The notes under the pieces are model-generated. The model was not told the origin of the DNA. It worked only from the letters and a program-made list of their open reading frames with translations, and made no database searches. From an uncultured Myxococcales bacterium (lineage in GTDB: Bacteria; Myxococcota_A; UBA9160; UBA4427), in NCBI GenBank assembly GCA_965603475.1, contig CBFDDD010000001.1, positions 40,003 to 104,002 on the forward strand: a stretch of 64,000 nucleotides of DNA. Direction: 5' to 3'. A program made the translations under genes and the position numbers. Positions 1-64,000 of this stretch are shown in pieces (positions within the stretch are counted from its first letter, which is position 1; each line of letters begins with the position of its first letter).

Positions 1-11
1 TTGCGGCCGGC

Positions 12-812
12 ATGAGCGGAGGATCCGGACCTGCCATGAACCGCACCGGTTCGTCGAGCCACTTTTCGCCAGGCCACCAGGCCCGCATCCTCATCGTCGA
101 GGATGAGGCGCACATCGCCGATGGCATCAAGTTCAACCTGGAGCAAGAGGATTACGAAGTCGTGGTCGTGGGAGACGGTCGTTCGGCGGTCGAACTGCTC
201 AGTCTTTCTCCCTCGGAGTCGGAGTCCGCGTCGATGGCGGAGCGGCAACCCTTTGATCTCGTCATTCTCGACCTGATGTTGCCGGAGATGAGTGGATTCG
301 AGGTTGCGCGGCGCACGCGGGCGTCCGGTAATTTTGTCGCGATTCTCATTCTGACCGCCAAGGACGACAGTCAGGATATCGTTCGCGGGCTCGAGGAAGG
401 GGCTGATGACTACCTTACAAAACCCTTTCGGCTGGACGAGTTGCTTGCTCGGGTACGCGTTCTCTTGCGTCGACGGCGTTGGGACGGCGTAGAGACCGCC
501 AACGAGCCCCTGCCCGACGTAGAGGTCGGGAATGCGGTCATCCGCTTCGACCGTTTCTCGATCGAGACACCCGACGAAACTGTCAACTTGACGACCCGCG
601 AAGTCGGATTGCTACGCGCGTTGGTGGATCGTGAAGGAGAAACGGTGACACGAGGGGAACTGCTTCAGGAAGTCTGGGGATTGCGCCCCGACACGAAGAC
701 GCGTGTGATCGATAGCTTCATCGTACGTCTACGCCGTTATCTCGAGTCGGATCCCAGTCGCCCCAAACATATAGTTTCTGTTCGTGGGCAGGGATATCGG
801 TTCGAGCGATAA
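12..812 (+). CDS. OmpR/PhoB-family response regulator (receiver + winged-helix output)
   Basis: Receiver motifs ILIVEDE, DLVILDLMLP, LTAKD and GADDYLTKPF are followed by a winged-helix region (TRGELLQEVWG ... VRGQGYRF). No histidine kinase gene lies inside the window, and the 5' flank is cut by the window edge. Confidence 0.85.
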   Translation: MSGGSGPAMNRTGSSSHFSPGHQARILIVEDEAHIADGIKFNLEQEDYEVVVVGDGRSAVELLSLSPSESESASMAERQPFDLVILDLMLPEMSGFEVARRTRASGNFVAILILTAKDDSQDIVRGLEEGADDYLTKPFRLDELLARVRVLLRRRRWDGVETANEPLPDVEVGNAVIRFDRFSIETPDETVNLTTREVGLLRALVDREGETVTRGELLQEVWGLRPDTKTRVIDSFIVRLRRYLESDPSRPKHIVSVRGQGYRFER

Positions 813-881
813 CGCGTTTTATTCACGATCGAATTTTTGGCTTGTGGAAAGTGGCCGAATCGTGTCACCCTGTTGGAGTCA

Positions 882-1658
882 ATGAGTTCTCTACGAATGC
901 ATGTCCAGCCGATCCTTGGTGAACCAACACTGTTGTTGGCCTTCGAGGGATGGAACGACGCGTGCGAAGCGGCGACGGCGGCAGTCTGTTTCGTGAACGA
1001 TGTCCTTCGCGGTGTTCCCCTCGCAGACATCGACCCCGACGAGTACTACGACTTCACTGTCCTGCGACCGGAAGTCCAGTACGACGCGGGTCGATCGGGT
1101 TCGATCGTGTGGCCTTCGAACGAGTTCAAGTACGGGGTCACTGAGGAGGGGCGAGAGATCATTACAGGCCTCGGCATCGAACCGCACATGCGTTGGCGAA
1201 GTTATTGTGAGGCAATCGTCGAACTGGCGGTCGATATGGGCGTCCGACGTTGCCTGATCCTGGGCGCCTACCTGGCCGACGTCGTCTATTCCCAACCGGT
1301 CGTCGTGACCGGATTTTCGAGTGATCCGCAGTTGCTCGAGCGCTTCGGGGTCGAGCCGACGAGCTACGACGGAGCGACCGGAATCGTGGGCGTACTTTCG
1401 AATTCGCTTCGAGAAGAGGGGGTCGAAGTACTCTCGCTGTGGGCGGGACTCCCTCATTACATCAGTGCTACGCCCAATCCACGCGGCGCATTCGCTTTGC
1501 TTCGCAAGGTTTCCCAATACCTCGAGATCCCCTTCGATCTAGACAAGATGAAAGAGGAATCGCTTCGCTTCGAAGAAGAGATTTCGAAGATCGTCGCCTC
1601 GGATGACGAACTAACAGAGTATGTGAAGGAACTCAAGCGTCGCGAGTTTGCCCAGTAG
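882..1658 (+). CDS. PAC2 (proteasome assembly chaperone 2-like) family protein
   Basis: The N-terminal LLAFEGWNDA motif and ~260-aa layout are typical of the PAC2 family as I remember it. Start set at ATG 882 behind GGAG; the ORF-track start at 837 is an upstream alternative. Confidence 0.55.
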   Translation: MSSLRMHVQPILGEPTLLLAFEGWNDACEAATAAVCFVNDVLRGVPLADIDPDEYYDFTVLRPEVQYDAGRSGSIVWPSNEFKYGVTEEGREIITGLGIEPHMRWRSYCEAIVELAVDMGVRRCLILGAYLADVVYSQPVVVTGFSSDPQLLERFGVEPTSYDGATGIVGVLSNSLREEGVEVLSLWAGLPHYISATPNPRGAFALLRKVSQYLEIPFDLDKMKEESLRFEEEISKIVASDDELTEYVKELKRREFAQ

Positions 1659-1917
1659 GAACCTGCTGGCCGAGTTTGATGGACTGGTCGATCAGCATGA
1701 TCGGGATACTGTCCTCGATGATGTAGAGGACTTCGCCGTCTTCTCGGAGAAGTCCTTCCTCGATGTGTTTCTCGACGACGTCTCCGCCTCGATTGCGTAG
1801 TCGCTCTGCATCGATCTCGGAGTTCAGCTGCTCGAGCATTTGCGCGGAAGCGAGCTCGACTGTCTGCTGCGATTCGGGGCAGACGAGGATTTCGAGAAGT
1901 TCGTTGTCGATCGGCAT
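1633..1917 (-). CDS. Trm112/UPF0434 family small protein
   Basis: Carries the LLEILVCPES motif near the N-terminus and IPIML near the C-terminus. Start set at ATG 1917, preceded by GGAGAG. The 3' end overlaps the convergent PAC2 gene by 26 nt. Confidence 0.6.
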   Translation of the reverse strand: MPIDNELLEILVCPESQQTVELASAQMLEQLNSEIDAERLRNRGGDVVEKHIEEGLLREDGEVLYIIEDSIPIMLIDQSIKLGQQVPTGQTRDA

Positions 1918-1952
1918 TGGATCTCTCTCCATCATTCTAAAGGTGTGAAAAC

Positions 1953-3185
1953 CTAGCGCAGCATCGCGGACGGATAATCGAGGATGCGCCGAGCGACGAT
2001 CAACTGATTGATTTGCTGGGTTCCCTCGTAGATGTCATTGATCTTGGCGTCTCGCATCCACTTTTCGACGAGAAGTTTCTTCGAGTATCCGACCGGTCCG
2101 AGGATTTGCACCGTTTTCTGTGTGATCTTCGTAACGGCAAGCCCAGCCTTGGCCTTGGCCATCGAGGCTTCGAGATTGTTGCGCTTGCCCGTGTTCATCA
2201 TCCAGGCGGCACGCCAGGTGAGCAAGCGCGCGGCTTGCAACTCGGCTTCCATCTCGATCACGTCGCGCTCGATCGCGGTCAGCTCTCTGGGCGGCGCATC
2301 GTATCGAATCGTGATGCCCTGCCGTTCGAGCTCTTCCTTCAAGAAGTCGAGGGCGGCACGCCCGACCCCGGTCGCCATCGCAGCAACGATCGGGCGGCTG
2401 GCATCAAACGTAGCCATTGCGCCCTTGAAGCCCTTGTCGCCGGATTTTGTCGGGTCCTTCTTGCGGACTTCGGCGCTTCCCAAGAGGTTTTCGTTGGGCA
2501 CCCGACAATTGTCGAAACGAAGCGTCGCAGTGTCCGAGGCACGAATGCCGAGCTTCTTCTCGCATCCGATGAGTTCCATGCCCGGCGTATTCGCCATGAC
2601 GACGAAGGATTTGATTCCGCCGCGCCCGGCGCTCTTGTCGATTGTCGCCCAGACGACGATGAAGCCACCGTCCACTGTGGAAGCGCCCTCCCCCGCGGTG
2701 CAGAAGATCTTGGTTCCGTTCAGGATCCACTCTTCCGTGTCAGGGTCGAAGTCGGCGGTGGTCTCGATCGCGGCGGCGTCCGATCCGGCCTGGGGTTCGG
2801 TAATCGCCATGGCGCCCCAGATCGGATGCCCTCCCTTTTCGCGGAAGGCCGACATGAAACGCTTCTGCTGCTCCTTCGTTCCGGCGGCGCTGACCGCGGA
2901 GCCACCGAGCGCGGGCGTCGGCATCCGCAGATAGAGTCCGGCGTCGCCCCAACAGAGTTCCTCGGCCTGGAGACAGATCGTGATGAATCCGTCGGTCGGT
3001 TTCTCCGACTTTTCCTTGGGTCCGGATCGACCCTCGTTCCACCAGTAGTCGACCCATTCGGTGGGCAGCTGGTGCTCTGCCAGGTCGTATTTCCGCGAGA
3101 TCGGCCGCATCTGTTCCTGCGCAACCGCGTGGTAGTGCTTCTGTGCGAGCTTGCTTCCGTCGGAGAGTTCGAAGTCGATGGCCAT
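1953..3185 (-). CDS. acyl-CoA dehydrogenase
   Basis: A 410-aa protein with the ACAD layout. The C-terminal IYEGTQQINQLIVARRIL contains the canonical catalytic-Glu motif, and an AMAITEPQAGSD-type FAD/substrate loop is present. Confidence 0.9.
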   Translation of the reverse strand: MAIDFELSDGSKLAQKHYHAVAQEQMRPISRKYDLAEHQLPTEWVDYWWNEGRSGPKEKSEKPTDGFITICLQAEELCWGDAGLYLRMPTPALGGSAVSAAGTKEQQKRFMSAFREKGGHPIWGAMAITEPQAGSDAAAIETTADFDPDTEEWILNGTKIFCTAGEGASTVDGGFIVVWATIDKSAGRGGIKSFVVMANTPGMELIGCEKKLGIRASDTATLRFDNCRVPNENLLGSAEVRKKDPTKSGDKGFKGAMATFDASRPIVAAMATGVGRAALDFLKEELERQGITIRYDAPPRELTAIERDVIEMEAELQAARLLTWRAAWMMNTGKRNNLEASMAKAKAGLAVTKITQKTVQILGPVGYSKKLLVEKWMRDAKINDIYEGTQQINQLIVARRILDYPSAMLR

Positions 3186-3233
3186 GATGGTCGGGCTCCT
3201 GCAGATTTCAGGGTTCTGGTTCAGATGTCCGGT

Positions 3234-4343
3234 TCAGATGAGGGTGAGCGCTTCGAAGCTGGCGAGGCCGGCCACGTTTCGCAGATGAAGTTCGGGTAGG
3301 TAGTCGCGGATGTACCCGTGACCGCCGAAGACCTGGACAGCGCCGTCGGTGACCTGGAGCGCGACGCGTGTCGTCTGGTCGTGGGCGAGTCGGGCGAGCC
3401 GGGTCGCATCTTCGCCTCGATCGAGCGCGGCGGCCGCTTCCCAGACGAGGAGCCGAGCGCCGTCGATTTCGATGGCCATGTCTGCGAGTTTGAAGGCGAT
3501 CGCCTGGCGTGTTGCGATTGGCTGGCCGAAGGTCTCGCGCTCCTTCGCGTAGTCTCGAGAGACCTCGAAAGAGGCTCGGGCGGTGCCGACGCCCGCTGCA
3601 GCGAGGCCGACGCGCCCGCGATTGATCAGGCGCCGGATGTCATCATCATTCGCCGCGAGTCGGGCGCTCTTTGGAATTCGCACGCCCGCCAGAGTGAGTT
3701 CCACGGTCGGCAAACCACCGAGTCCCATCATCAATTCGGGCTCGGCGGTCAGTCCAGCGGTGTCGCGCGGCACGACGAAGGCGGCAAGCCCGGGGCCTTC
3801 CGAGCCGTTCGCGGTTTCCGCGGCTTTGGCGATGACGACCACATGTCGCCCCCCCGCGAGCCAGGGGACCTGACATTTGACTCCGTCGAGCAAAATTTCG
3901 TCGCCGTCTTGTTTTGCGGTCGTGTGGGGGTGATAAACATCGAAATCGAAGCGGGGCTCGACGATCGCGAGTGACCCGGGAATGAAACCACCATCCATCA
4001 GTCCGGGAAGCATCTCGTTCTGTTGGGATTCACTCCCAAAATCAGAGAGGGGAAATCCTATCAGTCCGGGAGAGAGGATTGCCAGGGCGATCGCCAGATC
4101 TCCCCAGGCGAGTTCTTCGGCGATCAGAACACCCGTTATGGCGGAGCGCTCACCTCCGCCGCCCTGCGCCTCCGGTAGGGCGTTGGCCACGAGGCCCAAC
4201 TCGTGGGCGGCTTCGACCACGCTCTTGGGGGGTGCCCCCGATTCGTCGGCTTCGCGGCAGATCGGCCGGATTTCATTCTCTGCAAATTGGTGAACAGTCT
4301 CGACAATGAGGGTCTGTTCTTCGGTCGGTTCGAAATCGATCAT
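3234..4343 (-). CDS. acyl-CoA dehydrogenase family protein (divergent, short C-terminus)
   Basis: A 369-aa protein with the ACAD N-terminus (MIDFEPTEEQ ... FAENEIRP) and GGHGYIRDYLPE. The YEGT position reads SFEAL and the protein ends 5 aa later. AGGAGA lies 7 nt upstream of ATG 4343. Confidence 0.8.
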   Translation of the reverse strand: MIDFEPTEEQTLIVETVHQFAENEIRPICREADESGAPPKSVVEAAHELGLVANALPEAQGGGGERSAITGVLIAEELAWGDLAIALAILSPGLIGFPLSDFGSESQQNEMLPGLMDGGFIPGSLAIVEPRFDFDVYHPHTTAKQDGDEILLDGVKCQVPWLAGGRHVVVIAKAAETANGSEGPGLAAFVVPRDTAGLTAEPELMMGLGGLPTVELTLAGVRIPKSARLAANDDDIRRLINRGRVGLAAAGVGTARASFEVSRDYAKERETFGQPIATRQAIAFKLADMAIEIDGARLLVWEAAAALDRGEDATRLARLAHDQTTRVALQVTDGAVQVFGGHGYIRDYLPELHLRNVAGLASFEALTLI

Positions 4344-4835
4344 CGGGGGGTCTCCTGGTCACGCCGACCTGGGTCGCGGCGCGAACTCGAGAGCCTATCA
4401 ATTCGAGTCCGACGCTGCTTTAGCGCTTAGGTCAGTGTGGGCTCTAAACATGGACAAGAGTGCCGAGTGTGGGTCGTCGGCAGACCATTTTGGAGGTGGG
4501 GGGAAATGGCCGTGAGGTGTGTCTGGAGCACGCCTGCAACCATTCGCTGCGCGCTCGTATTCGCCGTCGTGAGGATACTTCGCCGTCGACCGCTTGACGT
4601 CGTTTTGGGGCCGGTGTAACCAACCGCGCGTCACGATGAAGCTCGAAACTTCGCGAGCCGATTCGCAGACAGACTTCAAGCAGAACCGATCTCTCGGCCG
4701 GGTTAAGACCGGTTCGGCACGAGAGTTCATGGATGGAATGCGTGCACAATCGATAGGGATGAATTGCGACGGTCGTCGCTTCATCTTTTGATTCAGATCG
4801 ATTGCGTCGCGCGCCGAAGAGGCCGCGTCTCGTCT

Positions 4836-5633
4836 ATGACCGAGCGAATACAGACCGAGCGAACAAACGAGAAATCCAATCTCAATGCGAAGCGGAACTC
4901 ACTCCTGTTCGGTTCTGTCACCGTCATAGTGGCAGCGGTTCTCGCATTCTGGTCCGGTTGGCCTGCAGCCGACGGCGGTAGCGCGAACGTTGCGAACGCG
5001 GCGGATGGCGATGTCTTGATCGCGACCAGCGTATGCGACGCGCACACTCTTCGTGCACGGCAGGAAGAAGACCCGAACCTCCAGATCGAGATTCCCGCGG
5101 AATTCGACAAGCAATGGCCGTCGGCCAGCGCCTGTCAGTCCGCGATCGACGCCTGGGACCCCGAGGCGCCCGGCCCCATTCAACCGATTCCTTTCAGCCA
5201 CAAACACCACGCGGGCGAATTCGAGATCGAGTGTCTCTACTGCCATGCGGGTACCGATGAATCCCAGGCTGCCGGTGTCCCGTCGGTGGAACTCTGCATG
5301 GGCTGTCATTCGCAGTTCCCGGCCGAATACGACGAGATCGAAGGCATTCGAATCTTGAAGCAGCATTGGGAAGAGAAGAAGCCGATCGAATGGGTTCAGA
5401 TCCACCGGCTCCCCGAGTACGTCCAGTTCCGCCATAATCGCCACATCAAGGCGGGCGTCGAATGTCAGACGTGTCACGGACCGGTCGAAGAAATCGACAA
5501 ACTCTATCTCGTTCCGGACTCGCACATCGGGTACCTCGTACCGGTGGCGAAACTCGAGATGGGCTGGTGCATCAATTGCCATCGACAAAATCATCAACAG
5601 GCGTCACAGGACTGCCTGACGTGTCATTACTGA
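4836..5633 (+). CDS. actA: Alternative Complex III subunit ActA, pentahaem cytochrome c
   Basis: Five CxxCH motifs (CLYCH, CMGCH, CQTCH, CINCH, CLTCH) and an N-terminal membrane anchor (LLFGSVTVIVAAVLAFW). It is the first gene of an actABCDEF-ordered cluster. Start set at ATG 4836; ORF-track start 4764 adds an Arg-rich extension. Confidence 0.8.
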   Translation: MTERIQTERTNEKSNLNAKRNSLLFGSVTVIVAAVLAFWSGWPAADGGSANVANAADGDVLIATSVCDAHTLRARQEEDPNLQIEIPAEFDKQWPSASACQSAIDAWDPEAPGPIQPIPFSHKHHAGEFEIECLYCHAGTDESQAAGVPSVELCMGCHSQFPAEYDEIEGIRILKQHWEEKKPIEWVQIHRLPEYVQFRHNRHIKAGVECQTCHGPVEEIDKLYLVPDSHIGYLVPVAKLEMGWCINCHRQNHQQASQDCLTCHY

Positions 5634-5744
5634 GAGCTTACTGCTGGGGTCGAGAGCCTTCAGCGAAGGTCAAAGGCTTCAGCTAGCGAGCGCGCGAACT
5701 CGGTCGGGGACCCAAGCCCGATCAACTGAAATTAGGGAAATTGC

Positions 5745-8700
5745 ATGTCCGAGCTCGATCGTCGTGACTTCCTGAAAATCGTCGGCCTCTCCGCCGGTGC
5801 GGCAGCCACTGCTGGCTGTGGTGATCCTGCGGACAAGCTGATTCCGTACGTGATCCAGCCAGAGGAGATCACGCCGGGGATCGCGGTCGTCTATGCCTCG
5901 ACCTGTCAGGAGTGCCCCGCAGCGTGTGGTTTGCACGTCAAGACTCGCGAGGGCCGCCCGATCAAGCTCGAGGGCAACCCGGAACATCCGATCAACCAGG
6001 GCCGCCTGTGTGCACGTGGTCAGACGGGAATCGGTCGTACCTATCATCCAGATCGCATCGAAGGTCCGGCCTCGCGAAGCGGCGATGGCTCCCTGCAAGC
6101 GATGAGTTGGGACGATGCCAAGAACAAGCTGGCTGCGAAGTTGGGCAGCGCATCCCAGAAGACCTGGATCCTGGGTGGCCACGTCGGCACTTCGCTCGAC
6201 GGCCTGATCGACCAGTTCGTCGCCGCCACCGGTATCGCCGGTCGGCTGACCTACGAGCCCTTTGGCGGTCATGCGCTCATCGAAGCAAGTGAAGCGGTCT
6301 TCGGTGTTTCGGCCGCGCCGGTCTTCGACGTCTCCGGCGCGGATCTCATCATCGACTTCGGAGCAGATTTTCTCGATACGGGGCTTTCTCCGACTGAACA
6401 CGCCGCACAGTTCGCGGCAAACCGGGACGTGGCCGCTCATTCTGATGGCGGCGCGCGACTGATAGCAATCAGTGCACGTCAGAATCTCACCGCTTCGAAT
6501 GCGGATCAGTGGATTCCCGCAGCTCCCGGCAGCGAAGGCCTGCTCGCTCTGGCTATGGCCAGGGCCGTTGCGGATCGCACGGGCTCGGACGCCGCTGCTT
6601 CCGCGCTGGCCGGTGCCGATGTGAACGCAGCCGTCTCGGCCGCGGGCATCGATCGCTCAGTCTTCGATGGAATTGTCGACAAACTCGTTTCTGCGAAACA
6701 TGCCGTCGCGCTTCCGCCTGGGATCGCCGCTTCGACGACCGCAGGTTCCGGTGCGGCCGCTGCGGTGCTGCTTCTGAATGTGGTCGTCGGCGCCGTCGGC
6801 AGCCTTCTCAAGATTCCCGCCACCGACGCGAAACCGACCTCGACGCTCAAGGACGTACTCGCCCTCGTGGCGGAGATGAAGGCCGGCAACGTCGACTGTC
6901 TGCTGGTCCATGACCTGAATCCGGTCTTCTCGCTGCCCGAGTCGGCGGGCTTCAAGGAGGCGCTCGCGAAGGTCGATCTCGTCGTGTCCTTTGCGTCACT
7001 CGCCGATGAGACGAGCGAGGCCGCTAATCTACTCGTGCCCGATCATACGTCCATGGAGAGCTGGGGCGACGCGAATCCGCGGCCGGGTGTCCGCTCCCTG
7101 GTTCAACCGACGATTCGTCCGCTCTTCGACACCCAGGCGCTCGGGGATACGCTTCTCGGCGTCGCTCGCGCGATGGGCGGAAGCGTTGCGGACCAGGTTC
7201 CGGCGGGTAGTTGGAAGAGCGTCGTCGAGGCGAACTGGTCGGACACGAACTGGCGGAAGGCACTCGCGCTCGGTGGCGTGTTCGAAGCCATGTCGTCCCG
7301 CGAGGTCACGGTCGCTGCCAGCGCCGCGAACCTGCGACCCAGCGCTCCTCGTCTTCAAGGGTCGGGCGATCTGACGCTCGTTGCCTTCCCGCATTCCTAT
7401 TTTGGTGACGGCCGAGGCGCCGCGTTGCCCTGGATGCAAGAGATTCCCGACCCGGTCACGAAGATCTCCTGGAACTCGTGGGCCGAGATTTCTCCCGCGA
7501 AGGCCAAAGAGCTCGACGTCGTCTTCGGCGATGTGATTTCGATCGACACCGGCATTGGTTCGATCGACGTTTCGGTCTACCCGCGCGGCGGCGTTCGCGA
7601 CGACATCGTCGCGATTCCGATCGGTCAGGGACATACCGTGGGTCACTACGCTTCGATGGCCGTCGATGAACAGCCGGGCGTGGCGCGCGGAGCGAATGTC
7701 GCAACGATCCTGCCGGCGGCACTCGATGAGGCGGGTGGGCAGGCCTATCTGTCGACGAAGGCATCGGTCACGAAGACCGGTCGATTCCGACGCCTCGCAT
7801 TGTCGCAATGGACCGACAACCAGCGAAAGCGCGGATTGGCGCCAGAAGTTTCGATCTACGACCTCGCCCAGGATGGCGGGATGGCTCATTTCGCGGCTGC
7901 TGCACAGGCGTCCGAAGCCGGAGACGCGCATTCGGGCGACGCAGAACATGCGGAGGCGGCTGCGGGTGGGCACCATTTCGAGGGTCCGCCCTTCGAATTC
8001 GATGCTGCCAACGATGCGAAGCCGGGCCAGCCCTATCGCTGGGGCATGACGATCGACAACGACAAGTGCACGGGCTGTGGCGCCTGCGTGGCCGCTTGTT
8101 ATATCGAGAACAACGGCACGATCGTCGGTGAAGTCGAGGCGATCCGGCATCGTGAAATGAGCTGGTTGCGGATCGAGCGATATGTCGGTGACGGTGACGA
8201 CGATGTGCGCGACGGGGAAGATCGACGTCCAACGCCCGACGGCGAGATCCTCGGCAAGAACGAAGTCCGTCACTTGCCGATGCTCTGTCAGCATTGTGGT
8301 GCAGCACCCTGCGAATCGGTCTGTCCGGTCATCGCGACGTACCACACGCCGGAAGGCATCAACGGCATGGTCTACAACCGCTGCGTAGGCACACGTTATT
8401 GTGCAAATAACTGCACTTACAAGGTCCGGCGGTTCAACTACTTCGACTACGGTCGCTTGAACTGGCCTGGGCTGATGGGCCTGATGCTGAATCCCGACGT
8501 CACCGTTCGCGGGCAGGGTGTCATGGAAAAATGCAGCTTCTGCTCCCAGCGGATCTCGGCGGCTCGGCAGCCGGCAAAGGACGCGGGAGAGGAGATTGCG
8601 GACGGCGCCGTCGTGACGGCCTGTCAGCAGGCATGCCCCTCCGACGCGATCGAATTCGGCAATGTCAGGGATACCGCCAGCGTGGCCGTCCAGAAGGCCA

Positions 8701-8807
8701 AGCAAGGTGAAGAGCGTGCGTATCACGCGCTCCAAGAGCTCAATACACGATCCGCTGTTACCTACCTTGCGCAGGTACGGCGCGAAAAGAACGAGGGAGT
8801 TCAGTAA
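5745..8807 (+). CDS. actB: Alternative Complex III subunit ActB (molybdopterin-oxidoreductase-like domain fused to a 4-cluster Fe-S domain)
   Basis: Twin-arginine signal RRDFLKIVGLSAGAAATAGC. The N-terminal Cys motif is CQECPAACGLHV. The C-terminal ferredoxin-like Cys clusters are CTGCGACVAAC, CQHCGAAPCESVCP, CVGTRYCANNC and CSFC...CQQACP. Confidence 0.85.
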   Translation: MSELDRRDFLKIVGLSAGAAATAGCGDPADKLIPYVIQPEEITPGIAVVYASTCQECPAACGLHVKTREGRPIKLEGNPEHPINQGRLCARGQTGIGRTYHPDRIEGPASRSGDGSLQAMSWDDAKNKLAAKLGSASQKTWILGGHVGTSLDGLIDQFVAATGIAGRLTYEPFGGHALIEASEAVFGVSAAPVFDVSGADLIIDFGADFLDTGLSPTEHAAQFAANRDVAAHSDGGARLIAISARQNLTASNADQWIPAAPGSEGLLALAMARAVADRTGSDAAASALAGADVNAAVSAAGIDRSVFDGIVDKLVSAKHAVALPPGIAASTTAGSGAAAAVLLLNVVVGAVGSLLKIPATDAKPTSTLKDVLALVAEMKAGNVDCLLVHDLNPVFSLPESAGFKEALAKVDLVVSFASLADETSEAANLLVPDHTSMESWGDANPRPGVRSLVQPTIRPLFDTQALGDTLLGVARAMGGSVADQVPAGSWKSVVEANWSDTNWRKALALGGVFEAMSSREVTVAASAANLRPSAPRLQGSGDLTLVAFPHSYFGDGRGAALPWMQEIPDPVTKISWNSWAEISPAKAKELDVVFGDVISIDTGIGSIDVSVYPRGGVRDDIVAIPIGQGHTVGHYASMAVDEQPGVARGANVATILPAALDEAGGQAYLSTKASVTKTGRFRRLALSQWTDNQRKRGLAPEVSIYDLAQDGGMAHFAAAAQASEAGDAHSGDAEHAEAAAGGHHFEGPPFEFDAANDAKPGQPYRWGMTIDNDKCTGCGACVAACYIENNGTIVGEVEAIRHREMSWLRIERYVGDGDDDVRDGEDRRPTPDGEILGKNEVRHLPMLCQHCGAAPCESVCPVIATYHTPEGINGMVYNRCVGTRYCANNCTYKVRRFNYFDYGRLNWPGLMGLMLNPDVTVRGQGVMEKCSFCSQRISAARQPAKDAGEEIADGAVVTACQQACPSDAIEFGNVRDTASVAVQKAKQGEERAYHALQELNTRSAVTYLAQVRREKNEGVQ

Positions 8808-10181
8808 ATGGCACCGCCTCCCGCGTCCGCGGTCGCTGATGCGATGAATGTCCCGGCAGCGCCGCGGGACTCGCAGACCAATATCGACATCATGGCCGTC
8901 ACGAAGGGTTTTCATTGGCCCTGGTTGCTGGCTTTCCTTCTAGCGGTCTCAGGCGTCGTGATGGCGCTCGGCGCGCTGATCTACGAGACCTACTACGGAC
9001 TTGGCGTCGCCGGCTACCAGGCCCCCGTTTTCTGGGGCGTCTACATCATCACCTTCGTCTTCTGGATCGGAATCGGCCACGCTGGGACCCTGATCTCGGC
9101 GATTCTCTTCCTGTTCCGAGCGAAATGGCGAAACGCGATCAATCGAGGCGCCGAGACGATGACCGTCTTCGCGGTCTTGACGGCAGCGCTCTTCCCGCTG
9201 ATTCACATCGGTCGACTCTGGAAATTCTACTTCCTGCTTCCGTATCCGAATCAGAGATACCTCTGGGTGAACTTCAAGAGCCCGCTTCTCTGGGACGTCT
9301 TCGCGGTCAATACCTATCTGACGATCTCGGTCCTCTTCTTCATCGTCGGCCTGATCCCCGACATCGCGATCGCGCGTGACCGCGCAGTCGGCTGGAAAAG
9401 GGCCGCCTACACGGTCTTGGCGGTCGGCTGGCAGGGCTCGGGCAAGCAGTGGAAGGCGCATAACCGAACGATTCTGCATCTCTCGGGGATCGCGACACCG
9501 CTGGTTCTGTCGGTTCACTCGATCGTTTCCTGGGACTTCGCCATGTCGATCGTGCCGGGCTGGCATGCGACGATCTTCGCACCCTATTTCGTGGCGGGTG
9601 CGATCTTCGGCGGTTTCGCGATGGTGATCGTGGTGATGGTTCCCGTGCGCCGGATCTTCCGTCTCGAGCGCTACATCACGGATTATCACTTCGAGAACAT
9701 GTCGAGGTTCATTCTCTTCACCTCCCTGATCTGCGGCTACGCCTACGGGGCTGAGTACTTCATTGCCTGGTACTCGGGGGTGGAACCCGAACAGACGTCG
9801 TTCTGGCTTCGCGCCTTTGGTCCCTACTGGTTCTCGACCTGGTGCATGATCACCTTCAACGTCATCTTTCCCCAGCTGCTCTGGATCAAGCGCCTGCGGA
9901 CGAATATTCCGTTCCTCTTCGTGCTCTGCTTCTTCATCAACCTGGGCATGTGGTTCGAGCGGTACGTGATCATCATTACGTCGCTCTCTCGTGAATATAT
10001 TCCGGCCGCCTGGGGGCTCTACATTCCGAGTACCGTCGAACTGATGGTCCTCACGGGCAGCTTCTGTTGGTTCAGCATGTTCTTCCTGCTCTTCCTCAAG
10101 ATGTTCCCGATCATCGCGATCTCTGAGGTGAAGGAGCTGGATATCCATGCGAGGGATCATGCTCATGGAGGGACCCACTAA
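8808..10181 (+). CDS. actC: Alternative Complex III subunit ActC (NrfD/PsrC-type polytopic quinol-interacting membrane subunit)
   Basis: Highly hydrophobic 457-aa protein with about 10 predicted TM helices. It follows actB through a TAAATG junction. Confidence 0.85.
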   Translation: MAPPPASAVADAMNVPAAPRDSQTNIDIMAVTKGFHWPWLLAFLLAVSGVVMALGALIYETYYGLGVAGYQAPVFWGVYIITFVFWIGIGHAGTLISAILFLFRAKWRNAINRGAETMTVFAVLTAALFPLIHIGRLWKFYFLLPYPNQRYLWVNFKSPLLWDVFAVNTYLTISVLFFIVGLIPDIAIARDRAVGWKRAAYTVLAVGWQGSGKQWKAHNRTILHLSGIATPLVLSVHSIVSWDFAMSIVPGWHATIFAPYFVAGAIFGGFAMVIVVMVPVRRIFRLERYITDYHFENMSRFILFTSLICGYAYGAEYFIAWYSGVEPEQTSFWLRAFGPYWFSTWCMITFNVIFPQLLWIKRLRTNIPFLFVLCFFINLGMWFERYVIIITSLSREYIPAAWGLYIPSTVELMVLTGSFCWFSMFFLLFLKMFPIIAISEVKELDIHARDHAHGGTH

Positions 10182-10688
10182 ATGGCGACGCTAGTCAGCG
10201 TGTACGACATGCCCTCGGATGTTTCGACGGTCGTTCGGAAACTCAAATCACGGGGTTTCGAGGATCTCACGACCTATTCGCCCGCGCCCTTCGAGGAGAT
10301 CGAGGAAGCGGAGGATCCCAAGCCCTCCGGCGTTCGACTCTATACGCTCATCGGCGGTCTCTTGGGTGTCGTGACCGGCTTCGGAATACAGATCTGGATG
10401 TCGATGGATTGGCCGATCAAGATCGCAGGAAAGAACATCGCTGCGATTCCGCCCATGTGGATCATCGGCTTCGAACTGACGATTCTCTTCGGCGGCATCC
10501 TGACGGTCGTCGCACTCTTCATCAAGGGCGGTCTCTATCCACGTCCCTTGGACGAACATTACAGTCCGAGATTCTCCGCAGAGGAATTCGGCGTCGTCGT
10601 TCGTTGTGAGGAGCGAGACGTATCCGAGGTCGAATCCCTGATGCGCGGTCACAATGCCAAGGAGGTGACCCTTGCGGCCTCTCACTAG
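10182..10688 (+). CDS. actD: Alternative Complex III subunit ActD (DUF3341-type)
   Basis: A 168-aa protein with a soluble N-terminal part (VYDMPSDVSTVVRKLKSRGFEDLTTYSPAPF) and two TM helices. Its position between actC and actE fits, and the junction is TAAATG. Confidence 0.75.
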   Translation: MATLVSVYDMPSDVSTVVRKLKSRGFEDLTTYSPAPFEEIEEAEDPKPSGVRLYTLIGGLLGVVTGFGIQIWMSMDWPIKIAGKNIAAIPPMWIIGFELTILFGGILTVVALFIKGGLYPRPLDEHYSPRFSAEEFGVVVRCEERDVSEVESLMRGHNAKEVTLAASH

Positions 10689-11280
10689 TCCTCGACTCAC
10701 TGCTCGACGGGGTCGTTCGTTTTCGAAGCCGTTCGTAGCCGCCCTGCTTCTGGCGTTGGTCGGATTGCCGGGCTGTTGGGAGCAGGTCTCTGTCGAATGG
10801 TTTCCGCAGATGAAGTGGCAGCCATCGGTTCAGGCCTTCGAGCTGAATCAGTATCGAGAGGACGGTGCTCTCTTCTCGCCTCCCGAAGGCACGATTCCCG
10901 TGGGTTGGGGTGACGTCGCGAACCCCGCCATGCTTTCGCCTGGTGATCAGGAAACGATCGTGAATCCGCGTCCCGCGACTCTCGAGTCACTCAAGAACGG
11001 TCAGGCCCTCTTCAACGTGAATTGCGCTGCTTGTCACGGCCCGACGGGGGGTGGCGATGGGCCGATCGCTGCACCGAATGGCCCGATCGCGGGCGTACTT
11101 CCGATCGGGCCGGGATCGCCGATGGGCTTCAGCCTCGCCCCGGGTCTCACGGACGGACACATCTACAGCACGATCTCACTCGGTCGAGGCCGGATGCCGA
11201 ATTATCGCCGGATCTCGCCAGACGGTCGCTGGGACGTCGTGAACTACATACGTGACCTCAACGGTCAGGGAGGTCGGTAG
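10672..11280 (+). CDS. actE: Alternative Complex III subunit ActE, monohaem cytochrome c lipoprotein
   Basis: Lipoprotein-type signal (LLLALVGLPGC) and a single CAACH haem site. TTG start sits behind AAGGAGG and overlaps actD by 17 nt. Confidence 0.75.
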   Translation: MRPLTSPRLTARRGRSFSKPFVAALLLALVGLPGCWEQVSVEWFPQMKWQPSVQAFELNQYREDGALFSPPEGTIPVGWGDVANPAMLSPGDQETIVNPRPATLESLKNGQALFNVNCAACHGPTGGGDGPIAAPNGPIAGVLPIGPGSPMGFSLAPGLTDGHIYSTISLGRGRMPNYRRISPDGRWDVVNYIRDLNGQGGR

Positions 11281-12599
11281 TGAGCATTGCAGCTTCGACC
11301 GCCGAGCGCGCAAATCCGGGCAGTTTGCCCCAGCCGCTCACGAATATTTGTCTGGCCTTCGCGGTCCTGGGTGTCGTCGCCTTCGTAGGCGGCGTGGTCA
11401 CAGATCCGCAGACGACCTGGTTGGCCTATCACACCAACTTCATCTTCTTCACGATGCTGGCCTGTGGTGGGCTGACGCTGTCGGCGATCTATTCCATCGT
11501 CGGTGCATTCTGGCCTGGTCCCTACCGCCGGTTCGCCGAGTCTTTCGCCGCATTCATCCCGATTGCGCTCGTGCTCGGTGTGATTGGCGTCCTGGGCGGT
11601 GATCACATCTTCGATTGGCAGATGAACGGTGCCATGCACGGCAAAGAACCGTGGCTCAATGCCACCCGATTCTATGCAACCGATCTCGGACTGCTGGGGA
11701 TCATGTCGCTCCTGACGGTGATGTTCCTGAAGGCCTCCGCTCGGCCCACTCTGCGAAATCTTGCCGAAAACGGGTCGGGCTTCGCCAAGAAGATGGCCGA
11801 GAACTGGACGGCAGGTTGGAAGGGCGACGAAGAAGAACGCGTGGCTTCGAAGAAGCGAACGGCCTTCATCGCCCCCTTGATCGCACTAACCTACGGATTC
11901 GGTTTTGCCGTCTTCAGTTTCGACCAGGTGATGTCCATGGAGCAGGCCTGGTTCTCGAACCTCTTCGGGAACTTCGTTTGTTGGGGCGGAATTCTCTCAG
12001 CCGTCGCCGCCTGCGCGCTCTCGGGTGTTTTCAGCCGGAACCTGGATGGGTTCGAGGGCGAGATCACCGAGCGCCGCATGCATGACATCGGCAAGATGAT
12101 GTTCGCCTTCTCGATTTTCTGGATGTACCTGTTCTGGTCCCAGTACCTCGTGATCTACTACGGCAATCTTCCCGAAGAAACCTACTTCTTGCGCGATCGA
12201 CTGGGCGACCAGTTCATGATCGACAAGGGCTATTCAGCGGCTGCTTTCGCCAAGAGCTGGTCGAATTGGGACTTCGAGTGGGCGCGGCTCCAGACGGGCT
12301 ATGGCTGGGTCTCCATGACAGTCTGGGCCAGTGTTTGGCTCGTTCCGTTCTGGGTCTTGCTGGGCCAGCGACCGAAGAAGACACCGTGGATCGCCGGCCC
12401 CGTCGCGGGAACCCTGCTCTTCGGTCTGTGGCTCGAGCGAAACTTGTTGGTCTGGCCGTCGGTCATCAAGGGCGACATGCTTTCCTGGTTCGGGCTGATT
12501 CAGGTTGGCGTTGCGCTTGGGTTCCTCGGGATCTTCATGCTCGTTGTGCTCTTCTACTCGCGCGTCTTCCCGACGGTTGCGGTGTCGATCAAGGACTGA
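11280..12599 (+). CDS. actF: Alternative Complex III subunit ActF (second NrfD-like membrane subunit)
   Basis: Polytopic 439-aa membrane protein. Its GTG start overlaps the TAG stop of actE (TAGTG). It is the last gene of the act cluster. Confidence 0.75.
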   Translation: MSIAASTAERANPGSLPQPLTNICLAFAVLGVVAFVGGVVTDPQTTWLAYHTNFIFFTMLACGGLTLSAIYSIVGAFWPGPYRRFAESFAAFIPIALVLGVIGVLGGDHIFDWQMNGAMHGKEPWLNATRFYATDLGLLGIMSLLTVMFLKASARPTLRNLAENGSGFAKKMAENWTAGWKGDEEERVASKKRTAFIAPLIALTYGFGFAVFSFDQVMSMEQAWFSNLFGNFVCWGGILSAVAACALSGVFSRNLDGFEGEITERRMHDIGKMMFAFSIFWMYLFWSQYLVIYYGNLPEETYFLRDRLGDQFMIDKGYSAAAFAKSWSNWDFEWARLQTGYGWVSMTVWASVWLVPFWVLLGQRPKKTPWIAGPVAGTLLFGLWLERNLLVWPSVIKGDMLSWFGLIQVGVALGFLGIFMLVVLFYSRVFPTVAVSIKD

Positions 12600-12662
12600 C
12601 CTTGACCTGCTGCTCGGAGTCATCCGAGTCATCCGAGGCGGCGGGAGCGCTATCCTGCGAGT

Positions 12663-14177
12663 ATGCCTTTCCACGACACGCCTTCTGAAGAGTCGTCGAG
12701 TCCCTGGGACGAACCCTCTCCGAATCGACGGATAGGGCTGGTTCGAGGCGGCGCGATCCTGCTCGAGCAGGATGGTTTCCGCGTCGTCGATGCGCGCCGC
12801 CGCAAACGGTCGAAGCTTCATCCCTATGAATCCATGACTCATGTCTACGCGGCCGACCGAATGCTGCTGGTTGGATTGACGTCAGGCCTGCTCACGATCC
12901 GCAATCGCGATTTCCCAGAGCCAGAGGAGGGCCCTAAAGAGGCACGCCGCATCTTGTTGGCTCGGCTGGCAGACCGTCCCGACGGTCAACACTGGATTGA
13001 AAAAATGACAGAAGTCGATCGCCTCGGCGATCGGAATGCGATGAGTCTGGTGACCTGGGCGACTGTTGCGCTCTGCGTGCTGGGGACCTGGTTTCAACTA
13101 CGAGAGCCCATGGTCGAGCAGGTTGGCGCATTCATTCCCGACCTCTTTGCGCGTGGCGAATTCTGGCGCGGCGTGACTGCGCACTTTCTACACGGTTTAT
13201 CACCTGCGCCTGGGCTCGTTACCTTCTTCACGGGAAATATCGCGGGTCTTCCCTTCCATCTCGCCATTAATGTCGGAGGGCTACTCGTACTTGGGCATCT
13301 CGTCGAGCGACCGCTCGGATCGTGGAGAACGGTAATCATTCTCGCTTGTGGCGGAGCAGGCACATTGGTAGGCATCATCTTTGCCGAGCACTACGAGGTC
13401 ATCGGCGCGTCGGGGCTCGTGTCGGCCTTCGCCGGTGCGATCCTGGCGATTGAACTCAACTTTCCGGCATCGCTTCCGAGTTATTGGCGCCTACCGAGAC
13501 GACTCTTCATCGCAGCACTGATCTTGCAGTTCTTCGTGATCGATCAAGTCCTCTCGAGTCATGTGGCCGGCGGAGCGCATCTCGGCGGTTTCATCGGAGG
13601 TTATCTGGCGGCGTGGATGTTGGGGCACCCTGATGTGGAGAGCCTGACGCCCAATTCAGGCCTGCGGTTCTCGACCTACTGTGTGACCGCTGTGCTGCTT
13701 CTGGGTATTTCGGGCGCTCTCCCGCTCACCCGCCACGACATGGGCGCGCTCGAGCGACACGCAACACGCATCTTGAATACGCCTCAGACGGTGAATCTCT
13801 ACCGGCACGAAAACGCGGCTGCCTGGTTCATTGCAACCGAAGGGGGCGCGAGCCCATTCGGTCTGGAACTCGCAGTGGCGCTTGCGGACCGCGCGGTCGT
13901 GAGCACGGGTGGGATGCATCCCGGAATCCTCGACACGCTGGCGGAGGCACTATTCCAGAGCGGAAATCGTCTCGGCGCTCTTCTCACGATCGACGAGGCC
14001 ATTCGCTTGATGCCGAACGAGGTCTACTTCATCGAGCAACGTCGGAGATTCACTGGGGAGCGAGCCGCTCATGATCGACCCCCGCCGCCGGGAAGCGAAG
14101 CCGAGGGCGCACCTCCCTTCGACAAAGATTTCGAACCGCAGTCGGTCGATCCAGGCGCCCCGATACTCACAATCTGA
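12663..14177 (+). CDS. rhomboid family intramembrane serine protease with N-terminal cytoplasmic domain and C-terminal helical-repeat domain
   Basis: Catalytic GxSG (IGASGLVSAFAG) and His (GGAHLGGFIGGY) lie in a 6-TM core. An N-terminal region of ~120 aa precedes the core, and a helical tail of ~150 aa follows it (ALADRAVV ... EALFQSGNRLGALLTIDEAIRL). Confidence 0.8.
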   Translation: MPFHDTPSEESSSPWDEPSPNRRIGLVRGGAILLEQDGFRVVDARRRKRSKLHPYESMTHVYAADRMLLVGLTSGLLTIRNRDFPEPEEGPKEARRILLARLADRPDGQHWIEKMTEVDRLGDRNAMSLVTWATVALCVLGTWFQLREPMVEQVGAFIPDLFARGEFWRGVTAHFLHGLSPAPGLVTFFTGNIAGLPFHLAINVGGLLVLGHLVERPLGSWRTVIILACGGAGTLVGIIFAEHYEVIGASGLVSAFAGAILAIELNFPASLPSYWRLPRRLFIAALILQFFVIDQVLSSHVAGGAHLGGFIGGYLAAWMLGHPDVESLTPNSGLRFSTYCVTAVLLLGISGALPLTRHDMGALERHATRILNTPQTVNLYRHENAAAWFIATEGGASPFGLELAVALADRAVVSTGGMHPGILDTLAEALFQSGNRLGALLTIDEAIRLMPNEVYFIEQRRRFTGERAAHDRPPPPGSEAEGAPPFDKDFEPQSVDPGAPILTI

Positions 14178-14222
14178 ATGCAAGAATAGAAACTGAACGG
14201 CCACCGCTTATCTACAAGGAGA

Positions 14223-15167
14223 GTGCTCATGACTTCTGGAAAACGATCGACGTCGATTCCCCTGCCTGCCGTGGCTCTGGCTGCGGTGCCGAAGCGGCGG
14301 CGAGCGACGCTCGACCTCGCCCGTGAGATCGAAATGCGAGGCTTTGCCGGCATCTATTGCGCAAGCTTTGGCGATGCCATGGGATTGTCCCATTCGATCG
14401 CTCATGTCACGGAACAGATCCCCTTTGGGACCTCGATCGCGAATCTCTACATGCGCCATCCCAGTGACTACGCACAGAGTGCGGCGATGATTCACGAACT
14501 CTCTGGTGGACGCTTCCGCTTCGGTGTCGGTGTCAGCCATGGACCGATGCATCGGCGGGTCGGGATCGAGGCCGGAAAGCCGCTCGCCGATATGCGGGAA
14601 TTCGTGGCGAAGGTTCGCGAGGTTCCACGGATTGGCGAGCTTCCGCCGATCGTCATCGCCGGCCTGCGAAAGAAGATGGTCGCGCTTTCAGCCGAAATAG
14701 GGGAAGGTGTCGTGTTCGCGAACGCTTCTTGCACGCACCTGCCGACGTCGCTGGCGTCCTTGCCGGATTCGAAGCGAAACGACCACGATTTCTTCATCGG
14801 GAACATGATTCCCACATGCATCTCCGACGATCTCGAGGCGGCAGCGGCGGTCAACCGGAAGACGCTGACGATGTATGTGGGATTGCCAAATTACCGGAAC
14901 TACTGGAAAGAAGCCGGGTACAGAGAAGAGATGGAAGCGATCGAAGCCGCTCTCGACGCCGGCGAACGTGAAAAGCTCCCTGCCCTCATGACGGATCGCT
15001 GGCTTTCGGACTGCACGCTGTACGGCCCGCCGAGTCGCGTACTCGAGGGACTGGAGGCCTGGTATGCCGCTGGCTTGCGAACGCCCATTCTGGTTCCGTC
15101 CTCCGCAGCCGGAAACCAGATGAAGGCCTTCGAGGAGTTCTTTTCGCTCTTTGAGCAGCTCGATTGA
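14223..15167 (+). CDS. LLM-class (luciferase-like) flavin-dependent oxidoreductase
   Basis: TIM-barrel LLM pattern: FAGIYCASFGDAMG, GGRFRFGVGVSHGP and PIVIAGLRKKM. GTG 14223 or ATG 14229 could be the start. Confidence 0.8.
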   Translation: MLMTSGKRSTSIPLPAVALAAVPKRRRATLDLAREIEMRGFAGIYCASFGDAMGLSHSIAHVTEQIPFGTSIANLYMRHPSDYAQSAAMIHELSGGRFRFGVGVSHGPMHRRVGIEAGKPLADMREFVAKVREVPRIGELPPIVIAGLRKKMVALSAEIGEGVVFANASCTHLPTSLASLPDSKRNDHDFFIGNMIPTCISDDLEAAAAVNRKTLTMYVGLPNYRNYWKEAGYREEMEAIEAALDAGEREKLPALMTDRWLSDCTLYGPPSRVLEGLEAWYAAGLRTPILVPSSAAGNQMKAFEEFFSLFEQLD

Positions 15168-15209
15168 AAATTGGACGATTGAGGTAAGTAGGTAAAAAGG
15201 AGAGATGAG

Positions 15210-16193
15210 ATGGACGAGAGCGCTCCGGCGCAGATTGAAGAGCACGTACGGGTTTGCAATGACCTGATCAGCGAGGTCAGCAAGGTCGTCGTGGGTCAGG
15301 AAGCGATGATTTCACGCCTGCTCGTCGGCATTCTGTGTGGCGGCCATGTCCTGCTCGAAGGTGTTCCCGGCCTTGCGAAGACTCTGACGGTTCAGACCCT
15401 GGCGGAAGCCATCCATACTGGTTTTTCTCGGATCCAGTTCACGCCGGACATGCTGCCGGCCGACGTGATCGGCACTGAGATTTTCAACCCGCGTGATGGA
15501 ACCTACAGCGTCAAGAAAGGTCCGATCTTCTCGAACCTGATCCTGGCGGACGAGATCAATCGTGCGCCCGCAAAGGTCCAGGCGGCACTTCTCGAGGCGA
15601 TGCAGGAACGTCAGGTCACGATCGGAGGGACCACCTTTCGATTCGATGAGCCCTTCCTCGTGCTCGCTACGCAGAATCCAATCGAGCAGGAGGGAACCTA
15701 CCCCCTGCCCGAAGCACAGGTCGACCGCTTCATGCTCAAGGTCGTCGTAGGCTACCCCTCGAAGGAAGACGAACGAAAGATCGTCGACCGCATGGCGACC
15801 GGCCAGCCGGCACCTGTGGTGAGTGCGGTTGCGACGCCGGAGCAGATTCTGGCTGCCCGGAAGACGGTCGATCAGGTATTCGTCGACGAAAAGGTCAAGA
15901 GCTATGTCGTCGATCTCGTGCACGCGACCCGAGATCCAAAGGCCGCGGGATTCGCGGAGCTCGACGGGATGATCGAAATGGGCGCGTCGCCCCGAGCCTC
16001 GCTCTTCTTGACACGAGGGGCCAAGGCCAATGCTTTCCTGCAAGGGCGTAGTTATGCGACACCCCACGACGTCAAGAATCTTGCTCTCGACGTACTTCGA
16101 CATCGCATTGCGGTGACCTACGAAGCCGAGGCGCAGGGAAGAACGAGTGAGGATATCATCGACCGTATTCTCGCTGGCGTTCTCGTTCCCTGA
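15210..16193 (+). CDS. MoxR-family AAA+ ATPase
   Basis: VVGQEAMISRLLVGILCGGHVLLEGVPGLAKT (Walker A), ILADEINRAPAKVQAALLEAMQE (Walker B / sensor) and FLVLATQNP. Confidence 0.9.
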   Translation: MDESAPAQIEEHVRVCNDLISEVSKVVVGQEAMISRLLVGILCGGHVLLEGVPGLAKTLTVQTLAEAIHTGFSRIQFTPDMLPADVIGTEIFNPRDGTYSVKKGPIFSNLILADEINRAPAKVQAALLEAMQERQVTIGGTTFRFDEPFLVLATQNPIEQEGTYPLPEAQVDRFMLKVVVGYPSKEDERKIVDRMATGQPAPVVSAVATPEQILAARKTVDQVFVDEKVKSYVVDLVHATRDPKAAGFAELDGMIEMGASPRASLFLTRGAKANAFLQGRSYATPHDVKNLALDVLRHRIAVTYEAEAQGRTSEDIIDRILAGVLVP

Positions 16194-16214
16194 TTCGAGG
16201 CCAGGTAGTCGCCC

Positions 16215-17180
16215 ATGCTCACTAGCGAAATCCTCGGACGCGTCCGAGAAATCCAGGTTCGCACCGGCCGTCAGGTCGCCGATGTGTTAGCGGGCGAGTA
16301 CGTCTCGGTCTTCAAGGGACGTGGTGTCGAATTCGACGAGGTCAGGCCCTATGTGCCGGGGGACGATGTCCGATCGATCGACTGGAATGTCACCGCACGG
16401 ATGGGCGAGCCCTATATCAAGCGCTATGTAGAAGAGCGACAACTCACATTGATGTTGATGGCCGATGTATCCGCGTCCCAGGATTTTGGATCGGTGGGAC
16501 GAAGCAAGCGAGAGTCGACCGCTGAACTCTGCGCTCTGCTCGCGTTCTCGGCGACTCGCAACGATGACAAGGTCGGGCTGGCGCTCTTTCACGGTGATAT
16601 CGAGCAATACATCCCGCCGCGAAAAGGCCAGAAACATGCTTTGCGGGTCGTTCGCGAAGTCCTGGCCCACGGTCAGGAAGACTCCGGGGACGCCGAAGTC
16701 GCATCACAGGGACTCTTTTCGAGATTACGTGGTCTGGTCAATTTCCGCCGCAGGCCTCGCGCGCCGCGGGAGTCGACGGACATTCGGTTTGCCCTCGAAT
16801 TTTTCATGCAGGTCAATAAACGTCGCACGATTTGCTTCGTGGTGAGCGATTTCCTCGATGAGGGATTCGAGAAAGCAATGATCGTGGCGAACCGAAAACA
16901 CGACGTCATTGCAGTTCTCGTGACCGATCCGAACGAGCTCGACATGCCGAATGTCGGGCTGGTTACGCTGCGCGACGCGGAAACCGGCGAGACACAAGTC
17001 GTGGATACGGGTTCGAAGGCGTTTCGAACCGAAGTCCACGAACGTACGCAAGCGCGAGTGCGTGATCTCGCAGGGCGCTTCGCAGCGGTTGGGATCGACT
17101 TCATCCACGTCGACGCGGCCGGAGACGTCATTGACCCGCTCGTACGTTTTTTCCGTATGCGCGCGCTTCGAGGACGCTGA
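16215..17180 (+). CDS. DUF58 domain protein (VWA-like, MoxR partner)
   Basis: GEYVSVFKGRGVEFDEVRPYVPGDDVRSIDWNVTAR is the DUF58 signature. It sits immediately downstream of the MoxR gene. Confidence 0.85.
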   Translation: MLTSEILGRVREIQVRTGRQVADVLAGEYVSVFKGRGVEFDEVRPYVPGDDVRSIDWNVTARMGEPYIKRYVEERQLTLMLMADVSASQDFGSVGRSKRESTAELCALLAFSATRNDDKVGLALFHGDIEQYIPPRKGQKHALRVVREVLAHGQEDSGDAEVASQGLFSRLRGLVNFRRRPRAPRESTDIRFALEFFMQVNKRRTICFVVSDFLDEGFEKAMIVANRKHDVIAVLVTDPNELDMPNVGLVTLRDAETGETQVVDTGSKAFRTEVHERTQARVRDLAGRFAAVGIDFIHVDAAGDVIDPLVRFFRMRALRGR

Positions 17181-18187
17181 TGAGATCGGGAGTCCAAGCC
17201 ACGATTCGGTTCCTGTCCGTCGTTTTGATTCTCTCGGCGAGCGGGCTAGCCCGAGGCGCCGACAGCATCGAGCGTCAAAGCGAGCGTGGCCCCGTTCGCG
17301 TCGATCTCGCGATCACTCCAGCCGAGCCTGTGATCGGTGACGTGATCGAGCTTCGGCTGGAGGTCCACGCCGAGGCCGGTGTCGAAGTCATGATGCCGGA
17401 GTTCGGCGAAGCACTGGGTCGATTCGAGATCGTCGATTTTGCACCGAGCCAGCAGCAAGACGAAACGGGCGGGAGTATTGCGCGACAGGCCTATCGCCTG
17501 CAGCCAGCGCATTCGGGTACACAGACGATTCCGCCTCTACGCGTCGAATTCGTGGATCGCCGTGCTGGGCGCTCACCTGCGCCCGAAGGCGAAGACGCCT
17601 ACGAGGTCCTGACCGAGAGGGTTTCACTCGAGATTGCGCCGATTCTGGCGGAGGACGCTCCACTCGCGCTGCGCCCGGCGCATTCCGATCTTGGTCCGCG
17701 ACGAACGCCGTCGGGGCCGTGGTGGGTCTGGGCGGTAGCGCTGCTGCTGGCAGTGGGTGGGGCCGCGCCCTTTGCCTGGCGCGCATTCGTTGCTGCGCGT
17801 GAACGACAACGTAGACAGAGCGCGTACGACGTGGCCCGTTCGGCACTCGACTTGTTGCTTCAGGGAGGACGACCGACTGCGGCAACCATGGATCGGTTCT
17901 ATGTCGAGCTGTCGCTGATCGTGCGAAGCTATCTCGAAGATCGGTTTGCTCTGCGTTCTCCCGAGCTCACGACGCAAGAGTTCTTGACCGAAATGGGTCG
18001 CTCGCCCGATCTTGCGCGATCGCACCAGCAGCTTCTGCAGAATTTTCTCGAACAGGCGGATCTCGTCAAATTTGCGGGATATCGACCGGATGCCGAGGTC
18101 GTTTCCGAATCGATCGCTGCAGCAGAGAAGTTCCTGGGCGAGACACAGAACTTCGTTCGGACCACGGCGGAGTTGAGCCATGCCTGA
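17180..18187 (+). CDS. membrane protein with BatD-like N-terminal domain and DUF4381-like C-terminal domain
   Basis: Signal peptide, an Ig-like region resembling BatD (VRVDLAITPAEPVIGDVIELRLEV), one TM (WWVWAVALLLAVGGAAPFAW), then a DUF4381-like tail (TTQEFLTEM ... ADLVKFAGYRP). ATG overlaps the upstream TGA (TGATG). Confidence 0.5.
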   Translation: MRSGVQATIRFLSVVLILSASGLARGADSIERQSERGPVRVDLAITPAEPVIGDVIELRLEVHAEAGVEVMMPEFGEALGRFEIVDFAPSQQQDETGGSIARQAYRLQPAHSGTQTIPPLRVEFVDRRAGRSPAPEGEDAYEVLTERVSLEIAPILAEDAPLALRPAHSDLGPRRTPSGPWWVWAVALLLAVGGAAPFAWRAFVAARERQRRQSAYDVARSALDLLLQGGRPTAATMDRFYVELSLIVRSYLEDRFALRSPELTTQEFLTEMGRSPDLARSHQQLLQNFLEQADLVKFAGYRPDAEVVSESIAAAEKFLGETQNFVRTTAELSHA

Positions 18188-19217
18188 ACTGGCAAACTTC
18201 GAGTTCAGCGATCCGCTGCTGCTTCTCTTCGGTCTGTTGGCGCCCCTGGTGTACGTGCAGGCGAGCCGACTTCCATCCGTCGTCCACTATTCGAGCCTCC
18301 GCCTGGTCGCCGGGTCGACGCGGTCGCTTCGGTCGCGGCTGGGCTGGCTGCCCGCTGCGCTCCTGGCCCTGGCGACGCTGGCCTTGTCGGTCGCGCTGGC
18401 CGGCCCGAGAACGGGGAACTCCGTCAGTGAGGTGAAGCGAGAAGGCATCGCGATCGGGATGGTCGTCGATCGGTCCGGCTCGATGGAAGCGCGTGATTTC
18501 GTGCGCGGGGATACCAGTACGAGCCGACTCGATGTCGTGAAGAAGATCTTTCACGACTTCGTTGCCGGAGGAGGCAGTTTTGGGGAAGGTCGGGAAGACG
18601 ATCTGATCGGCCTGATCACTTTTGCACGTTATGCGGACGGGCTTTGTCCGTTGACTCTGGATCACGGGAGTCTGATTGCGATTCTCGACCAGATCGAGAC
18701 GCCTGTAGATCAGAATGAGGATGGAACCGCAGTCGGAGATGGGCTCGCACTCGCGGTCGAGCGGCTTCGCCGTCAAGAGGCGGCTTCGAAGATCGTCATT
18801 CTCCTGACCGACGGCGTCAACAACGCCGGTGAGATCGAACCGCTCCAGGCCGCGGAGCTGGCTGCTCAATACGGAATCAAGGTCTACACGATCGGTGCGG
18901 GTTATACCGGCTTTGCGCCTTATCCGGTTCGGCGTGCCGATGGTCGGACTTCGCTACAGCGCGTACCGGTTGAAATCGATGAGGTGACGTTGCAGCAGAT
19001 CGCACAGCGCAGTGGCGGTCGGTATTTTCATGCGACCAATGAGGAAGGGCTACGCGAGGTCATCGAGGAGATCGGGAGACTCGAGCGCAGCGAGGTCAGC
19101 GAGATTCGCTATCTCGAATACGACGTGCATTTTGCGCCCTTTGTGGCTTCGGCTCTCTTCCTCGTGACATTGGCTGCTCTGCTCTCGAGCACCTGGCTTC
19201 GGAGGTTGCCGGGATGA
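18180..19217 (+). CDS. VWA domain membrane protein, BatA-like
   Basis: N-terminal TM helices, MIDAS motif MVVDRSGSM, VILLTDGVNNAG, and a C-terminal TM. The start overlaps the upstream gene by 8 nt. Confidence 0.8.
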   Translation: MPELANFEFSDPLLLLFGLLAPLVYVQASRLPSVVHYSSLRLVAGSTRSLRSRLGWLPAALLALATLALSVALAGPRTGNSVSEVKREGIAIGMVVDRSGSMEARDFVRGDTSTSRLDVVKKIFHDFVAGGGSFGEGREDDLIGLITFARYADGLCPLTLDHGSLIAILDQIETPVDQNEDGTAVGDGLALAVERLRRQEAASKIVILLTDGVNNAGEIEPLQAAELAAQYGIKVYTIGAGYTGFAPYPVRRADGRTSLQRVPVEIDEVTLQQIAQRSGGRYFHATNEEGLREVIEEIGRLERSEVSEIRYLEYDVHFAPFVASALFLVTLAALLSSTWLRRLPG

Positions 19218-22200
19218 GCGATACACCCGTGCATTTCGTGCACCCCGAATTCATGCATGCGCTCTGGATCTGGGCATTCGCTGTGCTGGCACTCGTCTTG
19301 CTCGAGCGACGCGGTCACGGCGCGTTGGATCGGTTGGTGAGTCCCGCGCTGCGGGATCGGCTGGTCGACCGTCCCTCGCGCTGGCGGCGTTGGGCGCGCG
19401 TCGGGCTGCTCGGGTTGGCAGGGTTTTCGATGATCGTGGCCCTCATGCAGCCGCAGTGGGGCTCTCGCTTCGTGGCGACGCCGCGTGTCGGCGCGGAGAT
19501 CATGATCGCGCTCGATGTTTCGCGCTCGATGCTGGCAGACGATGCGAAACCCTCGCGACTCGAGCGTGCGAAGGCCGAGATCTCCGATCTGCTTTCGTAT
19601 CTCGATGACGACTATGTCGGCTTGATCGCCTTTGCGGGCAGGGCAGCCGTGCTCTCCCCGATGACTCCAGACAAGAGCTTTCTGCGCCTCGCTCTCGATC
19701 GGGCGGGGCCCCATGTCGTCTCGCGAGGCGGAACGAGCCTGGCCGAACCGATTCTTCGCGCCGTGGCCGGGATGGGCGAGCCGGGTCCTGCCCAGCGAGC
19801 GCTGCTCCTGATCACGGACGGAGAGGATCACGATTCCTTCGCAATGGACGCCGCAAAGACCGCGGCAGAGGCAGGAATCAAGATCATCGCGATCGGATTT
19901 GGCGACGAGGCCGGAAGCCAGATCTATCTTCGCGATCCGAAAACCGGCGCGCGTAGCCTTCTGCGTGACGGGGAAGGGCGCGCGGTCGTCAGTCGGCTCG
20001 ACGGTGATCTGCTTAGGGAGATTGCGCTCGAGACGGATGGCGCCTTTGTGCCTGCCGGTACAGGCGTGTTGGATCTGGCTTCGATCTACGATGCACACAT
20101 TGCACCGTTGACCCGAGGTCAACTCGATGAACGGGGTCGGACGATTCGGGACGAAGCCTTCCAGTTCTTCGTCCTGTTCGCGATCATCTGCCTTGTCGCC
20201 GCCGCGTCGATCGCTTCAGCATCGGGATCGAAGCGCGCCACGCGTGCATCGCGAGTCGTTCCGCTCTTAGTGGCGATCGTGTTTCTTTCAGTTTCAGCAC
20301 CGCCAGTCCATGCTCAATCCGAAGAAGCCGCCTCTCCCGCGCCACCGACCACTCCTGAAACACCCGCAATTCCGGGGCCAGACGGAGCGGGGCTTTCCGA
20401 GGATGCGAGCGGGACGAAAGAGGATTCCCGCTCGAGATTCAACCGTGGGAACGAGAAGCTCGAGGCCGGTGATCCGGTCGCGGCGACCGCGCTGCTGCGT
20501 GAAGCAAGGCGTGACGCGACCGATGATGTCGTTCTTCGTTATGCGGCGACCTACAATCTAGGTATGGCTGCGGCGGCAAGAGCAGACGCCCTCGAAGCCG
20601 AAAACGCGTCGGAGGCATTGGCCGCACTCTATGAAGCGGCAGACTGGTTTCGCGAGGCGGTCGTGGCGAGACCGGATGAGTCGGATCCACGTCACAATCT
20701 CGACGTGACACTGCGCCGTGCGCTGATTCTGTCGGATCAGATCTCGCGCGAGGACGCGAAAGAACTCGATGTAGAAATCGACGCGATGATCGAGGCCCAG
20801 CGGCAACACGTCGCTCAGACGGCGGGATTGCTCGAGGCGGTCGTGAGAGCCGGGGAGCTCGGTGCGGCCGAAGAACTGCGCCCGGCTTTTCGCGATTCCG
20901 CGACGCAACAGCGACTCATGCTTTCGGACGCGAACGCCCTGGGCGAGCGCGTCGCACGCGAACGAGAACAATTGATGGCTGCAGCGGAGGAGGAGCGTTC
21001 GCCTGAAGATGCTCTCAAAGCGGCACAGCTCGAGGCGGTTCTCGTTCATCTCGACAGTGCGATCGATCGAATGGGACAGACCCGCCGGCAACTTCGACAG
21101 CGCAGGGCAGAGCGTGCGTATCGCCGTGGCTCGAACGCGCTGGGAGATCTGAAGCGAGCCCGTGATCAGCTGCGCGACCTGGTTCCGCAGATCGATATCC
21201 TGTTGGCCGAAGTCGGGCAGCTCGCGAATTCGACAAGCGCCTTGGCCAATGCCGGACTATTGAGGGATCCCACGGCTGGGACGACGCAGCCGGCTGGCCT
21301 ACCCGCATTCTTGACTCGCGAGTCGGTCGAAGCCGATAGTGGGCAGATCGAAGCGCGGGTTGTCGAGTTGGCGACACGCCTCTCGCTTGCGGCGGAGCAG
21401 GCGCTGCAAGCCTCGGCGCCGGGTAGCTCGCCCGAGACTTCACCGCCGGGTTCGCCGGACCCAGCAACGCAAGCGATCGCATTCCAGTCGGCGGCGCCGC
21501 TCGTCGATTCGGCCGGTAGCGCAATGGCTCGGGTGACGGCGTCGATCGGCGCGGGCAACTACGATCTGGGGCTGCTCGACGAAGTGAAAGCCGGTGAAGC
21601 TCTGGCGGCGGCACGAGAGCATTTCCTGGACCTTCGCCAGCTCCTCAACGTGACCTATTCCGACGAGCAGCAGATCGCGAGGCTTGCCAGCTCCGACGAT
21701 CCGGCGCTCGTGCAGGAGCGTGAGGAGGTCGTGGTCGGACTCGCGGAAATTCAAGTGCAGAACAGCCAGCGAGTCCTTCGACTGGAGAAACTTCTGGAAC
21801 AGGAAAAGGCTTCTCGAATCGCACAGCTCGAAGCCGAGGCGACACCCGATGCGAATGCGCCCGAGGATGACAATGGGGGTCCGGTAGAACAGGAGCGACG
21901 TCGATTTGAGCTGGCCGATCAACTGCTTGCCCTGGCATCGGAGGGCATGGGAGAGACGACGGATGCACTCGGTCGAGCGGACGCCGAGCGCGCTCCCGAC
22001 TGGCCGCGGGTGAGCGAGGCGGCGACGCGCGCCACGGAGCATCTCGATGGAATCCGGACACTCTTCTTCTCGATCGCGGAACACGTGCGAAAGCTTGCCC
22101 AGGATCAGATCGACGTGCGCGATCGAACCCAGGATGTGATCGCGCTTTCAGTGACCGAATCAACGCCCAGTGGTGAAGCGAATACGCCCGAGTCATCCGA

Positions 22201-22843
22201 AGGGGCCGATGCAGCTGAATCGACGAGCGTTTCGGAGACTGAGTCGGAGTCCGAGCCGCCTCCCGAGTCGCGCGGCCCCGAGACCTTGATTCGCTCCCAG
22301 GCCCTCGCAGGCGAGCAGCAGAAGCTCGAAGCACGTGGAGGAGAACTGGCCGATGCACTCTTCGTGCAGGCAGAGGAGATGGGGCAGGGGGCAACCGAAG
22401 ACGCTCCGCCGGATGCGGGCGCCGAGCGCGACCGGATTCGAAAAGCAGCAGAGCATATTGCGCTTGCGCAGCTCGCGATGGTCGACGCGAGTGAGTCGTT
22501 GGAGGCGGAAACCGAACCACTGGCGCCGGCGCAAGTCGCCCAGACGCTGGCCGTCGACGAGCTGAACGCGGCGCTCGCCCTGCTTTCGCCCCCTCCTCCG
22601 CCGGAGCAGGGCGACCCGGAACAGGACGAATCGCAGTCGGAAGACGACTCGCAGGAAGATGGCGAGGAGGAAGAACAGGGAGATGGCGGGGCCGAGGCCA
22701 GTCCAGAGGATGCGGAGGAAGAATCGATGGACGACCTTTCGCAGCTGCTGCAAGGTGTTCGGGATCGTGACGCTGAAAGACGGCGTGATCAAGATCGAGA
22801 AGAGCAGCGACGGCGTACGGAGCCCGTGGGCAAAGATTGGTGA
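19214..22843 (+). CDS. giant VWA + TPR protein (BatB/BatC-like fusion) with long helical spacer and poly-acidic C-terminal tail
   Basis: Two N-terminal TMs, VWA MIDAS IALDVSRSM, LLLITDGEDHD, a third TM (FFVLFAIICLVAAASIASA) and a TPR-like RFNRGNEKLEAGDPVAATALLREA. About 700 aa of Ala/Glu/Arg/Leu-rich helix follow, then an acidic tail from aa 1125 (PPPPPEQGDPEQDESQSEDDSQEDGEEEEQ). The start forms an ATGA overlap. Confidence 0.7.
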   Translation: MSDTPVHFVHPEFMHALWIWAFAVLALVLLERRGHGALDRLVSPALRDRLVDRPSRWRRWARVGLLGLAGFSMIVALMQPQWGSRFVATPRVGAEIMIALDVSRSMLADDAKPSRLERAKAEISDLLSYLDDDYVGLIAFAGRAAVLSPMTPDKSFLRLALDRAGPHVVSRGGTSLAEPILRAVAGMGEPGPAQRALLLITDGEDHDSFAMDAAKTAAEAGIKIIAIGFGDEAGSQIYLRDPKTGARSLLRDGEGRAVVSRLDGDLLREIALETDGAFVPAGTGVLDLASIYDAHIAPLTRGQLDERGRTIRDEAFQFFVLFAIICLVAAASIASASGSKRATRASRVVPLLVAIVFLSVSAPPVHAQSEEAASPAPPTTPETPAIPGPDGAGLSEDASGTKEDSRSRFNRGNEKLEAGDPVAATALLREARRDATDDVVLRYAATYNLGMAAAARADALEAENASEALAALYEAADWFREAVVARPDESDPRHNLDVTLRRALILSDQISREDAKELDVEIDAMIEAQRQHVAQTAGLLEAVVRAGELGAAEELRPAFRDSATQQRLMLSDANALGERVAREREQLMAAAEEERSPEDALKAAQLEAVLVHLDSAIDRMGQTRRQLRQRRAERAYRRGSNALGDLKRARDQLRDLVPQIDILLAEVGQLANSTSALANAGLLRDPTAGTTQPAGLPAFLTRESVEADSGQIEARVVELATRLSLAAEQALQASAPGSSPETSPPGSPDPATQAIAFQSAAPLVDSAGSAMARVTASIGAGNYDLGLLDEVKAGEALAAAREHFLDLRQLLNVTYSDEQQIARLASSDDPALVQEREEVVVGLAEIQVQNSQRVLRLEKLLEQEKASRIAQLEAEATPDANAPEDDNGGPVEQERRRFELADQLLALASEGMGETTDALGRADAERAPDWPRVSEAATRATEHLDGIRTLFFSIAEHVRKLAQDQIDVRDRTQDVIALSVTESTPSGEANTPESSEGADAAESTSVSETESESEPPPESRGPETLIRSQALAGEQQKLEARGGELADALFVQAEEMGQGATEDAPPDAGAERDRIRKAAEHIALAQLAMVDASESLEAETEPLAPAQVAQTLAVDELNAALALLSPPPPPEQGDPEQDESQSEDDSQEDGEEEEQGDGGAEASPEDAEEESMDDLSQLLQGVRDRDAERRRDQDREEQRRRTEPVGKDW

Positions 22844-24798
22844 AGCGCAAGACCAGTACATCCCTGATCGGTCCGACCCGCGAAGGCACTCGCCGTGACG
22901 TTGTCCTGCTGTGTGTGTGGCAACGCGTGTTGCTACGAAGGTTGGGCGTTGCGAGCGTTCTCGGCCTGATGCTCCTGGCGGCCCCCGCCGTCGCGCAAGA
23001 CGTTCAGATCCAGATCGCCCGTGGACCCCATTATGTTGGCGAGGCCTTCGAGGTCCAAGTCGTTGCGAGTGATTTCGAGGAGGAGCCGCCTCCGGAGATC
23101 TCCGCCGGTCCTCTCGAAGGTGGACGTCTTCGTTATGTTGGCGTCTCGCCGAGTACTTCGACTTCGATCTCGATCATCAATGGAAAAATGAGTCGGGTAC
23201 ACGAAGTGACCTTCGTCTATCGATACGAATTGACCGGAACACGGGAGGGCCGAATCAAGATTTCTCCCTTCACCGTGGCCCAGGCGAACACTTCGCTCAG
23301 TACGCGCAGCTTCGATGTCGCCGTTGAAGGCGTTCCAGAAACGAATGACGTCGAGCTTGTGCTCGAGCTGCCCAAAGGTCCGATCTTCGTTGGACAGAAG
23401 GTTCCGGTCGCAATCGAGTTTCGCATCGATCGTCAGACTCAAAAGGACCTGATCTCCTATCAGGTCGACGTGCCCCTTTTTGATTCACCCACACTTCGTT
23501 TTCTCGACGAGCCACCTCCGCGGACCGATACGCAACTCGAAATCCAGACCGAGGCTGGCGTACTCCGGCTGGCTGCGGTCTCTTCGGAAACACAAATCCG
23601 AGGTCGACCGGCGCTGGTCGTTCGTGCCGAGAGGACGATGATCGCGATCTCGCCCGAAGAGATTCGGGCTGAGGCGCCGAAGGTCTTCATCAGCCAGGGA
23701 GCGGGTTTCCGTCGTGATGTCTTCAATCAGCGTCGGCCGACATCGACCGAGAAATTCATGGCGGTTGGAAGGCCCGTTCGGCTCGAGGTGATCGAGGTTC
23801 CGCGAACGGGTCGGCCAGCGAGTTTTGCGGGTGCGGTCGGGGCGGGCTTCAGCCTCGAGGTCGATGCGGATCGGAGTGTCGTGCAGCTGGGCGAGCCGAT
23901 CATGCTTTCGTTTCATCTCCGAGGCAATGGCGATCTTTCGAGTGCCAGTCTGCCGGCCCTCGGCGCCGAAGGGCTCTTCGATCCGACTCGCTTTCGACTC
24001 CCGCAAGATTCTCCGGCCGGGCTCGTCGACGAAGACGGGAAGCATTTCGAGGTGACTCTGCGAGTCCTGGACGCAGGGGTTCGGGAAATCCCAGCGCTGG
24101 CCTATTCGTGGTTTGATGCCGAGACTCGTCGTTTCGAAACGACTCGATCGCGACCGATCGCGCTTTCGGTCGGTGCGGCCGAGATCATTGGCGCCGACTC
24201 TGTTGCGCGACGTGACGGCGCTATTTCAGTGGCAGAAACGGAAGTGAAGGCTGCAGATCGCCCTCCCGAGCTTCCCGGCGATGGAACCGAGCGAAGCACG
24301 AAGTTGTCCCTGACGGGCGCAAACCTGGCGGTCGACCGTGATCTGACGCGACTACTTCGCGACGGGCACATGCAAGGACAGAATCTGGTGGTGACGCTGC
24401 CTCTCTACACGGCGGGCCTCGCCTTTCTCGCTCTGGCCGGTGTGATGGCGCGTCGTCGCGCAGCCGACCCACGACTCAGGGAGCGGACACAGGCGCTCAG
24501 CCAGGCGGAGCGGGCGATCACGAAAGCGTTCGGGCGATCCGACGGAGGCGGTCCAGCGGCTCTCGGTCGCGCTCTCAGGGAGTTGGTCGCGGCTCTTCCG
24601 AACGAGGCGAGTGCCGAGTTCGATCAGCTGATCGCGGAGTGTGACACCCTTCGATTCGCGCCGACTGCGGCTAGATCAGAGTCTGGCATAGAGGCCGCGG
24701 ATGGCTGTCCGCCCATTCCTCCAGACCTCCAGGAGCGGGCGCGACGCTTGATCGCCGAACGCATGAATCTGGATGGCGATTCCCTGGAGGACTCATGA
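22837..24798 (+). CDS. BatD-like (oxygen-tolerance family) exported protein with C-terminal TM
   Basis: Signal peptide (VLGLMLLAAPAVAQD), repeated Ig-like segments (FEVQVVASDFEE, FTVAQANTSLSTRSFDVAVEG), and a late TM (LVVTLPLYTAGLAFLALAGVMA). The exact start is uncertain; TTG 22837 is from the ORF track and later starts are possible. Confidence 0.6.
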   Translation: MVKRKTSTSLIGPTREGTRRDVVLLCVWQRVLLRRLGVASVLGLMLLAAPAVAQDVQIQIARGPHYVGEAFEVQVVASDFEEEPPPEISAGPLEGGRLRYVGVSPSTSTSISIINGKMSRVHEVTFVYRYELTGTREGRIKISPFTVAQANTSLSTRSFDVAVEGVPETNDVELVLELPKGPIFVGQKVPVAIEFRIDRQTQKDLISYQVDVPLFDSPTLRFLDEPPPRTDTQLEIQTEAGVLRLAAVSSETQIRGRPALVVRAERTMIAISPEEIRAEAPKVFISQGAGFRRDVFNQRRPTSTEKFMAVGRPVRLEVIEVPRTGRPASFAGAVGAGFSLEVDADRSVVQLGEPIMLSFHLRGNGDLSSASLPALGAEGLFDPTRFRLPQDSPAGLVDEDGKHFEVTLRVLDAGVREIPALAYSWFDAETRRFETTRSRPIALSVGAAEIIGADSVARRDGAISVAETEVKAADRPPELPGDGTERSTKLSLTGANLAVDRDLTRLLRDGHMQGQNLVVTLPLYTAGLAFLALAGVMARRRAADPRLRERTQALSQAERAITKAFGRSDGGGPAALGRALRELVAALPNEASAEFDQLIAECDTLRFAPTAARSESGIEAADGCPPIPPDLQERARRLIAERMNLDGDSLEDS

Positions 24799-25598
24799 AG
24801 CGTTCGGCCTTTGCGATCCTCGCTTTGATTTCGATCGGGCTCGTTGGGCCGGCCGCAGCGGGGTCGAATGCCTCGGATCAGGCCGAACGATTGGAGCAGG
24901 CGCTCAGCCAGTATGCGCAGGCCCTGGAGGAGCCGGATCGCGACGAACGGCTCGCGATCTTCGCGCAGGCCGAATACGGGTTCGATGCAGTGATCGAAGG
25001 TGGGACGGAAAATGCGTCCCTCTATACGAACCTCGGAAACGCAGCTCTTCAGGCGGAGCATATCGGGCAGGCTGTACTCGCGTATCATCGAGCGCTTCGA
25101 CTCGATCCCGATGCGACAACGGCGCGTCAGAATCTGATCCATCTTCGTACGCTCCTTCCGGGCTGGGTTCCGAGACCGACTTCATCCGACAGCGTGCAGC
25201 CGCTCTTCTTCTATCGTCGGATCTCGACAGCGAACCGTTCGTATCTGGCCGCGGGTTGTTTTGTTCTGGCCGCGGCGAGTCTCGCGATTTCCGTGCGTCG
25301 CCGTGAAGGGGCGTGGCGCGGAGCCGCTCTCATGGGCGGAGTGGCCTGGGCACTGATCGTGGCCTCGATCGTCTTCGATTCGGCCGAAAGCAGGACCGAG
25401 TTGGCTGTCATCACCGCTGACGAGGCGTTCGCCCGATCAGCAGACTCGCGGCTTGCGGCGCTCGCCTATCCCGACCCCCTACCCGGAGGCGTCGAGGTGG
25501 AACAGCTCGAGGAACGTGCCGACTGGACGAGGGTACGATTACAAAACGGTCGCGACGTGTGGGTGCGCGGGTCGGACGTGACGCGCGTGGTAGAGTGA
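24795..25598 (+). CDS. TPR + SH3b protein, BatE-like
   Basis: Signal peptide, TPR (NLGNAALQAEHIGQAVLAYHRALRLDPD), TM segments, and a C-terminal SH3-like WTRVRLQNGRDVWVRGSDV. ATGA overlap with the upstream gene. Confidence 0.6.
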   Translation: MKRSAFAILALISIGLVGPAAAGSNASDQAERLEQALSQYAQALEEPDRDERLAIFAQAEYGFDAVIEGGTENASLYTNLGNAALQAEHIGQAVLAYHRALRLDPDATTARQNLIHLRTLLPGWVPRPTSSDSVQPLFFYRRISTANRSYLAAGCFVLAAASLAISVRRREGAWRGAALMGGVAWALIVASIVFDSAESRTELAVITADEAFARSADSRLAALAYPDPLPGGVEVEQLEERADWTRVRLQNGRDVWVRGSDVTRVVE

Positions 25599-25677
25599 TC
25601 CACCAGGCTGCGAACGTGATATTGATTCCAGTTCGAATTAGTCGGATCGGTTGCATCGATTGAGAGGGGGGTGGCTC

Positions 25678-26838
25678 ATGGCCCGAATTCGAGTTGCCAT
25701 CGCAGGTGTCGGCAACTGCGCGAGCGCGCTGATTCAGGGAATCGAATACTACCGAACGCGCAGCGAGGCCGAGCACGTCGGATTGATGCACGCCCAGATT
25801 GCTGGCTATCGATCGTCGGATATCGAGATCGTGGCCGCCTTCGATGTCGACTCGAGAAAGGTGGGAACTCCGCTGGAGGAGGCGGTCTTTGCGGCGCCGA
25901 ATTGCGCTCAGGTCTTTGCGCCCGAGTTACCTGCGAGCGGAGTCGAGGTCCAGATGGGGCCCGTCCTGGATGGTGTGGCGCCGCATATGGAAAACTACCC
26001 GGAGTCCGAGGCGGTTCGCCTATCAGATCAGTCAGCGGTCGATGTCGTCGATGTGCTCAAGGCGACAGGAGCTGAAGTCCTCATCTGTTATTTGCCCGTC
26101 GGATCGGAACTCGCCGTGCGACATTATGCGCAGGCCTGTCTCGATGCGGGTGTTGCGTTGGTCAATTGTGTACCGGTCTTCATCGCATCGGACAGCTCCA
26201 CGGACAGCTCCACAGAGAAAGGCTGGCCCGAACGATTCAGGGCTGCGGGGCTTCCGATCATCGGCGATGATATCAAGAGCCAGGTGGGCGCGACGATCGT
26301 GCATCGAACGATTGGTCGTCTGCTGGCGGATCGTGGTGTCGAACTCGATCGGACCTATCAACTGAACACGGGCGGTAACACCGATTTTCTCAACATGTTG
26401 GAGAGAGACCGCCTCCAGTCGAAGAAGATCTCGAAGACGGAATCGGTACAGAGCCAGTTGGGCCAACGACTCGATTCTCGAGAGATCCATATTGGCCCTT
26501 CGGACTACGTTTCCTGGCAGAATGACAACAAGATTGCATTCATCCGCCTGGAAGGGCGGGGATTCGGGGGTGTGCCGCTCGAACTCGAACTTCGGCTCTC
26601 GGTACAGGATTCTCCAAACAGCGCCGGAGTCGTCATCGACGCTGTGCGCTGCGCAAAGCTCGCTCTCGATCGAGGCCTGGCCGGGCCGCTCGAGGTCCCG
26701 AGTGCCTATTTCATGAAGAGTCCGCCCGTACAGATGCGTGATGACGAGGCGAGACGCGCACTCGACCGCTTCATCGAGGACAAACCGCTTGCGAGCGCAT
26801 CGGATGAGGCTAAGAGATTCCCGTCCCGAGAGACGTAG
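25678..26838 (+). CDS. ino1: myo-inositol-1-phosphate synthase
   Basis: N-terminus [25 protein letters not shown], then [15 protein letters not shown] and [11 protein letters not shown], typical of bacterial/archaeal-type MIPS. Start set at ATG 25678. Confidence 0.85.
26191..26214 (+). repeat. in-frame tandem 12-nt duplication inside ino1
   Basis: GACAGCTCCACG is followed by GACAGCTCCACA (11 of 12 identical), encoding DSSTDSST. Confidence 0.8.
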
Positions 26839-26913
26839 GTCCTCGAGCAAGATGTTTTTGAGCAGCTCCGACCACAGGTCTGGGCTGTGGGCTTTGCGAT
26901 CCTCCAGCGTGGT

Positions 26914-26945
26914 GTTCAAAATTCGGAAATGTTCTCACTTTTGAC
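26914..26945. promoter_or_regulatory. AT-rich imperfect inverted repeat upstream of the Fur-family gene (candidate auto-operator)
   Basis: GTTCAAAA (26914-26921) ... N17 ... TTTTGAC (26939-26945). This is the most AT-rich patch of the local region and lies directly 5' of the regulator gene. Confidence 0.25.
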
Positions 26946-27488
26946 TTGCCGCAAAGCGTTCCACCCCACTATTGTTCGAGCGTGAATTCAACCCCCCCGG
27001 CTGATTCGACGTCTCCACGTCGCAACCGCTCTCGTCAGCGAGAACGTATCCGAAGCTGGCTTCAGCAGACCGATTCCCATCCGACGGCGGCCGATATCCA
27101 CGAAGCGCTGTTGCCCGAGATGTCTGGGCTCTCGCTCGGGACCATCTACCGAAACCTCGAGATACTCGTTGCCGACGGCGAGATTGATGAGGTTCCGTCC
27201 ACGGTTGGTGCAACACGCTACGACGGGAACGTTCTGCCCCATCATCATTTCAATTGCGAGCGATGCGGGAGAATCCTCGATGTGGATCTGCCGGTCCCGC
27301 GCGGGCTCACTCGACGTCTCGCCGACGACCATGGGCTTCACTCGAGTCGTACTCGAATTTCTTTCTTCGGACTCTGCTCCGTCTGTACGGAGAGTCCGGG
27401 GTTGGATGGAATGAACGATCAACCAGGACCAATCAAGCTCAATCAAGAACCAATCAACCAATCCAGGAGGAGGAACAGACATGGGTGA
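26946..27488 (+). CDS. Fur-family metalloregulator (PerR-like by context)
   Basis: Winged helix (SLGTIYRNLEILVADGEIDEV) and metal sites HHHFNCERCG and CSVC. The stop overlaps the rubrerythrin ATG by 8 nt. Start is uncertain: TTG 26946 or in-frame GTG 26982. Confidence 0.8.
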   Translation: MPQSVPPHYCSSVNSTPPADSTSPRRNRSRQRERIRSWLQQTDSHPTAADIHEALLPEMSGLSLGTIYRNLEILVADGEIDEVPSTVGATRYDGNVLPHHHFNCERCGRILDVDLPVPRGLTRRLADDHGLHSSRTRISFFGLCSVCTESPGLDGMNDQPGPIKLNQEPINQSRRRNRHG

Positions 27489-27906
27489 CCTGAAGGGAAG
27501 CCAGACGCACCAGAATCTCAAGGACGCCTTTGCGGGCGAGTCCCAGGCCAACCGCCGCTATCTCTATTTCGCGAAGCAGGCCGACATCGAGGGCTACCCG
27601 GACGTGGGTGGACTTTTTCGTGATACCGGGGAGGCCGAGACCGGTCATGCCCATGGTCATCTCGACTACTTGAAGCGCGTGGGCGATCCCGCGACCGATC
27701 TACCGATTGGTGACACGGGGCAGAACCTCGCTGCGGCCGTTGCGGGAGAGACCTACGAGTACACGGAGATGTATCCGGGTATGGCGAAGACGGCGCGCGA
27801 CGAGGGTCACGCGGATGTTGCGGAATGGTTCGAGACGCTCGCGAAGGCGGAGAAGTCCCATGCGGGACGTTTCCAGAAGGCGCTCGATACGCTGGAGACT
27901 CTGTAG
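27481..27906 (+). CDS. rubrerythrin-family diiron protein (no rubredoxin domain)
   Basis: [26 protein letters not shown] plus [10 protein letters not shown] and [11 protein letters not shown] plus AEKSHAGRF give the four-helix diiron ExxH pattern. At 141 aa it has no C-terminal CxxC pairs. Confidence 0.85.
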
Positions 27907-27946
27907 GCCATCGGCCGACATGAGTCGCTGCGTTGTGTGCTTGATC

Positions 27947-27986
27947 GCTGTGCGCTCGAAGTCGGTTTTCGGCTCGGGCGCACAGC
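27947..27986 (+). terminator. GC-rich hairpin between rubrerythrin and the Fe-S gene (partial terminator or processing/attenuation site)
   Basis: GCTGTGCGC (27947-27955) pairs perfectly with GCGCACAGC (27978-27986) around a 22-nt loop. The following TGTCGTTTCG is only weakly U-rich. Confidence 0.35.
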
Positions 27987-28011
27987 TGTCGTTTCGAGGT
28001 AGGGGCAAGTC

Positions 28012-29280
28012 TTGAAGAACGCGAGCCTGAGGGACGCTGAATTTCTCGATCGAGAACATCTCGACGCAGAGCTCACGCGCGTTTTCGAGAAATGCCACGA
28101 CTGCCGTCGTTGTCTTCCGCTCTGTCCATCATTTCCGAGCCTCTTCGATGCGATTGATCGCCACGAACAAGAAGCCTCACTGCTCAGCACGAGCGAAACG
28201 CGCGAGGTCGTCGACCTCTGCTACCAGTGCAAGCTCTGTTTCAACCACTGCCCCTACCATCCGCCGCACGAGTGGGAAGTCGATTTTCCGAAGTTGATGA
28301 CGAGGGCCAAGCTCGTCTATGCGCAGGAGGAAGGAATTCCACTTTCGGAGCGAATTGGCGCGCAACAAGATCTCATGGGCAAGGTGTCCTGCCGAACGGC
28401 CTCGTTGACGAATGCAGCCTTCAAGAATCGGGCCGTCCGTCTGTTGATGGAGAAGACGACGGGCATCGATCGGCGATGGATCATGCCGACCTACGACAAA
28501 CAGCCTTTCTCCAGAGTGCTTGCTGCGGGCGCCGCCCGGTCTGAAGCCGCGTCGACCGAAGAACGCGGCCGCGTGATTCTATTCAGCACCTGCTTCGTCG
28601 AGTACAGCGAAGCGGAGACCGCGATCGCGGCCGTGCAAGTCCTCGAACACAACGGGATTCGAGTGGAGGCTGGCTATGACGCCTGCTGTGGAGCGCCCTT
28701 TCTTCACGGCGGAGATCTCGCGAGTGCGCGTCGGAATGCAGAAAAGGTGGTGGCCGCTCTGGCCCCGCGCATTCGGGATGGGCTCCAGGTGGTCGTTCCG
28801 GGGCCAACGTGTTCATATCAACTCAAGAACGAGTTTCCCGAGATGCTGGATACGGAAGAGGCCCGGTTGGTTGCCGACAACACGCTCGATCTCGGGGAAT
28901 ACGTGTTCAAGATTGCGGCTGCGAAACAGCTCGACCGGGACTTCAAGAAGAAACTGGGGCGTATCGCCTATCATCTGCCATGCCATCTCAAAGCACAGAA
29001 TATCGGGTTTCGCTCGAAACAGATCCTCGGGCTGATCGCCGATGAAGTCGTGATGATCGACGCCTGTTCGGGCGTCGACGGAACCTGGGGCATGAAGGCC
29101 CGTCACTACGAACAGAGTCTCAAGATCTGTTCGAATTTGACGAGTTCGATCAACGAAGCCGACCCGGATCATGTCGCAACGGACTGTCCGCTCTCGGCAC
29201 TCCGAATCAAGGAACAGACGGGTCGAGAGGCGGTTCATCCGATCGTGCTCTTGCGCGATGCGTATGGATTCGAGAACTGA
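28012..29280 (+). CDS. (Fe-S)-binding protein with two 4Fe-4S motifs and two CCG-type domains (HdrD/GlpC-like)
   Basis: CHDCRRCLPLCP and CYQCKLCFNHCPY are followed by DACCGAPF and PCHLKAQ ... IDACSGVDGTWG. TTG start. Confidence 0.8.
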   Translation: MKNASLRDAEFLDREHLDAELTRVFEKCHDCRRCLPLCPSFPSLFDAIDRHEQEASLLSTSETREVVDLCYQCKLCFNHCPYHPPHEWEVDFPKLMTRAKLVYAQEEGIPLSERIGAQQDLMGKVSCRTASLTNAAFKNRAVRLLMEKTTGIDRRWIMPTYDKQPFSRVLAAGAARSEAASTEERGRVILFSTCFVEYSEAETAIAAVQVLEHNGIRVEAGYDACCGAPFLHGGDLASARRNAEKVVAALAPRIRDGLQVVVPGPTCSYQLKNEFPEMLDTEEARLVADNTLDLGEYVFKIAAAKQLDRDFKKKLGRIAYHLPCHLKAQNIGFRSKQILGLIADEVVMIDACSGVDGTWGMKARHYEQSLKICSNLTSSINEADPDHVATDCPLSALRIKEQTGREAVHPIVLLRDAYGFEN

Positions 29281-29367
29281 TCGGGCCGATCGGCGGGCCG
29301 TTCACGCCAATTGAACTTCCCGATACTTCCTACACCTATTTTCTACATTTCGAACGAGGAGGCAGCC

Positions 29368-29943
29368 ATGCGAGGGGTCGAAGCGAGTGAGATTCTCGAC
29401 CTGACTTCATACGAGAAGATTCGCCCCGATTTCGTCACTCGGATGATCGAACTCAAGCGGCCGCGCCGCGTCCATGTCGGCGAGATCCTGTGCTTCATCT
29501 TCGAGAACCGTGAAACTGTGATCTTCCAGATCCAGGAGATGACGCGTGCAGAGCGCACCGTTTCAGAGGACGCGATCGCGGCCGAAGTGGCGGTCTACAA
29601 TGAACTCGTTCCAGGGGATCACGAACTCTCTGCGACGCTGATGATCGAAATTCCGAATCAGACGAGTATCCGCCCCCAGCTCGACCGTCTGATCGGCATC
29701 GATGAGCACGTGCATCTCGACATCGGCGACGAAACCATCCGAGCCACCTTTGACGAGAAGCAGTTTCAGGAAGATCGGGTTTCAGCCGTTCAATATATTC
29801 GTTTTCCTCTCGGAAGAGCGCTGGCGGCGAAGTTTTGCGAATCGAGCATCCCCGTCGTGCTTCGTGTGGACCATCCAAGCTATACGGGTCAGACTGTGAT
29901 CGAAGGTGAGGCGCGCGCTTCGCTCGCGGGAGATCTGGCTTAG
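29368..29943 (+). CDS. DUF3501 family protein
   Basis: About 190 aa with FIFENRETVIFQIQEMTRAER and AVYNELVPGDHELSATLMIEI, matching my memory of DUF3501, which typically accompanies the preceding Fe-S protein. GAGGAGG precedes ATG 29368. Confidence 0.6.
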   Translation: MRGVEASEILDLTSYEKIRPDFVTRMIELKRPRRVHVGEILCFIFENRETVIFQIQEMTRAERTVSEDAIAAEVAVYNELVPGDHELSATLMIEIPNQTSIRPQLDRLIGIDEHVHLDIGDETIRATFDEKQFQEDRVSAVQYIRFPLGRALAAKFCESSIPVVLRVDHPSYTGQTVIEGEARASLAGDLA

Positions 29944-29970
29944 CTGACCCACTGAAAGAGGAGACTCTCC

Positions 29971-31164
29971 ATGACTGCACTCGAAGGAATTCGAATTCTC
30001 GATCTGAGCCAATACGAAGCGGGTCCTTCGTGTACCCAGGCGCTCGCGTGGATGGGAGCCGATGTCGTCAAGGTCGAGTCGATCGGAGGCGGCGATCCCG
30101 GCCGGTCGCTCGCTGTCGGTGGTGATTACTCGCCCTATTTCTGCAACTGGAACGCGAACAAGCGAAGCATGGCGATCGATCTGCTCCAGTCGGAAGGGCG
30201 CGATGTCTTTCTGCGTCTGCTGCCGAAATACGACATCGTCATCGAGAATTTCGGTCCCGGCGTCATGGACAAATTCGATTTGAGCTACGAGACGCTCGAG
30301 TCGGTTCATCCGGAAGTGATCTTCGTGCAGATCAAGGGCTTTGGATCCAGCGGCCCCTATGCGGATTTCAAAGCCTATGACATGGTCGCCCAGGCGGCTT
30401 CGGGGGCGATGTCGGTCACCGGGGAAATGGGCGCACGGCCGTTGCTTCCGGGGCCGACGATGGGTGATTCGGGGACTGGAATGCAGGCGGGAATGGCGAT
30501 TTTGGCCGCCTATATCCAGCGCCTTCGAACCGGCCGGGGCCAGCGAATCGAGATCTCGATGCAAGAGGCGATGACCTACTACATGCGAACGCGAATCGCG
30601 TTGCTCGCGGACTGGGGCAAGCAGGCGGCGCCGCGAATCGGCAATCGCATGGGCGGGCGCCCGACGGATCTCTATCCGTGTCGCGGGGGTGGGCCGAATG
30701 ACTACGTCTATGTCATTACGGTCACGGCTCGGCATTGGGACTCCCTCTGCCTCGCGATCGATCGTCCCGATCTGATCGCCGACCCACGCTTCGATACCGG
30801 AGAACATCGCGAGGCCAACGGCGATGCACTCTTCGAGGAGATCGCAAGCTGGACGCGGCAGCAGGAGAAGCACGAGGCGATGCGCGTGCTGGGGGCTGCC
30901 GGCGTTCCATGCTCGGCCATCCTGGATACGCACGATCTCTATCATGATCCACATCTGCAAGGGCGCGGCTTCATCGAGAAGGTCGAGCATCGAGATCTGG
31001 GCGAAGTTCCGCTTCTCGGGTTCCCGCCGCGAATGTCTGAAAGCCCTGTCACGTTCGAGCGCGCGCCTTATTTCGGTGAGCACACCGATCAGATCCTGGC
31101 AGAGGATCTGGGACTCGACGACGAGTCGATCAAAAAGCTGCGCACGGCGAAGGTTCTCTCATAG
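29971..31164 (+). CDS. family III CoA-transferase (CaiB/BaiF; formyl-CoA-transferase-like N-terminus)
   Basis: LEGIRILDLSQYEAGPSCTQALAWMGADVVKVE, plus a 397-aa length. Confidence 0.85.
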   Translation: MTALEGIRILDLSQYEAGPSCTQALAWMGADVVKVESIGGGDPGRSLAVGGDYSPYFCNWNANKRSMAIDLLQSEGRDVFLRLLPKYDIVIENFGPGVMDKFDLSYETLESVHPEVIFVQIKGFGSSGPYADFKAYDMVAQAASGAMSVTGEMGARPLLPGPTMGDSGTGMQAGMAILAAYIQRLRTGRGQRIEISMQEAMTYYMRTRIALLADWGKQAAPRIGNRMGGRPTDLYPCRGGGPNDYVYVITVTARHWDSLCLAIDRPDLIADPRFDTGEHREANGDALFEEIASWTRQQEKHEAMRVLGAAGVPCSAILDTHDLYHDPHLQGRGFIEKVEHRDLGEVPLLGFPPRMSESPVTFERAPYFGEHTDQILAEDLGLDDESIKKLRTAKVLS

Positions 31165-31169
31165 CGCCT

Positions 31170-31196
31170 CCCCCGATCCCGTCGAACGATCGGGGG
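31170..31196 (+). terminator. hairpin after the CoA-transferase gene
   Basis: CCCCCGATC (31170-31178) pairs perfectly with GATCGGGGG (31188-31196) around a 9-nt loop, 6 nt after the stop codon. No U-tract follows. Confidence 0.35.
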
Positions 31197-31281
31197 CACT
31201 TGTCGTGAGCGATGCGCCTGTTCCGGGAGAGCCCTGCTATTGTGCTCTCTACGTCGCCCGGCGAACCCCCAGGAGATTCCC

Positions 31282-32094
31282 ATGACCAACCTCGAAGGAA
31301 AAACCGCCATCGTGACCGGGGCGTCGAGCGGTATCGGCCGCGCGACGGCCGAGACCCTCGGTGCGGCGGGTGCGCATGTCTTTCTCGGCGGACGAACCGC
31401 CGCCGCGATGGAAACTTCGAAAAAGAAGATCGAAGAAGCGGGCGGCAAGGCCAGCGTGGTGACGCTCGACGTGCGTGATATCGCCCAGGTTCAAGAACTG
31501 GTTGGAACTGCAGTCCGCGAGAGTGGTCGACTCGACATCATGGTGAACAATGCGGGCGTGTCATTTCCGGCACCGATCCTCGAGGCGGAGCCGGAGAACT
31601 GGCGGGCGATGCTCGAAACGAACATTCTCGGACTGCTCGTGGGATGTCAGGCGGCGGTCAAGGCGATGCGAGAATGTCATGCGGAAGGACATATCGTGAA
31701 CATCTCCTCGATCGCGGCCCAACGATCCGACAGCGGCGTCTACGGATCGACGAAACACGCCGTCAATGCAATCTCCTCGTCGCTTCGCGGCGAACTCGAA
31801 GAGGACACCATTCGGGTCGTCAACGTGATGCCGGGTGCGATCGCGACGAACTTCGCGCGAAACTTCGACCCTGCTTTCGTAGAGGGATTCGTGAAAATGG
31901 CGGGACTCGATGTCGACGTTCGACAGGGAGAACGTCTGCCAGATGAGGTTTTCGAGAAACTGTCGACACAGCTTCGAAATCTACTCGGAGACCCCGCCGA
32001 TGTCGCAAACGCGATTCTCTACGCCGTCACCCAGCCTATCCAGGTCGACATCGCTGACATTGTCGTCCGTCCCGCAAAACACATCGATCTCTGA
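31282..32094 (+). CDS. SDR-family oxidoreductase
   Basis: TAIVTGASSGIG (TGxxxGxG), NNAG and YGSTKHAV (YxxxK). AGGAGA precedes ATG 31282. Confidence 0.9.
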   Translation: MTNLEGKTAIVTGASSGIGRATAETLGAAGAHVFLGGRTAAAMETSKKKIEEAGGKASVVTLDVRDIAQVQELVGTAVRESGRLDIMVNNAGVSFPAPILEAEPENWRAMLETNILGLLVGCQAAVKAMRECHAEGHIVNISSIAAQRSDSGVYGSTKHAVNAISSSLRGELEEDTIRVVNVMPGAIATNFARNFDPAFVEGFVKMAGLDVDVRQGERLPDEVFEKLSTQLRNLLGDPADVANAILYAVTQPIQVDIADIVVRPAKHIDL

Positions 32095-32095
32095 C

Positions 32096-32647
32096 ATGCC
32101 GTTCATCCGCTTCTCATTTCTGATTGTCACAGGGCTGTTTTTTTCGGCCCAGCTTGCTTCCGGCGCCGGTGGTGGTGTCGACGGAGGCGGCGGGGGTGGA
32201 GACATGGTGCCCTCGCGCCAAACGAAGCTGACCGAGACTTTCCGCGATGGCGTCAACTTTCTGACGGAAGGCGAATGCAAGAGGGCCGAGAAGAAGTTTC
32301 GCGCTGTCCTGAAGAAGGTGCCGCGCAACTCCGAGGCGAACTACCTGCTCGGCATTTCCCTTCAATGTCAGCGCGACCACGAATCGGCGGTTCGTTACTT
32401 CAAGAGAGCCAAGCGCGACGACGCCCAGTTCTATCAGGCTTATGAAGCACTGGGAATTTCGTACCTCACACTCGAGAGACCCGACCTTGCGCAGAAGGAG
32501 CTTGCGACGCTGTATTATTTCAAGGGTCTCTGCCAGACGGGGAATCGAATCTGCCCGGAAAAGCTGTTGAAGTCGCATCGAAAGCTGCTGGCTGCGACCA
32601 AGAGGGTCGAAGGTCAACCGGTCGCTCCCGGCGGCGAAGATAAATGA
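32096..32647 (+). CDS. secreted TPR-repeat protein with glycine run
   Basis: Signal peptide MPFIRFSFLIVTGLFFSAQLASG, the run GAGGGVDGGGGGGD, then TPR-like SEANYLLGISLQCQRDHESAVRYFKRA. The ATG lies 1 nt after the SDR stop. Confidence 0.5.
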   Translation: MPFIRFSFLIVTGLFFSAQLASGAGGGVDGGGGGGDMVPSRQTKLTETFRDGVNFLTEGECKRAEKKFRAVLKKVPRNSEANYLLGISLQCQRDHESAVRYFKRAKRDDAQFYQAYEALGISYLTLERPDLAQKELATLYYFKGLCQTGNRICPEKLLKSHRKLLAATKRVEGQPVAPGGEDK

Positions 32648-32701
32648 GTCAAACTTTCTGAACAATCAAGCAATGTGCGCTCGGCGCCGGAGGACCGCTC
32701 C

Positions 32702-33664
32702 ATGACCCGTCTTGGCTACCAGATTCCGAACTACACCTACCCCGAAACCCGCAACGAGGAGATTTTCGGCAAGGTCGTCGCCCAGGCGAAGGCGGCCGAA
32801 GCGGCCGGCTACGACCGTGTGATGGTGATGGATCACTTCTATCAACTGCCGGGAATCGGACAACCGCATGAGCCGATGTTCGAGTGTTATTCGATGCTCT
32901 CCGCTCTGGCACAGCACACGGAAAAGGTCCGGCTTTCGGCGCTCGTCACGGGAAATACCTACCGGAATCCCGCGTTGCTCGCGAAGACAATCACGACGCT
33001 CGACCATGTCTCTCAGGGGCGAGCGACTCTCGGCATTGGTTGTGGCTGGTTCGAGGAAGAGCACACCGCTCTGGGCTTCGAGTTCGGGACTTTCGGAGAA
33101 CGCTTCGAGAAGCTCGACGAGGCGATGCAGATCATCGGTCCGATGCTTCGAACCGAGCCGGTGACCCTCAAGGGGAAGTACTACACGGCGTTGAACGCGG
33201 TGAACTCGCCCCCACCGGTCTCCGGGATTCCGATCATGATCGGCGGTGGCGGCGAGAAGAAGACGCTTCGGATGGTGGCTCAATATGCCGACGAATCGAA
33301 TCTCATCTGCGAGATTCCCGAGATCCCGCGCAAGCTCGAAGCCTTGGCCGAACATTGCGAGCGATTGGGTCGGGACCGATCCGAGATCAAGGTGACGAAG
33401 CTGATGATGATCGTGGTGGCCCCGACGATGGAGGAGGCCGAATCGGACCTCGATGCCATTGCCCAGGTCAAGGGTTGGAACGATGAAGTGAAGGGCATGA
33501 TTCGCCAGAGATTGATCTTCGGTGATGCGGATACAGTGGGTGAGATCCTCTCCGAAGCCATCGGACTGGGGCTCGACGGGATCACTGTTGATCTGCCGGT
33601 CAATGGCCACAACGTCGAGCGAATCGAGCTACTCGGGGAGATCTCGCTGAAGGCACTGGGTTAG
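32702..33664 (+). CDS. LLM-class oxidoreductase (F420-dependent-type subgroup likely)
   Basis: MTRLGYQIPNYTYP, AAGYDRVMVMDHFYQLP and RATLGIGCGWFEEEH. This pattern is typical of the LLM subgroup usually annotated as F420-dependent, but the cofactor cannot be proven from sequence alone. Confidence 0.75.
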   Translation: MTRLGYQIPNYTYPETRNEEIFGKVVAQAKAAEAAGYDRVMVMDHFYQLPGIGQPHEPMFECYSMLSALAQHTEKVRLSALVTGNTYRNPALLAKTITTLDHVSQGRATLGIGCGWFEEEHTALGFEFGTFGERFEKLDEAMQIIGPMLRTEPVTLKGKYYTALNAVNSPPPVSGIPIMIGGGGEKKTLRMVAQYADESNLICEIPEIPRKLEALAEHCERLGRDRSEIKVTKLMMIVVAPTMEEAESDLDAIAQVKGWNDEVKGMIRQRLIFGDADTVGEILSEAIGLGLDGITVDLPVNGHNVERIELLGEISLKALG

Positions 33665-33732
33665 TCGACGAGCCGGCTATCGGGCGTCATTTCACTGGTC
33701 GTCGTGCTTCCAGTGTAAAGGTCGCGGGGCTT

Positions 33733-34209
33733 ATGATGAGGAGTTGGGACGCCTTCGAAGCCGCTGCTCCGGAGTTTGCGGGGGCTGCACGTCGTGTTTT
33801 CGTCGGCTCCGATGGCGTCGCGATCGGCTTTCTCGCAACCGCCTCTCGCACCGGTACACCCCACCTCGCGCCTGTGTGTCCGATTTTCGCCGGCACGGAC
33901 TTGTATCTCAGTGCGGCGGCGAAAACGCCCAAGGTGCGAGACCTTCGCGCCAATCCTGTGTACCTACTGCATGCTTTCCTCGGACCGGGTGACGAAGAGT
34001 TCCAACTGCGAGGGACTGCCATCGAAGTGACATTCGCATCGGAACGCGAAATGGTTCACGGGGCGATCCGGTTTGGCTCATTCGACGCGACTCATCCAGT
34101 CTTCAGGCTCTGCATCGACGGCGCTCTATGGGTCTACTGGGAGAATGTGGGGCAGCCAGATACGAGAGCTGTGCGAAAGCGCTGGCCCCATTCCACGGGC
34201 ACCGTCTAG
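33733..34209 (+). CDS. pyridoxamine 5'-phosphate oxidase-like split-barrel flavin-binding protein
   Basis: A 158-aa protein. GFLATASRTGTPHLAPVCPIF and NPVYLLHAFLG resemble PNPOx-like family members. Weak, motif-level call. Confidence 0.5.
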   Translation: MMRSWDAFEAAAPEFAGAARRVFVGSDGVAIGFLATASRTGTPHLAPVCPIFAGTDLYLSAAAKTPKVRDLRANPVYLLHAFLGPGDEEFQLRGTAIEVTFASEREMVHGAIRFGSFDATHPVFRLCIDGALWVYWENVGQPDTRAVRKRWPHSTGTV

Positions 34210-35124
34210 TCAGCAGCCCTCTCGGTCATTCAGTCGCTCGACGAGAAGCTTCGTCACAGCGCGCACCCGCGGTACGTAGCGCATACTCTTCGCGCAGATC
34301 AGGTGGTACTCGCTCGGAGGAAGCGAGAATCCGAGGTCGATTTCGACGAGGTCGGCGGTCGCGATCGGATTGGCTGTGCTCTGTTTCTCGAGAACCATCA
34401 CACCCAATCCCGCGGCGAGGGCGCTCTTGAGGACGAGATAGTTGTCCGATGCGAAGGCGGGAGCGAAGTCGGGGATCGCTCGTTCGAGCATGGGTCGTGG
34501 GGCGACCTGTTCGTATGGAAAAGACCATGTGATCCAGTCGAGATCTTCGATGCGAAAAACGGGATTGACGCGGCCTGCCTTGGCGAGCCGATCGACCAGT
34601 CTCGCCTTGTACTGGGCAGTCGCGAAGACACCGATCTCGAACTTGGCGCTGTAGATCGTGGTGAGTTCGGGCTCGTGGGTTTCGCGTGTTCGAATCGCCA
34701 GCTCTGCGCCGCCGCGGCTGAGGTCGATGTAGTCGACGCTGGCGAGTACTTCGAGTCGAATCTCGGGGAGCTGCTCTCGGGCGCGCGCGGCCAGAGGCGC
34801 CAGGACTTCGACTGCGAGCCCGGGTGGCGCTGCGATTCGAACGGTTCCAGTCGGGCTTTCTTCGGCGCCCTGGGCCAGTCGCCCGAACTCGCCCGCCCAG
34901 CGCGCCATCTGTTCGGCAGCTGGAAGCAAGCGGGCGCCAGAATCGGTCAGGTCCGTGCCTCGTTTGCCACGGGTAAAGAGTTGGCAGCCCAGTCTGCTCT
35001 CGAGAGCGGCAATTCGACGTGAAATCGTCGGCTGGGCGACGCCGAGAAGCGCCGATGCTGCGCTGAAGCTGCGCTCCTCAGCGACTGCGAGAAAGGTCTG
35101 TGCGTCTTCCCAAGAAGTATTCAT
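34210..35124 (-). CDS. LysR-family transcriptional regulator
   Basis: N-terminal HTH (FLAVAEERSFSAASALLGVAQPTISRRIAALE) plus a LysR substrate-binding domain. It is divergent from the MBL hydrolase gene. Confidence 0.9.
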   Translation of the reverse strand: MNTSWEDAQTFLAVAEERSFSAASALLGVAQPTISRRIAALESRLGCQLFTRGKRGTDLTDSGARLLPAAEQMARWAGEFGRLAQGAEESPTGTVRIAAPPGLAVEVLAPLAARAREQLPEIRLEVLASVDYIDLSRGGAELAIRTRETHEPELTTIYSAKFEIGVFATAQYKARLVDRLAKAGRVNPVFRIEDLDWITWSFPYEQVAPRPMLERAIPDFAPAFASDNYLVLKSALAAGLGVMVLEKQSTANPIATADLVEIDLGFSLPPSEYHLICAKSMRYVPRVRAVTKLLVERLNDREGC

Positions 35125-35147
35125 AAATGCATAGTAACATACGAAAA

Positions 35148-35161
35148 ATCGATATTTCGAT
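35148..35161. promoter_or_regulatory. ATCGA-N4-TCGAT dyad in the LysR/MBL divergent region (candidate LysR T-N11-A-type site)
   Basis: ATCGATATTTCGAT lies in the AT-rich 117-bp gap between the divergent genes. Confidence 0.3.
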
Positions 35162-35241
35162 CAGTTTAGGGATAGACGATTCTCTGATCGAACCCAGAGT
35201 GCCTGGTATGCCGGCACTCACAAGTAATTTGGAGTCCTCTC

Positions 35242-36186
35242 ATGAGCATCATCAGACGCATTCGCCCGTTGGCGATCTTCCCGGCGCTTCTCTGGCTCGG
35301 CACTCTCGCCTGCGCCGCAAGTCAGCATACGACCCGTTCGGCCGACCTCGGCCGCGCAGCCGCTTCTCACGAAATGCTGGCGGTGATTTCGGATCCCGGG
35401 CCTGTCGAATTCGAGTCGCTGAAGGCCGCTGACTGGGTCGTTGCGCGAAGTGGATTGATCAATCTCGATCACCCGACAGCCAGGGCCGCCGGACTCGAAG
35501 ATGGTGACGAAGCGATCGGAATCTACTTCCACGTCCTGCGACATCCGCGCTTCGGAACGTTCATCGTCGATACGGGTGTCGAAAGTGGATTCCGCGACCC
35601 GGAAGGGAATCGTCGCGTCAGCTATCTCGTCGAGTCTGCGATGCGCACCTCGGATCTCGAGATTCACGTGACGACCCGAGAATGGTTGGCGACCGAAAGC
35701 GAGCCTCTCAGCGGCGTCTTTTTGACTCATCTGCATCTCGACCACGTGATGGGACTGCCCGATGTACCGCCGGACACGCCGGTCTATGCTGGACCCGGAG
35801 AGCCGAGCGCCTCCCAATTTCTGAACCTTTTCAGCCGTGGAACGATCGATCGCATGCTCGAAGATTCGGGACCGATTCAAGAGTGGTCCTATGCTGGCGA
35901 TCCGGATGGGCGATTCATGGGGGTCGTCGACATATTCGGCGATGCCAGCGTCTGGGCCATTCACTCGCCCGGCCATTCCCCGGGCAGCACCGCCTATCTG
36001 ATTCGTACGCCGGAGGGGTCGAAGCTGCTCGTAGGCGACGCGTCGCATACGCGCTGGGGCTGGGAAAACGGCGTCGAACCCGGGACGTTTTCGCTCGACG
36101 GTCCCCGAAGTGCCGAGAGCCTTGCCGCCCTGCGTGAACTCGCACGTGAATTTCCTGAGATGGATGTCTATCTCGGACACCAGTAA
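35242..36186 (+). CDS. secreted metallo-beta-lactamase-fold hydrolase
   Basis: Signal peptide (AIFPALLWLGTLACAAS), HxHxDH motif (THLHLDHVMG), and later SPGHSPGS and GDASH. Confidence 0.8.
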   Translation: MSIIRRIRPLAIFPALLWLGTLACAASQHTTRSADLGRAAASHEMLAVISDPGPVEFESLKAADWVVARSGLINLDHPTARAAGLEDGDEAIGIYFHVLRHPRFGTFIVDTGVESGFRDPEGNRRVSYLVESAMRTSDLEIHVTTREWLATESEPLSGVFLTHLHLDHVMGLPDVPPDTPVYAGPGEPSASQFLNLFSRGTIDRMLEDSGPIQEWSYAGDPDGRFMGVVDIFGDASVWAIHSPGHSPGSTAYLIRTPEGSKLLVGDASHTRWGWENGVEPGTFSLDGPRSAESLAALRELAREFPEMDVYLGHQ

Positions 36187-36287
36187 TTTCGAGGGGCTAG
36201 AATCGGATGAGACCCCTCGGCGTCCGAACGTGCTAGATCTAGACGCCTCTAAAAGTCCAAAAAGCAGAAAGACAGGGGAGACTCGCC

Positions 36288-36593
36288 ATGATCATCGTGC
36301 TCGCAGAGGTCGAAAGTTCGCTCGAATCCATCGAGACCCTTCGAGGAGCCCTCATAGAAATGCAGAAGGCGAGCCGCGCCGAGGCCGGTTGTCACGACTA
36401 CACCTTCTTGCAGGAAGTCGGCGATCCAGGTCGTCTCCGGATCGTGGAACTCTGGGAATCGATGGACGCCCTCCGCGCCCATTTTGCGATGCCGCATATG
36501 GCGAAGTTCAGGGAGGCACTCAGCGCTGCACCCCCGAAGTCGATGTCGGTGAAGCTCCATGAGCTGGGCAAGCAACTCGAGATGCCGAGCTGA
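36288..36593 (+). CDS. antibiotic-biosynthesis-monooxygenase (ABM) domain protein
   Basis: A 101-aa ferredoxin-like protein: MIIVLAEVE ... EAGCHDYTFLQE ... IVELWESMDALRAHF. Confidence 0.7.
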   Translation: MIIVLAEVESSLESIETLRGALIEMQKASRAEAGCHDYTFLQEVGDPGRLRIVELWESMDALRAHFAMPHMAKFREALSAAPPKSMSVKLHELGKQLEMPS

Positions 36594-36597
36594 TCAA

Positions 36598-37044
36598 ATG
36601 GTGGAGGACGAGCGGCCCCTCGATCGAGCCTATGGAGACGGGGACGCGACCTACCAGGCTTGTGGTGGAGAAACAGGCATCCGGCAGTTGGTCGAAACCT
36701 TCTATGGGGTGATGGATACACTTCCGGCGGCCCGCAGGATTCGGGCAATGCATCCGAGCGATCTTCAGCTCTCGATCGACAAGCTCGTGTGTTTCCTGTG
36801 TGGCTGGACGGGCGGGCCGAAGCATTATGCCGAGCGGTTCGGACCGATTCAGATTCCGAGGGTGCACAGCCATCTTCCGGTCGGCGAGGTCGAGCGTGAC
36901 GCGTGGCTCCTGTGCATGGAGCACGCTCTCGCCGAGCAACCCTTTCGTGACGATCTCAAACGCTATTTGCTCGAACAGCTCTTCGTTCCAGCAGAGCGAA
37001 TTCGCAGAGTCGTGGAGGCGCGCGAGGCCGAACGGACGGGATAG
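36598..37044 (+). CDS. truncated haemoglobin (group II/III-type globin)
   Basis: GGETGIRQLVETFYGVMD, then RFGPIQIPRVHSHLPVG (proximal His region) and ERDAWLLCMEHAL. ATG lies 4 nt after the ABM stop. Confidence 0.65.
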   Translation: MVEDERPLDRAYGDGDATYQACGGETGIRQLVETFYGVMDTLPAARRIRAMHPSDLQLSIDKLVCFLCGWTGGPKHYAERFGPIQIPRVHSHLPVGEVERDAWLLCMEHALAEQPFRDDLKRYLLEQLFVPAERIRRVVEAREAERTG

Positions 37045-37063
37045 TTGCTGATCGGGGGGGCCG

Positions 37064-38011
37064 ATGCTCGCGGTGAAATTCGATTCGAAGAACGTACTCG
37101 TCGAGGAGTTGCCTGCACCGTCCGGCGGGGATGTGTTGGTTCGCGTTCGTGCGTGCGGAATCTGCGGATCGGACATCACGATCCTCGATAGCGGATTTCC
37201 GATCTACGGCATCCCAGGCCACGAGATCGCTGGTGAGTTGATGGACGGGACCCCCGTCGCGATCGAGCCGATCGATGCCTGTGGGCGCTGTCGCTATTGC
37301 GTCGAGGGGAACTACCAGGTCTGCCCGAGCGGAGCGGACAAAATCTACGGCATTGGCCTACATGGCGGAATGGCGGAGCAGATCCGCGTTCCCGCGCGAT
37401 GCCTCGTGCCGTTGCCAAGGGAACTGGATGCCAGAAGCGGATTTCTCGTAGAGCCGCTCGCGGTCGCGATACACGGCGTGCGTCGCGCGCGAATCGAGAA
37501 GTCGATGCGCGTACTGGTGGTGGGGGCAGGTACGATCGGGCTGTGTGCGGCGGTTGCCGTCAACGCGGCAGAAGCCGAGGTGGCAGTCGTTGCGCGACAC
37601 GCGGCCCAGATCGAAGCCGGCGAAAAGCTCGGCGTGGAAATAGTGGGCGGGGAATCCCGAGGCGAATACGATGTCGTGATCGATTGTGCCGGATCTGCGA
37701 GCGCGACGGAGATGGCCTGCGAGTCATTGCGGCCGAACGGAACGCTTCTTCTGCTCGCCCCGTCCTGGGAGACGATCGAGATTCCGGGGCTCGTGTCTAT
37801 AGCCAGGGAACTCGAATTCGTTGTTTCCAAGATGTACGGCCGCGTGGGAAGCCTGCGCGACATCGATGCTGCGGCCGCGCTATTGGGCGCGCGTGAGGAA
37901 GTATCCGATGCGCTCATCAGTCACCGTTTTCCACTTGCCGACGCACCCCGGGCATTCGAGACCGCACGCGACCGAAAAAGTGGGGCGATCAAAGTGGTTC
38001 TCGAGCCGTGA
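37064..38011 (+). CDS. zinc-dependent medium-chain alcohol dehydrogenase family protein
   Basis: [31 protein letters not shown] (structural Zn) and [10 protein letters not shown] (Rossmann). Confidence 0.85.
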
Positions 38012-40371
38012 TGGACCGAGAGTTCGCGCGAGATCGAATCAGAAGACTGGTGTCGCTCGTGATCGTCTTCGTGACCGTCACCGCTCTCACGACGCTCGAA
38101 GCGGGGGCTGCTTCAGAGAATTCTGTGCGTACGAACCAGCCGGCGGCCCCCGCTTTTTCGCCCGACCTGCGTGCTCGTCTGAACGCGGCGCTCTCTCGTC
38201 GCGGCGCAGACTACAAGGCTCGTACGCGACATCTGCATTCGGATGGCAGGCCAATCTTCACGAATCGATTGCTACTCGAAAAGAGTCCGTACTTGCAGCA
38301 ACACGCCCACAACCCTGTGAATTGGTATCCCTGGGGTCCCGAGGCCTTTGCTGAGGCACGTCGGCTCGGCCGACCGGTACTTGTGAGCATCGGCTATTCG
38401 ACTTGCCACTGGTGTCATGTCATGGAGGAGGAGTCCTTCGACTCGATCGAGACGGCCAAGGTCTTGAACGCTCATTTTATTGCGATCAAGGTCGATCGCG
38501 AGGCGAGACCCGATGTCGACTCGATCTACATGGCGGCGATTCATGTGATGGGACAGCGGGGTGGCTGGCCCCTCAACATGTTCGTCACGGCGGAGGGCAA
38601 GCCCTTCTTTGGTGGAACCTATTTTCCACCGGAGGATCGCGGAGGTCGGCCGGGTTTCGTTCGTGTTCTCTCGCAGATCGCGTCGGCCTACGCCGAGAAC
38701 AACGATGAAGTCCAGACAGACGCCGACGCGATTGCAGCGCACATCAAGAAGCAACTCGAAGGTCGAGTGGGAATGCAGAGTACGCCATTGGGTGACCCGC
38801 AACTCCTCGCGGTCCTCGACTACTACGAGCGAATTGTGGATCGGGAATGGGGTGGGGTCGGGCAAGGGACCAAATTTCCGTCTTCGCTCCCGATCGGCCT
38901 ACTTCTTCGGGAATGGCGAAGGACGGGAGACGACGATGCGCTCTCGTTGGCGCGACTGACCCTCGACCGTATGGCCGCGGGGGGAATCCACGATCATCTG
39001 GGCGGAGGCTTCCACCGTTATTCGACCGACCCGCGGTGGCTCGTGCCGCATTTCGAGAAGATGCTCTACGACAATGCATTGATCGCAATATCCTATCTCG
39101 AAGGTTTTCAAGCAACGGGAGATCCCGGCTACGAGCGGGTTCTTCGAGATGTTCTGGACTATGTGCTGAGAGAAATGACCGCTTCGAGTGGTGGGTTCTA
39201 CTCGGCGGCCGATGCGGACAGCCTCACACCGAGTGGCGAATCCGAAGAAGGTTATTTCTTTACCTGGACGCGGACGGAAGTCGAGTTGCTTCTCGGAGCG
39301 GATGAGGCCCGTGTGCCGATTGCCTGGTACGGCATCGTCGACGAGGGTCCGCTCGAGGGTCGCAATGTGCTCCACGTCTGGCGTGACCGCGATGCGGTCG
39401 CGGCCGAGCTCGGGATGACTCCTTCGGTCTTTGATCAGAAGCTGGACGCTGCGCGCAAGCGTCTGCTCTCGGCCCGCGCGCTGCGAGCCTATCCCTTGCG
39501 TGACGACAAGATCCTGGTCGCTTGGAACGGGCTGATGATCTCGGCACTCTCGAAAGCTGGATTCGCTCTCGACGAAAAGCGCTATCTGGATGCTGCCTCG
39601 CGGTCGGCCGAAATGATTCTGACGTCGATGCGGAACGAGGGCCGTCTGGCCCGCGTATCACTGGCTGATGAAGTCGGGGGGGCGGCGTTTCTCGAAGACT
39701 ACGCGTTCTTGATCGCAGGGTTGATCGATCTCTATGAGGGGAGTGGGGAGCCACGCTGGATCCAGGCCGCCCTATCGCTTCAATCGGTCCAGGAGAACCA
39801 CTATCTCGACTCGGTCGGTGGCGGCTATTACCGAACGGCGGATGACGCTGAGGTTCTGCTGGCGCGAGAAAAGCCGATTCACGATGGTGCCCTTCCGAGT
39901 GGAAACTCCGTGGCCGCTTCGAACCTTTCACGCCTGGCTGCGCTCACGGGCAACGATGTCCACGGCGAGCGCTTGCTAAAGCTCTATTCGGCATTTGCTT
40001 CCGATCTCGAACGTTCCGGGGCCGGGTCGGCGAGACTGATGGAGACGCTGTCGGAGCGTGAAATGGGTCTTCGCGAGATCGTCCTCGTCGAGACCCGAGC
40101 GGGCGGCGACTCGAATGGCTCAGGCGCAATGCTGGCCCCCCTCAGAACGATCTTCGCGCCAAATCGTGTCGTCATTCGAGTCCAGGAGGGGGTTGAACTC
40201 GAGAATCTTGCGACGACTCTTTCGATCGTGAGTGGTAAATCTGCGATCGGGGGGAAGACGACCGCCTACGTCTGCGAGAATCGTGTCTGCCAGTTCCCGA
40301 CCAGCGATGCAAAGAAATTCAAACAACAGCTCGAGGCCTTGCCCGCTCGATCTTCGTCAGGAGAACAATGA
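38008..40371 (+). CDS. thioredoxin-domain protein of the DUF255/YyaL type (thioredoxin-like + alpha/alpha-toroid domain), membrane-anchored or exported
   Basis: N-terminal hydrophobic segment, [18 protein letters not shown] and [12 protein letters not shown], with a long C-terminal six-hairpin-like region. Start overlaps the upstream TGA. Confidence 0.85.
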
Positions 40372-40372
40372 A

Positions 40373-41212
40373 ATGAGTTGGCGAGAGAGAAAAGTCACAC
40401 TTCTCGGGCGCGGTGAAATTTTCGTCCGCGAGTCCACTGGGCCCCCGAACGCGCCGACCCTGCTGCTGCTGCATGGCCTCGGTGCGACAGGTTTGCTCAA
40501 TTGGAGGCCGGTATTCGAGCCCCTGAGACGCTCCTATCGCGTCCTGGTCGTCGACCATCGCGGGCATGGACGTGGAATGCGAATTCGAGCCCCGTTCCGC
40601 CTGGCGGATTGCGCGGATGATGTCGCCGCCCTGACCGAATCGCTGGGCATCGATCGCTTTGTTGCCGTCGGATATTCGATGGGCGGCCCGATCGCACAAT
40701 TACTCTGGCAGCGACATCGTCGTCGCGTGGAAGGGATGGTCCTGTGCGCGACGGCTTGTCGCTTCGCTTCGAGCGATCGACGCCGCTTGAGTCATGCATT
40801 CACACCGATCCTGAATGTCGCGGGTCGCGTTGCGCCGAGGAGAACGATTCGACGTGTGGCACAGCAATACCTCTCGGATGCCATAGCGGATCCTGCCCTT
40901 CGCGAGCGGGTGATGTCCGAAGTCGGGAGCAGTGATCCCGTGACTGTGGGGCAAGCCGCTGCGGCCGTCATGCGATTCGATTCATCGGAATGGATCTCGG
41001 ACGTCGATGTCCCGACATCGATCGTCTTGACGCAAAAGGATCGGCTCGTTTCAGCAGCCAGCCAACGGGCGATGGCGGATCGGATTTCTGACTCCGTCAT
41101 CCATGGGGTTCCGGGTGATCACAGCATCTGCGTGACCCAACCCTCCGTATTCGTCCCGGCACTCGAACAGGCCTGTGCTTCAGTCGTGAGACGTGCGCGC
41201 CAGGTTCGCTAG
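40373..41212 (+). CDS. alpha/beta hydrolase
   Basis: LLLLHGLGATG, nucleophile elbow GYSMGG, and C-terminal GDHSI. ATG lies 1 nt after the upstream stop. Confidence 0.8.
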   Translation: MSWRERKVTLLGRGEIFVRESTGPPNAPTLLLLHGLGATGLLNWRPVFEPLRRSYRVLVVDHRGHGRGMRIRAPFRLADCADDVAALTESLGIDRFVAVGYSMGGPIAQLLWQRHRRRVEGMVLCATACRFASSDRRRLSHAFTPILNVAGRVAPRRTIRRVAQQYLSDAIADPALRERVMSEVGSSDPVTVGQAAAAVMRFDSSEWISDVDVPTSIVLTQKDRLVSAASQRAMADRISDSVIHGVPGDHSICVTQPSVFVPALEQACASVVRRARQVR

Positions 41213-41215
41213 GCG

Positions 41216-42031
41216 TCACTCTCCGCCAATCCCGATTCGCGGATACTGAAAACTGGATCGGACTTCGGGGTCCAGTCTTTCGTTGATCAGTTGAACGCAG
41301 TCGTCGTCGAGCTCGCCACGCCATCGTTCGTTCAGATAGTACGCTCGGTAGTCGTCGAAGGTCTTGCCGCGATCACGTCTCTTCATGGCTTCGTGAACGT
41401 TCTTGAATGGACGGCTACGGGGCTGGATCCCATGTTCGCTGCAGAGCCCGTCCAGGAATCCAAGGGGATCGGCCAGTAGGTCTTCGTAGCGACAATGAAC
41501 CACCGTCGTCTGGCCACCCAGCCTGAGGTACGCCGCATTCTTCTGATTCCACATTTCGACCGGGCTGACGAACGCCGCTGGAGCATTTTCGCGGCGGACC
41601 GTTTCCCAGGGTTCTTTCAGGAATTGTTCGAAGCTCGAGTATTTGCGCTTCGCGTGATACGGCTGTCGGTAGAGAGAGAGCAGCCAGGCGTAGGGATTCT
41701 TGGTCAGGGTCAGAAAGAGGGGTCGGGGCGAATCGCGTCGAGGCGTCCTTCCTTGATTCGGGTTCGGGATGGCGTGCTTCCAACCGAGATTCCGCCAATC
41801 GGTTGCCCGGAAATACCAATCTCGCACGATTTCAGAGTTCGGGAATAGTCGACGGATGGATCTGGGAACTCCACCGCGGAGACAGTCGACATGTAGATTT
41901 CGAACGAGCAGCGCTTCGAGATACGACGTGCCGGTGTTCCGTTCGCCGTAGATCTTGACCCTCTGAGGGCCCGCTCGCTCGATCCTCGCGCCTTTTCCGG
42001 GCTCTCGCATGGTCTCTTTATGATGACGCAT
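41216..42031 (-). CDS. sulfotransferase-like P-loop protein
   Basis: GERNTGTSYLE resembles the PAPS 5'-phosphosulfate loop, and LTLTKNPYAWLLSLY resembles the RNPxDxxxS 3'-phosphate motif. Motif-level call only. Confidence 0.45.
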   Translation of the reverse strand: MRHHKETMREPGKGARIERAGPQRVKIYGERNTGTSYLEALLVRNLHVDCLRGGVPRSIRRLFPNSEIVRDWYFRATDWRNLGWKHAIPNPNQGRTPRRDSPRPLFLTLTKNPYAWLLSLYRQPYHAKRKYSSFEQFLKEPWETVRRENAPAAFVSPVEMWNQKNAAYLRLGGQTTVVHCRYEDLLADPLGFLDGLCSEHGIQPRSRPFKNVHEAMKRRDRGKTFDDYRAYYLNERWRGELDDDCVQLINERLDPEVRSSFQYPRIGIGGE

Positions 42032-42218
42032 CTCGTCGGGACGCCGAGTCCACCAGCGGAATCAGGGCCACGGGAGGCAAAATTGGACTGTTTTCAAACC
42101 ATCGTTCTAATATGATTCAGAGCGATTGGGCACATCCTGTCCTTCCAGGCCTTTCCACAGCGCCGCGCGCGCGGTACAAGAAGGCCGGCATTGACGGCAT
42201 CGGCAACAAGCCTGCGGG

Positions 42219-43499
42219 GTGAGATACGTGGACGTCGGACTCTTTGGGATAGAGCTCGCGCTCGCGCTTGGCGCGGTGCTTGCCTTCTATATGGCGTGGG
42301 CGATCGGCGCGAACGACGTCGCGAACGCGATGGGCACGAGCGTCGGCTCGGGGGCGCTCACGATCACAGGGGCGGTCCTGGTCGCGGGTCTGCTCGAGTT
42401 CTCGGGCGCCTTTCTTGCGGGTGGCCACGTTACGAACACCGTTCGCAAAGGCATGCTCGATGCTGTCCTTGTCGAGCAGAATCCTGAGCTCGTTCTGTAC
42501 GGGATGCTCGCGGCGCTCGCCTCCGCCGGGACCCTGCTTCTCGTTGCCACCCGCTTCGGCCTTCCCGTTTCGACGACGCATGCGATCGTCGGGGCGATCG
42601 TCGGCTTTGGCTCCGTTGGTCTCGGGGTGGACGCCGTTGCCTGGGGAAAGGTCTCACAGATCGTCGCATCCTGGGTGACGTCTCCGTTGATCGGCGGAGT
42701 ACTGGCCTTTCTGATATTTGGTCTGATACGGAGTCGAGTGCTCGATCGTGACAAGCCGATCGAGGAGCTCACGCGAATCGGTCCGTTCTTCTTTTTCTAT
42801 GTCTTTTTCATCATGGGTCTCGTCACGCTCTTCAAGGGCCTCAAGAATCTGAACCTCGATCTGGATCTCCCCCAGGCACTCGCCGCATCGACCGCGCTGG
42901 GTCTGTTCGGTGCCGTCTTCGGCCTCATCGTGATGCGCCGTGCGTCTCGTCGGGCGGGCCAGATGGAAGACGGTGACGCTCAATATCGGCATGTCGAGCG
43001 CGTCTTCGTCGTACTCCAGATCATGACGGCCTGCGCGGTTGCCTTTGCACATGGTTCGAATGATGTCGCCAATTCGATCGGGCCCCTCGCGGCCGTGCAT
43101 AGCATTGTCACGACCGGCGCTGCAGGAACGACGGCTTCGGTCGAGCCGTGGATGCTTGCGCTCGGTGGTTTGGGGATCATCATCGGGCTTGCGACCTGGG
43201 GCTACCGTGTCATGGAGACGGTCGGCACAAAAATCACTGAGCTGACGCCCAGTCGCGGTTTCGCCGCGGAACTCGCAGCGGCGACGACGATTGTGCTCGC
43301 CTCGCGATTGGGGATTCCAGTGTCGACGACTCACATCCTGGTCGGTTCGGTACTCGGGGTCGGGCTCGCACGGGGCATCGGTGCCCTCGATCTGCGCGTG
43401 GTTGGCAGCATTCTGGTCTCGTGGGTGGCTACACTTCCCCTTGCCGCCGCGCTTTCGGTGTTCTTCTTCTACTTCTTCAAGGGGCTGCTCGGGTCCTAG
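42219..43499 (+). CDS. inorganic phosphate transporter, PiT family
   Basis: Duplicated GANDVANAMGTSVG and GSNDVANSIGP signatures in a polytopic protein. GTG start. Confidence 0.9.
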   Translation: MRYVDVGLFGIELALALGAVLAFYMAWAIGANDVANAMGTSVGSGALTITGAVLVAGLLEFSGAFLAGGHVTNTVRKGMLDAVLVEQNPELVLYGMLAALASAGTLLLVATRFGLPVSTTHAIVGAIVGFGSVGLGVDAVAWGKVSQIVASWVTSPLIGGVLAFLIFGLIRSRVLDRDKPIEELTRIGPFFFFYVFFIMGLVTLFKGLKNLNLDLDLPQALAASTALGLFGAVFGLIVMRRASRRAGQMEDGDAQYRHVERVFVVLQIMTACAVAFAHGSNDVANSIGPLAAVHSIVTTGAAGTTASVEPWMLALGGLGIIIGLATWGYRVMETVGTKITELTPSRGFAAELAAATTIVLASRLGIPVSTTHILVGSVLGVGLARGIGALDLRVVGSILVSWVATLPLAAALSVFFFYFFKGLLGS

Positions 43500-43532
43500 G
43501 CCCGTGCCCGAGCTACAAGCGAGGAATCAAGC

Positions 43533-44201
43533 ATGAGCGTGATAGCGAATCTATTCGGCCGTTCGCCGATTCGTCCGATGCAGGCGCATATGCAGGCGGC
43601 CTCGGAATGTGCGCGTGCGATTCTGCCCGTTCTCGACGCGATGGCAAACGGGGACATGATTGCCCTCGACCGCGGGCGCGCAAACGTCGACGAGCTCGAA
43701 CACCGTGCGGACGAACTCAAACACGAGATCCGTCGACATCTTCCGAAGCGGCTGTTCATGGCTGTCGAACGACGAGACATGCTCGAAATCCTCGACTGCC
43801 AGGACTCGATTGCGGACGTCGCACAGGACGTTGCTGAACTCGCCGCGCTGCGACATATGACCACGCCAGAAGCACTGAAGGCTCCGCTCGTCGCACTTGC
43901 GGAAGCTGCGATTGCGACTTGTGCCCAGAGCGAGAGCGTCATCAATGAGCTCGACGAACTGGTCGAGACGGGCTTTGGGCGACATGAGGTCGCTCGCGTC
44001 GAGGTCATGATCGAGAAGCTCAATGACCTCGAAAGTCTGGCGGACGAGCGCGGAGAAGAAGCGCTGCGGAAACTCTTTTCGATCGAGGACGAGATCGGAG
44101 TTGGGGCCTACTACTGGTACGAGATCATTCAATGGATCGGCGACATCGCCGACTACGCGGAACGCGTGGGCAATCGGATCCGGCTGTTGATCGCGAGCTG
44201 A
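43533..44201 (+). CDS. DUF47 / PhoU-like phosphate-transport accessory protein (TIGR00153-type)
   Basis: A 222-aa all-helical protein: LFGRSPIRPMQAHMQ ... HRADELKHEIRRHL ... DIADYAERVGNRI. It is adjacent to the PiT gene. Confidence 0.75.
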   Translation: MSVIANLFGRSPIRPMQAHMQAASECARAILPVLDAMANGDMIALDRGRANVDELEHRADELKHEIRRHLPKRLFMAVERRDMLEILDCQDSIADVAQDVAELAALRHMTTPEALKAPLVALAEAAIATCAQSESVINELDELVETGFGRHEVARVEVMIEKLNDLESLADERGEEALRKLFSIEDEIGVGAYYWYEIIQWIGDIADYAERVGNRIRLLIAS

Positions 44202-44243
44202 GCGAGGACGAAGCCGCGCGTCGGATGGCTGATCCGGAGGATT

Positions 44244-45119
44244 TCAGCCGCCGTGGTTCGCGCGTAGAGCTGCAATTCTCGTATCGAGCGGCGGGTGGGT
44301 CGCGAAGAGTGCTGCCATGCGACCGCCGGCGATTCCGGAGGCCACCATGCTGTCCGGCAGCTCCGCCGATCCGCCCTTCAGCGATTCGAGCGCCGCGATC
44401 ATGTTTTCCGCCCCCGCGTAGTGTGCGCCACCCTCGTCTGCCCGAAATTCGCGCCGTCGCGAGAACCAACTGACGATCATCGAGGCCAGGATTCCGAGCA
44501 GGATCTGGGCGATGATGGACGAAACCCAGTAGCCGAGCCCATGCCCCCGCTCGTTCTTGAGGATCACGCGATCGACGAAGTGTCCGACGATTCGCGAGAG
44601 GAAGATGACGAAGGTATTCACGACGCCCTGGATCAGGGCCAGGGTGACCATGTCGCCGTTGGCGACGTGGGCAATCTCGTGACCGAGCACGGCGTCGATT
44701 TCATTCTTTCGCATCGTTTGAAGCAAGCCCGTGCTGACGGCGACGAGGGCCGAGTTCCGACGCATCCCGGTCGCGAATGCATTGGGTCCATCGGCCGGAA
44801 AAATGGCGACATCCGGCATGCGGATGCCGGCCGCCTCCGAGTGGGCACGAACCCGCGCCAGCAACCATTGGGAGTCAGGATCGGTCGCGTCATTGATCAG
44901 CTTGGCCCCGGTCTGCCATTTCGCCATCGGCTTCGAGAGCGCAAGCGAGACGAACGAGCCCGCAAATCCGATGACAGCCGAGTAGATGAGCAGCGCGCCA
45001 AGGTCGAGATCGCGACCTTGCTCGTCGAGGACGTCTCCAATACCGAAGACCGAGAAGAGAACGGCGATGACAGCCAGGACTGCGATGTTGGTGAGAAGAA
45101 AGAGGCCGATTCGCTTCAT
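44244..45119 (-). CDS. htpX: zinc metalloprotease HtpX
   Basis: N-terminal TMs, [10 protein letters not shown] (HExxH), and C-terminal [12 protein letters not shown]. Confidence 0.9.
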
Positions 45120-45205
45120 TCCGGTCTGCCCTATCGATTTGGGTTGGAGTAGGAGCGTACCACCAATCGGCTAGAAGCCGTGGGGCTCGTCTCGAAAATC
45201 ATTCG

Positions 45206-46549
45206 ATGTACGATCTCGTGGAACATACCCGGCCCCCAGTGTCTCTCGATGAGTTTGTCGAATTCGATGCCGAGACGGAGGAAACCTTGAATAGATTGGA
45301 CTCGATCGAACGAGAGGAAGTCGATGTCGACTACCTTGGCGCTTCCGCCTGGGACGAGCATGCGCATGATCGAATGCGGACACTTCGAAGAGGCGCCCCC
45401 GTCTATTGGGCGCCCCAGAATGAGCTGTGGGTCGTCTCGAAATACGACGACATCGTCGAAATCTCGCGGGATCCTGAACTTTTCTGCTCTGGCCAGGGCA
45501 TTCGCCCGGGAATTCCGGTTCGCCAGGCTCTGATCGACGAGGACGACCCGAAACACTGTCAACTTCGCCGCACGATCAATCGCGGATTTACGCCACGCAT
45601 GGTCAAACTGCTCGAGGAAAAGTTCGAGACCATCACTCGCGAGGCGATCGACTCCGTCGCCGGCGTGGGACATTGCGATTTCGTCGAGTCGATCGCCGTT
45701 CCGCTACCAGCGATTCTCATCGCAGAGATGATCGGAATTCCGAAGCTCGATCATCATCGATTTCACCAATGGTCCGACGCGATGATGCGGGCCGATGGTC
45801 ACTATGACGATGCGGAAATCATGGGTCGCGCGGGGCAAGCGGCTCTGGAATATTCCATCTACATCAAGGACGTCATCGAGCAACGTCGGGTCGAGCCCCG
45901 TGAAGATCTCATCAGTGCGCTCGTCGCTGCAGACGAAGCGGGCGTTCTCGAGCGATTCGATCTCGAATCGATCGACGGCGGGCGTGAGATTGCAGATGGC
46001 GCTCAAGAGCTCGCCGCCGATGAGCTCGTGATGGTGTTGATCACGCTGATGGTGGCCGGGAACGAAACGACTCGGAACGCGCTTTCGGGCAGTGTGGAGC
46101 TCTTGATTCGGAACCCCGAAGTTCGAGATCGCCTGGTCGCGAATCCGGAGTTGATTCCCGATGCCGTCGAGGAGTTTCTGCGTGTCGTATCGCCCGTTCA
46201 TGCTTTCGCGCGCACGGCAACCCGAGACACTGTCCTTCGCGGTCAGCGCATCGATGAGGGACAAAAGGTTCTGATGCTCTATCCGTCCGGAAATCGAGAC
46301 GAAGACATTTTTGATTGTCCCGACGAGGTCCGAATCGATCGCAAGCCAAGCCACCTCGCGTTTGGAATTGGACATCATTTTTGTCTTGGCGCGAATCTGG
46401 CGCGCATGGAACTGCGCGTCGCGTTGCGCCAGTTGCTTCGGAGGCTGCCGGACATGCGATTCGCCGACGCGGGGCCGATCGTTGAGCCGCACGCGTTGGT
46501 GCGTTCGTGCACGCGGATGGACGTGCGTTTTACGAAAGTATCGCCTTAG
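45206..46549 (+). CDS. cytochrome P450
   Basis: AGNETT (I-helix), ExxR (EEFLR), and haem loop FGIGHHFCLGANLA. No ferredoxin or reductase gene is adjacent. Confidence 0.9.
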   Translation: MYDLVEHTRPPVSLDEFVEFDAETEETLNRLDSIEREEVDVDYLGASAWDEHAHDRMRTLRRGAPVYWAPQNELWVVSKYDDIVEISRDPELFCSGQGIRPGIPVRQALIDEDDPKHCQLRRTINRGFTPRMVKLLEEKFETITREAIDSVAGVGHCDFVESIAVPLPAILIAEMIGIPKLDHHRFHQWSDAMMRADGHYDDAEIMGRAGQAALEYSIYIKDVIEQRRVEPREDLISALVAADEAGVLERFDLESIDGGREIADGAQELAADELVMVLITLMVAGNETTRNALSGSVELLIRNPEVRDRLVANPELIPDAVEEFLRVVSPVHAFARTATRDTVLRGQRIDEGQKVLMLYPSGNRDEDIFDCPDEVRIDRKPSHLAFGIGHHFCLGANLARMELRVALRQLLRRLPDMRFADAGPIVEPHALVRSCTRMDVRFTKVSP

Positions 46550-46559
46550 GAGAACGAAA

Positions 46560-47390
46560 TTGACGGATCGCATAAAGGTGGAGATCAATGCGGGGGTGGC
46601 TCACGTCTTGTTGAACCGTCCCGAGAAGAAGAACGCATTGGACGGAGAGATGTTCGAAGGTCTGCGTGCCGCCGCGCGTGAAATCGCGGATGATCGCTCC
46701 GTTCGTGTGGTGGTTCTTTCGGGCGCAGGGGACTCCTTCTGCTCTGGGATCGATCTATCCAATTTCAGCGACATGGCGAGTGGTGGACTGAGCGCAGAGA
46801 GCGAATCGGTCCAGGCTGCCGTCGCGGACAAGAGCGCCGAGGGCGCCAACAGTGCTCAACAGCTTGCGTGGCAGTGGCAGGAACTGCCGGTCCCCGTGAT
46901 CGCGGCGGTTTCCGGAGTCGCCTATGGGGGCGGGCTACACATTGCGCTCGGGGCCGACATCCGAATCGTGGCGCCCGATGCGCGCATTGCCTTCGTCGAA
47001 ATTTCCTGGGGGCTCGTACCCGATCTTTCAGGTACCCAGGCCATGCGGCGACTCGTGCCGCTCGATCTGGCGAAGAAGCTCGTCTTCACGGGCGAGACGA
47101 TTTCCGGAGAGCAAGCCGTCGCGCTTCACATCGCGACCGAAGTGAGCGATCAGCCTCTCGAGGCTGCCTTCGTGTTGGCACGCAAGATCGCGGGGCAAAG
47201 CCCGGATGCGATTCGCGCGGCCAAAAAGCTATTGAACAGTTCAGGGCTCGTCCCACTGGCCGAAGGGCTCGCGAACGAGATGGCCGCTTCGAGCAAATTG
47301 ATGGGCAGTCAGAATCAGATCGAGGCGGTGATGTCGAAGCTCGAGAAGCGCGCGGGCAAATTTGCTGATCCAGGGGATCTGGCGAGATGA
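46560..47390 (+). CDS. enoyl-CoA hydratase/isomerase (crotonase) family protein
   Basis: AHVLLNRPEKKNALD, VVVLSGAGDSFCSGIDL and AAVSGVAYGGG. An in-frame TTG start at 46560 is proposed, because ORF-track start 46311 lies inside the P450 gene. Confidence 0.85.
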   Translation: MTDRIKVEINAGVAHVLLNRPEKKNALDGEMFEGLRAAAREIADDRSVRVVVLSGAGDSFCSGIDLSNFSDMASGGLSAESESVQAAVADKSAEGANSAQQLAWQWQELPVPVIAAVSGVAYGGGLHIALGADIRIVAPDARIAFVEISWGLVPDLSGTQAMRRLVPLDLAKKLVFTGETISGEQAVALHIATEVSDQPLEAAFVLARKIAGQSPDAIRAAKKLLNSSGLVPLAEGLANEMAASSKLMGSQNQIEAVMSKLEKRAGKFADPGDLAR

Positions 47391-49012
47391 GACGAGCATT
47401 GTCGAATTCTTTCGTCGCTCTGGCTTCGACGGTGTGTCTTGCGGCCGCGGCCATGACCACCGCGTCGAGCGCGGTCGAATTACCGCCACGCAACTCGTTC
47501 CTGGCTGACTCGGTCTATCCGTTGGGTCACGGCGATTCCGGTCAACAGGATGCCCTTCCGGTGAACGGGCCGAGCGATCCAGGTCCGGAACTGGATGTTT
47601 CCGAGATCCAGTATGCGCCGACAGGTCCGGCGCAATTCGGCGCGTATACGTCGAGTCCCTATCCGGATGGCCGGCGCGTCATCTGGAGCAACGGGCTCGA
47701 CCGGATCGTGAAGGTCGATTTCGAGACGTTCGAGATTCTTGCGACCCGTTGGGTCGAAGGGGCACGTCGCTGGACCGAAGCCGACGCGGAGTCGTCGATC
47801 TCCGGCTTCGAAGAGTCGAATGAAGGGATGTTCGCCATCTGGCAGGCATTTCAGGACGCCTCGAAATTACGCGATATTTCGAGCGTCTATACGGTGCTGG
47901 ACGTGGACAACACCTACTTCATCGCGGACAAGAGCGGCACGATCACCGCCTATGCGGACGCGGATTCGAGTGACCCGGCTTCAGCGATCGTCGAGAAGGC
48001 GAGTTTTCGGTTGCCGGAGTTCGTGACGGGATTGACGGTCGGTATGAACATGACCTTCGATGGTTGGCTCATCGTGCCGACCGAACACGGTTACGTCGTC
48101 GCGATCTCACGTGATCTGAAGGAGCATCACGTCATCCGGATGCGACATAGCGATGGCGCCGAGGACAAGGCCACTCGGCCGACAGGATATGGGTGGGTTC
48201 GCAATGGCGTCGCGATCGACGAGGACGGTGGGATCTATATTGCTTCCCAGGAACACATGCACAAGCTGGTCTGGACGGGGGAACGTCTGTCGGCCGACGC
48301 CGGCGACGGCGCATGGACAGCTCGTTATTTGAACGGCTGGGGCCACGGTACCGGCGCGACGCCGAGTTTGATGGGCTTTGGTGATGAGGATCGGTTCGTT
48401 GTGATCACCGATGGCGAGCCGTTGATGAACGTCGTTCTGTTTTGGCGTGACGCGATTCCTGAGGGATGGGAGACCCTCGAGAAATCGCCAGATCGTCGCA
48501 TCGCGGGAATGCTTCCCGTCGATATGGGCGACCCGAACCTTTCCGAAATTCAATCGGAACAGTCCGTCGTGGTGGCGGGGCAGGGGGCTCTCGTCGTAAA
48601 CAACGTGCCGAGAAATGTGCCGTGGTACTTGCCGTCGCGTGCCCGTACTCTGCTCGTGAGTTATCTCGGAAGCAATCCAACCTATCAGCCCTACGGTGTC
48701 CAAAAATTCGAATGGGACAAACCTGCGCAAGCACTGCGCAATGCCTGGGTGAATCGAGACGTGAGTTCGCCTAGCTGTGTCCCCATCGTGAGTTACCCGA
48801 GTGACCGCGTGTACCTGATTGGCGCCCGCGAGAATCGCTGGACGGTCGAAGCACTCGAGTGGAGTGACGGTCGATCCGCTTTCCATTCCGTGATAGGCGG
48901 GCAGCGGTACAATCCGCTCTTCTCGGGAACGGAACTCGACGAGCTCGGCCGCGTTCACTACGGAACGCCATGGGGTCGTGTCCGACTCGTCCCCCGTGAC
49001 TCGAACGATTGA
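47387..49012 (+). CDS. exported protein of unknown function (beta-propeller-like by composition)
   Basis: Signal peptide (FVALASTVCLAAAAMTTASSA). The repetitive beta-rich sequence has no motif I recognise. ATGA overlap with the crotonase gene. Confidence 0.5.
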   Translation: MRRALSNSFVALASTVCLAAAAMTTASSAVELPPRNSFLADSVYPLGHGDSGQQDALPVNGPSDPGPELDVSEIQYAPTGPAQFGAYTSSPYPDGRRVIWSNGLDRIVKVDFETFEILATRWVEGARRWTEADAESSISGFEESNEGMFAIWQAFQDASKLRDISSVYTVLDVDNTYFIADKSGTITAYADADSSDPASAIVEKASFRLPEFVTGLTVGMNMTFDGWLIVPTEHGYVVAISRDLKEHHVIRMRHSDGAEDKATRPTGYGWVRNGVAIDEDGGIYIASQEHMHKLVWTGERLSADAGDGAWTARYLNGWGHGTGATPSLMGFGDEDRFVVITDGEPLMNVVLFWRDAIPEGWETLEKSPDRRIAGMLPVDMGDPNLSEIQSEQSVVVAGQGALVVNNVPRNVPWYLPSRARTLLVSYLGSNPTYQPYGVQKFEWDKPAQALRNAWVNRDVSSPSCVPIVSYPSDRVYLIGARENRWTVEALEWSDGRSAFHSVIGGQRYNPLFSGTELDELGRVHYGTPWGRVRLVPRDSND

Positions 49013-49184
49013 CATCCACAGCACGCATTGTGGGGGGAACTTTCCCGACGGATCGAATTCGTGGAGGCGGCAGGAGAGTCTGAGCAGATTCATTCGAATT
49101 TCGTGGTCGGATTGAAGCGCTTGCCGATCTGCTACCGGATTGCGCCGGCTGGTTGACCATCGTCCCGGCCGGATTCGGTGAGGA

Positions 49185-50480
49185 CTAGAAGGTCGAAGGG
49201 ATCAGGGTCGAAGGGATCGGGACGGGAATCGCTCGCGGCCGATAGAGATCCACACGTTCGCGCAGCATGTCGAGAACAGTGAGTGTCTCAGAAGCATTTT
49301 TTGCGAAAAGATTGCAGACATACGTCACCACCAGTTCGCCTGGAGAGGCGAACTGGGGATGTGCTTTGGCTGCATAGCAGAATAGATTCTGGTCTCTGCT
49401 TCGAGCGTGGCCGGGATCGGTTTCGGGAATCAGGATAAGCTCTTCCGGGTTCGACCAGGGCCCCTCTAGATCGCGCGCTGTTCGAATCTGGATCGCCGTA
49501 GTCGTCTCGATCTCGTCTGTGGATGTGGGGTCGCTGTAGACCGCTATCCAGATCCTCCTGAGGGAATCGAAGTGAATACTCATCTCGGAAGCATCGTCGT
49601 CCATCACGATCCTGGCTTTGCCGGGATCGAATCCGGATTTCCAGTTCGAATCTGATGCCAGGGTCTCGAAGGAATCGGAGAGATCGAGTTTCCAATGCAC
49701 GAGCTCATCGAGTCCGAGCCGGCTCAACATACGTGGCGTCCGTCCATCACCGCGATCGAAAAAGGCAAAGGTGTAGAGATGAGAGCGGGTCGTGACGAAT
49801 GCGCTTCCTGGAAAGGCATGCGTGTCGTTCGAGAGGGTCGAGATCTGAATACGCCAGTCAGTGGGTGCATCTCGATAGTTCTCGATTCGCGCCAGGTCCA
49901 TCCCGATCAGCCTGAACGGAAGGTTGAAAGGTCCGCGGGGCTCGGAATGAGCAACCCGCAACAGGCCAATGAAGAGGACGTTGTGCGCTATGAATCCATC
50001 AAAGAGCCAATAGTAGGGAAGGCTACCGGTCTCCTCGATTGCGGCTCGAGTCCAATCTGCTTGGAGGTCCGGCACGAAGAACGCACGAGGCGTACCCCCT
50101 TCGTCATGCTGCCAGAAAGTTTCGAGGCTCCAGACTCCACCCGGCTCACAACGTGAGATTCCGATTGTGTTATGCACATAAGGATAAGTGCGCTCCCTGG
50201 GCGTGTTCGGATGCTGCACGAATGTGTCTCCGAACAGCCACAGACTGACGCGACCCTCGTCGATCGGGAGCGGCACGGAATAGGCTGCGTCTCCTCCGTA
50301 CCATCCGTTGTGATCGGGGAATTCGGGGAGGCATTCGGACTGGACACCGGCGAATGATTCCTCCGGCAAGGCGAGGGGCGCATCAGAGTGAGGGATCGCC
50401 GCGGTGCAACCCAGTCCGCTCCAGGGCAGCCAGATGAGCGCCGCGAGTACAAGGATCGTTTTGAAGGGTGAAAATCGCAT
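49185..50480 (-). CDS. exported protein / probable lipoprotein of unknown function (WLFGDTF motif, possibly DUF4185-like beta-propeller)
   Basis: Signal peptide with Cys (LIWLPWSGLGC). LWLFGDTFV and HNTIGIS are reminiscent of sialidase-like/DUF4185 folds. The family assignment is tentative. Confidence 0.45.
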   Translation of the reverse strand: MRFSPFKTILVLAALIWLPWSGLGCTAAIPHSDAPLALPEESFAGVQSECLPEFPDHNGWYGGDAAYSVPLPIDEGRVSLWLFGDTFVQHPNTPRERTYPYVHNTIGISRCEPGGVWSLETFWQHDEGGTPRAFFVPDLQADWTRAAIEETGSLPYYWLFDGFIAHNVLFIGLLRVAHSEPRGPFNLPFRLIGMDLARIENYRDAPTDWRIQISTLSNDTHAFPGSAFVTTRSHLYTFAFFDRGDGRTPRMLSRLGLDELVHWKLDLSDSFETLASDSNWKSGFDPGKARIVMDDDASEMSIHFDSLRRIWIAVYSDPTSTDEIETTTAIQIRTARDLEGPWSNPEELILIPETDPGHARSRDQNLFCYAAKAHPQFASPGELVVTYVCNLFAKNASETLTVLDMLRERVDLYRPRAIPVPIPSTLIPSTF

Positions 50481-50587
50481 CTCAGGCGACTCGGAAGGTA
50501 GGTGGAGCCGTTCCAGTTCGCTCGAGTCGGGCCGGGAATCGCGATCTGAAAATTTGCGTCGATGGTCTCGTCCGACCCGATCGGGTC

Positions 50588-50628
50588 AAGAGTCCGATAT
50601 CGGACTGATCTGCCGGAAGAGTCCGATA
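50588..50628. promoter_or_regulatory. candidate operator: perfect 16-bp palindrome plus a repeated 12-mer half-site upstream of the lipocalin/PKS operon
   Basis: AGTCCGATATCGGACT at 50591-50606 is its own reverse complement. The 12-mer AAGAGTCCGATA occurs at 50588-50599 and again at 50617-50628. The site lies in the 215-bp divergent intergenic region. Confidence 0.35.
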
Positions 50629-50695
50629 CGATGTTTTGAAGGTTTCTGGCGTTCCCCATAATTTTGCTTCGCTACCTTTGCTTTCGGGGGATTCC

Positions 50696-51136
50696 ATGAA
50701 AAACGGCGAAGCGCTGATCGGGTCGTGGAAGCTCGATTCTTTCGAATTACAGTCCGCGACCGGCGAGATCAGTCATCCCTACGGTCGCAAGCTGACGGGC
50801 TATCTCTTCTATAACGAAGATGGATACATGTCGGCGGCATTCATGAATGCCGACCGCGGTCGTATCGGTGATGGCGAGCTGTCCGAGGCAGCAAAAGCCA
50901 GCAACTACGACCACTTCATGGCCTATACCGGTCCCTTCGAGGTGAACGGCGACAAGATTACGCATAGCGTCGAGGTCAGTTCGCTCGAGGCTTTCATCGG
51001 ATCGATTCAGGAACGTTGGTTCAAGATCGATGGTGATCGGCTCGATCTGCTGACGGCGCCCCTGGCCGTCGGAAGCGACGCGCCAGTCGGTCGACTCGTC
51101 TGGCACCGCGTCACGAACGCCAATCGGCCATTGTGA
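50696..51136 (+). CDS. lipocalin-like beta-barrel domain protein (Lipocalin_5-type)
   Basis: LIGSWKLDSFELQSATGEISHPYGRKLTGYLFYNEDGYMSAAF is typical of the bacterial lipocalin-like domain. GGGGGA precedes ATG 50696, and the stop overlaps the PKS GTG (GTGA). Confidence 0.65.
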   Translation: MKNGEALIGSWKLDSFELQSATGEISHPYGRKLTGYLFYNEDGYMSAAFMNADRGRIGDGELSEAAKASNYDHFMAYTGPFEVNGDKITHSVEVSSLEAFIGSIQERWFKIDGDRLDLLTAPLAVGSDAPVGRLVWHRVTNANRPL

Positions 51137-54100
51137 CCTCGGAGCGAACGACGTCGGATCCGATCGCGATCGTAGGGATTGGTTGCCGCTACGCCGATGC
51201 GCGCGGGCCGGCAGAATTCTGGGAGATCGTTCGATCGGGTCGCAATACCGTTCGTGAGGTGCCACAACATCGCATCGACCTCGGTTACGACATCGATCAT
51301 TTTTACGACCCCCGGTTGCGGATACCCGGCAAGATTTCTTCGAAGAAGGGCGGTTTCCTCGAACATCCCGAGCTTTTCGATCCGGCTGCGTTTGGCATAG
51401 CGCCTCGCGACGCGCTCACGATGGAGCCTCAGCAGAGGCTCATGGTCGAAGTGACCTGGGACGCACTCGAAGATGCCGGCATCGTTCCCGAGAGCATCAT
51501 GGGCGAGCGAGTGGCAGTGATGCTCGGGTACATGGCCGAGGATTATTCGCGCGAAAGAACCGGCGTGGTGGGTGAGGCCTCGGTATTTCGTGGGTACGAT
51601 GTCTTTTCGGTCAGCGGGATGTCGCACGCCGTCCTCTCGGGCCGCATCGCGTATATGTTGGGTGTAACCGGGCCGAGCTTTACCGTCGATACGGCCTGTT
51701 CTTCCTCGCTGATTACGACGCATCTGGCTTGTCAGAGCCTGCGGCGCGGTGAGTCCAAAATGGCGATTGCCGGCGGCGTGAACCTCTTTCTCTCTCCCGA
51801 GGGCAATATCGCTCTTTCTCGCAGCGGCATGCTCTCCATGAGCGGTGCCTGCAAGGCATTCGATGCGTCCGCGGATGGTTTTGTCAGAGCTGAGGGAGCT
51901 GGTGTCGTCGTCCTCCGACCCCTCGCGGATGCGCTGGAAGAGGGCAACCCGATCTACGCGGTCATTCGTGGAAGTGGAATCAGTTCCGATGGGCGCGACG
52001 GCGGCCATATGATGGCGCCCGGGCGTGGTGGGCAGGCTCAGGCCATGCGTGATGCCTACGCGCAGGCGGAAATTTCTCCCTCCGAGATCCAATATGTGGA
52101 GGCCCACGGTACCGGCACGATGATTGGTGATCCGGTCGAGATCGCGGCCCTGGCGGATGTCATGGGGCCGGGAAGATCGCCGGATCGACCACTTCGGGTT
52201 GCATCCGTGAAAGGAAATCTGGGTCATACGGAGTCGGCCTCGGGGGTGGCCGGACTGATCAAGACTGTGCTTTGCATCAAGCATCGTGAGATTCCGGCGC
52301 AACTTCACTTCGAGACGCCCAACCCGGCCATTCCCTGGGATGATATTCCGATTCGCGTGCAGAGCGAGACGACGCCGTGGCCTGGCTCGGGCCGCGCACT
52401 GGCTGGCGTCAATTCGTTCGGAATCAGCGGGACCAATGCACACGTCGTACTCGAAGGCCCGCCCGAACCCGCGGTACGCGAGACACTGGACACTGGTTCA
52501 CGCCGACCGGCGCTCGTTCCGATCAGCGGCCACAACGCCAAAGCACTTCATGAAATGGTGGAGAACCAGTTCGATGTACTGGGTCGGTCCAGCACTCCGG
52601 GACTCGAAGACCTCGCATACACGCTCAGCCAACGGCGCACCCATCGCGCACATCGCCTGTGCGTCGTTGCCAGCTCGAAGGACGAGATGCGCAGAGAACT
52701 CGAGGCCTATCTTGCGGATAGCCCCTCTGCATCAGTGCAGTCGGGAATTGCGTCGCCCGGGGGCGCTCCAAAGATCGTCATGATCTTTCCGGGTCAGGGT
52801 TCGCAATGGCTGGGGATGGGGCGGGGGCTACTCGAGAAGGAATACAGCTTTGCCGATTCGATCGATCGAATCGACGCGGCCTATCGGCAGCATGTCGATT
52901 GGTCATTGCGAGCTGTGCTCGACGGCAGCTCCGCTGTCGACTGGACTTCACGACTCGATGTTCTCCAGCCCGTGCTCGTCGCAGTGGAGATTGCTCTTGC
53001 GGAGCTCTGGGGGAGTTGGGGAATTCGGCCTGATCGTGTGATCGGACAGAGTATGGGCGAAATCGCGGCTGCGAACGTCGCGGGCATTCTCTGCCTCGAG
53101 GATGTTGCGCAACTCGCGTGTCATCGCGGGCGAATCGTTGACAAAGCTTCGGGTCGCGGCGCGATGGCCGTCGTTTCGCTGTCTGTCAAACAGGTGAGCC
53201 CCTTGCTCGAGGCGCAACGTGGGCGCGTCGAAGTGGCCGGATCGAACGCGCCGACGACAACGATCTTGTCCGGAGATCGTGATGCGGTCATCGCGGTCGT
53301 GTCAGATCTCGACGCTCTCGGCGTATTCGCGCGACGACTCGAAGTCGACTTTGCATCGCATTGTTTCCACATGGATCCACTCCTCGAGCCGTTTCGAGCA
53401 GGTATCGAGGGCATCAAACCGGCACCCGCGCGGATCCCCTTCGACTCGACGGTGGACGACGGTGAGAAGTCGGGTGAGGATCTCGATGTCGACTACTGGG
53501 CGCGCAACCTACGAGAATCGGTGGCGTTCGAGCAGGGTCTCTCGCGATCGATCGAGGCCGGGGGAGAAATCTTCATCGAGGTTTCTCCGCATCCGACGCT
53601 TTCCCGTGCCACGGGTGAGATCGCGCAGAAACTCGATCGCTCAATCGCGCACGTCTCTTCACTCCAACGGGACCAGGACGAGCAGCATTCACTGATGACG
53701 TCGCTCGGCGAGCTCTTCGTTCGTGGGGCCAAAGTCGATTTCGAAACGCTGCAACCGCGCGGTCGCGTCGTAGAGACACCTCTCTATGCGTATCAGCGAA
53801 AGCGCTTCTGGTTCAGTGAGCGAAATCGATCACACACCTTCCGACCCGTCCATCCACTTCTAGGCACACGATCAGAGTCGTCGATCGATCCCCGACTTCA
53901 TGCCTGGGATTTCGTGCTCGACACGGATTCCGCTGGCTTTATCCAGGATTACTCAGTGAATGGCCGGGGCGGCGCGCCCGCGGCGCTCTACCCGGAGTTG
54001 GCGTTGGCCGTCTCCGAGGCAATGTGGCCAGGCAATCCCGCCACGGTTCATCACCTCGAGCTGATCCGCCCGCTGAGCTTTGGTAGACATGGTCGGTGCT

Positions 54101-57100
54101 GGGTGCAGGTCAATCTCTGCGTCGAGGGCGAACGATCCGGTGAGCTTCGGATTTCGAGTCGCGAGAACGAACAGGCAGCATGGACCCTGCACGCGACCTG
54201 TCAGCTCGCACCCGCGAAGGCAGAGCCTGGGAGCCAGGTGCTCCGTGCGCGGATGAAGGCGACGCTCGATCGTTCGAATAACGTCTCTTTGCCATCGGAT
54301 ATTCACTTCACGGCGCTCGAGCGCTGTGGTGTTTCGCTGGGGCCGAGCTGCCGAACGCTTCGAGAGCTGGAATCCGAGCCGGCGGAGGGCGGAGGCTCGA
54401 GTGGTCTGGTCGCACGGATGATGTTGCCGCGGGTGAGTGAATCGGAGTGGTATTCCTATCGCGCGCATCCGGCGATTCTGGAAGGCTGCCTCCAGCTTGT
54501 GGGCACACTCCTCGAGCCGGCGGCGGCGGTCCGTGTGATGGCGCTGGGTGAGATCACCTTCAATGGAGAGCTGGGAAGCGATTGTTGGTGCCGCGTTAGT
54601 CGCCGAGAGAGTGGGCCTCTGGGAGATCGAGCGCCCGAAGTCGTGGTCGCAGATCTCGAGTTTTTCGATCGACAGGGTCTGCCCATTGGCTGGATCGAGG
54701 GCGTGCAGGTCGAGGCCCTGCCGGAGCAGGCAAAGCAGAGAACGGGCGTTTCGAAGGGCCTCCATCGCATCGACTGGGTGGCCACGGATACGGCGTCTGC
54801 CGAGACCAAACGAGATGTCAACAGGTGGATCATCGTTTCGGATTCGGCGGCGGAGGCTGCAAGTCTGACCGTAGAGCTCGAGAAGCAGGGTGATCACTGC
54901 TTTTTCTGTGAGAAGATCGAAGACCTAGAATCCCTCGTCGATCGTCTGCATGCCGACGCCCTGGCGCCCTGGGGCCTCGTCCTCCTGGCGTGGTCCGAAT
55001 CGGGGTTCGATGGTCCTGGCGGGGCGCTTGCGCATCGAGCCTTCCGGATCGCTTCCTGGGCGGCTGCCATGCGAGACCATCGCGGAGACGCGTCTCAGGT
55101 CTGGCTTGCGACGCGTGGTGTGCAATCCGTTCGGACAGGGGAGGGGCGGCCGGTCGAAACAGGAACGCTCGTCGCCCGCGAGATCGACACCTTTGCCCGC
55201 TGTGCGGAAATGTTGCAATGCCGACACTTTGATGCGAGCGCACGTCTCGAATATGCCGAGCGCGTCTCCCTGGCTGTGCTGATGGGTCGAGGCGATTTGG
55301 ATCGACAGTTCGTAGCAAGAGGTGAAGATGTCTTCGTACCTCGTTTGGCCACGATCGATCTGACTGTCGCTGAAGAGTCGGGTATTCGGAAGCGCTCTCT
55401 GGTTCCGGCGGAGGATCGAAATTTTCGTGCCATCCACACCGGGGCCGAAGGTCTCGATTGCCTGGCTCTAGCGGAGATCGAAGAGCCGGAATTGGTCGCC
55501 GGGAATCTTCTGGTCGAAGTGCGAAGTGCTGCGCTGAGCCAGCTCGATGTACTGACCGGTCTGGGACTCGCTCGACGTTCCGAGCATGGCCACGACGAAG
55601 TCATGCAGAATGTCGCGCGAGATTTCTCGGGTGTCGTCCGAGCCGTTCCGGATTCGACATCGGCCTTCGAGGTTGGTGACGAGGTGATCGGTATTCACGC
55701 GGGTGCGTTTTCACGAAGACTGGTCGTTCCCTCCGATTTCGTCGTTCGAAAACCGTCTTTCTTCGACTATCACGAGGCCGCCAGCGTGCCTTTCCCGTTC
55801 CTGGTCGCGAAATATGCGTTGCAGGTCGTGGCGCGTCTTCGCGCGGGCGAACGGGTGTTGATCCTGTCTGCTGCAGGCGGGATTGGACAGGCGCTGATCC
55901 AGGTTGCACGATCCGTTGGAGCGGAGGTGAACGCGACCGCCAGTTCACCCGAGCGGTGTGCGGTGCTTCGTGAGCTGGGCGCTCGAGTCCTCGATTTCGG
56001 GTTGGAGGGGACTCCATCCGACGGCGCGCCCGCCGAAGGGTTGGGCGATTTCGACGTCATCGTCAGTGCCAATTCGGGATCGACGATGCATGCGATGCTG
56101 GCGCGGCTGGCGGCAGAGGGGCGATACATCGATCTGTGTCCTCGCGCCCGCTTCGAGCGACCGGAATTGGGTGCACTTCGCCTGGGTGCGAATCGATCCG
56201 TCTCGGCGATCGATATCGGGGAGATGATCCAGACGGAACCGACTCTCGTTTCGGCGTTGCTCGAGCAGATCGCGGAAGATGCGAATCGCGGACGCGTACA
56301 GCCGATCAAGGCCACGGTCTTCAATGTTTCCGAGGGGGCCCGTGCCTTGCGCTTCATGGCCCAGAATCGTCACATCGGTCGGGTCTGCGTGGATCTCGCC
56401 GATGCTCGGCAGACCCTGGTACGGCCCGATGTGAAGCCGGGTACCGAGCTGGCAGGTCGCGGAGTGTTCGTTGTGGGCGGGTTGGGTGGTGGCGTTGCTG
56501 CTGGCGTCGCTGGCGACGTTGATGGCAGAACCGAATCGGACGGAAACGAACTCGAGATCGGGCCGGCCGTCGCGACCTGGCTTCGAGACCACGGTGCCGA
56601 CGAGGTGATCGAGCTGGGTTCGAGAGAATCCGACGGGGTCGTGGCGACAATCCGAGAGCAGGGATTGCGACTGGGAGGCTGGATCCAGGTCGTCTCGGAG
56701 ACCGATCGGCGCCCGGACGAGATCCCGCCCTTCTGGACAGCGGGACCGGTCGATTTCTGCGCACTCGTCTCCATCCGTGAGAGCGCTGGCGACGATCGGG
56801 ATCGCAATCGTGCCTGGGAGACCCGGCTCACGATCGATCGGCTGCTGCTCTCGAATACGCGAGATGCAGATCGATCGATCGGCGTTTCGGTCGGTCGAGA
56901 CGTCGCTCCTGAACGAGTGATCCAGGTGCTCGAAAAGGCGATCGTGGACGACCTTTCGGAGTCTCAGGTCGTGGTACTCAGCGACGACGATCTCTCTGCC
57001 CGTCTTGCGGAGACGCCGTCCCCGATCCTGGCAGAGCTTCGGCAGGGAAGTGAGAGCCGTCAGCGCTCCCACCTGCTGCGCGCGGAGCTCCTGTCGCTGA

Positions 57101-57384
57101 CGCCACCGGAACGTCGAACGACGATGCAGCAATTCGTTTGCGAGACACTCGCCGGCGTACTGGGTCTGTCCGAGGAACAACGCCTCGCCCTCGATGTCGG
57201 GAGCCAACTCGATACGGTCGGCCTCGACTCGCTGATGACGATGGAGCTCTTCATGGGGTTGGGTCGGGATCTCGATCTCGATATTGCCGCAGATTGGTTC
57301 GACTCGGTTCCGAGTCTCGCCGCCATCGCGGGGGTTCTCGTCGAGCGGCTCGAGGAAGCGGCAAGCACCCCGGAGGACTCGTGA
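51133..57384 (+). CDS. single-module type I polyketide synthase, KS-AT-DH-(structural KR)-ER-(KR-like)-ACP, no release domain
   Basis: Approximate nucleotide spans and motifs by domain follow. KS 51160-52458: DTACSSS, EAHGTGT, GNLGHTESASG. AT 52771-53652: GQGSQW, GQSMGE, FASH. DH 53830-54732: HPLLGTRSESSIDP, HPAILEGCLQ. Structural KR half 54760-55332. ER 55405-56397: LILSAAGGIGQALIQVA. KR-like half 56455-57087: VVGGLGGG. ACP 57115-57357: LGLDSLMTMEL. Confidence 0.95.
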   Translation: MTSERTTSDPIAIVGIGCRYADARGPAEFWEIVRSGRNTVREVPQHRIDLGYDIDHFYDPRLRIPGKISSKKGGFLEHPELFDPAAFGIAPRDALTMEPQQRLMVEVTWDALEDAGIVPESIMGERVAVMLGYMAEDYSRERTGVVGEASVFRGYDVFSVSGMSHAVLSGRIAYMLGVTGPSFTVDTACSSSLITTHLACQSLRRGESKMAIAGGVNLFLSPEGNIALSRSGMLSMSGACKAFDASADGFVRAEGAGVVVLRPLADALEEGNPIYAVIRGSGISSDGRDGGHMMAPGRGGQAQAMRDAYAQAEISPSEIQYVEAHGTGTMIGDPVEIAALADVMGPGRSPDRPLRVASVKGNLGHTESASGVAGLIKTVLCIKHREIPAQLHFETPNPAIPWDDIPIRVQSETTPWPGSGRALAGVNSFGISGTNAHVVLEGPPEPAVRETLDTGSRRPALVPISGHNAKALHEMVENQFDVLGRSSTPGLEDLAYTLSQRRTHRAHRLCVVASSKDEMRRELEAYLADSPSASVQSGIASPGGAPKIVMIFPGQGSQWLGMGRGLLEKEYSFADSIDRIDAAYRQHVDWSLRAVLDGSSAVDWTSRLDVLQPVLVAVEIALAELWGSWGIRPDRVIGQSMGEIAAANVAGILCLEDVAQLACHRGRIVDKASGRGAMAVVSLSVKQVSPLLEAQRGRVEVAGSNAPTTTILSGDRDAVIAVVSDLDALGVFARRLEVDFASHCFHMDPLLEPFRAGIEGIKPAPARIPFDSTVDDGEKSGEDLDVDYWARNLRESVAFEQGLSRSIEAGGEIFIEVSPHPTLSRATGEIAQKLDRSIAHVSSLQRDQDEQHSLMTSLGELFVRGAKVDFETLQPRGRVVETPLYAYQRKRFWFSERNRSHTFRPVHPLLGTRSESSIDPRLHAWDFVLDTDSAGFIQDYSVNGRGGAPAALYPELALAVSEAMWPGNPATVHHLELIRPLSFGRHGRCWVQVNLCVEGERSGELRISSRENEQAAWTLHATCQLAPAKAEPGSQVLRARMKATLDRSNNVSLPSDIHFTALERCGVSLGPSCRTLRELESEPAEGGGSSGLVARMMLPRVSESEWYSYRAHPAILEGCLQLVGTLLEPAAAVRVMALGEITFNGELGSDCWCRVSRRESGPLGDRAPEVVVADLEFFDRQGLPIGWIEGVQVEALPEQAKQRTGVSKGLHRIDWVATDTASAETKRDVNRWIIVSDSAAEAASLTVELEKQGDHCFFCEKIEDLESLVDRLHADALAPWGLVLLAWSESGFDGPGGALAHRAFRIASWAAAMRDHRGDASQVWLATRGVQSVRTGEGRPVETGTLVAREIDTFARCAEMLQCRHFDASARLEYAERVSLAVLMGRGDLDRQFVARGEDVFVPRLATIDLTVAEESGIRKRSLVPAEDRNFRAIHTGAEGLDCLALAEIEEPELVAGNLLVEVRSAALSQLDVLTGLGLARRSEHGHDEVMQNVARDFSGVVRAVPDSTSAFEVGDEVIGIHAGAFSRRLVVPSDFVVRKPSFFDYHEAASVPFPFLVAKYALQVVARLRAGERVLILSAAGGIGQALIQVARSVGAEVNATASSPERCAVLRELGARVLDFGLEGTPSDGAPAEGLGDFDVIVSANSGSTMHAMLARLAAEGRYIDLCPRARFERPELGALRLGANRSVSAIDIGEMIQTEPTLVSALLEQIAEDANRGRVQPIKATVFNVSEGARALRFMAQNRHIGRVCVDLADARQTLVRPDVKPGTELAGRGVFVVGGLGGGVAAGVAGDVDGRTESDGNELEIGPAVATWLRDHGADEVIELGSRESDGVVATIREQGLRLGGWIQVVSETDRRPDEIPPFWTAGPVDFCALVSIRESAGDDRDRNRAWETRLTIDRLLLSNTRDADRSIGVSVGRDVAPERVIQVLEKAIVDDLSESQVVVLSDDDLSARLAETPSPILAELRQGSESRQRSHLLRAELLSLTPPERRTTMQQFVCETLAGVLGLSEEQRLALDVGSQLDTVGLDSLMTMELFMGLGRDLDLDIAADWFDSVPSLAAIAGVLVERLEEAASTPEDS

Positions 57385-58217
57385 GTTCAGATCAGATGCG
57401 CTCGCTCCCCCTCGTCTATTCCGACCCGCGTGGGCGCGGCACGCCGATTCTCTTCATTCACGGGATCGCGCACAATCGCTCTGTCTGGGAGAAGCTTGCG
57501 AGTGAGCTTCCCGACGGGTTTCGTCCGATTTCGATTGATCTTCGGGGACACGGCGAATCGCCCTGGTCGATGGAGGGGGCGTACGATCTCCGAGACTACG
57601 CCGCGGACCTGCCGGCGCTGCTCGATGAATTGAGGATCGGCCGGGCCTACGTCGTGGCCCATTCGCTCGGAGGGAACGTTTCGACGCTGTTCGCGTCCGC
57701 AAATCCGGAAAGAGTGCTTGCGCTCGTGCTCGTCGATACCGGTCCGGCGCTCGATGCGACGGGCACCATTCATATCACCGATGAGATCGGGAACGCTCTT
57801 CGAAGTTACGCATCGATTTCCGAGTTCAGGGAACAGCTCGGTTTGATTCATCCAAACGGCGATCCGGAAATTCTCGATCAGCTGGCCCGAGCCAGTGTGG
57901 TCATGCGAATGGATGGTCGTTTCGAGCCAGCACTCGATCCGGGCGTCCTCGGTGCGGCGGTTCAGTCCACGGATCTCGTCGCGCTCGAGCGCGACCTCTG
58001 GTCGGCTCTCGGTGCCGTGTCCTGTCCCGTACTCCTCGTTCGAGGGGGTGTTTCGGCGATCCTGAGCGAGAAGGTCGCAAGGGAGATGGTCGACGAGGTC
58101 CTCGCAGATGGCCGACTCGTCACGCTGTTGGACGCGGGTCACGCCATCATGATCGATGAGGGTCCGGGCCTCGCGGCAGCGATCCTCGACTTCATGCCGG
58201 TCACGCCCGGTCTCTAG
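57381..58217 (+). CDS. alpha/beta hydrolase (candidate chain-release or editing hydrolase)
   Basis: ILFIHGIAHN, nucleophile elbow AHSLGG, and C-terminal DAGHAIM. GTG 57381 overlaps the PKS TGA (GTGA); ATG 57396 is an alternative start. Confidence 0.8.
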   Translation: MSSDQMRSLPLVYSDPRGRGTPILFIHGIAHNRSVWEKLASELPDGFRPISIDLRGHGESPWSMEGAYDLRDYAADLPALLDELRIGRAYVVAHSLGGNVSTLFASANPERVLALVLVDTGPALDATGTIHITDEIGNALRSYASISEFREQLGLIHPNGDPEILDQLARASVVMRMDGRFEPALDPGVLGAAVQSTDLVALERDLWSALGAVSCPVLLVRGGVSAILSEKVAREMVDEVLADGRLVTLLDAGHAIMIDEGPGLAAAILDFMPVTPGL

Positions 58218-58218
58218 T

Positions 58219-58776
58219 TCAGTCGGAACCGACCGATCCATCTTCCAGCACCCTGGTGCGGGCTCGGTAGAAGTCATCGATCGGCCCGAAACCAGGCTCA
58301 CTCTCGAAGGCACGTCGGGTCTCCTCGATGATTTCGTCGTTGCTCTTGTCGAGACTCCAGGTCTTGACCTGAGGCTGTTGGACGTGCCACGGAGTGTCAC
58401 AGAATACTTCGAAACCATTTCCTTCGGGATCGGAGAAGTAGATCGACCAGGCATTGCCGTGAGTCAGCGGTAGGCGATTCTCGGCTCTTCCATCTTTTTC
58501 GAGTCGCTCGTTCATCTGCTTTACATCATCGAGCGAATCCACGCGAAACGCGAAATGATTGACGGAGTTCGGCGGATTCTCGTCCCTTGCCCCGGCCATG
58601 AAGGCCATCTGATGGTGGTCTGTATCCACCTGACTCATGAACACGATCTCTGGAGCATCCGGTCCGCCGAGCGGACCCCGATCGGTGATCTGAAATCCCA
58701 ACACGTTCGTATAGAAGTCGAGCATATTCTCCATGTCGCGTACGAGAACGACGGCGTGCGACCATTGCAGTTTCAT
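58219..58776 (-). CDS. VOC-family (glyoxalase / extradiol dioxygenase fold) protein
   Basis: WSHAVVLVRDMENMLDFYTNVLGF, HHQMAF, NHFAFRV and SIYFSDPEGNGFEVF. Start set at ATG 58776; ORF-track start 59187 adds 137 implausible residues. The stop lies 1 nt from the convergent hydrolase stop. Confidence 0.75.
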   Translation of the reverse strand: MKLQWSHAVVLVRDMENMLDFYTNVLGFQITDRGPLGGPDAPEIVFMSQVDTDHHQMAFMAGARDENPPNSVNHFAFRVDSLDDVKQMNERLEKDGRAENRLPLTHGNAWSIYFSDPEGNGFEVFCDTPWHVQQPQVKTWSLDKSNDEIIEETRRAFESEPGFGPIDDFYRARTRVLEDGSVGSD

Positions 58777-58936
58777 TCGGAGGTCCCTTCGGTTGCGGGG
58801 GATCATGACGAGACATGATATCTCTCCGATCCCGCAAGAGCGACGCAACGTGGCCCGGGCCCAAGGATTAGGGCTAGCCTCTCCTTGGGGGCGGGGAAGG
58901 CTTCCGTCGGCGAATTTGAAGGCCAAGGAGGACGCG

Positions 58937-59713
58937 ATGTCCGCGCTGTCATCGTGGTGGGGGAACACGAGGCGGGTTTTCGCGCACGTGAGCACCGGTG
59001 CGGGTCGCCTGCTGTTGACGATCGCGAATCGAGACGAGAGCCGGGGCGCGCTCGGTCGGCATAGTTTCATGCTTGTCTCGTTGATCTTGCTGCTCGCGGC
59101 ACTCCCTTTTGGGCAAGCGGTTTCTGGCGAGACGACGCGGTTTCCGCTGCTGTTGACCCTGGTGCTGATCTCCGCAGTCGTCGTCAATAGCCATCAGCGC
59201 TGGATTTTTTTGGTCGCTTCCATGATTGGAATTGCAGCAGCCGTTGGGCTCGGGTGTGGAGAGTACTTCGACTCGCATCCGGTCCGCATCGTCGGGGAGC
59301 TGCTCAGCCTGGCGCTGCTCGGATTCACGACGCTGGTGATGTTCAACAGTCTCATTCAAACGGGCCATGTGTCCCAGGACACGATCGTGGGCGGCATTTG
59401 CGTTTATCTGTTGATCGGCCTCTGCTTCGCGATGATTTTCATCTTGATGACGGATCTCAATCCGGGCGCACTCATGCAGGGCGATCAGGCACTCTTTCGA
59501 TCGTCGTTCGATGGCAGTGCGCATGCGATAACACTTCTGTATTTCAGCTTCGTGACGTTGACGACACTGGGTTATGGTGATGTGATGCCCCAGAGTGATA
59601 TGGCTCGAATGTTCGCTGTGAGCGAGGCATTGATCGGTCAGCTCTATCTTGTGATCTTCATGGCTCGACTCGTCGCACTCTATGTGGTCAGCATCCGACG
59701 CCGCATGGCATGA
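58937..59713 (+). CDS. potassium channel family protein (pore-loop TxGYGD)
   Basis: Selectivity filter FVTLTTLGYGDV, flanked by TM helices with additional N-terminal TMs. AAGGAGGA precedes ATG 58937. Confidence 0.8.
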   Translation: MSALSSWWGNTRRVFAHVSTGAGRLLLTIANRDESRGALGRHSFMLVSLILLLAALPFGQAVSGETTRFPLLLTLVLISAVVVNSHQRWIFLVASMIGIAAAVGLGCGEYFDSHPVRIVGELLSLALLGFTTLVMFNSLIQTGHVSQDTIVGGICVYLLIGLCFAMIFILMTDLNPGALMQGDQALFRSSFDGSAHAITLLYFSFVTLTTLGYGDVMPQSDMARMFAVSEALIGQLYLVIFMARLVALYVVSIRRRMA

Positions 59714-59808
59714 CTCACGAACCGTCCCGGCGGCTTCGGATATTCGACCTGCAAGCGAGCTGCTGGAATTCTATTCTTCCGAATCGCGCGGTGAGCTAAA
59801 CTTTAATC

Positions 59809-60876
59809 ATGATTGATCGAGACGTTTCCCTCAACCGTTCCGTGCGTGTGAAGGCCGGGATGATTCTTCGCAATCGACGACTCTGGACCGCGGCTCTTTC
59901 AATACTTCTGCTGAGCGCCGTTCCCCTGTCCGATCCTGCTGCTGACACGCCTCCGCCGTTGCTGCACCTCGTATCGGATTATTGGCCGCCCTTTACGGCA
60001 AAAGAGGGCAGTGCGCGTTTCGCAATCGAAATCGTGCAGATCGCGCTGACCCGTGCGGGTCATGCCTCGTCGAGTGAAATCCTCTCCAGCGATTTTGCCC
60101 GGGTGGTCGAGCGGATCCGGTCTGGCGAATACGATGGCAGCGCTGCGCTCTGGAAGACTCCCGAACGTGAGGAGTTTCTGCATTTCTCGGTTCCGTATCT
60201 CGAGAACCGTCTGGTTCTCGTCGGCCGAGAGGGAAGTCTCGTCGAAGTGCGCAACATGTCCGAACTCGCAGGAAAGCGGGTCGCCACCGTCTCGTCCTAC
60301 GCATACGGCGAGGTGCTCGCGACCACAACGGGCCCCGAGTTTGTCCTTGGAGACAGTGACGAGGCCAATCTGCGAAAGCTGCTCGATGGCAAGGTCGACT
60401 ACGTTCTCGCCGACGAACTCCTGATCCACCATGTCTTCAAGAATCAGGCCGAAGAGGCTGAGAGAGCGCTCGAGGTTGGCCGTTCTCCGCTTGTGAGTCG
60501 CAAACTCTACTTCGCCGTCCGCAAGGATCTGCCAGATTCGAAGGAGATCGTAGAGGGTTTCGACAGGGAAATTCGCGCCATGATGGCGGACGGCGCCTAC
60601 CATCGAGCACTCGATGTCGATTGGATCTGGGCGGATATCGACGGTGACGGCGCCAGCGAGCTCATTCTTCGTGGCACGCAGGCGGGTCTAGCTGCGCCAG
60701 AGGAGAGTTACAGCGTTATTTCAGGTGACGACTACTCACCGGTCGAGCCGCCTACCCGCTACGTCGTCGACGGCGTCGTATATGAAAACTGGGATGGTGT
60801 GCCCGACCAGTACAAGGTGAAGATCGATCGAACGCGCGCACCCGTCGAGCCAGTGGTCCCGCTCTTCCGCTTCTGA
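59809..60876 (+). CDS. periplasmic substrate-binding protein (family 3 / PBP2 type) with C-terminal extension
   Basis: Signal peptide, YWPPFTAKEG, DGSAALWKTPEREEFLHFSVPYLENRLVLV and VDYVLADELL. The C-terminal ~100 aa contain ADIDGDGASELIL (a DxDxDG-like motif). No ABC permease or ATPase gene is nearby. Confidence 0.65.
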   Translation: MIDRDVSLNRSVRVKAGMILRNRRLWTAALSILLLSAVPLSDPAADTPPPLLHLVSDYWPPFTAKEGSARFAIEIVQIALTRAGHASSSEILSSDFARVVERIRSGEYDGSAALWKTPEREEFLHFSVPYLENRLVLVGREGSLVEVRNMSELAGKRVATVSSYAYGEVLATTTGPEFVLGDSDEANLRKLLDGKVDYVLADELLIHHVFKNQAEEAERALEVGRSPLVSRKLYFAVRKDLPDSKEIVEGFDREIRAMMADGAYHRALDVDWIWADIDGDGASELILRGTQAGLAAPEESYSVISGDDYSPVEPPTRYVVDGVVYENWDGVPDQYKVKIDRTRAPVEPVVPLFRF

Positions 60877-61024
60877 CGACATTCAGGTCGAGTACGACGC
60901 CGGCCGAATCTTTTGGGAACTGGATGCCGTTTATCGGAGACGCAGGCAAGTGAAGATCCTGGGGAACCCGAGAAAGAGCGGTGAGGGCAGAGGCTCGCTC
61001 GGCCGGCACTCACGGATCTCCGCA

Positions 61025-62188
61025 ATGTTGGTGGGCCCAATCGCTTCGCTCCCCACACTTCGAAGAGCGATGGCGCTCTGTGCGGCCATCGCGCTCTGTT
61101 TCTGCCTATCGACGAACCCCGTATCGGCCGAAAGCCCTCCGAATGACAATTCACCGGCGCAGCCCCGCTGGGCGGGGTCCTGGGACCCACCGAAGCCCAA
61201 CGCCGATGGCTGGGACTGGGTTCGCCTGAAATCCGATGAATGGGTCAAGGGTGAGATCCTGCTCCTACGAAATTTCGATTTGAATTTCGACAGCGACGAA
61301 TTCGGAATCGTCAAGTTCGACTGGGAGGATGTTGCGGAGATTTTCACCGAGCGAGTCTACATCTTCGTCCTTCAGGATTTGAGGACGAGCTACGTAGGCA
61401 CGATGGTGATGCGGGATGATCGCGTTTCCGTGAAGGTCGGCGGTCGGATCGAGACATTCGATCGATCGCAACTTCTGGCGATCACGCCGAGCGCCGAACG
61501 TGAATTCAATCTCTGGAATGGGCGTATCTCGCTGGGTGTCGGATTCCGCTCGGGCAATACGGATCAGTCCGAGTTTACCGGACGGGCGAGTCTCGCACGA
61601 GAAGGCACGAATACTCGTCTCGGAATCGAATACAATGGGGAATATGGCTCTCTCGACAAAGTGAAGAACACGAATAATCACCGTGCTCAGACGACCTACG
61701 ACTATTTCCTGACGCGAGATCTCTTCCTGACACCCGGCGACTTCGAGGCATACACCGACGAGTTCCAAAACATCTCGTACCGGTTGACGCCGACGGTCGG
61801 GGCCGGATATTTCCTGATCAGGCATCCCCGGATCGATTGGGAAGTACGGCTTACGACCGGTTATCAACATACGCGAATCGACTCGGCGAGAGCGGGTGAG
61901 AGCAAGACCTCAGAGAACGCGGCGACCGTCTTCAGCACGACCATCGATTCCGAGTTGACATCGAGCGTGGATCTGATTCTCGAGTATCAGCTCCAGTTCA
62001 TCTACCCGGATACGGGGCGGACGAATCACCATGCGGTGTCGACACTCGAAGTCGAACTGACCTCGGTGATCGATCTCGATGTGAGTTTTATCTGGGATCG
62101 AATCGAGGACCCCGAGAAGGAGTCGGATGGCGACGCACCCGAGACGGACGATTTCCGCCTGACGGTCGGCCTGGCGATCGAATTCTGA
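61025..62188 (+). CDS. DUF481 outer-membrane beta-barrel protein
   Basis: Signal peptide (ALCAAIALCFCLSTNPVSA). Alternating beta-strand pattern, ending with VIDLDVSFIWDRIEDP and FRLTVGLAIEF (terminal Phe). Start is uncertain among GTG 60950, ATG 61025 and ATG 61070. Confidence 0.6.
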   Translation: MLVGPIASLPTLRRAMALCAAIALCFCLSTNPVSAESPPNDNSPAQPRWAGSWDPPKPNADGWDWVRLKSDEWVKGEILLLRNFDLNFDSDEFGIVKFDWEDVAEIFTERVYIFVLQDLRTSYVGTMVMRDDRVSVKVGGRIETFDRSQLLAITPSAEREFNLWNGRISLGVGFRSGNTDQSEFTGRASLAREGTNTRLGIEYNGEYGSLDKVKNTNNHRAQTTYDYFLTRDLFLTPGDFEAYTDEFQNISYRLTPTVGAGYFLIRHPRIDWEVRLTTGYQHTRIDSARAGESKTSENAATVFSTTIDSELTSSVDLILEYQLQFIYPDTGRTNHHAVSTLEVELTSVIDLDVSFIWDRIEDPEKESDGDAPETDDFRLTVGLAIEF

Positions 62189-62222
62189 TCGCGAGCGCCA
62201 GGTGCTCTAGAGCCACCTTCTA

Positions 62223-63998
62223 TTATTCGTCAAAGGAGAAATCTACAGCTTCCACGATCTCGTTCTCGATCGCCCTCTTGAGATGCTCGAGCAGGATTCG
62301 ATGAACTTCTCGGACCACCGCGGCATTGGCTTGGGACGAGTGCCCGCTCCGTACGACCAGTTCGGACTCGACGTCGTCGAGATGCGCGCTCCGGTATGTC
62401 ACGACGCCGTCGCCACCCTCCTCCTTGGTTCCCTTTCGGACACCCATGATGGAATGGGCGTGAACGCCGGGAGCGATCGGCAATGGAGCCAACTCCTTGA
62501 TGAACGCGTTATCCGGGCTCATGTTCCCGATCGACCCCGTGCTTCGTTTGAGCCGGCGCTGGACCTCCGCTTCGGGGTCGTCTCGAAAGACGTCCTGTGT
62601 CGCATCGACGATATTCGCGGGCGACCGAACGAGACGGCCCATCAGACGCGCGAGACCGAGATTCGCGAGCCGGCTCCCGTGATGCGGCGTCGAGAGGAAG
62701 ATCACGCGATTCACGAAGGGCGATGGGGCGAAGAGTAGGCTGCCCTCCAGAAGTTCGCGGTTCTCGGGCTCGAGTTCGATCTCATTCGGTGGCCGGTCGA
62801 TCGCCAGATCCCAGAATCGCTGTTCAGGATTCACGACGAGCAACTTCGTGAGGAGCCCACCCTGGCTATGCCCCATCACGACAATGTCTTGCAGGACGGG
62901 ATCCTGTCCCTCAGGATCGAGGGCGCCTATGAGATCCGCGATGGATTTGCGCAGGAGCCAGCCGGAGTAGGCGATCGGGTTGCCGGTGTTGTAGGTGAAG
63001 AGCCAGAACTGGAAGTGGCGTCGCAGAAGCGAATCGCTCCGCAGATCGTTCAAGAGATCGGCCCAACGTCCAGCACTCGACGCCGTTCCGTGAACGAGAA
63101 CGACCGGAATCCGCCCGCGATGATAGGGAGCCAGCGAAACGATTCCGAGTCGTCCGAGAGCGAGGTCTCCCTGGAAGAAACCCTTGAGCTCTCGCTTCCA
63201 GGGAGGGGACTCGGTGAGCTGAAGCGCGAGTGCGGCGGTCGGTTCGGATTCGAGCGGAATCTTCTCATCGGCGATCGTGATCGAATCCGCGGCCGAGTAG
63301 GCGATCACAGAGAGATTGGCAGTGAATTGACCGCTTGCGAGATCCGCGCCGGGACTCTCGAATCGGAGCAGCGCCGTGACGGGCACGCGCACACCCGAAA
63401 AGATCAGCTCGTCTGCGATCTCGCCTTCACTTGAAACAGAGACCTGTGCGGCGAGAGGCGCTCCGAGGCCCGAGTTCCGGTATCGGTTATTGAGGCCCCT
63501 CACACTGAGATCGGCAAGGGAGGCGAAGCTCGAGAGATCTAGATTTCCCCAATGAAGACCCACCTCGTCGAAGTCGATCTGTAGCGTGCCAAAGGGGAGT
63601 TCGTACTCACCGTCGTGAAGAATGACCTCGCCCGTTTCGGGATCCGCCAAAGCCAGCGTCAATCCCCGATTATAGATATCGGCACTCAGTCGATTGCCTC
63701 GATCCAGCGGAGGCGCATGCGGCAAGCCTTCCTCGGGAAAGAGGTAGAGCCAGGCGTACATCGCCGCGGCGAGGTAATAGCGCCGGTCGCCCGAGCTGGT
63801 CGCGTAGGCAAACGCGAGCTCGGCCATGTCATCCATCAGGCTGGCACGTAACTCGGCGGTGAATTCGTCGGCCGGACGCATCCAGAAAGAATGCAGGTAG
63901 GTCAGTACTTCAGTTGGATCGTCTTTCCATGCTTCTTCCCGGCTTGTGCGGCGCAGAAGGATTCGAGCGTTCTCACTGAGCTTTCCGGTCGAAAGCAC
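62223..63998 (-). CDS. alpha/beta hydrolase, lipase/esterase-like with large N-terminal domain (5' end possibly outside window)
   Basis: PVVLVHGTASSAGRW and nucleophile elbow VMGHSQGG, with a late HS...GH. The ORF runs to the window edge, so the N-terminus may be incomplete. Confidence 0.6.
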   Translation of the reverse strand: MLSTGKLSENARILLRRTSREEAWKDDPTEVLTYLHSFWMRPADEFTAELRASLMDDMAELAFAYATSSGDRRYYLAAAMYAWLYLFPEEGLPHAPPLDRGNRLSADIYNRGLTLALADPETGEVILHDGEYELPFGTLQIDFDEVGLHWGNLDLSSFASLADLSVRGLNNRYRNSGLGAPLAAQVSVSSEGEIADELIFSGVRVPVTALLRFESPGADLASGQFTANLSVIAYSAADSITIADEKIPLESEPTAALALQLTESPPWKRELKGFFQGDLALGRLGIVSLAPYHRGRIPVVLVHGTASSAGRWADLLNDLRSDSLLRRHFQFWLFTYNTGNPIAYSGWLLRKSIADLIGALDPEGQDPVLQDIVVMGHSQGGLLTKLLVVNPEQRFWDLAIDRPPNEIELEPENRELLEGSLLFAPSPFVNRVIFLSTPHHGSRLANLGLARLMGRLVRSPANIVDATQDVFRDDPEAEVQRRLKRSTGSIGNMSPDNAFIKELAPLPIAPGVHAHSIMGVRKGTKEEGGDGVVTYRSAHLDDVESELVVRSGHSSQANAAVVREVHRILLEHLKRAIENEIVEAVDFSFDE

Positions 63999-64000
63999 GC

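Follow-up and report, generated by a model that had tools for sequence, protein, structure and literature searches.

A predicted Bat-type envelope operon with a BatB::BatC fusion in an uncultured Myxococcales bacterium

The seven co-directional ORFs at 15210-25598 on the plus strand of the window (the 64,000-nucleotide stretch of genomic DNA analysed here, from an uncultured Myxococcales bacterium) are, judging from their sequences, a canonical Bat-type (MoxR-MRP/DUF58/VWA) envelope operon. With BatB fused to a ‘long' BatC, seven genes suffice for the eight classical Bat modules. This fusion of BatB to a giant helical BatC is the one unusual trait of the operon, a modest variant of a known system. 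The reading that we favor, with a little more confidence than doubt, is that the Bat products form a periplasmic scaffold that would be driven by MoxR and DUF58 and act on client proteins, and that the adjacency to the ACIII genes is a lineage-local feature of gene order.

Operon layout and module content

An ORF check recovers all seven genes where they had first been placed, in the order MoxR (AAA_3), DUF58, orf3-type membrane protein, BatA, 1209-aa BatB-like protein, BatD and BatE (Table 1), and the ORFs and domain calls agree with the initial annotation of the locus as a seven-gene Bat-type MoxR-DUF58-VWA operon. Module identity and order are established, and so are the MIDAS motifs of the DUF58 protein (DxSxS, as DVSAS at residue 84), BatA (DRSGS at residue 97) and BatB. 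MoxR carries a Walker A (GVPGLAKT at residue 51) and a Walker B motif (LILADE at 110) in a motif scan, and is preceded by the Shine-Dalgarno-like AAAGGAGAG; promoter and terminator scans of the locus rise only to the chance level, and none of its hairpins is significant.

Table 1. Modules of the operon, with their coordinates in the window.
Feature	Coordinates	Strand	Evidence
MoxR AAA+ ATPase, MRP subfamily, 327 aa	15210..16193	+	Pfam AAA_3 5.8e-65, AAA_lid_2 5.5e-22
DUF58 protein, 321 aa, VWA-like core	16215..17180	+	Pfam DUF58 2.7e-74, VWA_2 9e-10
orf3-type bitopic membrane protein, 335 aa	17180..18187	+	Pfam BatD 4.4e-4, DUF4381 3.9e-3 (weak)
BatA, 345 aa	18180..19217	+	Pfam VWA 1.3e-18, BatA N-terminal domain 6.7e-6; NCBIfam BatA_Lepto 2e-45
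BatB module, residues 1-336	19214..20221	+	Profile vs PDB: 3ibs ‘BatB' 6.6e-46, 4jdu 1.4e-41
TM4, relic BatC signal peptide, residues 348-366	20255..20311	+	AxA|Q comparison with stand-alone BatCs
Degenerate TPR-like BatC head, residues 405-515, five helices	20426..20758	+	BLASTP, AF2, Foldseek
Helical-bundle extension, ~620 aa, residues 516-1134	20759..22615	+	AF2 mean pLDDT 83.8, pTM 0.72
Acidic disordered linker (residues 1135-1172) and BatC C-terminal tail helix	22616..22840	+	AF2, tail motif
BatD, ~652 aa from GTG 22840	22840..24798	+	Pfam BatD 6.7e-14 (ORF called 22837-24798)
BatE, 267 aa	24795..25598	+	Pfam TPR_2 1.6e-5, SH3_3 4e-3, both under cut-off

As read from the sequence, five of the six junctions overlap, and a 21-nt gap separates MoxR from DUF58. 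DUF58 and orf3 share 1 nt (TGATG at 17178-17182), orf3 and BatA share 8 nt (18180-18187), and ATGA joins both BatA to the 1209-aa protein (19214-19217) and BatD to BatE (24795-24798). These overlaps stand as first annotated, but the 7-nt overlap proposed for BatD (22837-22843) does not: GTG at 22840, with a 4-nt GTGA overlap, is the more likely start compared with TTG at 22837, because it is the start called on an identical contig (L081) and the overlap at this junction is 4 nt in relatives. The tight gene coupling is borne out by these junctions and by its conservation together with the gene order, with 63 of the 64 related loci that have at least five core genes, from more than 10 phyla, being collinear on one strand. 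Stoichiometric co-translation, which had also been claimed, does not follow, since stop/start overlaps indicate translational coupling and are no proof of stoichiometry.

MoxR and the DUF58 protein are predicted to be cytoplasmic; the latter has no TM helix by hydropathy and no relative of solved structure, and is a candidate MoxR adaptor. A membrane or periplasmic location is predicted for all other products, which fits the single envelope complex initially proposed. The BatD and DUF4381 matches of orf3 both lie under the Pfam cut-offs, the Bacteroidales orf3 in the equivalent operon slot has the same weak pair, and a positional homologue is present in 59 of 88 loci. For orf3, the predicted topology comprises a signal peptide, a periplasmic BatD-like domain (27-180), a TM segment (181-199) and a 136-aa cytoplasmic DUF4381-like tail. 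For BatD, it comprises a signal or anchor sequence, ~460 periplasmic amino acids, a TM segment (518-536) and a 117-aa cytoplasmic tail. BatE, whose Bacteroidales orthologue scores 9e-10 for TPR and 4.6e-6 for SH3_3, is predicted to begin with a signal peptide and a periplasmic TPR and, after two TMs, to end in an SH3-like portion that is also periplasmic. BatA is predicted to start with two TMs that form a hairpin around an Arg-rich cytoplasmic loop and to end with a C-terminal TM, the VWA between them lying in the periplasm; this matches the experimental topology of Borrelia BB0173, an inner-membrane protein with its VWA in the periplasm (PMC5700661).

The 1209-aa BatB::BatC protein

The 1209-aa protein (19214-22843) is a BatB::BatC fusion. 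Its C-terminal part is BatC because it combines the equivalent TPR position, the KDW-COOH tail and a relic signal peptide with AxA|Q. In Pfam, the whole protein matches only VWA_2 (6.3e-17), so that of the earlier label ‘VWA+TPR' the VWA stands and the C-terminal BatC is supported by non-Pfam evidence, but the TPR is not recovered by Pfam, with only 2 of 18 family members positive.

The BatB module is predicted to run from TM1 through an Arg-rich cytoplasmic loop, TM2 and a periplasmic VWA to TM3, and its MIDAS residues (D101, S103, S105, T174, D202) are invariant in the family. The relic signal peptide consists of an n-region (KRATRASR) and a hydrophobic core followed by VHA|Q, where signal peptidase I may cut; the signal peptide at the N-terminus of stand-alone BatCs ends in AxA|Q, which the family of the 1209-aa protein retains at the corresponding position. 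The TPR-like head matches Bacteroidales BatC at the equivalent position (BLASTP E = 0.03), its helices (H66-174) are modeled by AF2 with pLDDT >95, and TPR proteins are among the Foldseek matches. The extension that follows is all alpha-helical, acidic and specific to ‘long BatC', belongs to no Pfam family, and also exists in stand-alone long BatCs (L004, L011); its family comprises only 410 representative clusters. AF2 assigns pLDDT <50 to the linker and ~90 to the tail helix. The conserved tail reads ...EPVGKDW-COOH, and [KRE][DN]W-COOH terminates BatC in 65 of 88 loci, compared with 3 of 3,088 background ORFs.

This architecture bears on an alternative that we consider possible although distinctly less probable, namely, that the complex is a structural envelope tether or sensor, a periplasm-spanning scaffold rather than a client chaperone. 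In such a scaffold, BatC would be a rod of variable length, combined with the VWA adhesion domains, the Ig-like BatD and an SH3 domain possibly touching the cell wall. The role of MoxR would be to assemble or reset this structure, whose loss would make the envelope fragile and give pleiotropic stress phenotypes. BatC indeed ranges from 158 to 1245 aa, with the TPR head and the KDW tail fixed at either end, as for a spacer, the long form is built of successive helical bundles, and BatE has an SH3-like domain. Structurally, the extension best matches alpha-catenin and vinculin, both adhesion adaptors, albeit weakly (Foldseek E = 1.5e-3), but such matches (E ~1e-3, TM 0.17-0.27) are generic for helical bundles. 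Pleiotropic stress phenotypes are seen in Francisella and Riemerella, and the MoxR+VWA cluster Arc2 of Pseudomonas aeruginosa confers protection from a toxin that forms membrane pores (PMC8926400), which is a lead only, the homology of this cluster to Bat being putative. Against a tether, Leptospira bat mutants have normal morphology (PMC3557215), the contact with the outer membrane or peptidoglycan is putative only, and the invariant MIDAS sites suit ligand or client binding at least equally.

Genomic neighbourhood and phyletic spread

The operon lies, as initially annotated, between actF and ino1/perR-rbr. ActA-F occupy 4764-12599 (ActD, PF11821, 5e-38; ActF, an ActC paralogue, 9e-11), and actF ends 2611 nt before MoxR. 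Downstream, ino1 (25651-26838) is followed by a Fur-family gene, with best matches to PerR models, and rubrerythrin.

This position had suggested a chaperone devoted to maturing or protecting ACIII or adjoining envelope redox proteins, a role that we now regard as very unlikely. In its favor, ACIII has haem and Fe-S subunits that face the periplasm, and the window shares the ACIII-rhomboid-LLM-Bat order with three independent contigs (L082, L085, L086). In L082, L084, L086 and L092, as in the window, the 10 kb downstream of the operon include genes for rubrerythrin, a CCG/Fe-S protein and DUF3501. However, of the 50 related loci whose sequence extends 4 kb or more 5' of MoxR, only L082, L085 and L086 have any act gene there, and the three belong to one Myxococcota sub-clade. 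Five other members of the clade (L087, L088, L093, L094, L001), with MoxR as similar to that of the window (82-89% identical, compared with 84-86% for the ACIII-adjacent loci), carry other genes upstream (sulfatase in four, TonB-dependent receptor in three). Moreover, the two genes between actF and moxR, rhomboid and LLM oxidoreductase, are unrelated, and the single paper that mentions both ACIII and MoxR draws no functional link. The Bat operon is also common in anaerobic lineages: it is present in Desulfobacterales, Syntrophobacterales, Scalinduaceae, Omnitrophota and Bacteroidales. Some Bat-bearing lineages are generally regarded as strict anaerobes, and Borrelia is not known to have a respiratory chain. 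Borrelia, too, carries a Bat operon (PMC5700661). The adjacency to ACIII thus appears to be lineage-local synteny, not functional coupling.

Similarly improbable is the original ‘aerotolerance' model, under which the Bat complex would reduce oxidatively damaged periplasmic proteins or export reducing equivalents. A Bacteroides fragilis batD mutant is less aerotolerant, a defect that reductants partly relieve (Tang et al. 1999, as recounted in PMC3557215), Riemerella batA mutants are more sensitive to H2O2 (PMC11834572), and the window has PerR-like and rubrerythrin genes nearby. Nevertheless, Pfam and NCBIfam detect no redox domain, cysteine motif or cofactor-binding domain in any of the seven proteins, and Leptospira bat deletions have no growth or oxidative-stress phenotype (PMC3557215). 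The proposed link to ROS genes is not supported either, Fur and rubrerythrin being downstream in the closest relatives only, sometimes with inserted genes intervening; ino1 is the more persistent neighbour.

Related systems and the likely mechanism

Among the closest known systems is BatI of B. fragilis (moxR-DUF58-orf3-batA-batB-batC-batD-batE; Tang et al. 1999), with the same modules in the same order, compared here through a Bacteroidales locus (L026) that has the canonical 8-gene layout and, like the window, overlapping junctions. The BatB VWA of the window has homologues of solved structure in Bacteroides BatB (3ibs, 4jdu), and BatC in both systems has a signal peptide, TPR and a KDW/KNW C-terminus. 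However, BatI encodes BatB and BatC separately, Bacteroidales BatC (223-266 aa) lacks the ~620-aa extension, and the host of the window, unlike Bacteroides, is an aerobic-type respirer with ACIII. The spirochaete clusters (Leptospira batA/B/D; Borrelia bb0170-bb0176) share the MoxR, DUF58, VWA, TPR and SH3 modules, with experimental evidence of an inner-membrane location and a periplasmic VWA (PMC3557215, PMC5700661). They include other fusions, TPR in Leptospira BatB (PMC3557215) and BatD + TPR + SH3 in Borrelia BB0170 (PMC5700661), but no long helical BatC is described, and the core proteins are only ~27-41% identical to those of the window (L078).

RavA-ViaA, NorQ-NorD, CbbQ-CbbO and CoxD-CoxE share the pairing of a MoxR-family AAA+ ATPase with a VWA/MIDAS partner, and such pairs mature respiratory or metalloenzymes, RavA-ViaA acting with Nuo and Frd (PMC3893208, PMC10585395). 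As precedents, which also had been taken to favor an ACIII chaperone, RavA and CbbQ/NorQ do not match: these systems belong to other MoxR subfamilies, whereas MoxR here is of the MRP/AAA_3 type and scores 18.8 bits with the RavA model (cut-off 681). Furthermore, ViaA, NorD, CbbO and CoxE are soluble and cytoplasmic, with cytoplasm-facing clients, in contrast to the predicted periplasmic VWA of BatA and BatB, and linkage to client genes is not conserved for the Bat operon of the window.

By gene order and description, the module order of Bat resembles that of MxaRSACKL (MoxR-class ATPase, DUF58/VWA, small membrane/periplasmic protein, VWA, small protein, second VWA), which inserts Ca2+ into a metalloenzyme of the periplasm, PQQ methanol dehydrogenase; no other Bat-like module has a biochemically defined output (PMC12276312). 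BatD, BatE and the long BatC are without stated Mxa counterparts, no PQQ dehydrogenase gene was found among the window ORFs scanned, and no mxa cluster in the sequence collections searched.

Under the favored client-directed scaffold, the VWA domains of BatA and BatB would be periplasmic, orf3 and BatD would be bitopic, with Ig-like domains on the periplasmic side and tails in the cytoplasm, and BatE (TPR + SH3) and BatC (TPR head, helical-bundle rod, acidic linker, KDW tail) would reside in the periplasm. The genetics of bat in other organisms is inconsistent, Leptospira deletions being silent for growth, morphology and oxidative stress (PMC3557215) and moxR and batA mutants of Riemerella having opposite oxidative-stress effects (PMC11834572), and this counts against the chaperone proposal. 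A MoxR hexamer, with DUF58 as a VWA-type adaptor, would engage the membrane subunits through their cytoplasmic loops or tails; ATP-driven conformational work would pass across the inner membrane to the periplasmic MIDAS/Ig/TPR scaffold, which would bind, remodel or metallate one or more envelope client proteins. By analogy with the action of MxaRSACKL on methanol dehydrogenase, such remodelling or metallation of envelope clients is the most likely mechanism, and its outcome would be a chaperone or cofactor-insertion activity in a compartment without ATP.

A Bat operon of canonical layout

The locus is an ordinary member of a known family, with a layout that, judged by gene content and order, is that of the canonical Bacteroides ‘BatI’ operon. 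All seven plus-strand ORFs of the initial annotation lie exactly where it placed them (see the table), and its description of a real Bat-type operon with tight gene coupling is correct. A Bacteroidales locus (L026) has the same gene order and similarly overlapping junctions, and encodes MoxR, DUF58, orf3, BatA, BatB (345 aa), BatC (223 aa, with TPR), BatD and BatE (TPR and SH3). More broadly, among 88 related loci (handles beginning with L), 64 have five or more of the core genes, and in 63 of these the genes run collinearly on a single strand. These loci, obtained as ±10 kb segments from a scan of genome contigs, span Myxococcota, Desulfobacterota, Planctomycetota, Verrucomicrobiota, Bacteroidota, Nitrospinota, Spirochaetota, Poribacteria, Magnetococcales, Gammaproteobacteria and others. 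The closest named relatives of the window organism are Myxococcales/Myxococcota MAGs, and an identical copy of the gene for the 1209-aa protein occurs only on a 6-kb Logan contig. Bat-like clusters are also found on large plasmids and chromids of Alpha- and Betaproteobacteria (L089, L090 and L091), among them Paracoccus methylovorus p1 and chromids of Sinorhizobium and Caballeronia; the Paracoccus cluster, L089, carries no annotation beyond AAA ATPase, DUF58, VWA and ‘BatD family’.

Features of the window and equivalent regions in related loci
Feature	Position	Strand	Matches and remarks
ActA–F	4764–12599		ActD, PF11821 5e-38; ActF, ActC paralogue 9e-11
Rhomboid-family protein, 504 aa	12663–14177		Rhomboid 5.9e-14; weak rhombosortase match 9e-8
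MoxR	15210–16193	+	AAA_3 5.8e-65, AAA_lid_2 5.5e-22 (Pfam/NCBIfam)
DUF58 protein	16215–17180	+	DUF58 2.7e-74; starts 21 nt after moxR
orf3-type membrane protein (predicted bitopic), 335 aa	17180–18187	+	BatD and DUF4381, both sub-threshold
BatA	18180–19217	+	BatA N-terminal domain; VWA 1.3e-18; BatA_Lepto 2e-45
1209-aa protein	19214–22843	+	sole Pfam domain VWA, residues 96–233
Signal-peptide-like segment within the 1209-aa protein	20255–20320		residues 348–369
BatC tail region	22736–22840		BatC ORFs elsewhere, e.g. L040 7032–7820, L034 11808–12599, L004 11075–13699
BatD (PF13584)	22837–24798	+	BatD 6.7e-14
BatE	24795–25598	+	TPR 1.6e-5, SH3_3 4e-3, both sub-threshold
ino1 (inositol-3-phosphate synthase)	25651–26838		TIGR03450 9e-140
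ino1 in relatives	L082 16367–17557; L092 10159–11271; L093 16635–17777; L094 16564–17670; L088 16521–17699; L001 ~17498
Rubrerythrin–CCG–DUF3501 trio	27481–29943		short rubrerythrin (141 aa, no rubredoxin domain), GlpC-like CCG/4Fe-4S protein, DUF3501
DsbH/DUF255 thioredoxin-like protein, 787 aa	38008–40371		2e-71
Cytochrome P450	45206–46549
Type I polyketide synthase, single module, 2083 aa	51133–57384		KS-AT-DH-ER-ACP (Pfam)
Bat-like cluster of L089 (P. methylovorus p1)	302296–307979

The MoxR protein is of the MRP (AAA_3) type, with both the Walker A (GVPGLAKT) and Walker B (LILADE) motifs intact. The orf3 product has a positional homologue between DUF58 and BatA in 59 of the 88 loci, and the Bacteroidales orf3 at the equivalent place gives the same pair of sub-threshold matches. 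BatA and BatB each combine an N-terminal double-TM hairpin with a VWA domain carrying the MIDAS motif DxSxS...T...D. BatD and BatE occupy the 3' end of the operon; the BatE orthologue in L026 matches SH3_3 with an E-value of 4.6e-6.

The overlapping junctions reported earlier, namely TGATG at 17178–17182, 8 nt at 18180–18187, and ATGA at 19214–19217 and 24795–24798, are all present. At the remaining one, the overlap into batD stands but the proposed TTG start at 22837 does not: the start called in L081, an identical public contig, and the 4-nt overlaps in relatives make GTG at 22840 (a GTGA overlap) the likelier start. Promoter and terminator scans between 12.5 and 28.1 kb yielded just as many matches as expected from shuffled sequence, folding of six intergenic regions yielded no significant hairpin, and no conserved element was apparent in the BatE–ino1 spacer aligned across relatives.

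The BatB::BatC fusion and the BatC tail

On sequence grounds, the 1209-aa protein is a fusion of BatB with a long BatC. Solved VWA domains of Bacteroides BatB (PDB 3ibs, 6.6e-46; 4jdu, 1.4e-41) match its N-terminal third, and the MIDAS residues do not vary within the family. The protein is conserved over its full length, with 43–92% identity, in ~100 metagenomic proteins annotated merely as ‘VWA domain-containing’.

The BatC identity of the C-terminal part is, overall, well supported by several sequence features. TM3 is followed by a fourth hydrophobic segment (TM4) with KRATRASR on its N-terminal side and VHA↓Q on its C-terminal side, and the AxA↓Q of this signal-peptide-like segment is kept in all BatB::BatC fusions examined. 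Stand-alone BatCs of many phyla start with a classical signal peptide that ends in AxA↓Q; given the same motif at the same point in the fusions, TM4 is a relic BatC signal peptide. The site may still be cleaved by signal peptidase I, which would yield a membrane-bound BatB and a soluble periplasmic BatC. Further downstream, residues 405–515 give a weak BLASTP alignment (E = 0.03) to the TPR repeats that Bacteroidales BatC has in the equivalent place; Pfam TPR models fall below significance in the protein itself and are detected in 2 of 18 family members. The protein ends in ...EPVGKDW, and a [KRE][DN]W C-terminus is present on the BatC or BatB::BatC ORF in 65 of the 88 loci, compared with 3 of the remaining 3,088 ORFs that reach 100 aa in these loci. 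Across more than 10 phyla, the BatC tail is a near-invariant ...V-(E/D)-K-D-W-COOH, with a conserved helix and a Q/E-rich low-complexity linker upstream, and the length of BatC ranges from 158 to 1245 aa with the head and the tail fixed. The ending may act as a C-terminal peptide bound by TPR domains.

The window protein carries an insertion at residues about 516–1134, which belongs to a small family of 410 representative clusters at E ≤ 1e-3 among 1.84 billion proteins and occurs either fused after BatB or in stand-alone ‘long BatC’ proteins of 750–900 aa (L004, L011). A profile search of the family found no Pfam family that covers the insertion. DUF4175, considered on account of a weak match of the BatC from L014, was rejected, no member of the family matching it. 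An AlphaFold2 model of residues 340–1209, built from a 55-sequence alignment, is all alpha-helical, with high confidence (mean pLDDT 83.8, pTM 0.72), and includes a disordered acidic linker followed by a confident tail helix. Foldseek searches of the PDB returned weak matches only, to alpha-catenin and vinculin (E about 1.5e-3, global TM 0.17–0.27) and to TPR proteins. As modelled, the extension is a generic tandem helical-bundle architecture, and homology to alpha-catenin or vinculin is not demonstrable.

Bat operons of the PVC superphylum also encode BatB::BatC fusions, of 850–1075 aa and ending in KDW or RDW (L022, L028, L046, L048, L052, L055, L058, L062, L067, L076). The middle regions of these proteins show no similarity to the window extension detectable with tblastn, so that BatC may have been lengthened more than once. 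In its architecture, the fusion of BatB with a long BatC departs modestly from the known layout; no description of it was found in the literature searched. For BatC generally there are three minor new observations, namely the KDW-COOH terminus, the variable spacer and the relic signal peptide; the KDW ending was likewise not found in that literature.

The genomic neighborhood of the operon

The context reported for the operon is confirmed on both sides: the act genes of the respiratory complex ACIII, then a rhomboid gene and a luciferase-like oxidoreductase gene upstream, and ino1, a Fur-family gene with best matches to PerR models, and rubrerythrin downstream. The role in the maturation or protection of ACIII that was proposed on this basis is not supported. 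Any act gene is present in just 3 of the 50 informative loci, those in which MoxR is present and the sequence upstream reaches 4 kb or more. In these three (L082, L085, L086), where the large protein is 58–63% and MoxR 84–86% identical to those of the window, the whole order ActC-D-E-F, rhomboid, oxidoreductase, Bat is the same as in the window. In five other relatives (L087, L093, L094, L088, L001), with 51–56% identity of the large protein and 82–89% of MoxR, different genes lie upstream, including a sulfatase in four of the five and a TonB-dependent receptor in three of those; L001 retains the oxidoreductase gene alone. In every ACIII-adjacent case, actF and moxR are parted by two unrelated genes. 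The proposed connection with oxidative stress fares no better: only the closest relatives have PerR and rubrerythrin near the operon, and at least five genes sometimes intervene.

Outside the clade, the operon is found in lineages generally regarded as strict anaerobes. Borrelia has no respiratory chain. The Bat operon occurs in this genus as well (PMC5700661). The precedents invoked for a respiratory role, RavA and CbbQ/NorQ, belong to other types of MoxR that serve respiratory enzymes; the window MoxR, with its best match to AAA_3/MRP, differs from RavA (PRK13531, 18.8 bits against a cut-off of 681) and matches no CbbQ or NorQ model. The operon further differs from client-linked pairs (RavA-ViaA, NorQD, CbbQO, CoxDE) in having no conserved linkage with ACIII. 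A full-text search for ACIII together with MoxR returned a single paper, a SAR324 genome description that draws no functional link. Given the three loci out of 50, the sister lineages with an equally similar MoxR, the anaerobes and Borrelia, the type of MoxR and the literature search, the adjacency is best read as lineage-local synteny. Recruitment of Bat to ACIII specifically within this clade, where the order is shared with three relatives, is highly improbable.

Compared with ACIII, ino1 is the more persistent neighbor of Bat, including in clade members outside the ACIII neighborhood. It directly follows batE in the window, L082/83, L084, L085, L088, L092, L093, L094 and L001, with a 4-nt overlap in L092, and L087 has a weaker, 43% ino1 match at the same place. 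A link to inositol lipids is possible.

The rhomboid gene directly follows actF in the window, L082, L085 and L086, and its product could be an ACIII-associated protease or simply syntenic. The rubrerythrin–CCG–DUF3501 trio is conserved and recurs in L084, L086 and L092. In L087 and L088, two relatives with no ACIII neighborhood, the genes on the flanks of the Bat operon include P450, globin and GST genes.

Topology, functional relatives and a possible mechanism

Hydropathy and the positive-inside rule place MoxR and DUF58 in the cytoplasm. BatA and BatB are each predicted to begin with an N-out double-TM hairpin, whose cytoplasmic loop is Arg-rich, and to continue with a periplasmic VWA domain and one further TM. 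This prediction agrees with the experimental mapping of the Borrelia BatA homologue BB0173 as an inner membrane protein with three TMs and the VWA domain in the periplasm (PMC5700661). The orf3 product and BatD would each have a signal peptide and be bitopic, exposing Ig-like domains to the periplasm and extending a tail of 136 aa (orf3) or 117 aa (BatD) into the cytoplasm; homology between these tails is unsupported (BLASTP E = 28). The TPR and SH3 domains of BatE are both predicted to be periplasmic, and so, from its signal peptides, is BatC. A DxSxS MIDAS motif is present in each of DUF58, BatA and BatB.

By analogy, the relative best defined in function is MxaRSACKL, a set of six proteins: a MoxR ATPase, a DUF58/VWA protein, another two VWA proteins and a pair of small ones. 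In a reconstituted E. coli system, all six are needed for periplasmic methanol dehydrogenase to receive its Ca2+ (PMC12276312). At the level of domains, the order MoxR–DUF58/VWA–x–VWA–x–VWA is shared by the window operon (PMC12276312). A tblastn search of plasmids with BatA found no mxa cluster, only further Bat-like clusters, and no PQQ dehydrogenase is encoded among the window ORFs scanned. A further lead, as a possible relative, is Arc2 of P. aeruginosa, a MoxR and VWA system involved in defence against a pore-forming toxin.

The Mxa precedent combined with the predicted topology suggests a preferred model in which MoxR-DUF58 in the cytoplasm would engage those loops or tails of the membrane subunits that face it and drive conformational changes in a periplasmic MIDAS/Ig/TPR scaffold, which in turn might bind and then remodel or metallate envelope clients. 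The module identities and the topological logic of this model are established or strongly indicated; the coupling and the client are conjectural. The main rival, a purely structural role of the complex as a tether or sensor, is considered unlikely. The original ‘reducing power’ model of Bat function is very unlikely, there being no redox domain to back it. Mutant phenotypes are inconsistent across the literature: aerotolerance is impaired in B. fragilis bat mutants, Leptospira mutants show no phenotype, and in Riemerella and Francisella the effects of mutation on stress responses are pleiotropic (PMC3557215, PMC11834572).

A more elaborate reading, improbable when taken as a whole, joins the features of BatC into a variable-length periplasmic spacer. 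The near-universal ...V-E/D-K-D-W-COOH may dock into a TPR domain, that of BatE or BatC's own; C-terminal peptides dock in this manner in the binding of EEVD to Hop and of SKL to Pex5. In the Myxococcota clade, the spacer may have grown into a ~620-aa helical-bundle rod, which signal peptidase may free from BatB by cutting at the conserved AxA↓Q, and a connection with inositol-lipid envelope biogenesis might run through the conserved ino1 downstream. If this is true, the freed rod would allow the inner-membrane Bat complex, powered by MoxR, to contact distant clients or structures across the periplasm.

Of the bacterial gene clusters that have yet to be given a mechanism, Bat operons rank with the most widespread. 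ACIII maturation, a tempting but unsupported lead, can now be removed. BatC gains a definition, with a signal peptide, a TPR head, a spacer that varies about eight-fold in length and a nearly invariant KDW-COOH; the confidently modelled helical rod of ‘long BatC’, BatB-fused or stand-alone, joins the Bat parts list, and the signal-peptidase-type site retained in the fusion is a third testable feature. Together with Ca2+ insertion by the homologous-looking MxaRSACKL, these features give a clear framing to the question of how an AAA+ ATPase in the cytoplasm could act on the periplasm.

Follow-up and report, generated by a model that had tools for sequence, protein, structure and literature searches.

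Four genes follow one another on the forward strand of the window, the 64,000-nucleotide stretch of DNA analyzed here as a whole. They encode a PerR-like regulator of the Fur family (26946..27488; Pfam FUR, 1.4e-20), an aerobic-type (rubredoxin-less) rubrerythrin of 141 aa (RBR, gene rbr, 27481..27906; Pfam Rubrerythrin, 7e-29), a GlpC/HdrD-type Fe-S protein of 422 aa (RFO, gene rfo, 28012..29280; Pfam CCG in two stretches, plus Fer4) and a DUF3501 protein of 191 aa (29368..29943; PF12007, 4.8e-62). All four reading frames had been correctly identified in a preliminary description of this DNA. The start of the regulator is uncertain, being either TTG 26946 or GTG 26982. The DUF3501 frame opens at TTG 29311, and the likely start is ATG 29368, given that homologues measure 191 aa. 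Position 26914, the first of the region described earlier, is no start codon and sits just 5' of an operator-like palindrome (26916..26944), an inverted repeat containing a degenerate 19-bp 7-1-7 Fur/PerR-type box (26921-26939). The regulator and rbr genes overlap by 8 nt, as had been noted, the TGA stop of the former lying at 27486-27488 and the ATG of the latter at 27481-27483 (ATGGGTGA). The rbr-rfo spacer has the 105 nt (27907-28011) and the strong hairpin ascribed to it. The gap between rfo and duf3501 is of 87 nt, and the two genes are not translationally coupled here; the DUF3501 gene lies ~1.4 kb 3' of rbr on the same strand. A sigma-70-like promoter was looked for at the cluster in the window, and none was found. 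The host lineage is marine, uncultured and Myxococcota-like.

Three of the genes form a set already known. The RBR-RFO-DUF3501 trio was named and analyzed in 2016 by Cardenas, Quatrini & Holmes (PMC5114695), called "aerobic-type rubrerythrin system" in 2020 (PMC7050145), and revisited in 2020 (PMC7852563) and 2025 (PMC12154734). Of 4461 genomes, 185 have the three together, and orphan members are almost absent (PMC5114695); operon partners acting as the electron donor in place of the missing rubredoxin domain have been hypothesized (PMC5114695, PMC12154734). Where the preliminary description saw a conserved but unexplained module, the conservation holds; the novelty was overstated, both trio and electron-donor idea having been in print since 2016. 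A rubredoxin-less RBR of ~140 aa, a co-localized DUF3501 and a COG0247-type RFO are all present in the window. As in the aerobic-type system (structural representatives: B. pseudomallei Rbr, 4DI0/9ONM, and DUF3501, 3FJV), the three proteins come in the order RBR-RFO-DUF3501, all diiron ligands are kept, and RFO is a GlpC-like COG0247 protein, orthologous to the RFOs of 59 of the 79 loci compared below. The window cluster differs from the system of 2016 in the PerR-like Fur gene which precedes it, the stop of this gene overlapping the rbr start, and further in the uncoupling of rfo from duf3501 and in its uncultured marine host. The Burkholderia cluster, unlike that of the window, has no Fur gene, and neither Fur nor PerR nor any other regulator is mentioned in PMC5114695. 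As read from its sequence, the locus is a new example of a known trio, preceded by its own peroxide-sensor-like repressor.

The comparative sample comprises 79 species-level loci from at least 10 phyla. RBR adjoins DUF3501 in 74 of them, and in four of the five exceptions the flank ends at a contig edge; RFO is adjacent in 59. The co-localization of RBR, RFO and DUF3501, which had been put forward for checking, is thus far beyond chance, and the three co-occur almost obligatorily. RBR-DUF3501 pairs lacking RFO are found in 17/79 loci, so that RFO is dispensable and DUF3501 not solely an RFO adaptor. The rfo-duf3501 gap is at most 10 nt in 40/56 loci, with overlapping genes in 26; across loci the two are usually translationally coupled, and DUF3501-RFO fusions are known in Nitrosomonas (PMC5114695). 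A peroxiredoxin gene lies directly 3' of DUF3501 in relatives, an OxyR gene adjoins the cluster in Sideroxydans (PMC7852563), and a Urate_ox_N membrane protein is encoded near the cluster in 14/80 loci. More than 590 species genomes matched the aerobic-type trio, among the matches listed in one scan.

The rubrerythrin covers positions 1-146 only of the 194-position NCBIfam rubrerythrin model. The protein stops there, CxxC pairs are missing, and the rubredoxin domain is absent, which bears out the earlier picture of a rubredoxin-less protein of 141 aa. The classical rubrerythrin model NF045767 was rejected (129.5 bits vs. a cut-off of 200; no C-terminal rubredoxin-type Fe(Cys)4 domain). The alignment with B. 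pseudomallei Rbr (BpRbr, 9ONM) is gapless (8e-64), sulerythrin 1J30 is matched at 5e-55, and the diiron ligands E20, E53, H56, E90, E93, E124 and H127 are legible, along with two EEH motifs. The protein can be assigned to the BpRbr/sulerythrin clade of diiron rubrerythrins on these features. In the N. vulgaris perR-rbr-rdl operon, a PerR-family regulator is co-transcribed with a classical rubrerythrin and a rubredoxin-like protein. The linkage of a Fur/PerR-family regulator with a rubrerythrin is common to the window and to the perR-rbr operons of Desulfovibrio/Nitratidesulfovibrio vulgaris, where a Fur/Zur regulator in the rbr operon is on record (PMC12154734); the window RBR differs in lacking the rubredoxin domain and in belonging to the aerobic-type clade, and its partners are RFO and DUF3501 instead of a rubredoxin-like protein. 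The physiological role of sulerythrin has been called unclear (PMC12154734, PMC7465337).

RFO carries two CxxCxxCxxxCP motifs followed by two Pfam CCG stretches, and both motifs and Pfam agree with the 422 aa, two 4Fe-4S motifs and two CCG domains attributed to it before. No TM helix was found in this soluble protein. Fifteen cysteines (8 + 7) are conserved in 56 orthologues; all are shared with E. coli GlpC (29% identity), which has two further cysteines in CCG-2. In HdrB/HdrD the full CCG cysteine set, CXnCCGXmCXXC, provides the ligands for two non-cubane clusters. CCG-1 of RFO has C194, C225, C226 and C267 only; CCG-2 has C324, C352 (CSG replacing CCG) and C392 only, with no CxxC, and both patterns are kept in the 56 orthologues. 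The CCG half matches HdrB (5ODC_B, 8RWN_B, 7BKB_B; Foldseek probability 1.0, TMt about 0.6) and LutA (9A6L_A; probability 1.0), whereas by sequence GlpC is closest, GlpC models being the best NCBIfam matches. The label "HdrD-like" is therefore apt for architecture and fold, less so for sequence and for the incomplete CCG cysteine set. An N-terminal module of two [4Fe-4S] ferredoxin sites followed by two CCG domains is common to RFO, HdrD/HdrBC, LutA and GlpC. Identity with GlpC was rejected, since scores fall below the equivalog cut-offs (PRK11168, 258.1 vs. 278; TIGR03379, 163.9 vs. 279.9); unlike GlpC, RFO has no GlpAB flavoprotein nearby, no glpA or glpB gene being found near the cluster, and the two additional CCG-2 cysteines of GlpC are also absent. 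An HdrD/HdrB catalytic subunit was rejected because the full CXnCCGXmCXXC set is missing from both CCG domains. RFO further differs from HdrD/HdrBC in its partners, as neither an HdrE/DsrM-type membrane cytochrome b nor HdrA was found in the cluster or its flanks.

DUF3501 had been described as having no assigned function, in agreement with the literature, and a crystal structure, 3FJV, exists. The window protein matches it in sequence searches (6e-31), and its AF2 model (pLDDT 90.8) superposes on it with a TM of 0.92; a search with this model found no structural relatives in the PDB besides 3FJV. There is no conserved Cys, a single conserved His and no redox motif, and Glu, Arg and Tyr are conserved at many positions. 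A library of cluster representatives at 50% identity contains 1983 DUF3501 proteins (E <= 0.001), and in one cluster, P0221, DUF3501 forms a fusion with another ferritin-like domain, of the Dps type.

The best PDB match of the regulator is B. subtilis PerR (2FE3), the second-best a Streptomyces Zur. The regulatory-site ligands H37, D85, H91, H93 and D104 of B. subtilis PerR are all conserved, as are the equivalents of C96, C99, C136 and C139, two CxxC motifs making up the structural Zn(Cys)4 site. PerR can be told from Fur by Asp in place of Glu at position 104, and from Zur by His37 together with Asp in place of Cys at position 85 (PMC4866751). NCBIfam PerR models score 87 and 77.5 bits vs. 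49 for Fur, and outscore Zur too; the curated PerR equivalog cut-offs are not reached (87 vs. 200 bits, NF047406; 77.5 vs. 180, NF052545). B. subtilis PerR (2FE3/3F8N) and the window regulator share the Fur fold, the Cys4 zinc site and the five ligands; the latter differs in N- and C-terminal extensions and matches the former at 63 bits only. Judged from ligands and profile scores, the regulator is PerR-like, as had been proposed, yet is the equivalog of no curated PerR. A same-strand Fur-family gene adjoins the cluster in 48 of the 79 species-level loci. Nearly every Fur gene adjacent to a cluster encodes the PerR ligand signature (D104 in 51/53), and two Fur genes, non-adjacent and on the opposite strand, feature Glu/Glu in place of the PerR Asp residues.

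A 19-bp 7-1-7 palindrome is found upstream in 35/46 Fur-linked clusters vs. 1/26 Fur-less clusters, its consensus being TAG(G/T)AATnATT(C/A)CTA. Across many phyla the cluster goes together with PerR-type regulators and this palindrome. The 7-1-7 structure and the AATnATT core of the operators of relatives are those of B. subtilis PerR; the full B. subtilis consensus, which we take to be TTATAATnATTATAA, is unlike TAG(G/T)AATnATT(C/A)CTA. The window palindrome, TCAAAATTCGGAA-ATG-TTCTCACTTTTGA, has arms of 13 nt with 77% complementarity and aligns, at the orthologous position, with the clear boxes of two relatives (L008, CAGGAATAATTCCTG; L001, CAGGAATTCTTCCTA). The box at 26921-26939 has a PWM score of 6.1, under the 99th-percentile background threshold of 8.95, and ranks second among the sites of the 64-kb window.

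The stem-loop in the rbr-rfo spacer (27947..27986, forward strand) is formed by an inverted repeat with 13-bp arms (27947-27959 / 27974-27986). The folding energy of the spacer is -55 kcal/mol (z = -4.75), a value that none of 200 shuffled sequences attains. Comparable hairpins (z < -2) follow rbr in 47/76 loci vs. 6/59 coding-sequence controls, and their position is conserved across phyla. A proper U tract is absent in the window and mostly elsewhere, at least four T in the 9-nt tail being found in 8/68 strong hairpins only. An Rfam search with the post-rbr hairpin gave no match.

In our reading, to which we give about an even chance, the locus is an aerobic-type rubrerythrin system under PerR control, and RFO and DUF3501 would feed electrons to RBR. 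When no peroxide is present, a metal-loaded dimer of the PerR-like protein would sit on the palindrome 5' of its own gene and repress perR-rbr-rfo-duf3501; H2O2 would lift this repression by oxidizing His ligands of the regulator, as it does those of B. subtilis PerR. The diiron site of RBR would then convert H2O2 to water. For each turnover, two electrons would come by way of RFO and its two [4Fe-4S] clusters, where classical rubrerythrins use a rubredoxin domain. RFO may be recharged from a cellular reductant through its HdrB/LutA-like CCG module, quinol being suggested by analogy with GlpC and a low-molecular-weight thiol being the alternative. The absence of Cys or cofactor motifs and the orphan fold would suit DUF3501 as a non-redox docking or adaptor subunit binding RBR; this role is a guess from sequence features. 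Translational coupling would provide DUF3501 and RFO in stoichiometric amounts, and the stem-loop without U tract would keep RBR in excess over both. Several observations tell against this reading: the below-threshold operator of the window, the sigma-70-like promoter searched for and not found, the 87-nt rfo-duf3501 gap, the loci with RBR-DUF3501 but no RFO, the incomplete CCG cysteine set of RFO, and the promiscuous metal binding of BpRbr. In vitro, the rubredoxin-less ferriperoxin of Hydrogenobacter reportedly functions with a ferredoxin:NADP reductase, so that donors other than RFO are possible.

That the four genes are adjacent by chance or simple synteny, and functionally unlinked, is extremely improbable: the 105-nt and 87-nt spacers of the window are all that suggests it, and it is refuted by a gene order recurring in 79 loci of at least 10 phyla, as by the co-occurrence data for 4461 genomes (PMC5114695). 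RFO and DUF3501 may otherwise serve RBR maturation or repair, for example by loading or re-reducing the diiron site or by keeping the correct metal in it in air, and the electrons for turnover would be delivered by general donors, ferredoxin or flavoprotein reductases for instance. The existence of RBR-DUF3501 pairs without RFO fits this idea, and so do a DUF3501 with no redox motif yet with conserved Glu, Arg, Tyr and His, the Dps-type fusion in P0221, and the promiscuous metal binding of BpRbr (PMC12154734). We hold it unlikely, as two ferredoxin-type clusters and a CCG module are typical of electron-transfer subunits, the tight rfo-duf3501 coupling is no less suited to a structural complex than to a chaperone, and metal binding by DUF3501 is not in evidence.

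Two more explanations concern the substrate and the signal. The true role of the system may be O2 reduction, detoxification of organic hydroperoxides or NO, or iron oxidation/storage, with RFO and DUF3501 tying it to respiration. PerR-type and OxyR regulators and the peroxiredoxin neighbours indicate peroxide, and characterized rubrerythrins are peroxidases (PMC5114695, PMC12154734), which makes such roles improbable, even if ferritin-like diiron proteins are catalytically versatile, GlpC, the nearest characterized relative of RFO, is part of a respiratory dehydrogenase, and the Urate_ox_N protein lies near the cluster in some loci. Alternatively, the Fur-family regulator may respond to a metal (Fe, Mn or Zn) and not to peroxide, the module being primarily metal-regulated. 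It scores far under the NCBIfam PerR cut-off, has a Zur as second-best PDB match and an HHH run like that of some Zur proteins, and accompanies a module made up of iron proteins. Set against this are Asp at both O-donor positions, D85 and D104 (Glu in Fur, Cys in Zur), the retention of H37, absent in Zur, a lead of PerR models over Fur and Zur models of about 40 bits or more, and the peroxide-defence nature of the accompanying genes; a metal sensor appears quite unlikely.

Within the reading of the locus as a PerR-controlled peroxidase system, a more specific and more tentative proposal, to which we give clearly less than an even chance, is that the PerR-linked form is a self-contained peroxide-induced peroxidase of an uncharacterized kind. 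Its reduced-cysteine CCG module, which differs from those of HdrB and GlpC in having 4 + 3 Cys, would be supplied with electrons by quinol or by a low-molecular-weight thiol, and the orphan-fold DUF3501 would be an obligatory docking subunit passing them to the diiron centre. If so, a dedicated PerR clade whose operator is TAG(G/T)AATnATT(C/A)CTA would carry PerR-type peroxide sensing into Acidobacteriota, Nitrospirota, Binatia, Methylomirabilota/Rokubacteria, Acidimicrobiia and Myxococcota. The aerobic-type trio is widespread, being present in pathogens, Burkholderia pseudomallei among them, and extending to mitochondria in some protists, and the comparative results offer experimental handles on how a rubredoxin-less RBR is reduced and on what DUF3501 does. 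The dedicated PerR-type regulator and its operator predict peroxide induction; the conserved stem-loop between rbr and rfo-duf3501 predicts unequal stoichiometry; the translational coupling of rfo and duf3501 predicts a complex, and the cysteine signature specific to RFO a cluster composition unlike that of HdrB and GlpC.

Four co-directional genes, as claimed in the preliminary description, were found by ORF calling on the plus strand of the window. The Fur-family gene starts at 26946 (TTG) or 26982 (GTG) and ends at 27488 (Pfam FUR, 1.4e-20). It is followed by genes for a 141-aa rubrerythrin (RBR; 27481-27906, Pfam Rubrerythrin, 7e-29), a 422-aa CCG Fe-S protein (RFO; 28012-29280) that carries a pair of 4Fe-4S dicluster motifs and, recognized by Pfam, two CCG stretches, and a DUF3501 protein (ORF 29311-29943; PF12007, 4.8e-62), the likely start of which is the ATG at 29368, given the length of 191 aa in nearly all homologues. 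RBR covers positions 1-146 only of the 194-position NCBIfam rubrerythrin model, and therefore lacks a rubredoxin domain, as had been described. It aligns without gaps to the Burkholderia pseudomallei rubrerythrin (9ONM/4DI0; 8e-64), carries both sets of EEH diiron ligands, and matches sulerythrin at 5e-55. The DUF3501 protein matches 3FJV (6e-31), a structural-genomics entry from B. pseudomallei deposited as "uncharacterized novel protein". The best curated NCBIfam matches of RFO are GlpC models, just under their cut-offs. The 8-nt overlap described for the regulator gene and rbr is formed by the Fur stop TGA (27486-27488) and the rbr ATG (27481-27483). The ribosome-binding site of rbr, AGGAGGAGG, is found within the region encoding the C-terminal tail of the regulator (27390-27488).

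Judged by these matches, the window proteins belong to the aerobic-type rubrerythrin system. The corresponding lineage of rubredoxin-less rubrerythrins was defined as "aerobic-type" by Cardenas, Quatrini & Holmes in 2016 (PMC5114695), who found that 185 of 4461 genomes encode RBR, RFO and DUF3501 together and that orphans are almost absent, and proposed that RFO is a family of its own and compensates for the lost rubredoxin domain. The same authors described DUF3501-RFO fusions in Nitrosomonas and an RFO-less state in Thermoproteales; the words Fur, PerR, OxyR and regulator are all absent from their text. The trio was named "aerobic-type rubrerythrin system", and is targeted to mitochondria, in the report on the Andalucia genome (PMC7050145), OxyR adjoins the cluster in Sideroxydans (PMC7852563, ISME J), and the operon partners were hypothesised to be electron donors in a 2025 preprint on B. 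pseudomallei Rbr structures (PMC12154734). No functional studies of RFO or DUF3501 were found in the literature search. The redox module had been presented as unexplained, a novelty that does not hold, both the RBR-RFO-DUF3501 module and the electron-donor hypothesis being already published (PMC5114695, PMC12154734). The locus is a new member of the published system in a Myxococcota-like lineage.

A scan of species-representative genomes gave at least 594 confirmed DUF3501 loci. The best 80, from at least 10 phyla, were annotated by calling ORFs and searching them with the four window proteins in phmmer, and 79 were counted, one (L046) being left out as it has no DUF3501 ORF. The order FUR-RBR-RFO-DUF3501 occurs in 29 of the 79 loci, RBR-RFO-DUF3501 in 22, RBR-DUF3501-FUR in 12, RBR-RFO-DUF3501-FUR and RFO-DUF3501 in 4 each, FUR-RBR-DUF3501 in 3, FUR(-)-RBR-DUF3501 and RBR-DUF3501 in 2 each, and DUF3501 alone in 1. 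The co-occurrence proposed earlier is borne out: among these 79 loci RBR adjoins DUF3501 in 74, RFO is adjacent in 59, and a same-strand Fur-family gene in 48. In 4 of the 5 loci without adjacent RBR the flank ends at the contig end. Chance juxtaposition of the four genes is excluded by these neighbourhood statistics. Because a Fur gene accompanies 48 of 79 loci, and Burkholderia cenocepacia has RBR-RFO-DUF3501 without it (scan of a Burkholderia plasmid record), the Fur-family regulator is a lineage-dependent fourth component, a description not found in the papers searched. The trio is also carried by Burkholderia thailandensis, Anaeromyxobacter and Cupriavidus.

RBR-DUF3501(-Fur) clusters without RFO within 6 kb make up 17 of the 79 loci, mainly in Binatia, with some in Acidimicrobiia (among them L010, L018-L020, L025, L027, L028, L033, L036, L041, L055 and L063), and extend the RFO-less state of Thermoproteales (PMC5114695). 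Fourteen of the best 80 loci (L013, L024, L028, L029, L030, L035, L042, L044, L045, L046, L052, L059, L070 and L079) have a gene for a Urate_ox_N (PF06181) membrane protein, about 230 aa in length, adjacent to the cluster or close by, and in some of them it directly follows the Fur or the DUF3501 gene; none is found in the cluster of the window.

The PerR regulatory site is made up by H37, D85, H91, H93 and D104, while Fur features Glu at 104, and Zur Cys at 85 and no H37 (PMC4866751). All five residues and the Cys4 zinc site are present in the window protein, in keeping with its description as PerR-like, and H-D-H-H-D plus Cys4 recur in essentially all of the about 50 cluster-adjacent Fur homologues from the best 80 loci, D104 in 51 of 53 regulator sequences. 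The only two distant, opposite-strand Fur genes (in L053 and L067) have Glu/Glu, and provide an internal control. The best PDB match is Bacillus subtilis PerR (2FE3, 3.5e-16), from which the regulator differs by an N-terminal extension ahead of the Fur domain and, at the C-terminus, about 30 aa past the second CxxC. NCBIfam PerR models score 87 and 77.5 bits, as against at most 49 for Fur and Zur models, values far under the PerR equivalog cut-offs; "PerR-like" is the fitting label, rather than established PerR orthologue.

A conserved palindrome, such as CAGGAATAATTCCTG in L008, was found upstream of the regulator gene in the alignment with close relatives. The position weight matrix (PWM) refined over all loci defines a 7-1-7 box, AATAG(G/T)AATnATT(C/A)CTATT, the AATnATT core of which is typical of Fur-family operators. 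With the threshold set at the 99th percentile of random windows, 35 of 46 Fur-linked clusters among the best 80 loci have the box no more than about 60 nt from the first gene, as against 1 of 26 Fur-less clusters. The absolute counts are optimistic because the PWM was trained on the same upstream regions; the comparison of Fur-linked with Fur-less clusters played no part in training. The orthologous site of the window (26921-26939) is degenerate, resides inside a longer palindrome (26916-26944), and scores below the threshold, yet is second-best in the 64 kb. The best site, AACGGTAATCATTCTCGCT (13328-13346, score 19), sits inside a 504-aa rhomboid-domain ORF (12663-14177), and is probably a chance match rather than a further PerR-box target. 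The promoter scan found no sigma-70-like promoter in 26700-30200.

The 105-nt rbr-rfo spacer hosts the strong hairpin noticed earlier, an inverted repeat with 13-bp arms at 27947-27986. With a folding energy of -55 kcal/mol (z = -4.75), the spacer is more stable than all of 200 shuffles, and no Rfam family matches in 26500-30300. The hairpin has no U tract, and hence is not a canonical intrinsic terminator. The feature is conserved: for the 93 nt that follow rbr, the median folding z is -2.8 over 76 of the best 80 loci, and z is below -2 in 47 of the 76, as against 6 of 59 RFO-internal control segments, and below -3 in 36 as against none. Hairpin sequences differ, and therefore what is conserved is structure and position. 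Four or more T residues follow the strong hairpin in 8 of 68 cases only, and most post-rbr hairpins are not classical intrinsic terminators. Of 56 loci from the best 80, 40 have an rfo-duf3501 gap of at most 10 nt, and in 26 the genes overlap, mostly by 4 nt; the gap of 87 nt in the window is exceptional. The layout may be read as [perR-rbr] stem-loop [rfo=duf3501], in which RBR would be made in excess, and RFO and DUF3501 in matched amounts as a complex, a reading that fits the DUF3501-RFO fusions in Nitrosomonas (PMC5114695).

The 15 Cys residues of RFO, arranged as two CxxCxxCxxxCP motifs followed by C194, C225, C226, C267 and C324, C352, C392, are conserved in 56 orthologues, and the protein has no transmembrane segment. 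All are common to Escherichia coli GlpC (29% identity), whose second CCG domain has two extra Cys (CCG and CxxC vs. CSG and CPLS in RFO). As RFO has no sequence homologues in the PDB at E <= 0.01, the link to HdrB and LutA was drawn by fold search with the AF2 model (mean pLDDT 75.8, most of the CCG half 80-95): the CCG half matches LutA with TMt 0.77 and HdrB with TMt of about 0.6, both with probability 1.0. "HdrD-like" is correct for the two-4Fe-4S/CCG architecture and this fold match, but the full set of Hdr active-site Cys is absent. The cluster of the window and its flanks lack the HdrE partner of Hdr and the GlpAB partner of GlpC, and RFO misses the GlpC equivalog thresholds; RFO forms a family of its own, as proposed in PMC5114695.

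DUF3501 has no conserved Cys and one conserved His (H169) in 115 diverse sequences, its conserved Tyr, Arg, Lys and Glu being on the first three helices; a conserved face comprises Y15, R19, K30, R33, R34, E46, T50, Q54, E57, R60, E62, E73 and Y77. The AF2 model (pLDDT 90.8) superposes on 3FJV (TM 0.92), no other structural relative was found in the PDB, and the protein is an orphan fold with no catalytic hint. Among the top 120 matches of each homologue search, all of them close relatives with a single domain, no natural fusion to RFO or RBR was found.

Many DUF3501 proteins reach about 300 aa (P0124, P0125, P0127, P0130, P0138, P0141, P0164 and P0174 in a library of 50%-identity clusters; 5875-6888 in L031) through a C-terminal extension, about 100 aa long, without Pfam match. 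A PDB search with the extension profile gave matches to the HIT family (Fhit 9UCH, 1e-3; 7MQW, 2e-3; 1FHI, 8e-3), and a single 'RWH' is all that is left of the histidine triad; the extension looks like a degenerate HIT-like domain. DUF3501 is also found, rarely, fused to other domains: Dps-like ferritin (P0221), Rce1-like CAAX protease (P0122) and AHSA1/SRPBCC (P0185). Each of these fusions is confined to one cluster, and may stem from a gene-calling artefact. P0221 was rejected as a DUF3501-RBR fusion, its ferritin-like domain being Dps-like and not RBR-like.

The source of the window is an uncultured marine bacterium of Myxococcota- or "Deltaproteobacteria"-like affinity. The closest named homologues, among the top 120 matches of the searches, come from MAGs of this kind, which share the order BatD, TPR protein, Fur-RBR-RFO-DUF3501, CoA-transferase. 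In the window, a complete Bat/'aerotolerance'-type operon (15210-25598, plus strand) lies directly upstream of the module, and encodes a MoxR AAA ATPase (15210-16193), a DUF58 protein (16215-17180), a weak BatD-like protein (17180-18187), BatA/vWA (18180-19217), a 1209-aa vWA protein (19214-22843), BatD (22837-24798) and a TPR+SH3 protein (24795-25598). As BatD and the 277-aa gene after it, the downstream end of the neighbourhood, also precede the Fur-RBR cluster in L001-L004, an oxygen-stress gene neighbourhood is suggested. An inositol-3-phosphate synthase gene (Pfam Inos-1-P_synth; 25651-26838) is immediately upstream of the regulator gene; its product reaches 466 bits with the NCBIfam mycothiol-type INO1 model, under the 638 cut-off, and a large opposite-strand autotransporter takes its place in L001-L004. 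On the other side, MAGs of related Myxococcales have a gene for an AhpC/TSA peroxiredoxin (8691-9164 in L001) between DUF3501 and a family III CoA-transferase. In the window the distance from DUF3501 to the CoA-transferase (29971-31164) is 27 nt (29944-29970), and since the terminator scan found no terminator-like site after DUF3501, the operon may read through into the CoA-transferase and an SDR gene (31240-32094).

Taken together, the data are consistent with a scheme in which the PerR-like protein would mediate derepression in response to peroxide and RBR would act as an H2O2 reductase, electrons passing from a reductant to the CCG module of RFO, then to its [4Fe-4S] clusters, and on to the diiron site of RBR, with DUF3501 as a putative non-redox docking subunit and the hairpin setting stoichiometry. 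We give the whole chain an even chance. Against it is the lack of recognisable chemistry in DUF3501, and other electron donors to RBR are plausible. RFO is absent from 17 of 79 clusters, and is therefore not essential, the role of DUF3501 being tied to RBR itself. Maturation or repair, in place of electron supply, is an improbable role for the system, and the same low probability is assigned to a substrate other than peroxide. Slightly less probable still is a Fur-family regulator that senses metal and not peroxide: the regulator scores under the PerR equivalog cut-offs, yet it carries the PerR ligand set.

As comparative observations, the PerR linkage, the operator, the hairpin, the coupling and the cysteine signature of RFO are incremental: they sharpen experiments and leave the picture unchanged. 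The genuine question behind the locus, and a testable one, is by which route rubredoxin-less rubrerythrins are reduced, and which role DUF3501 plays.
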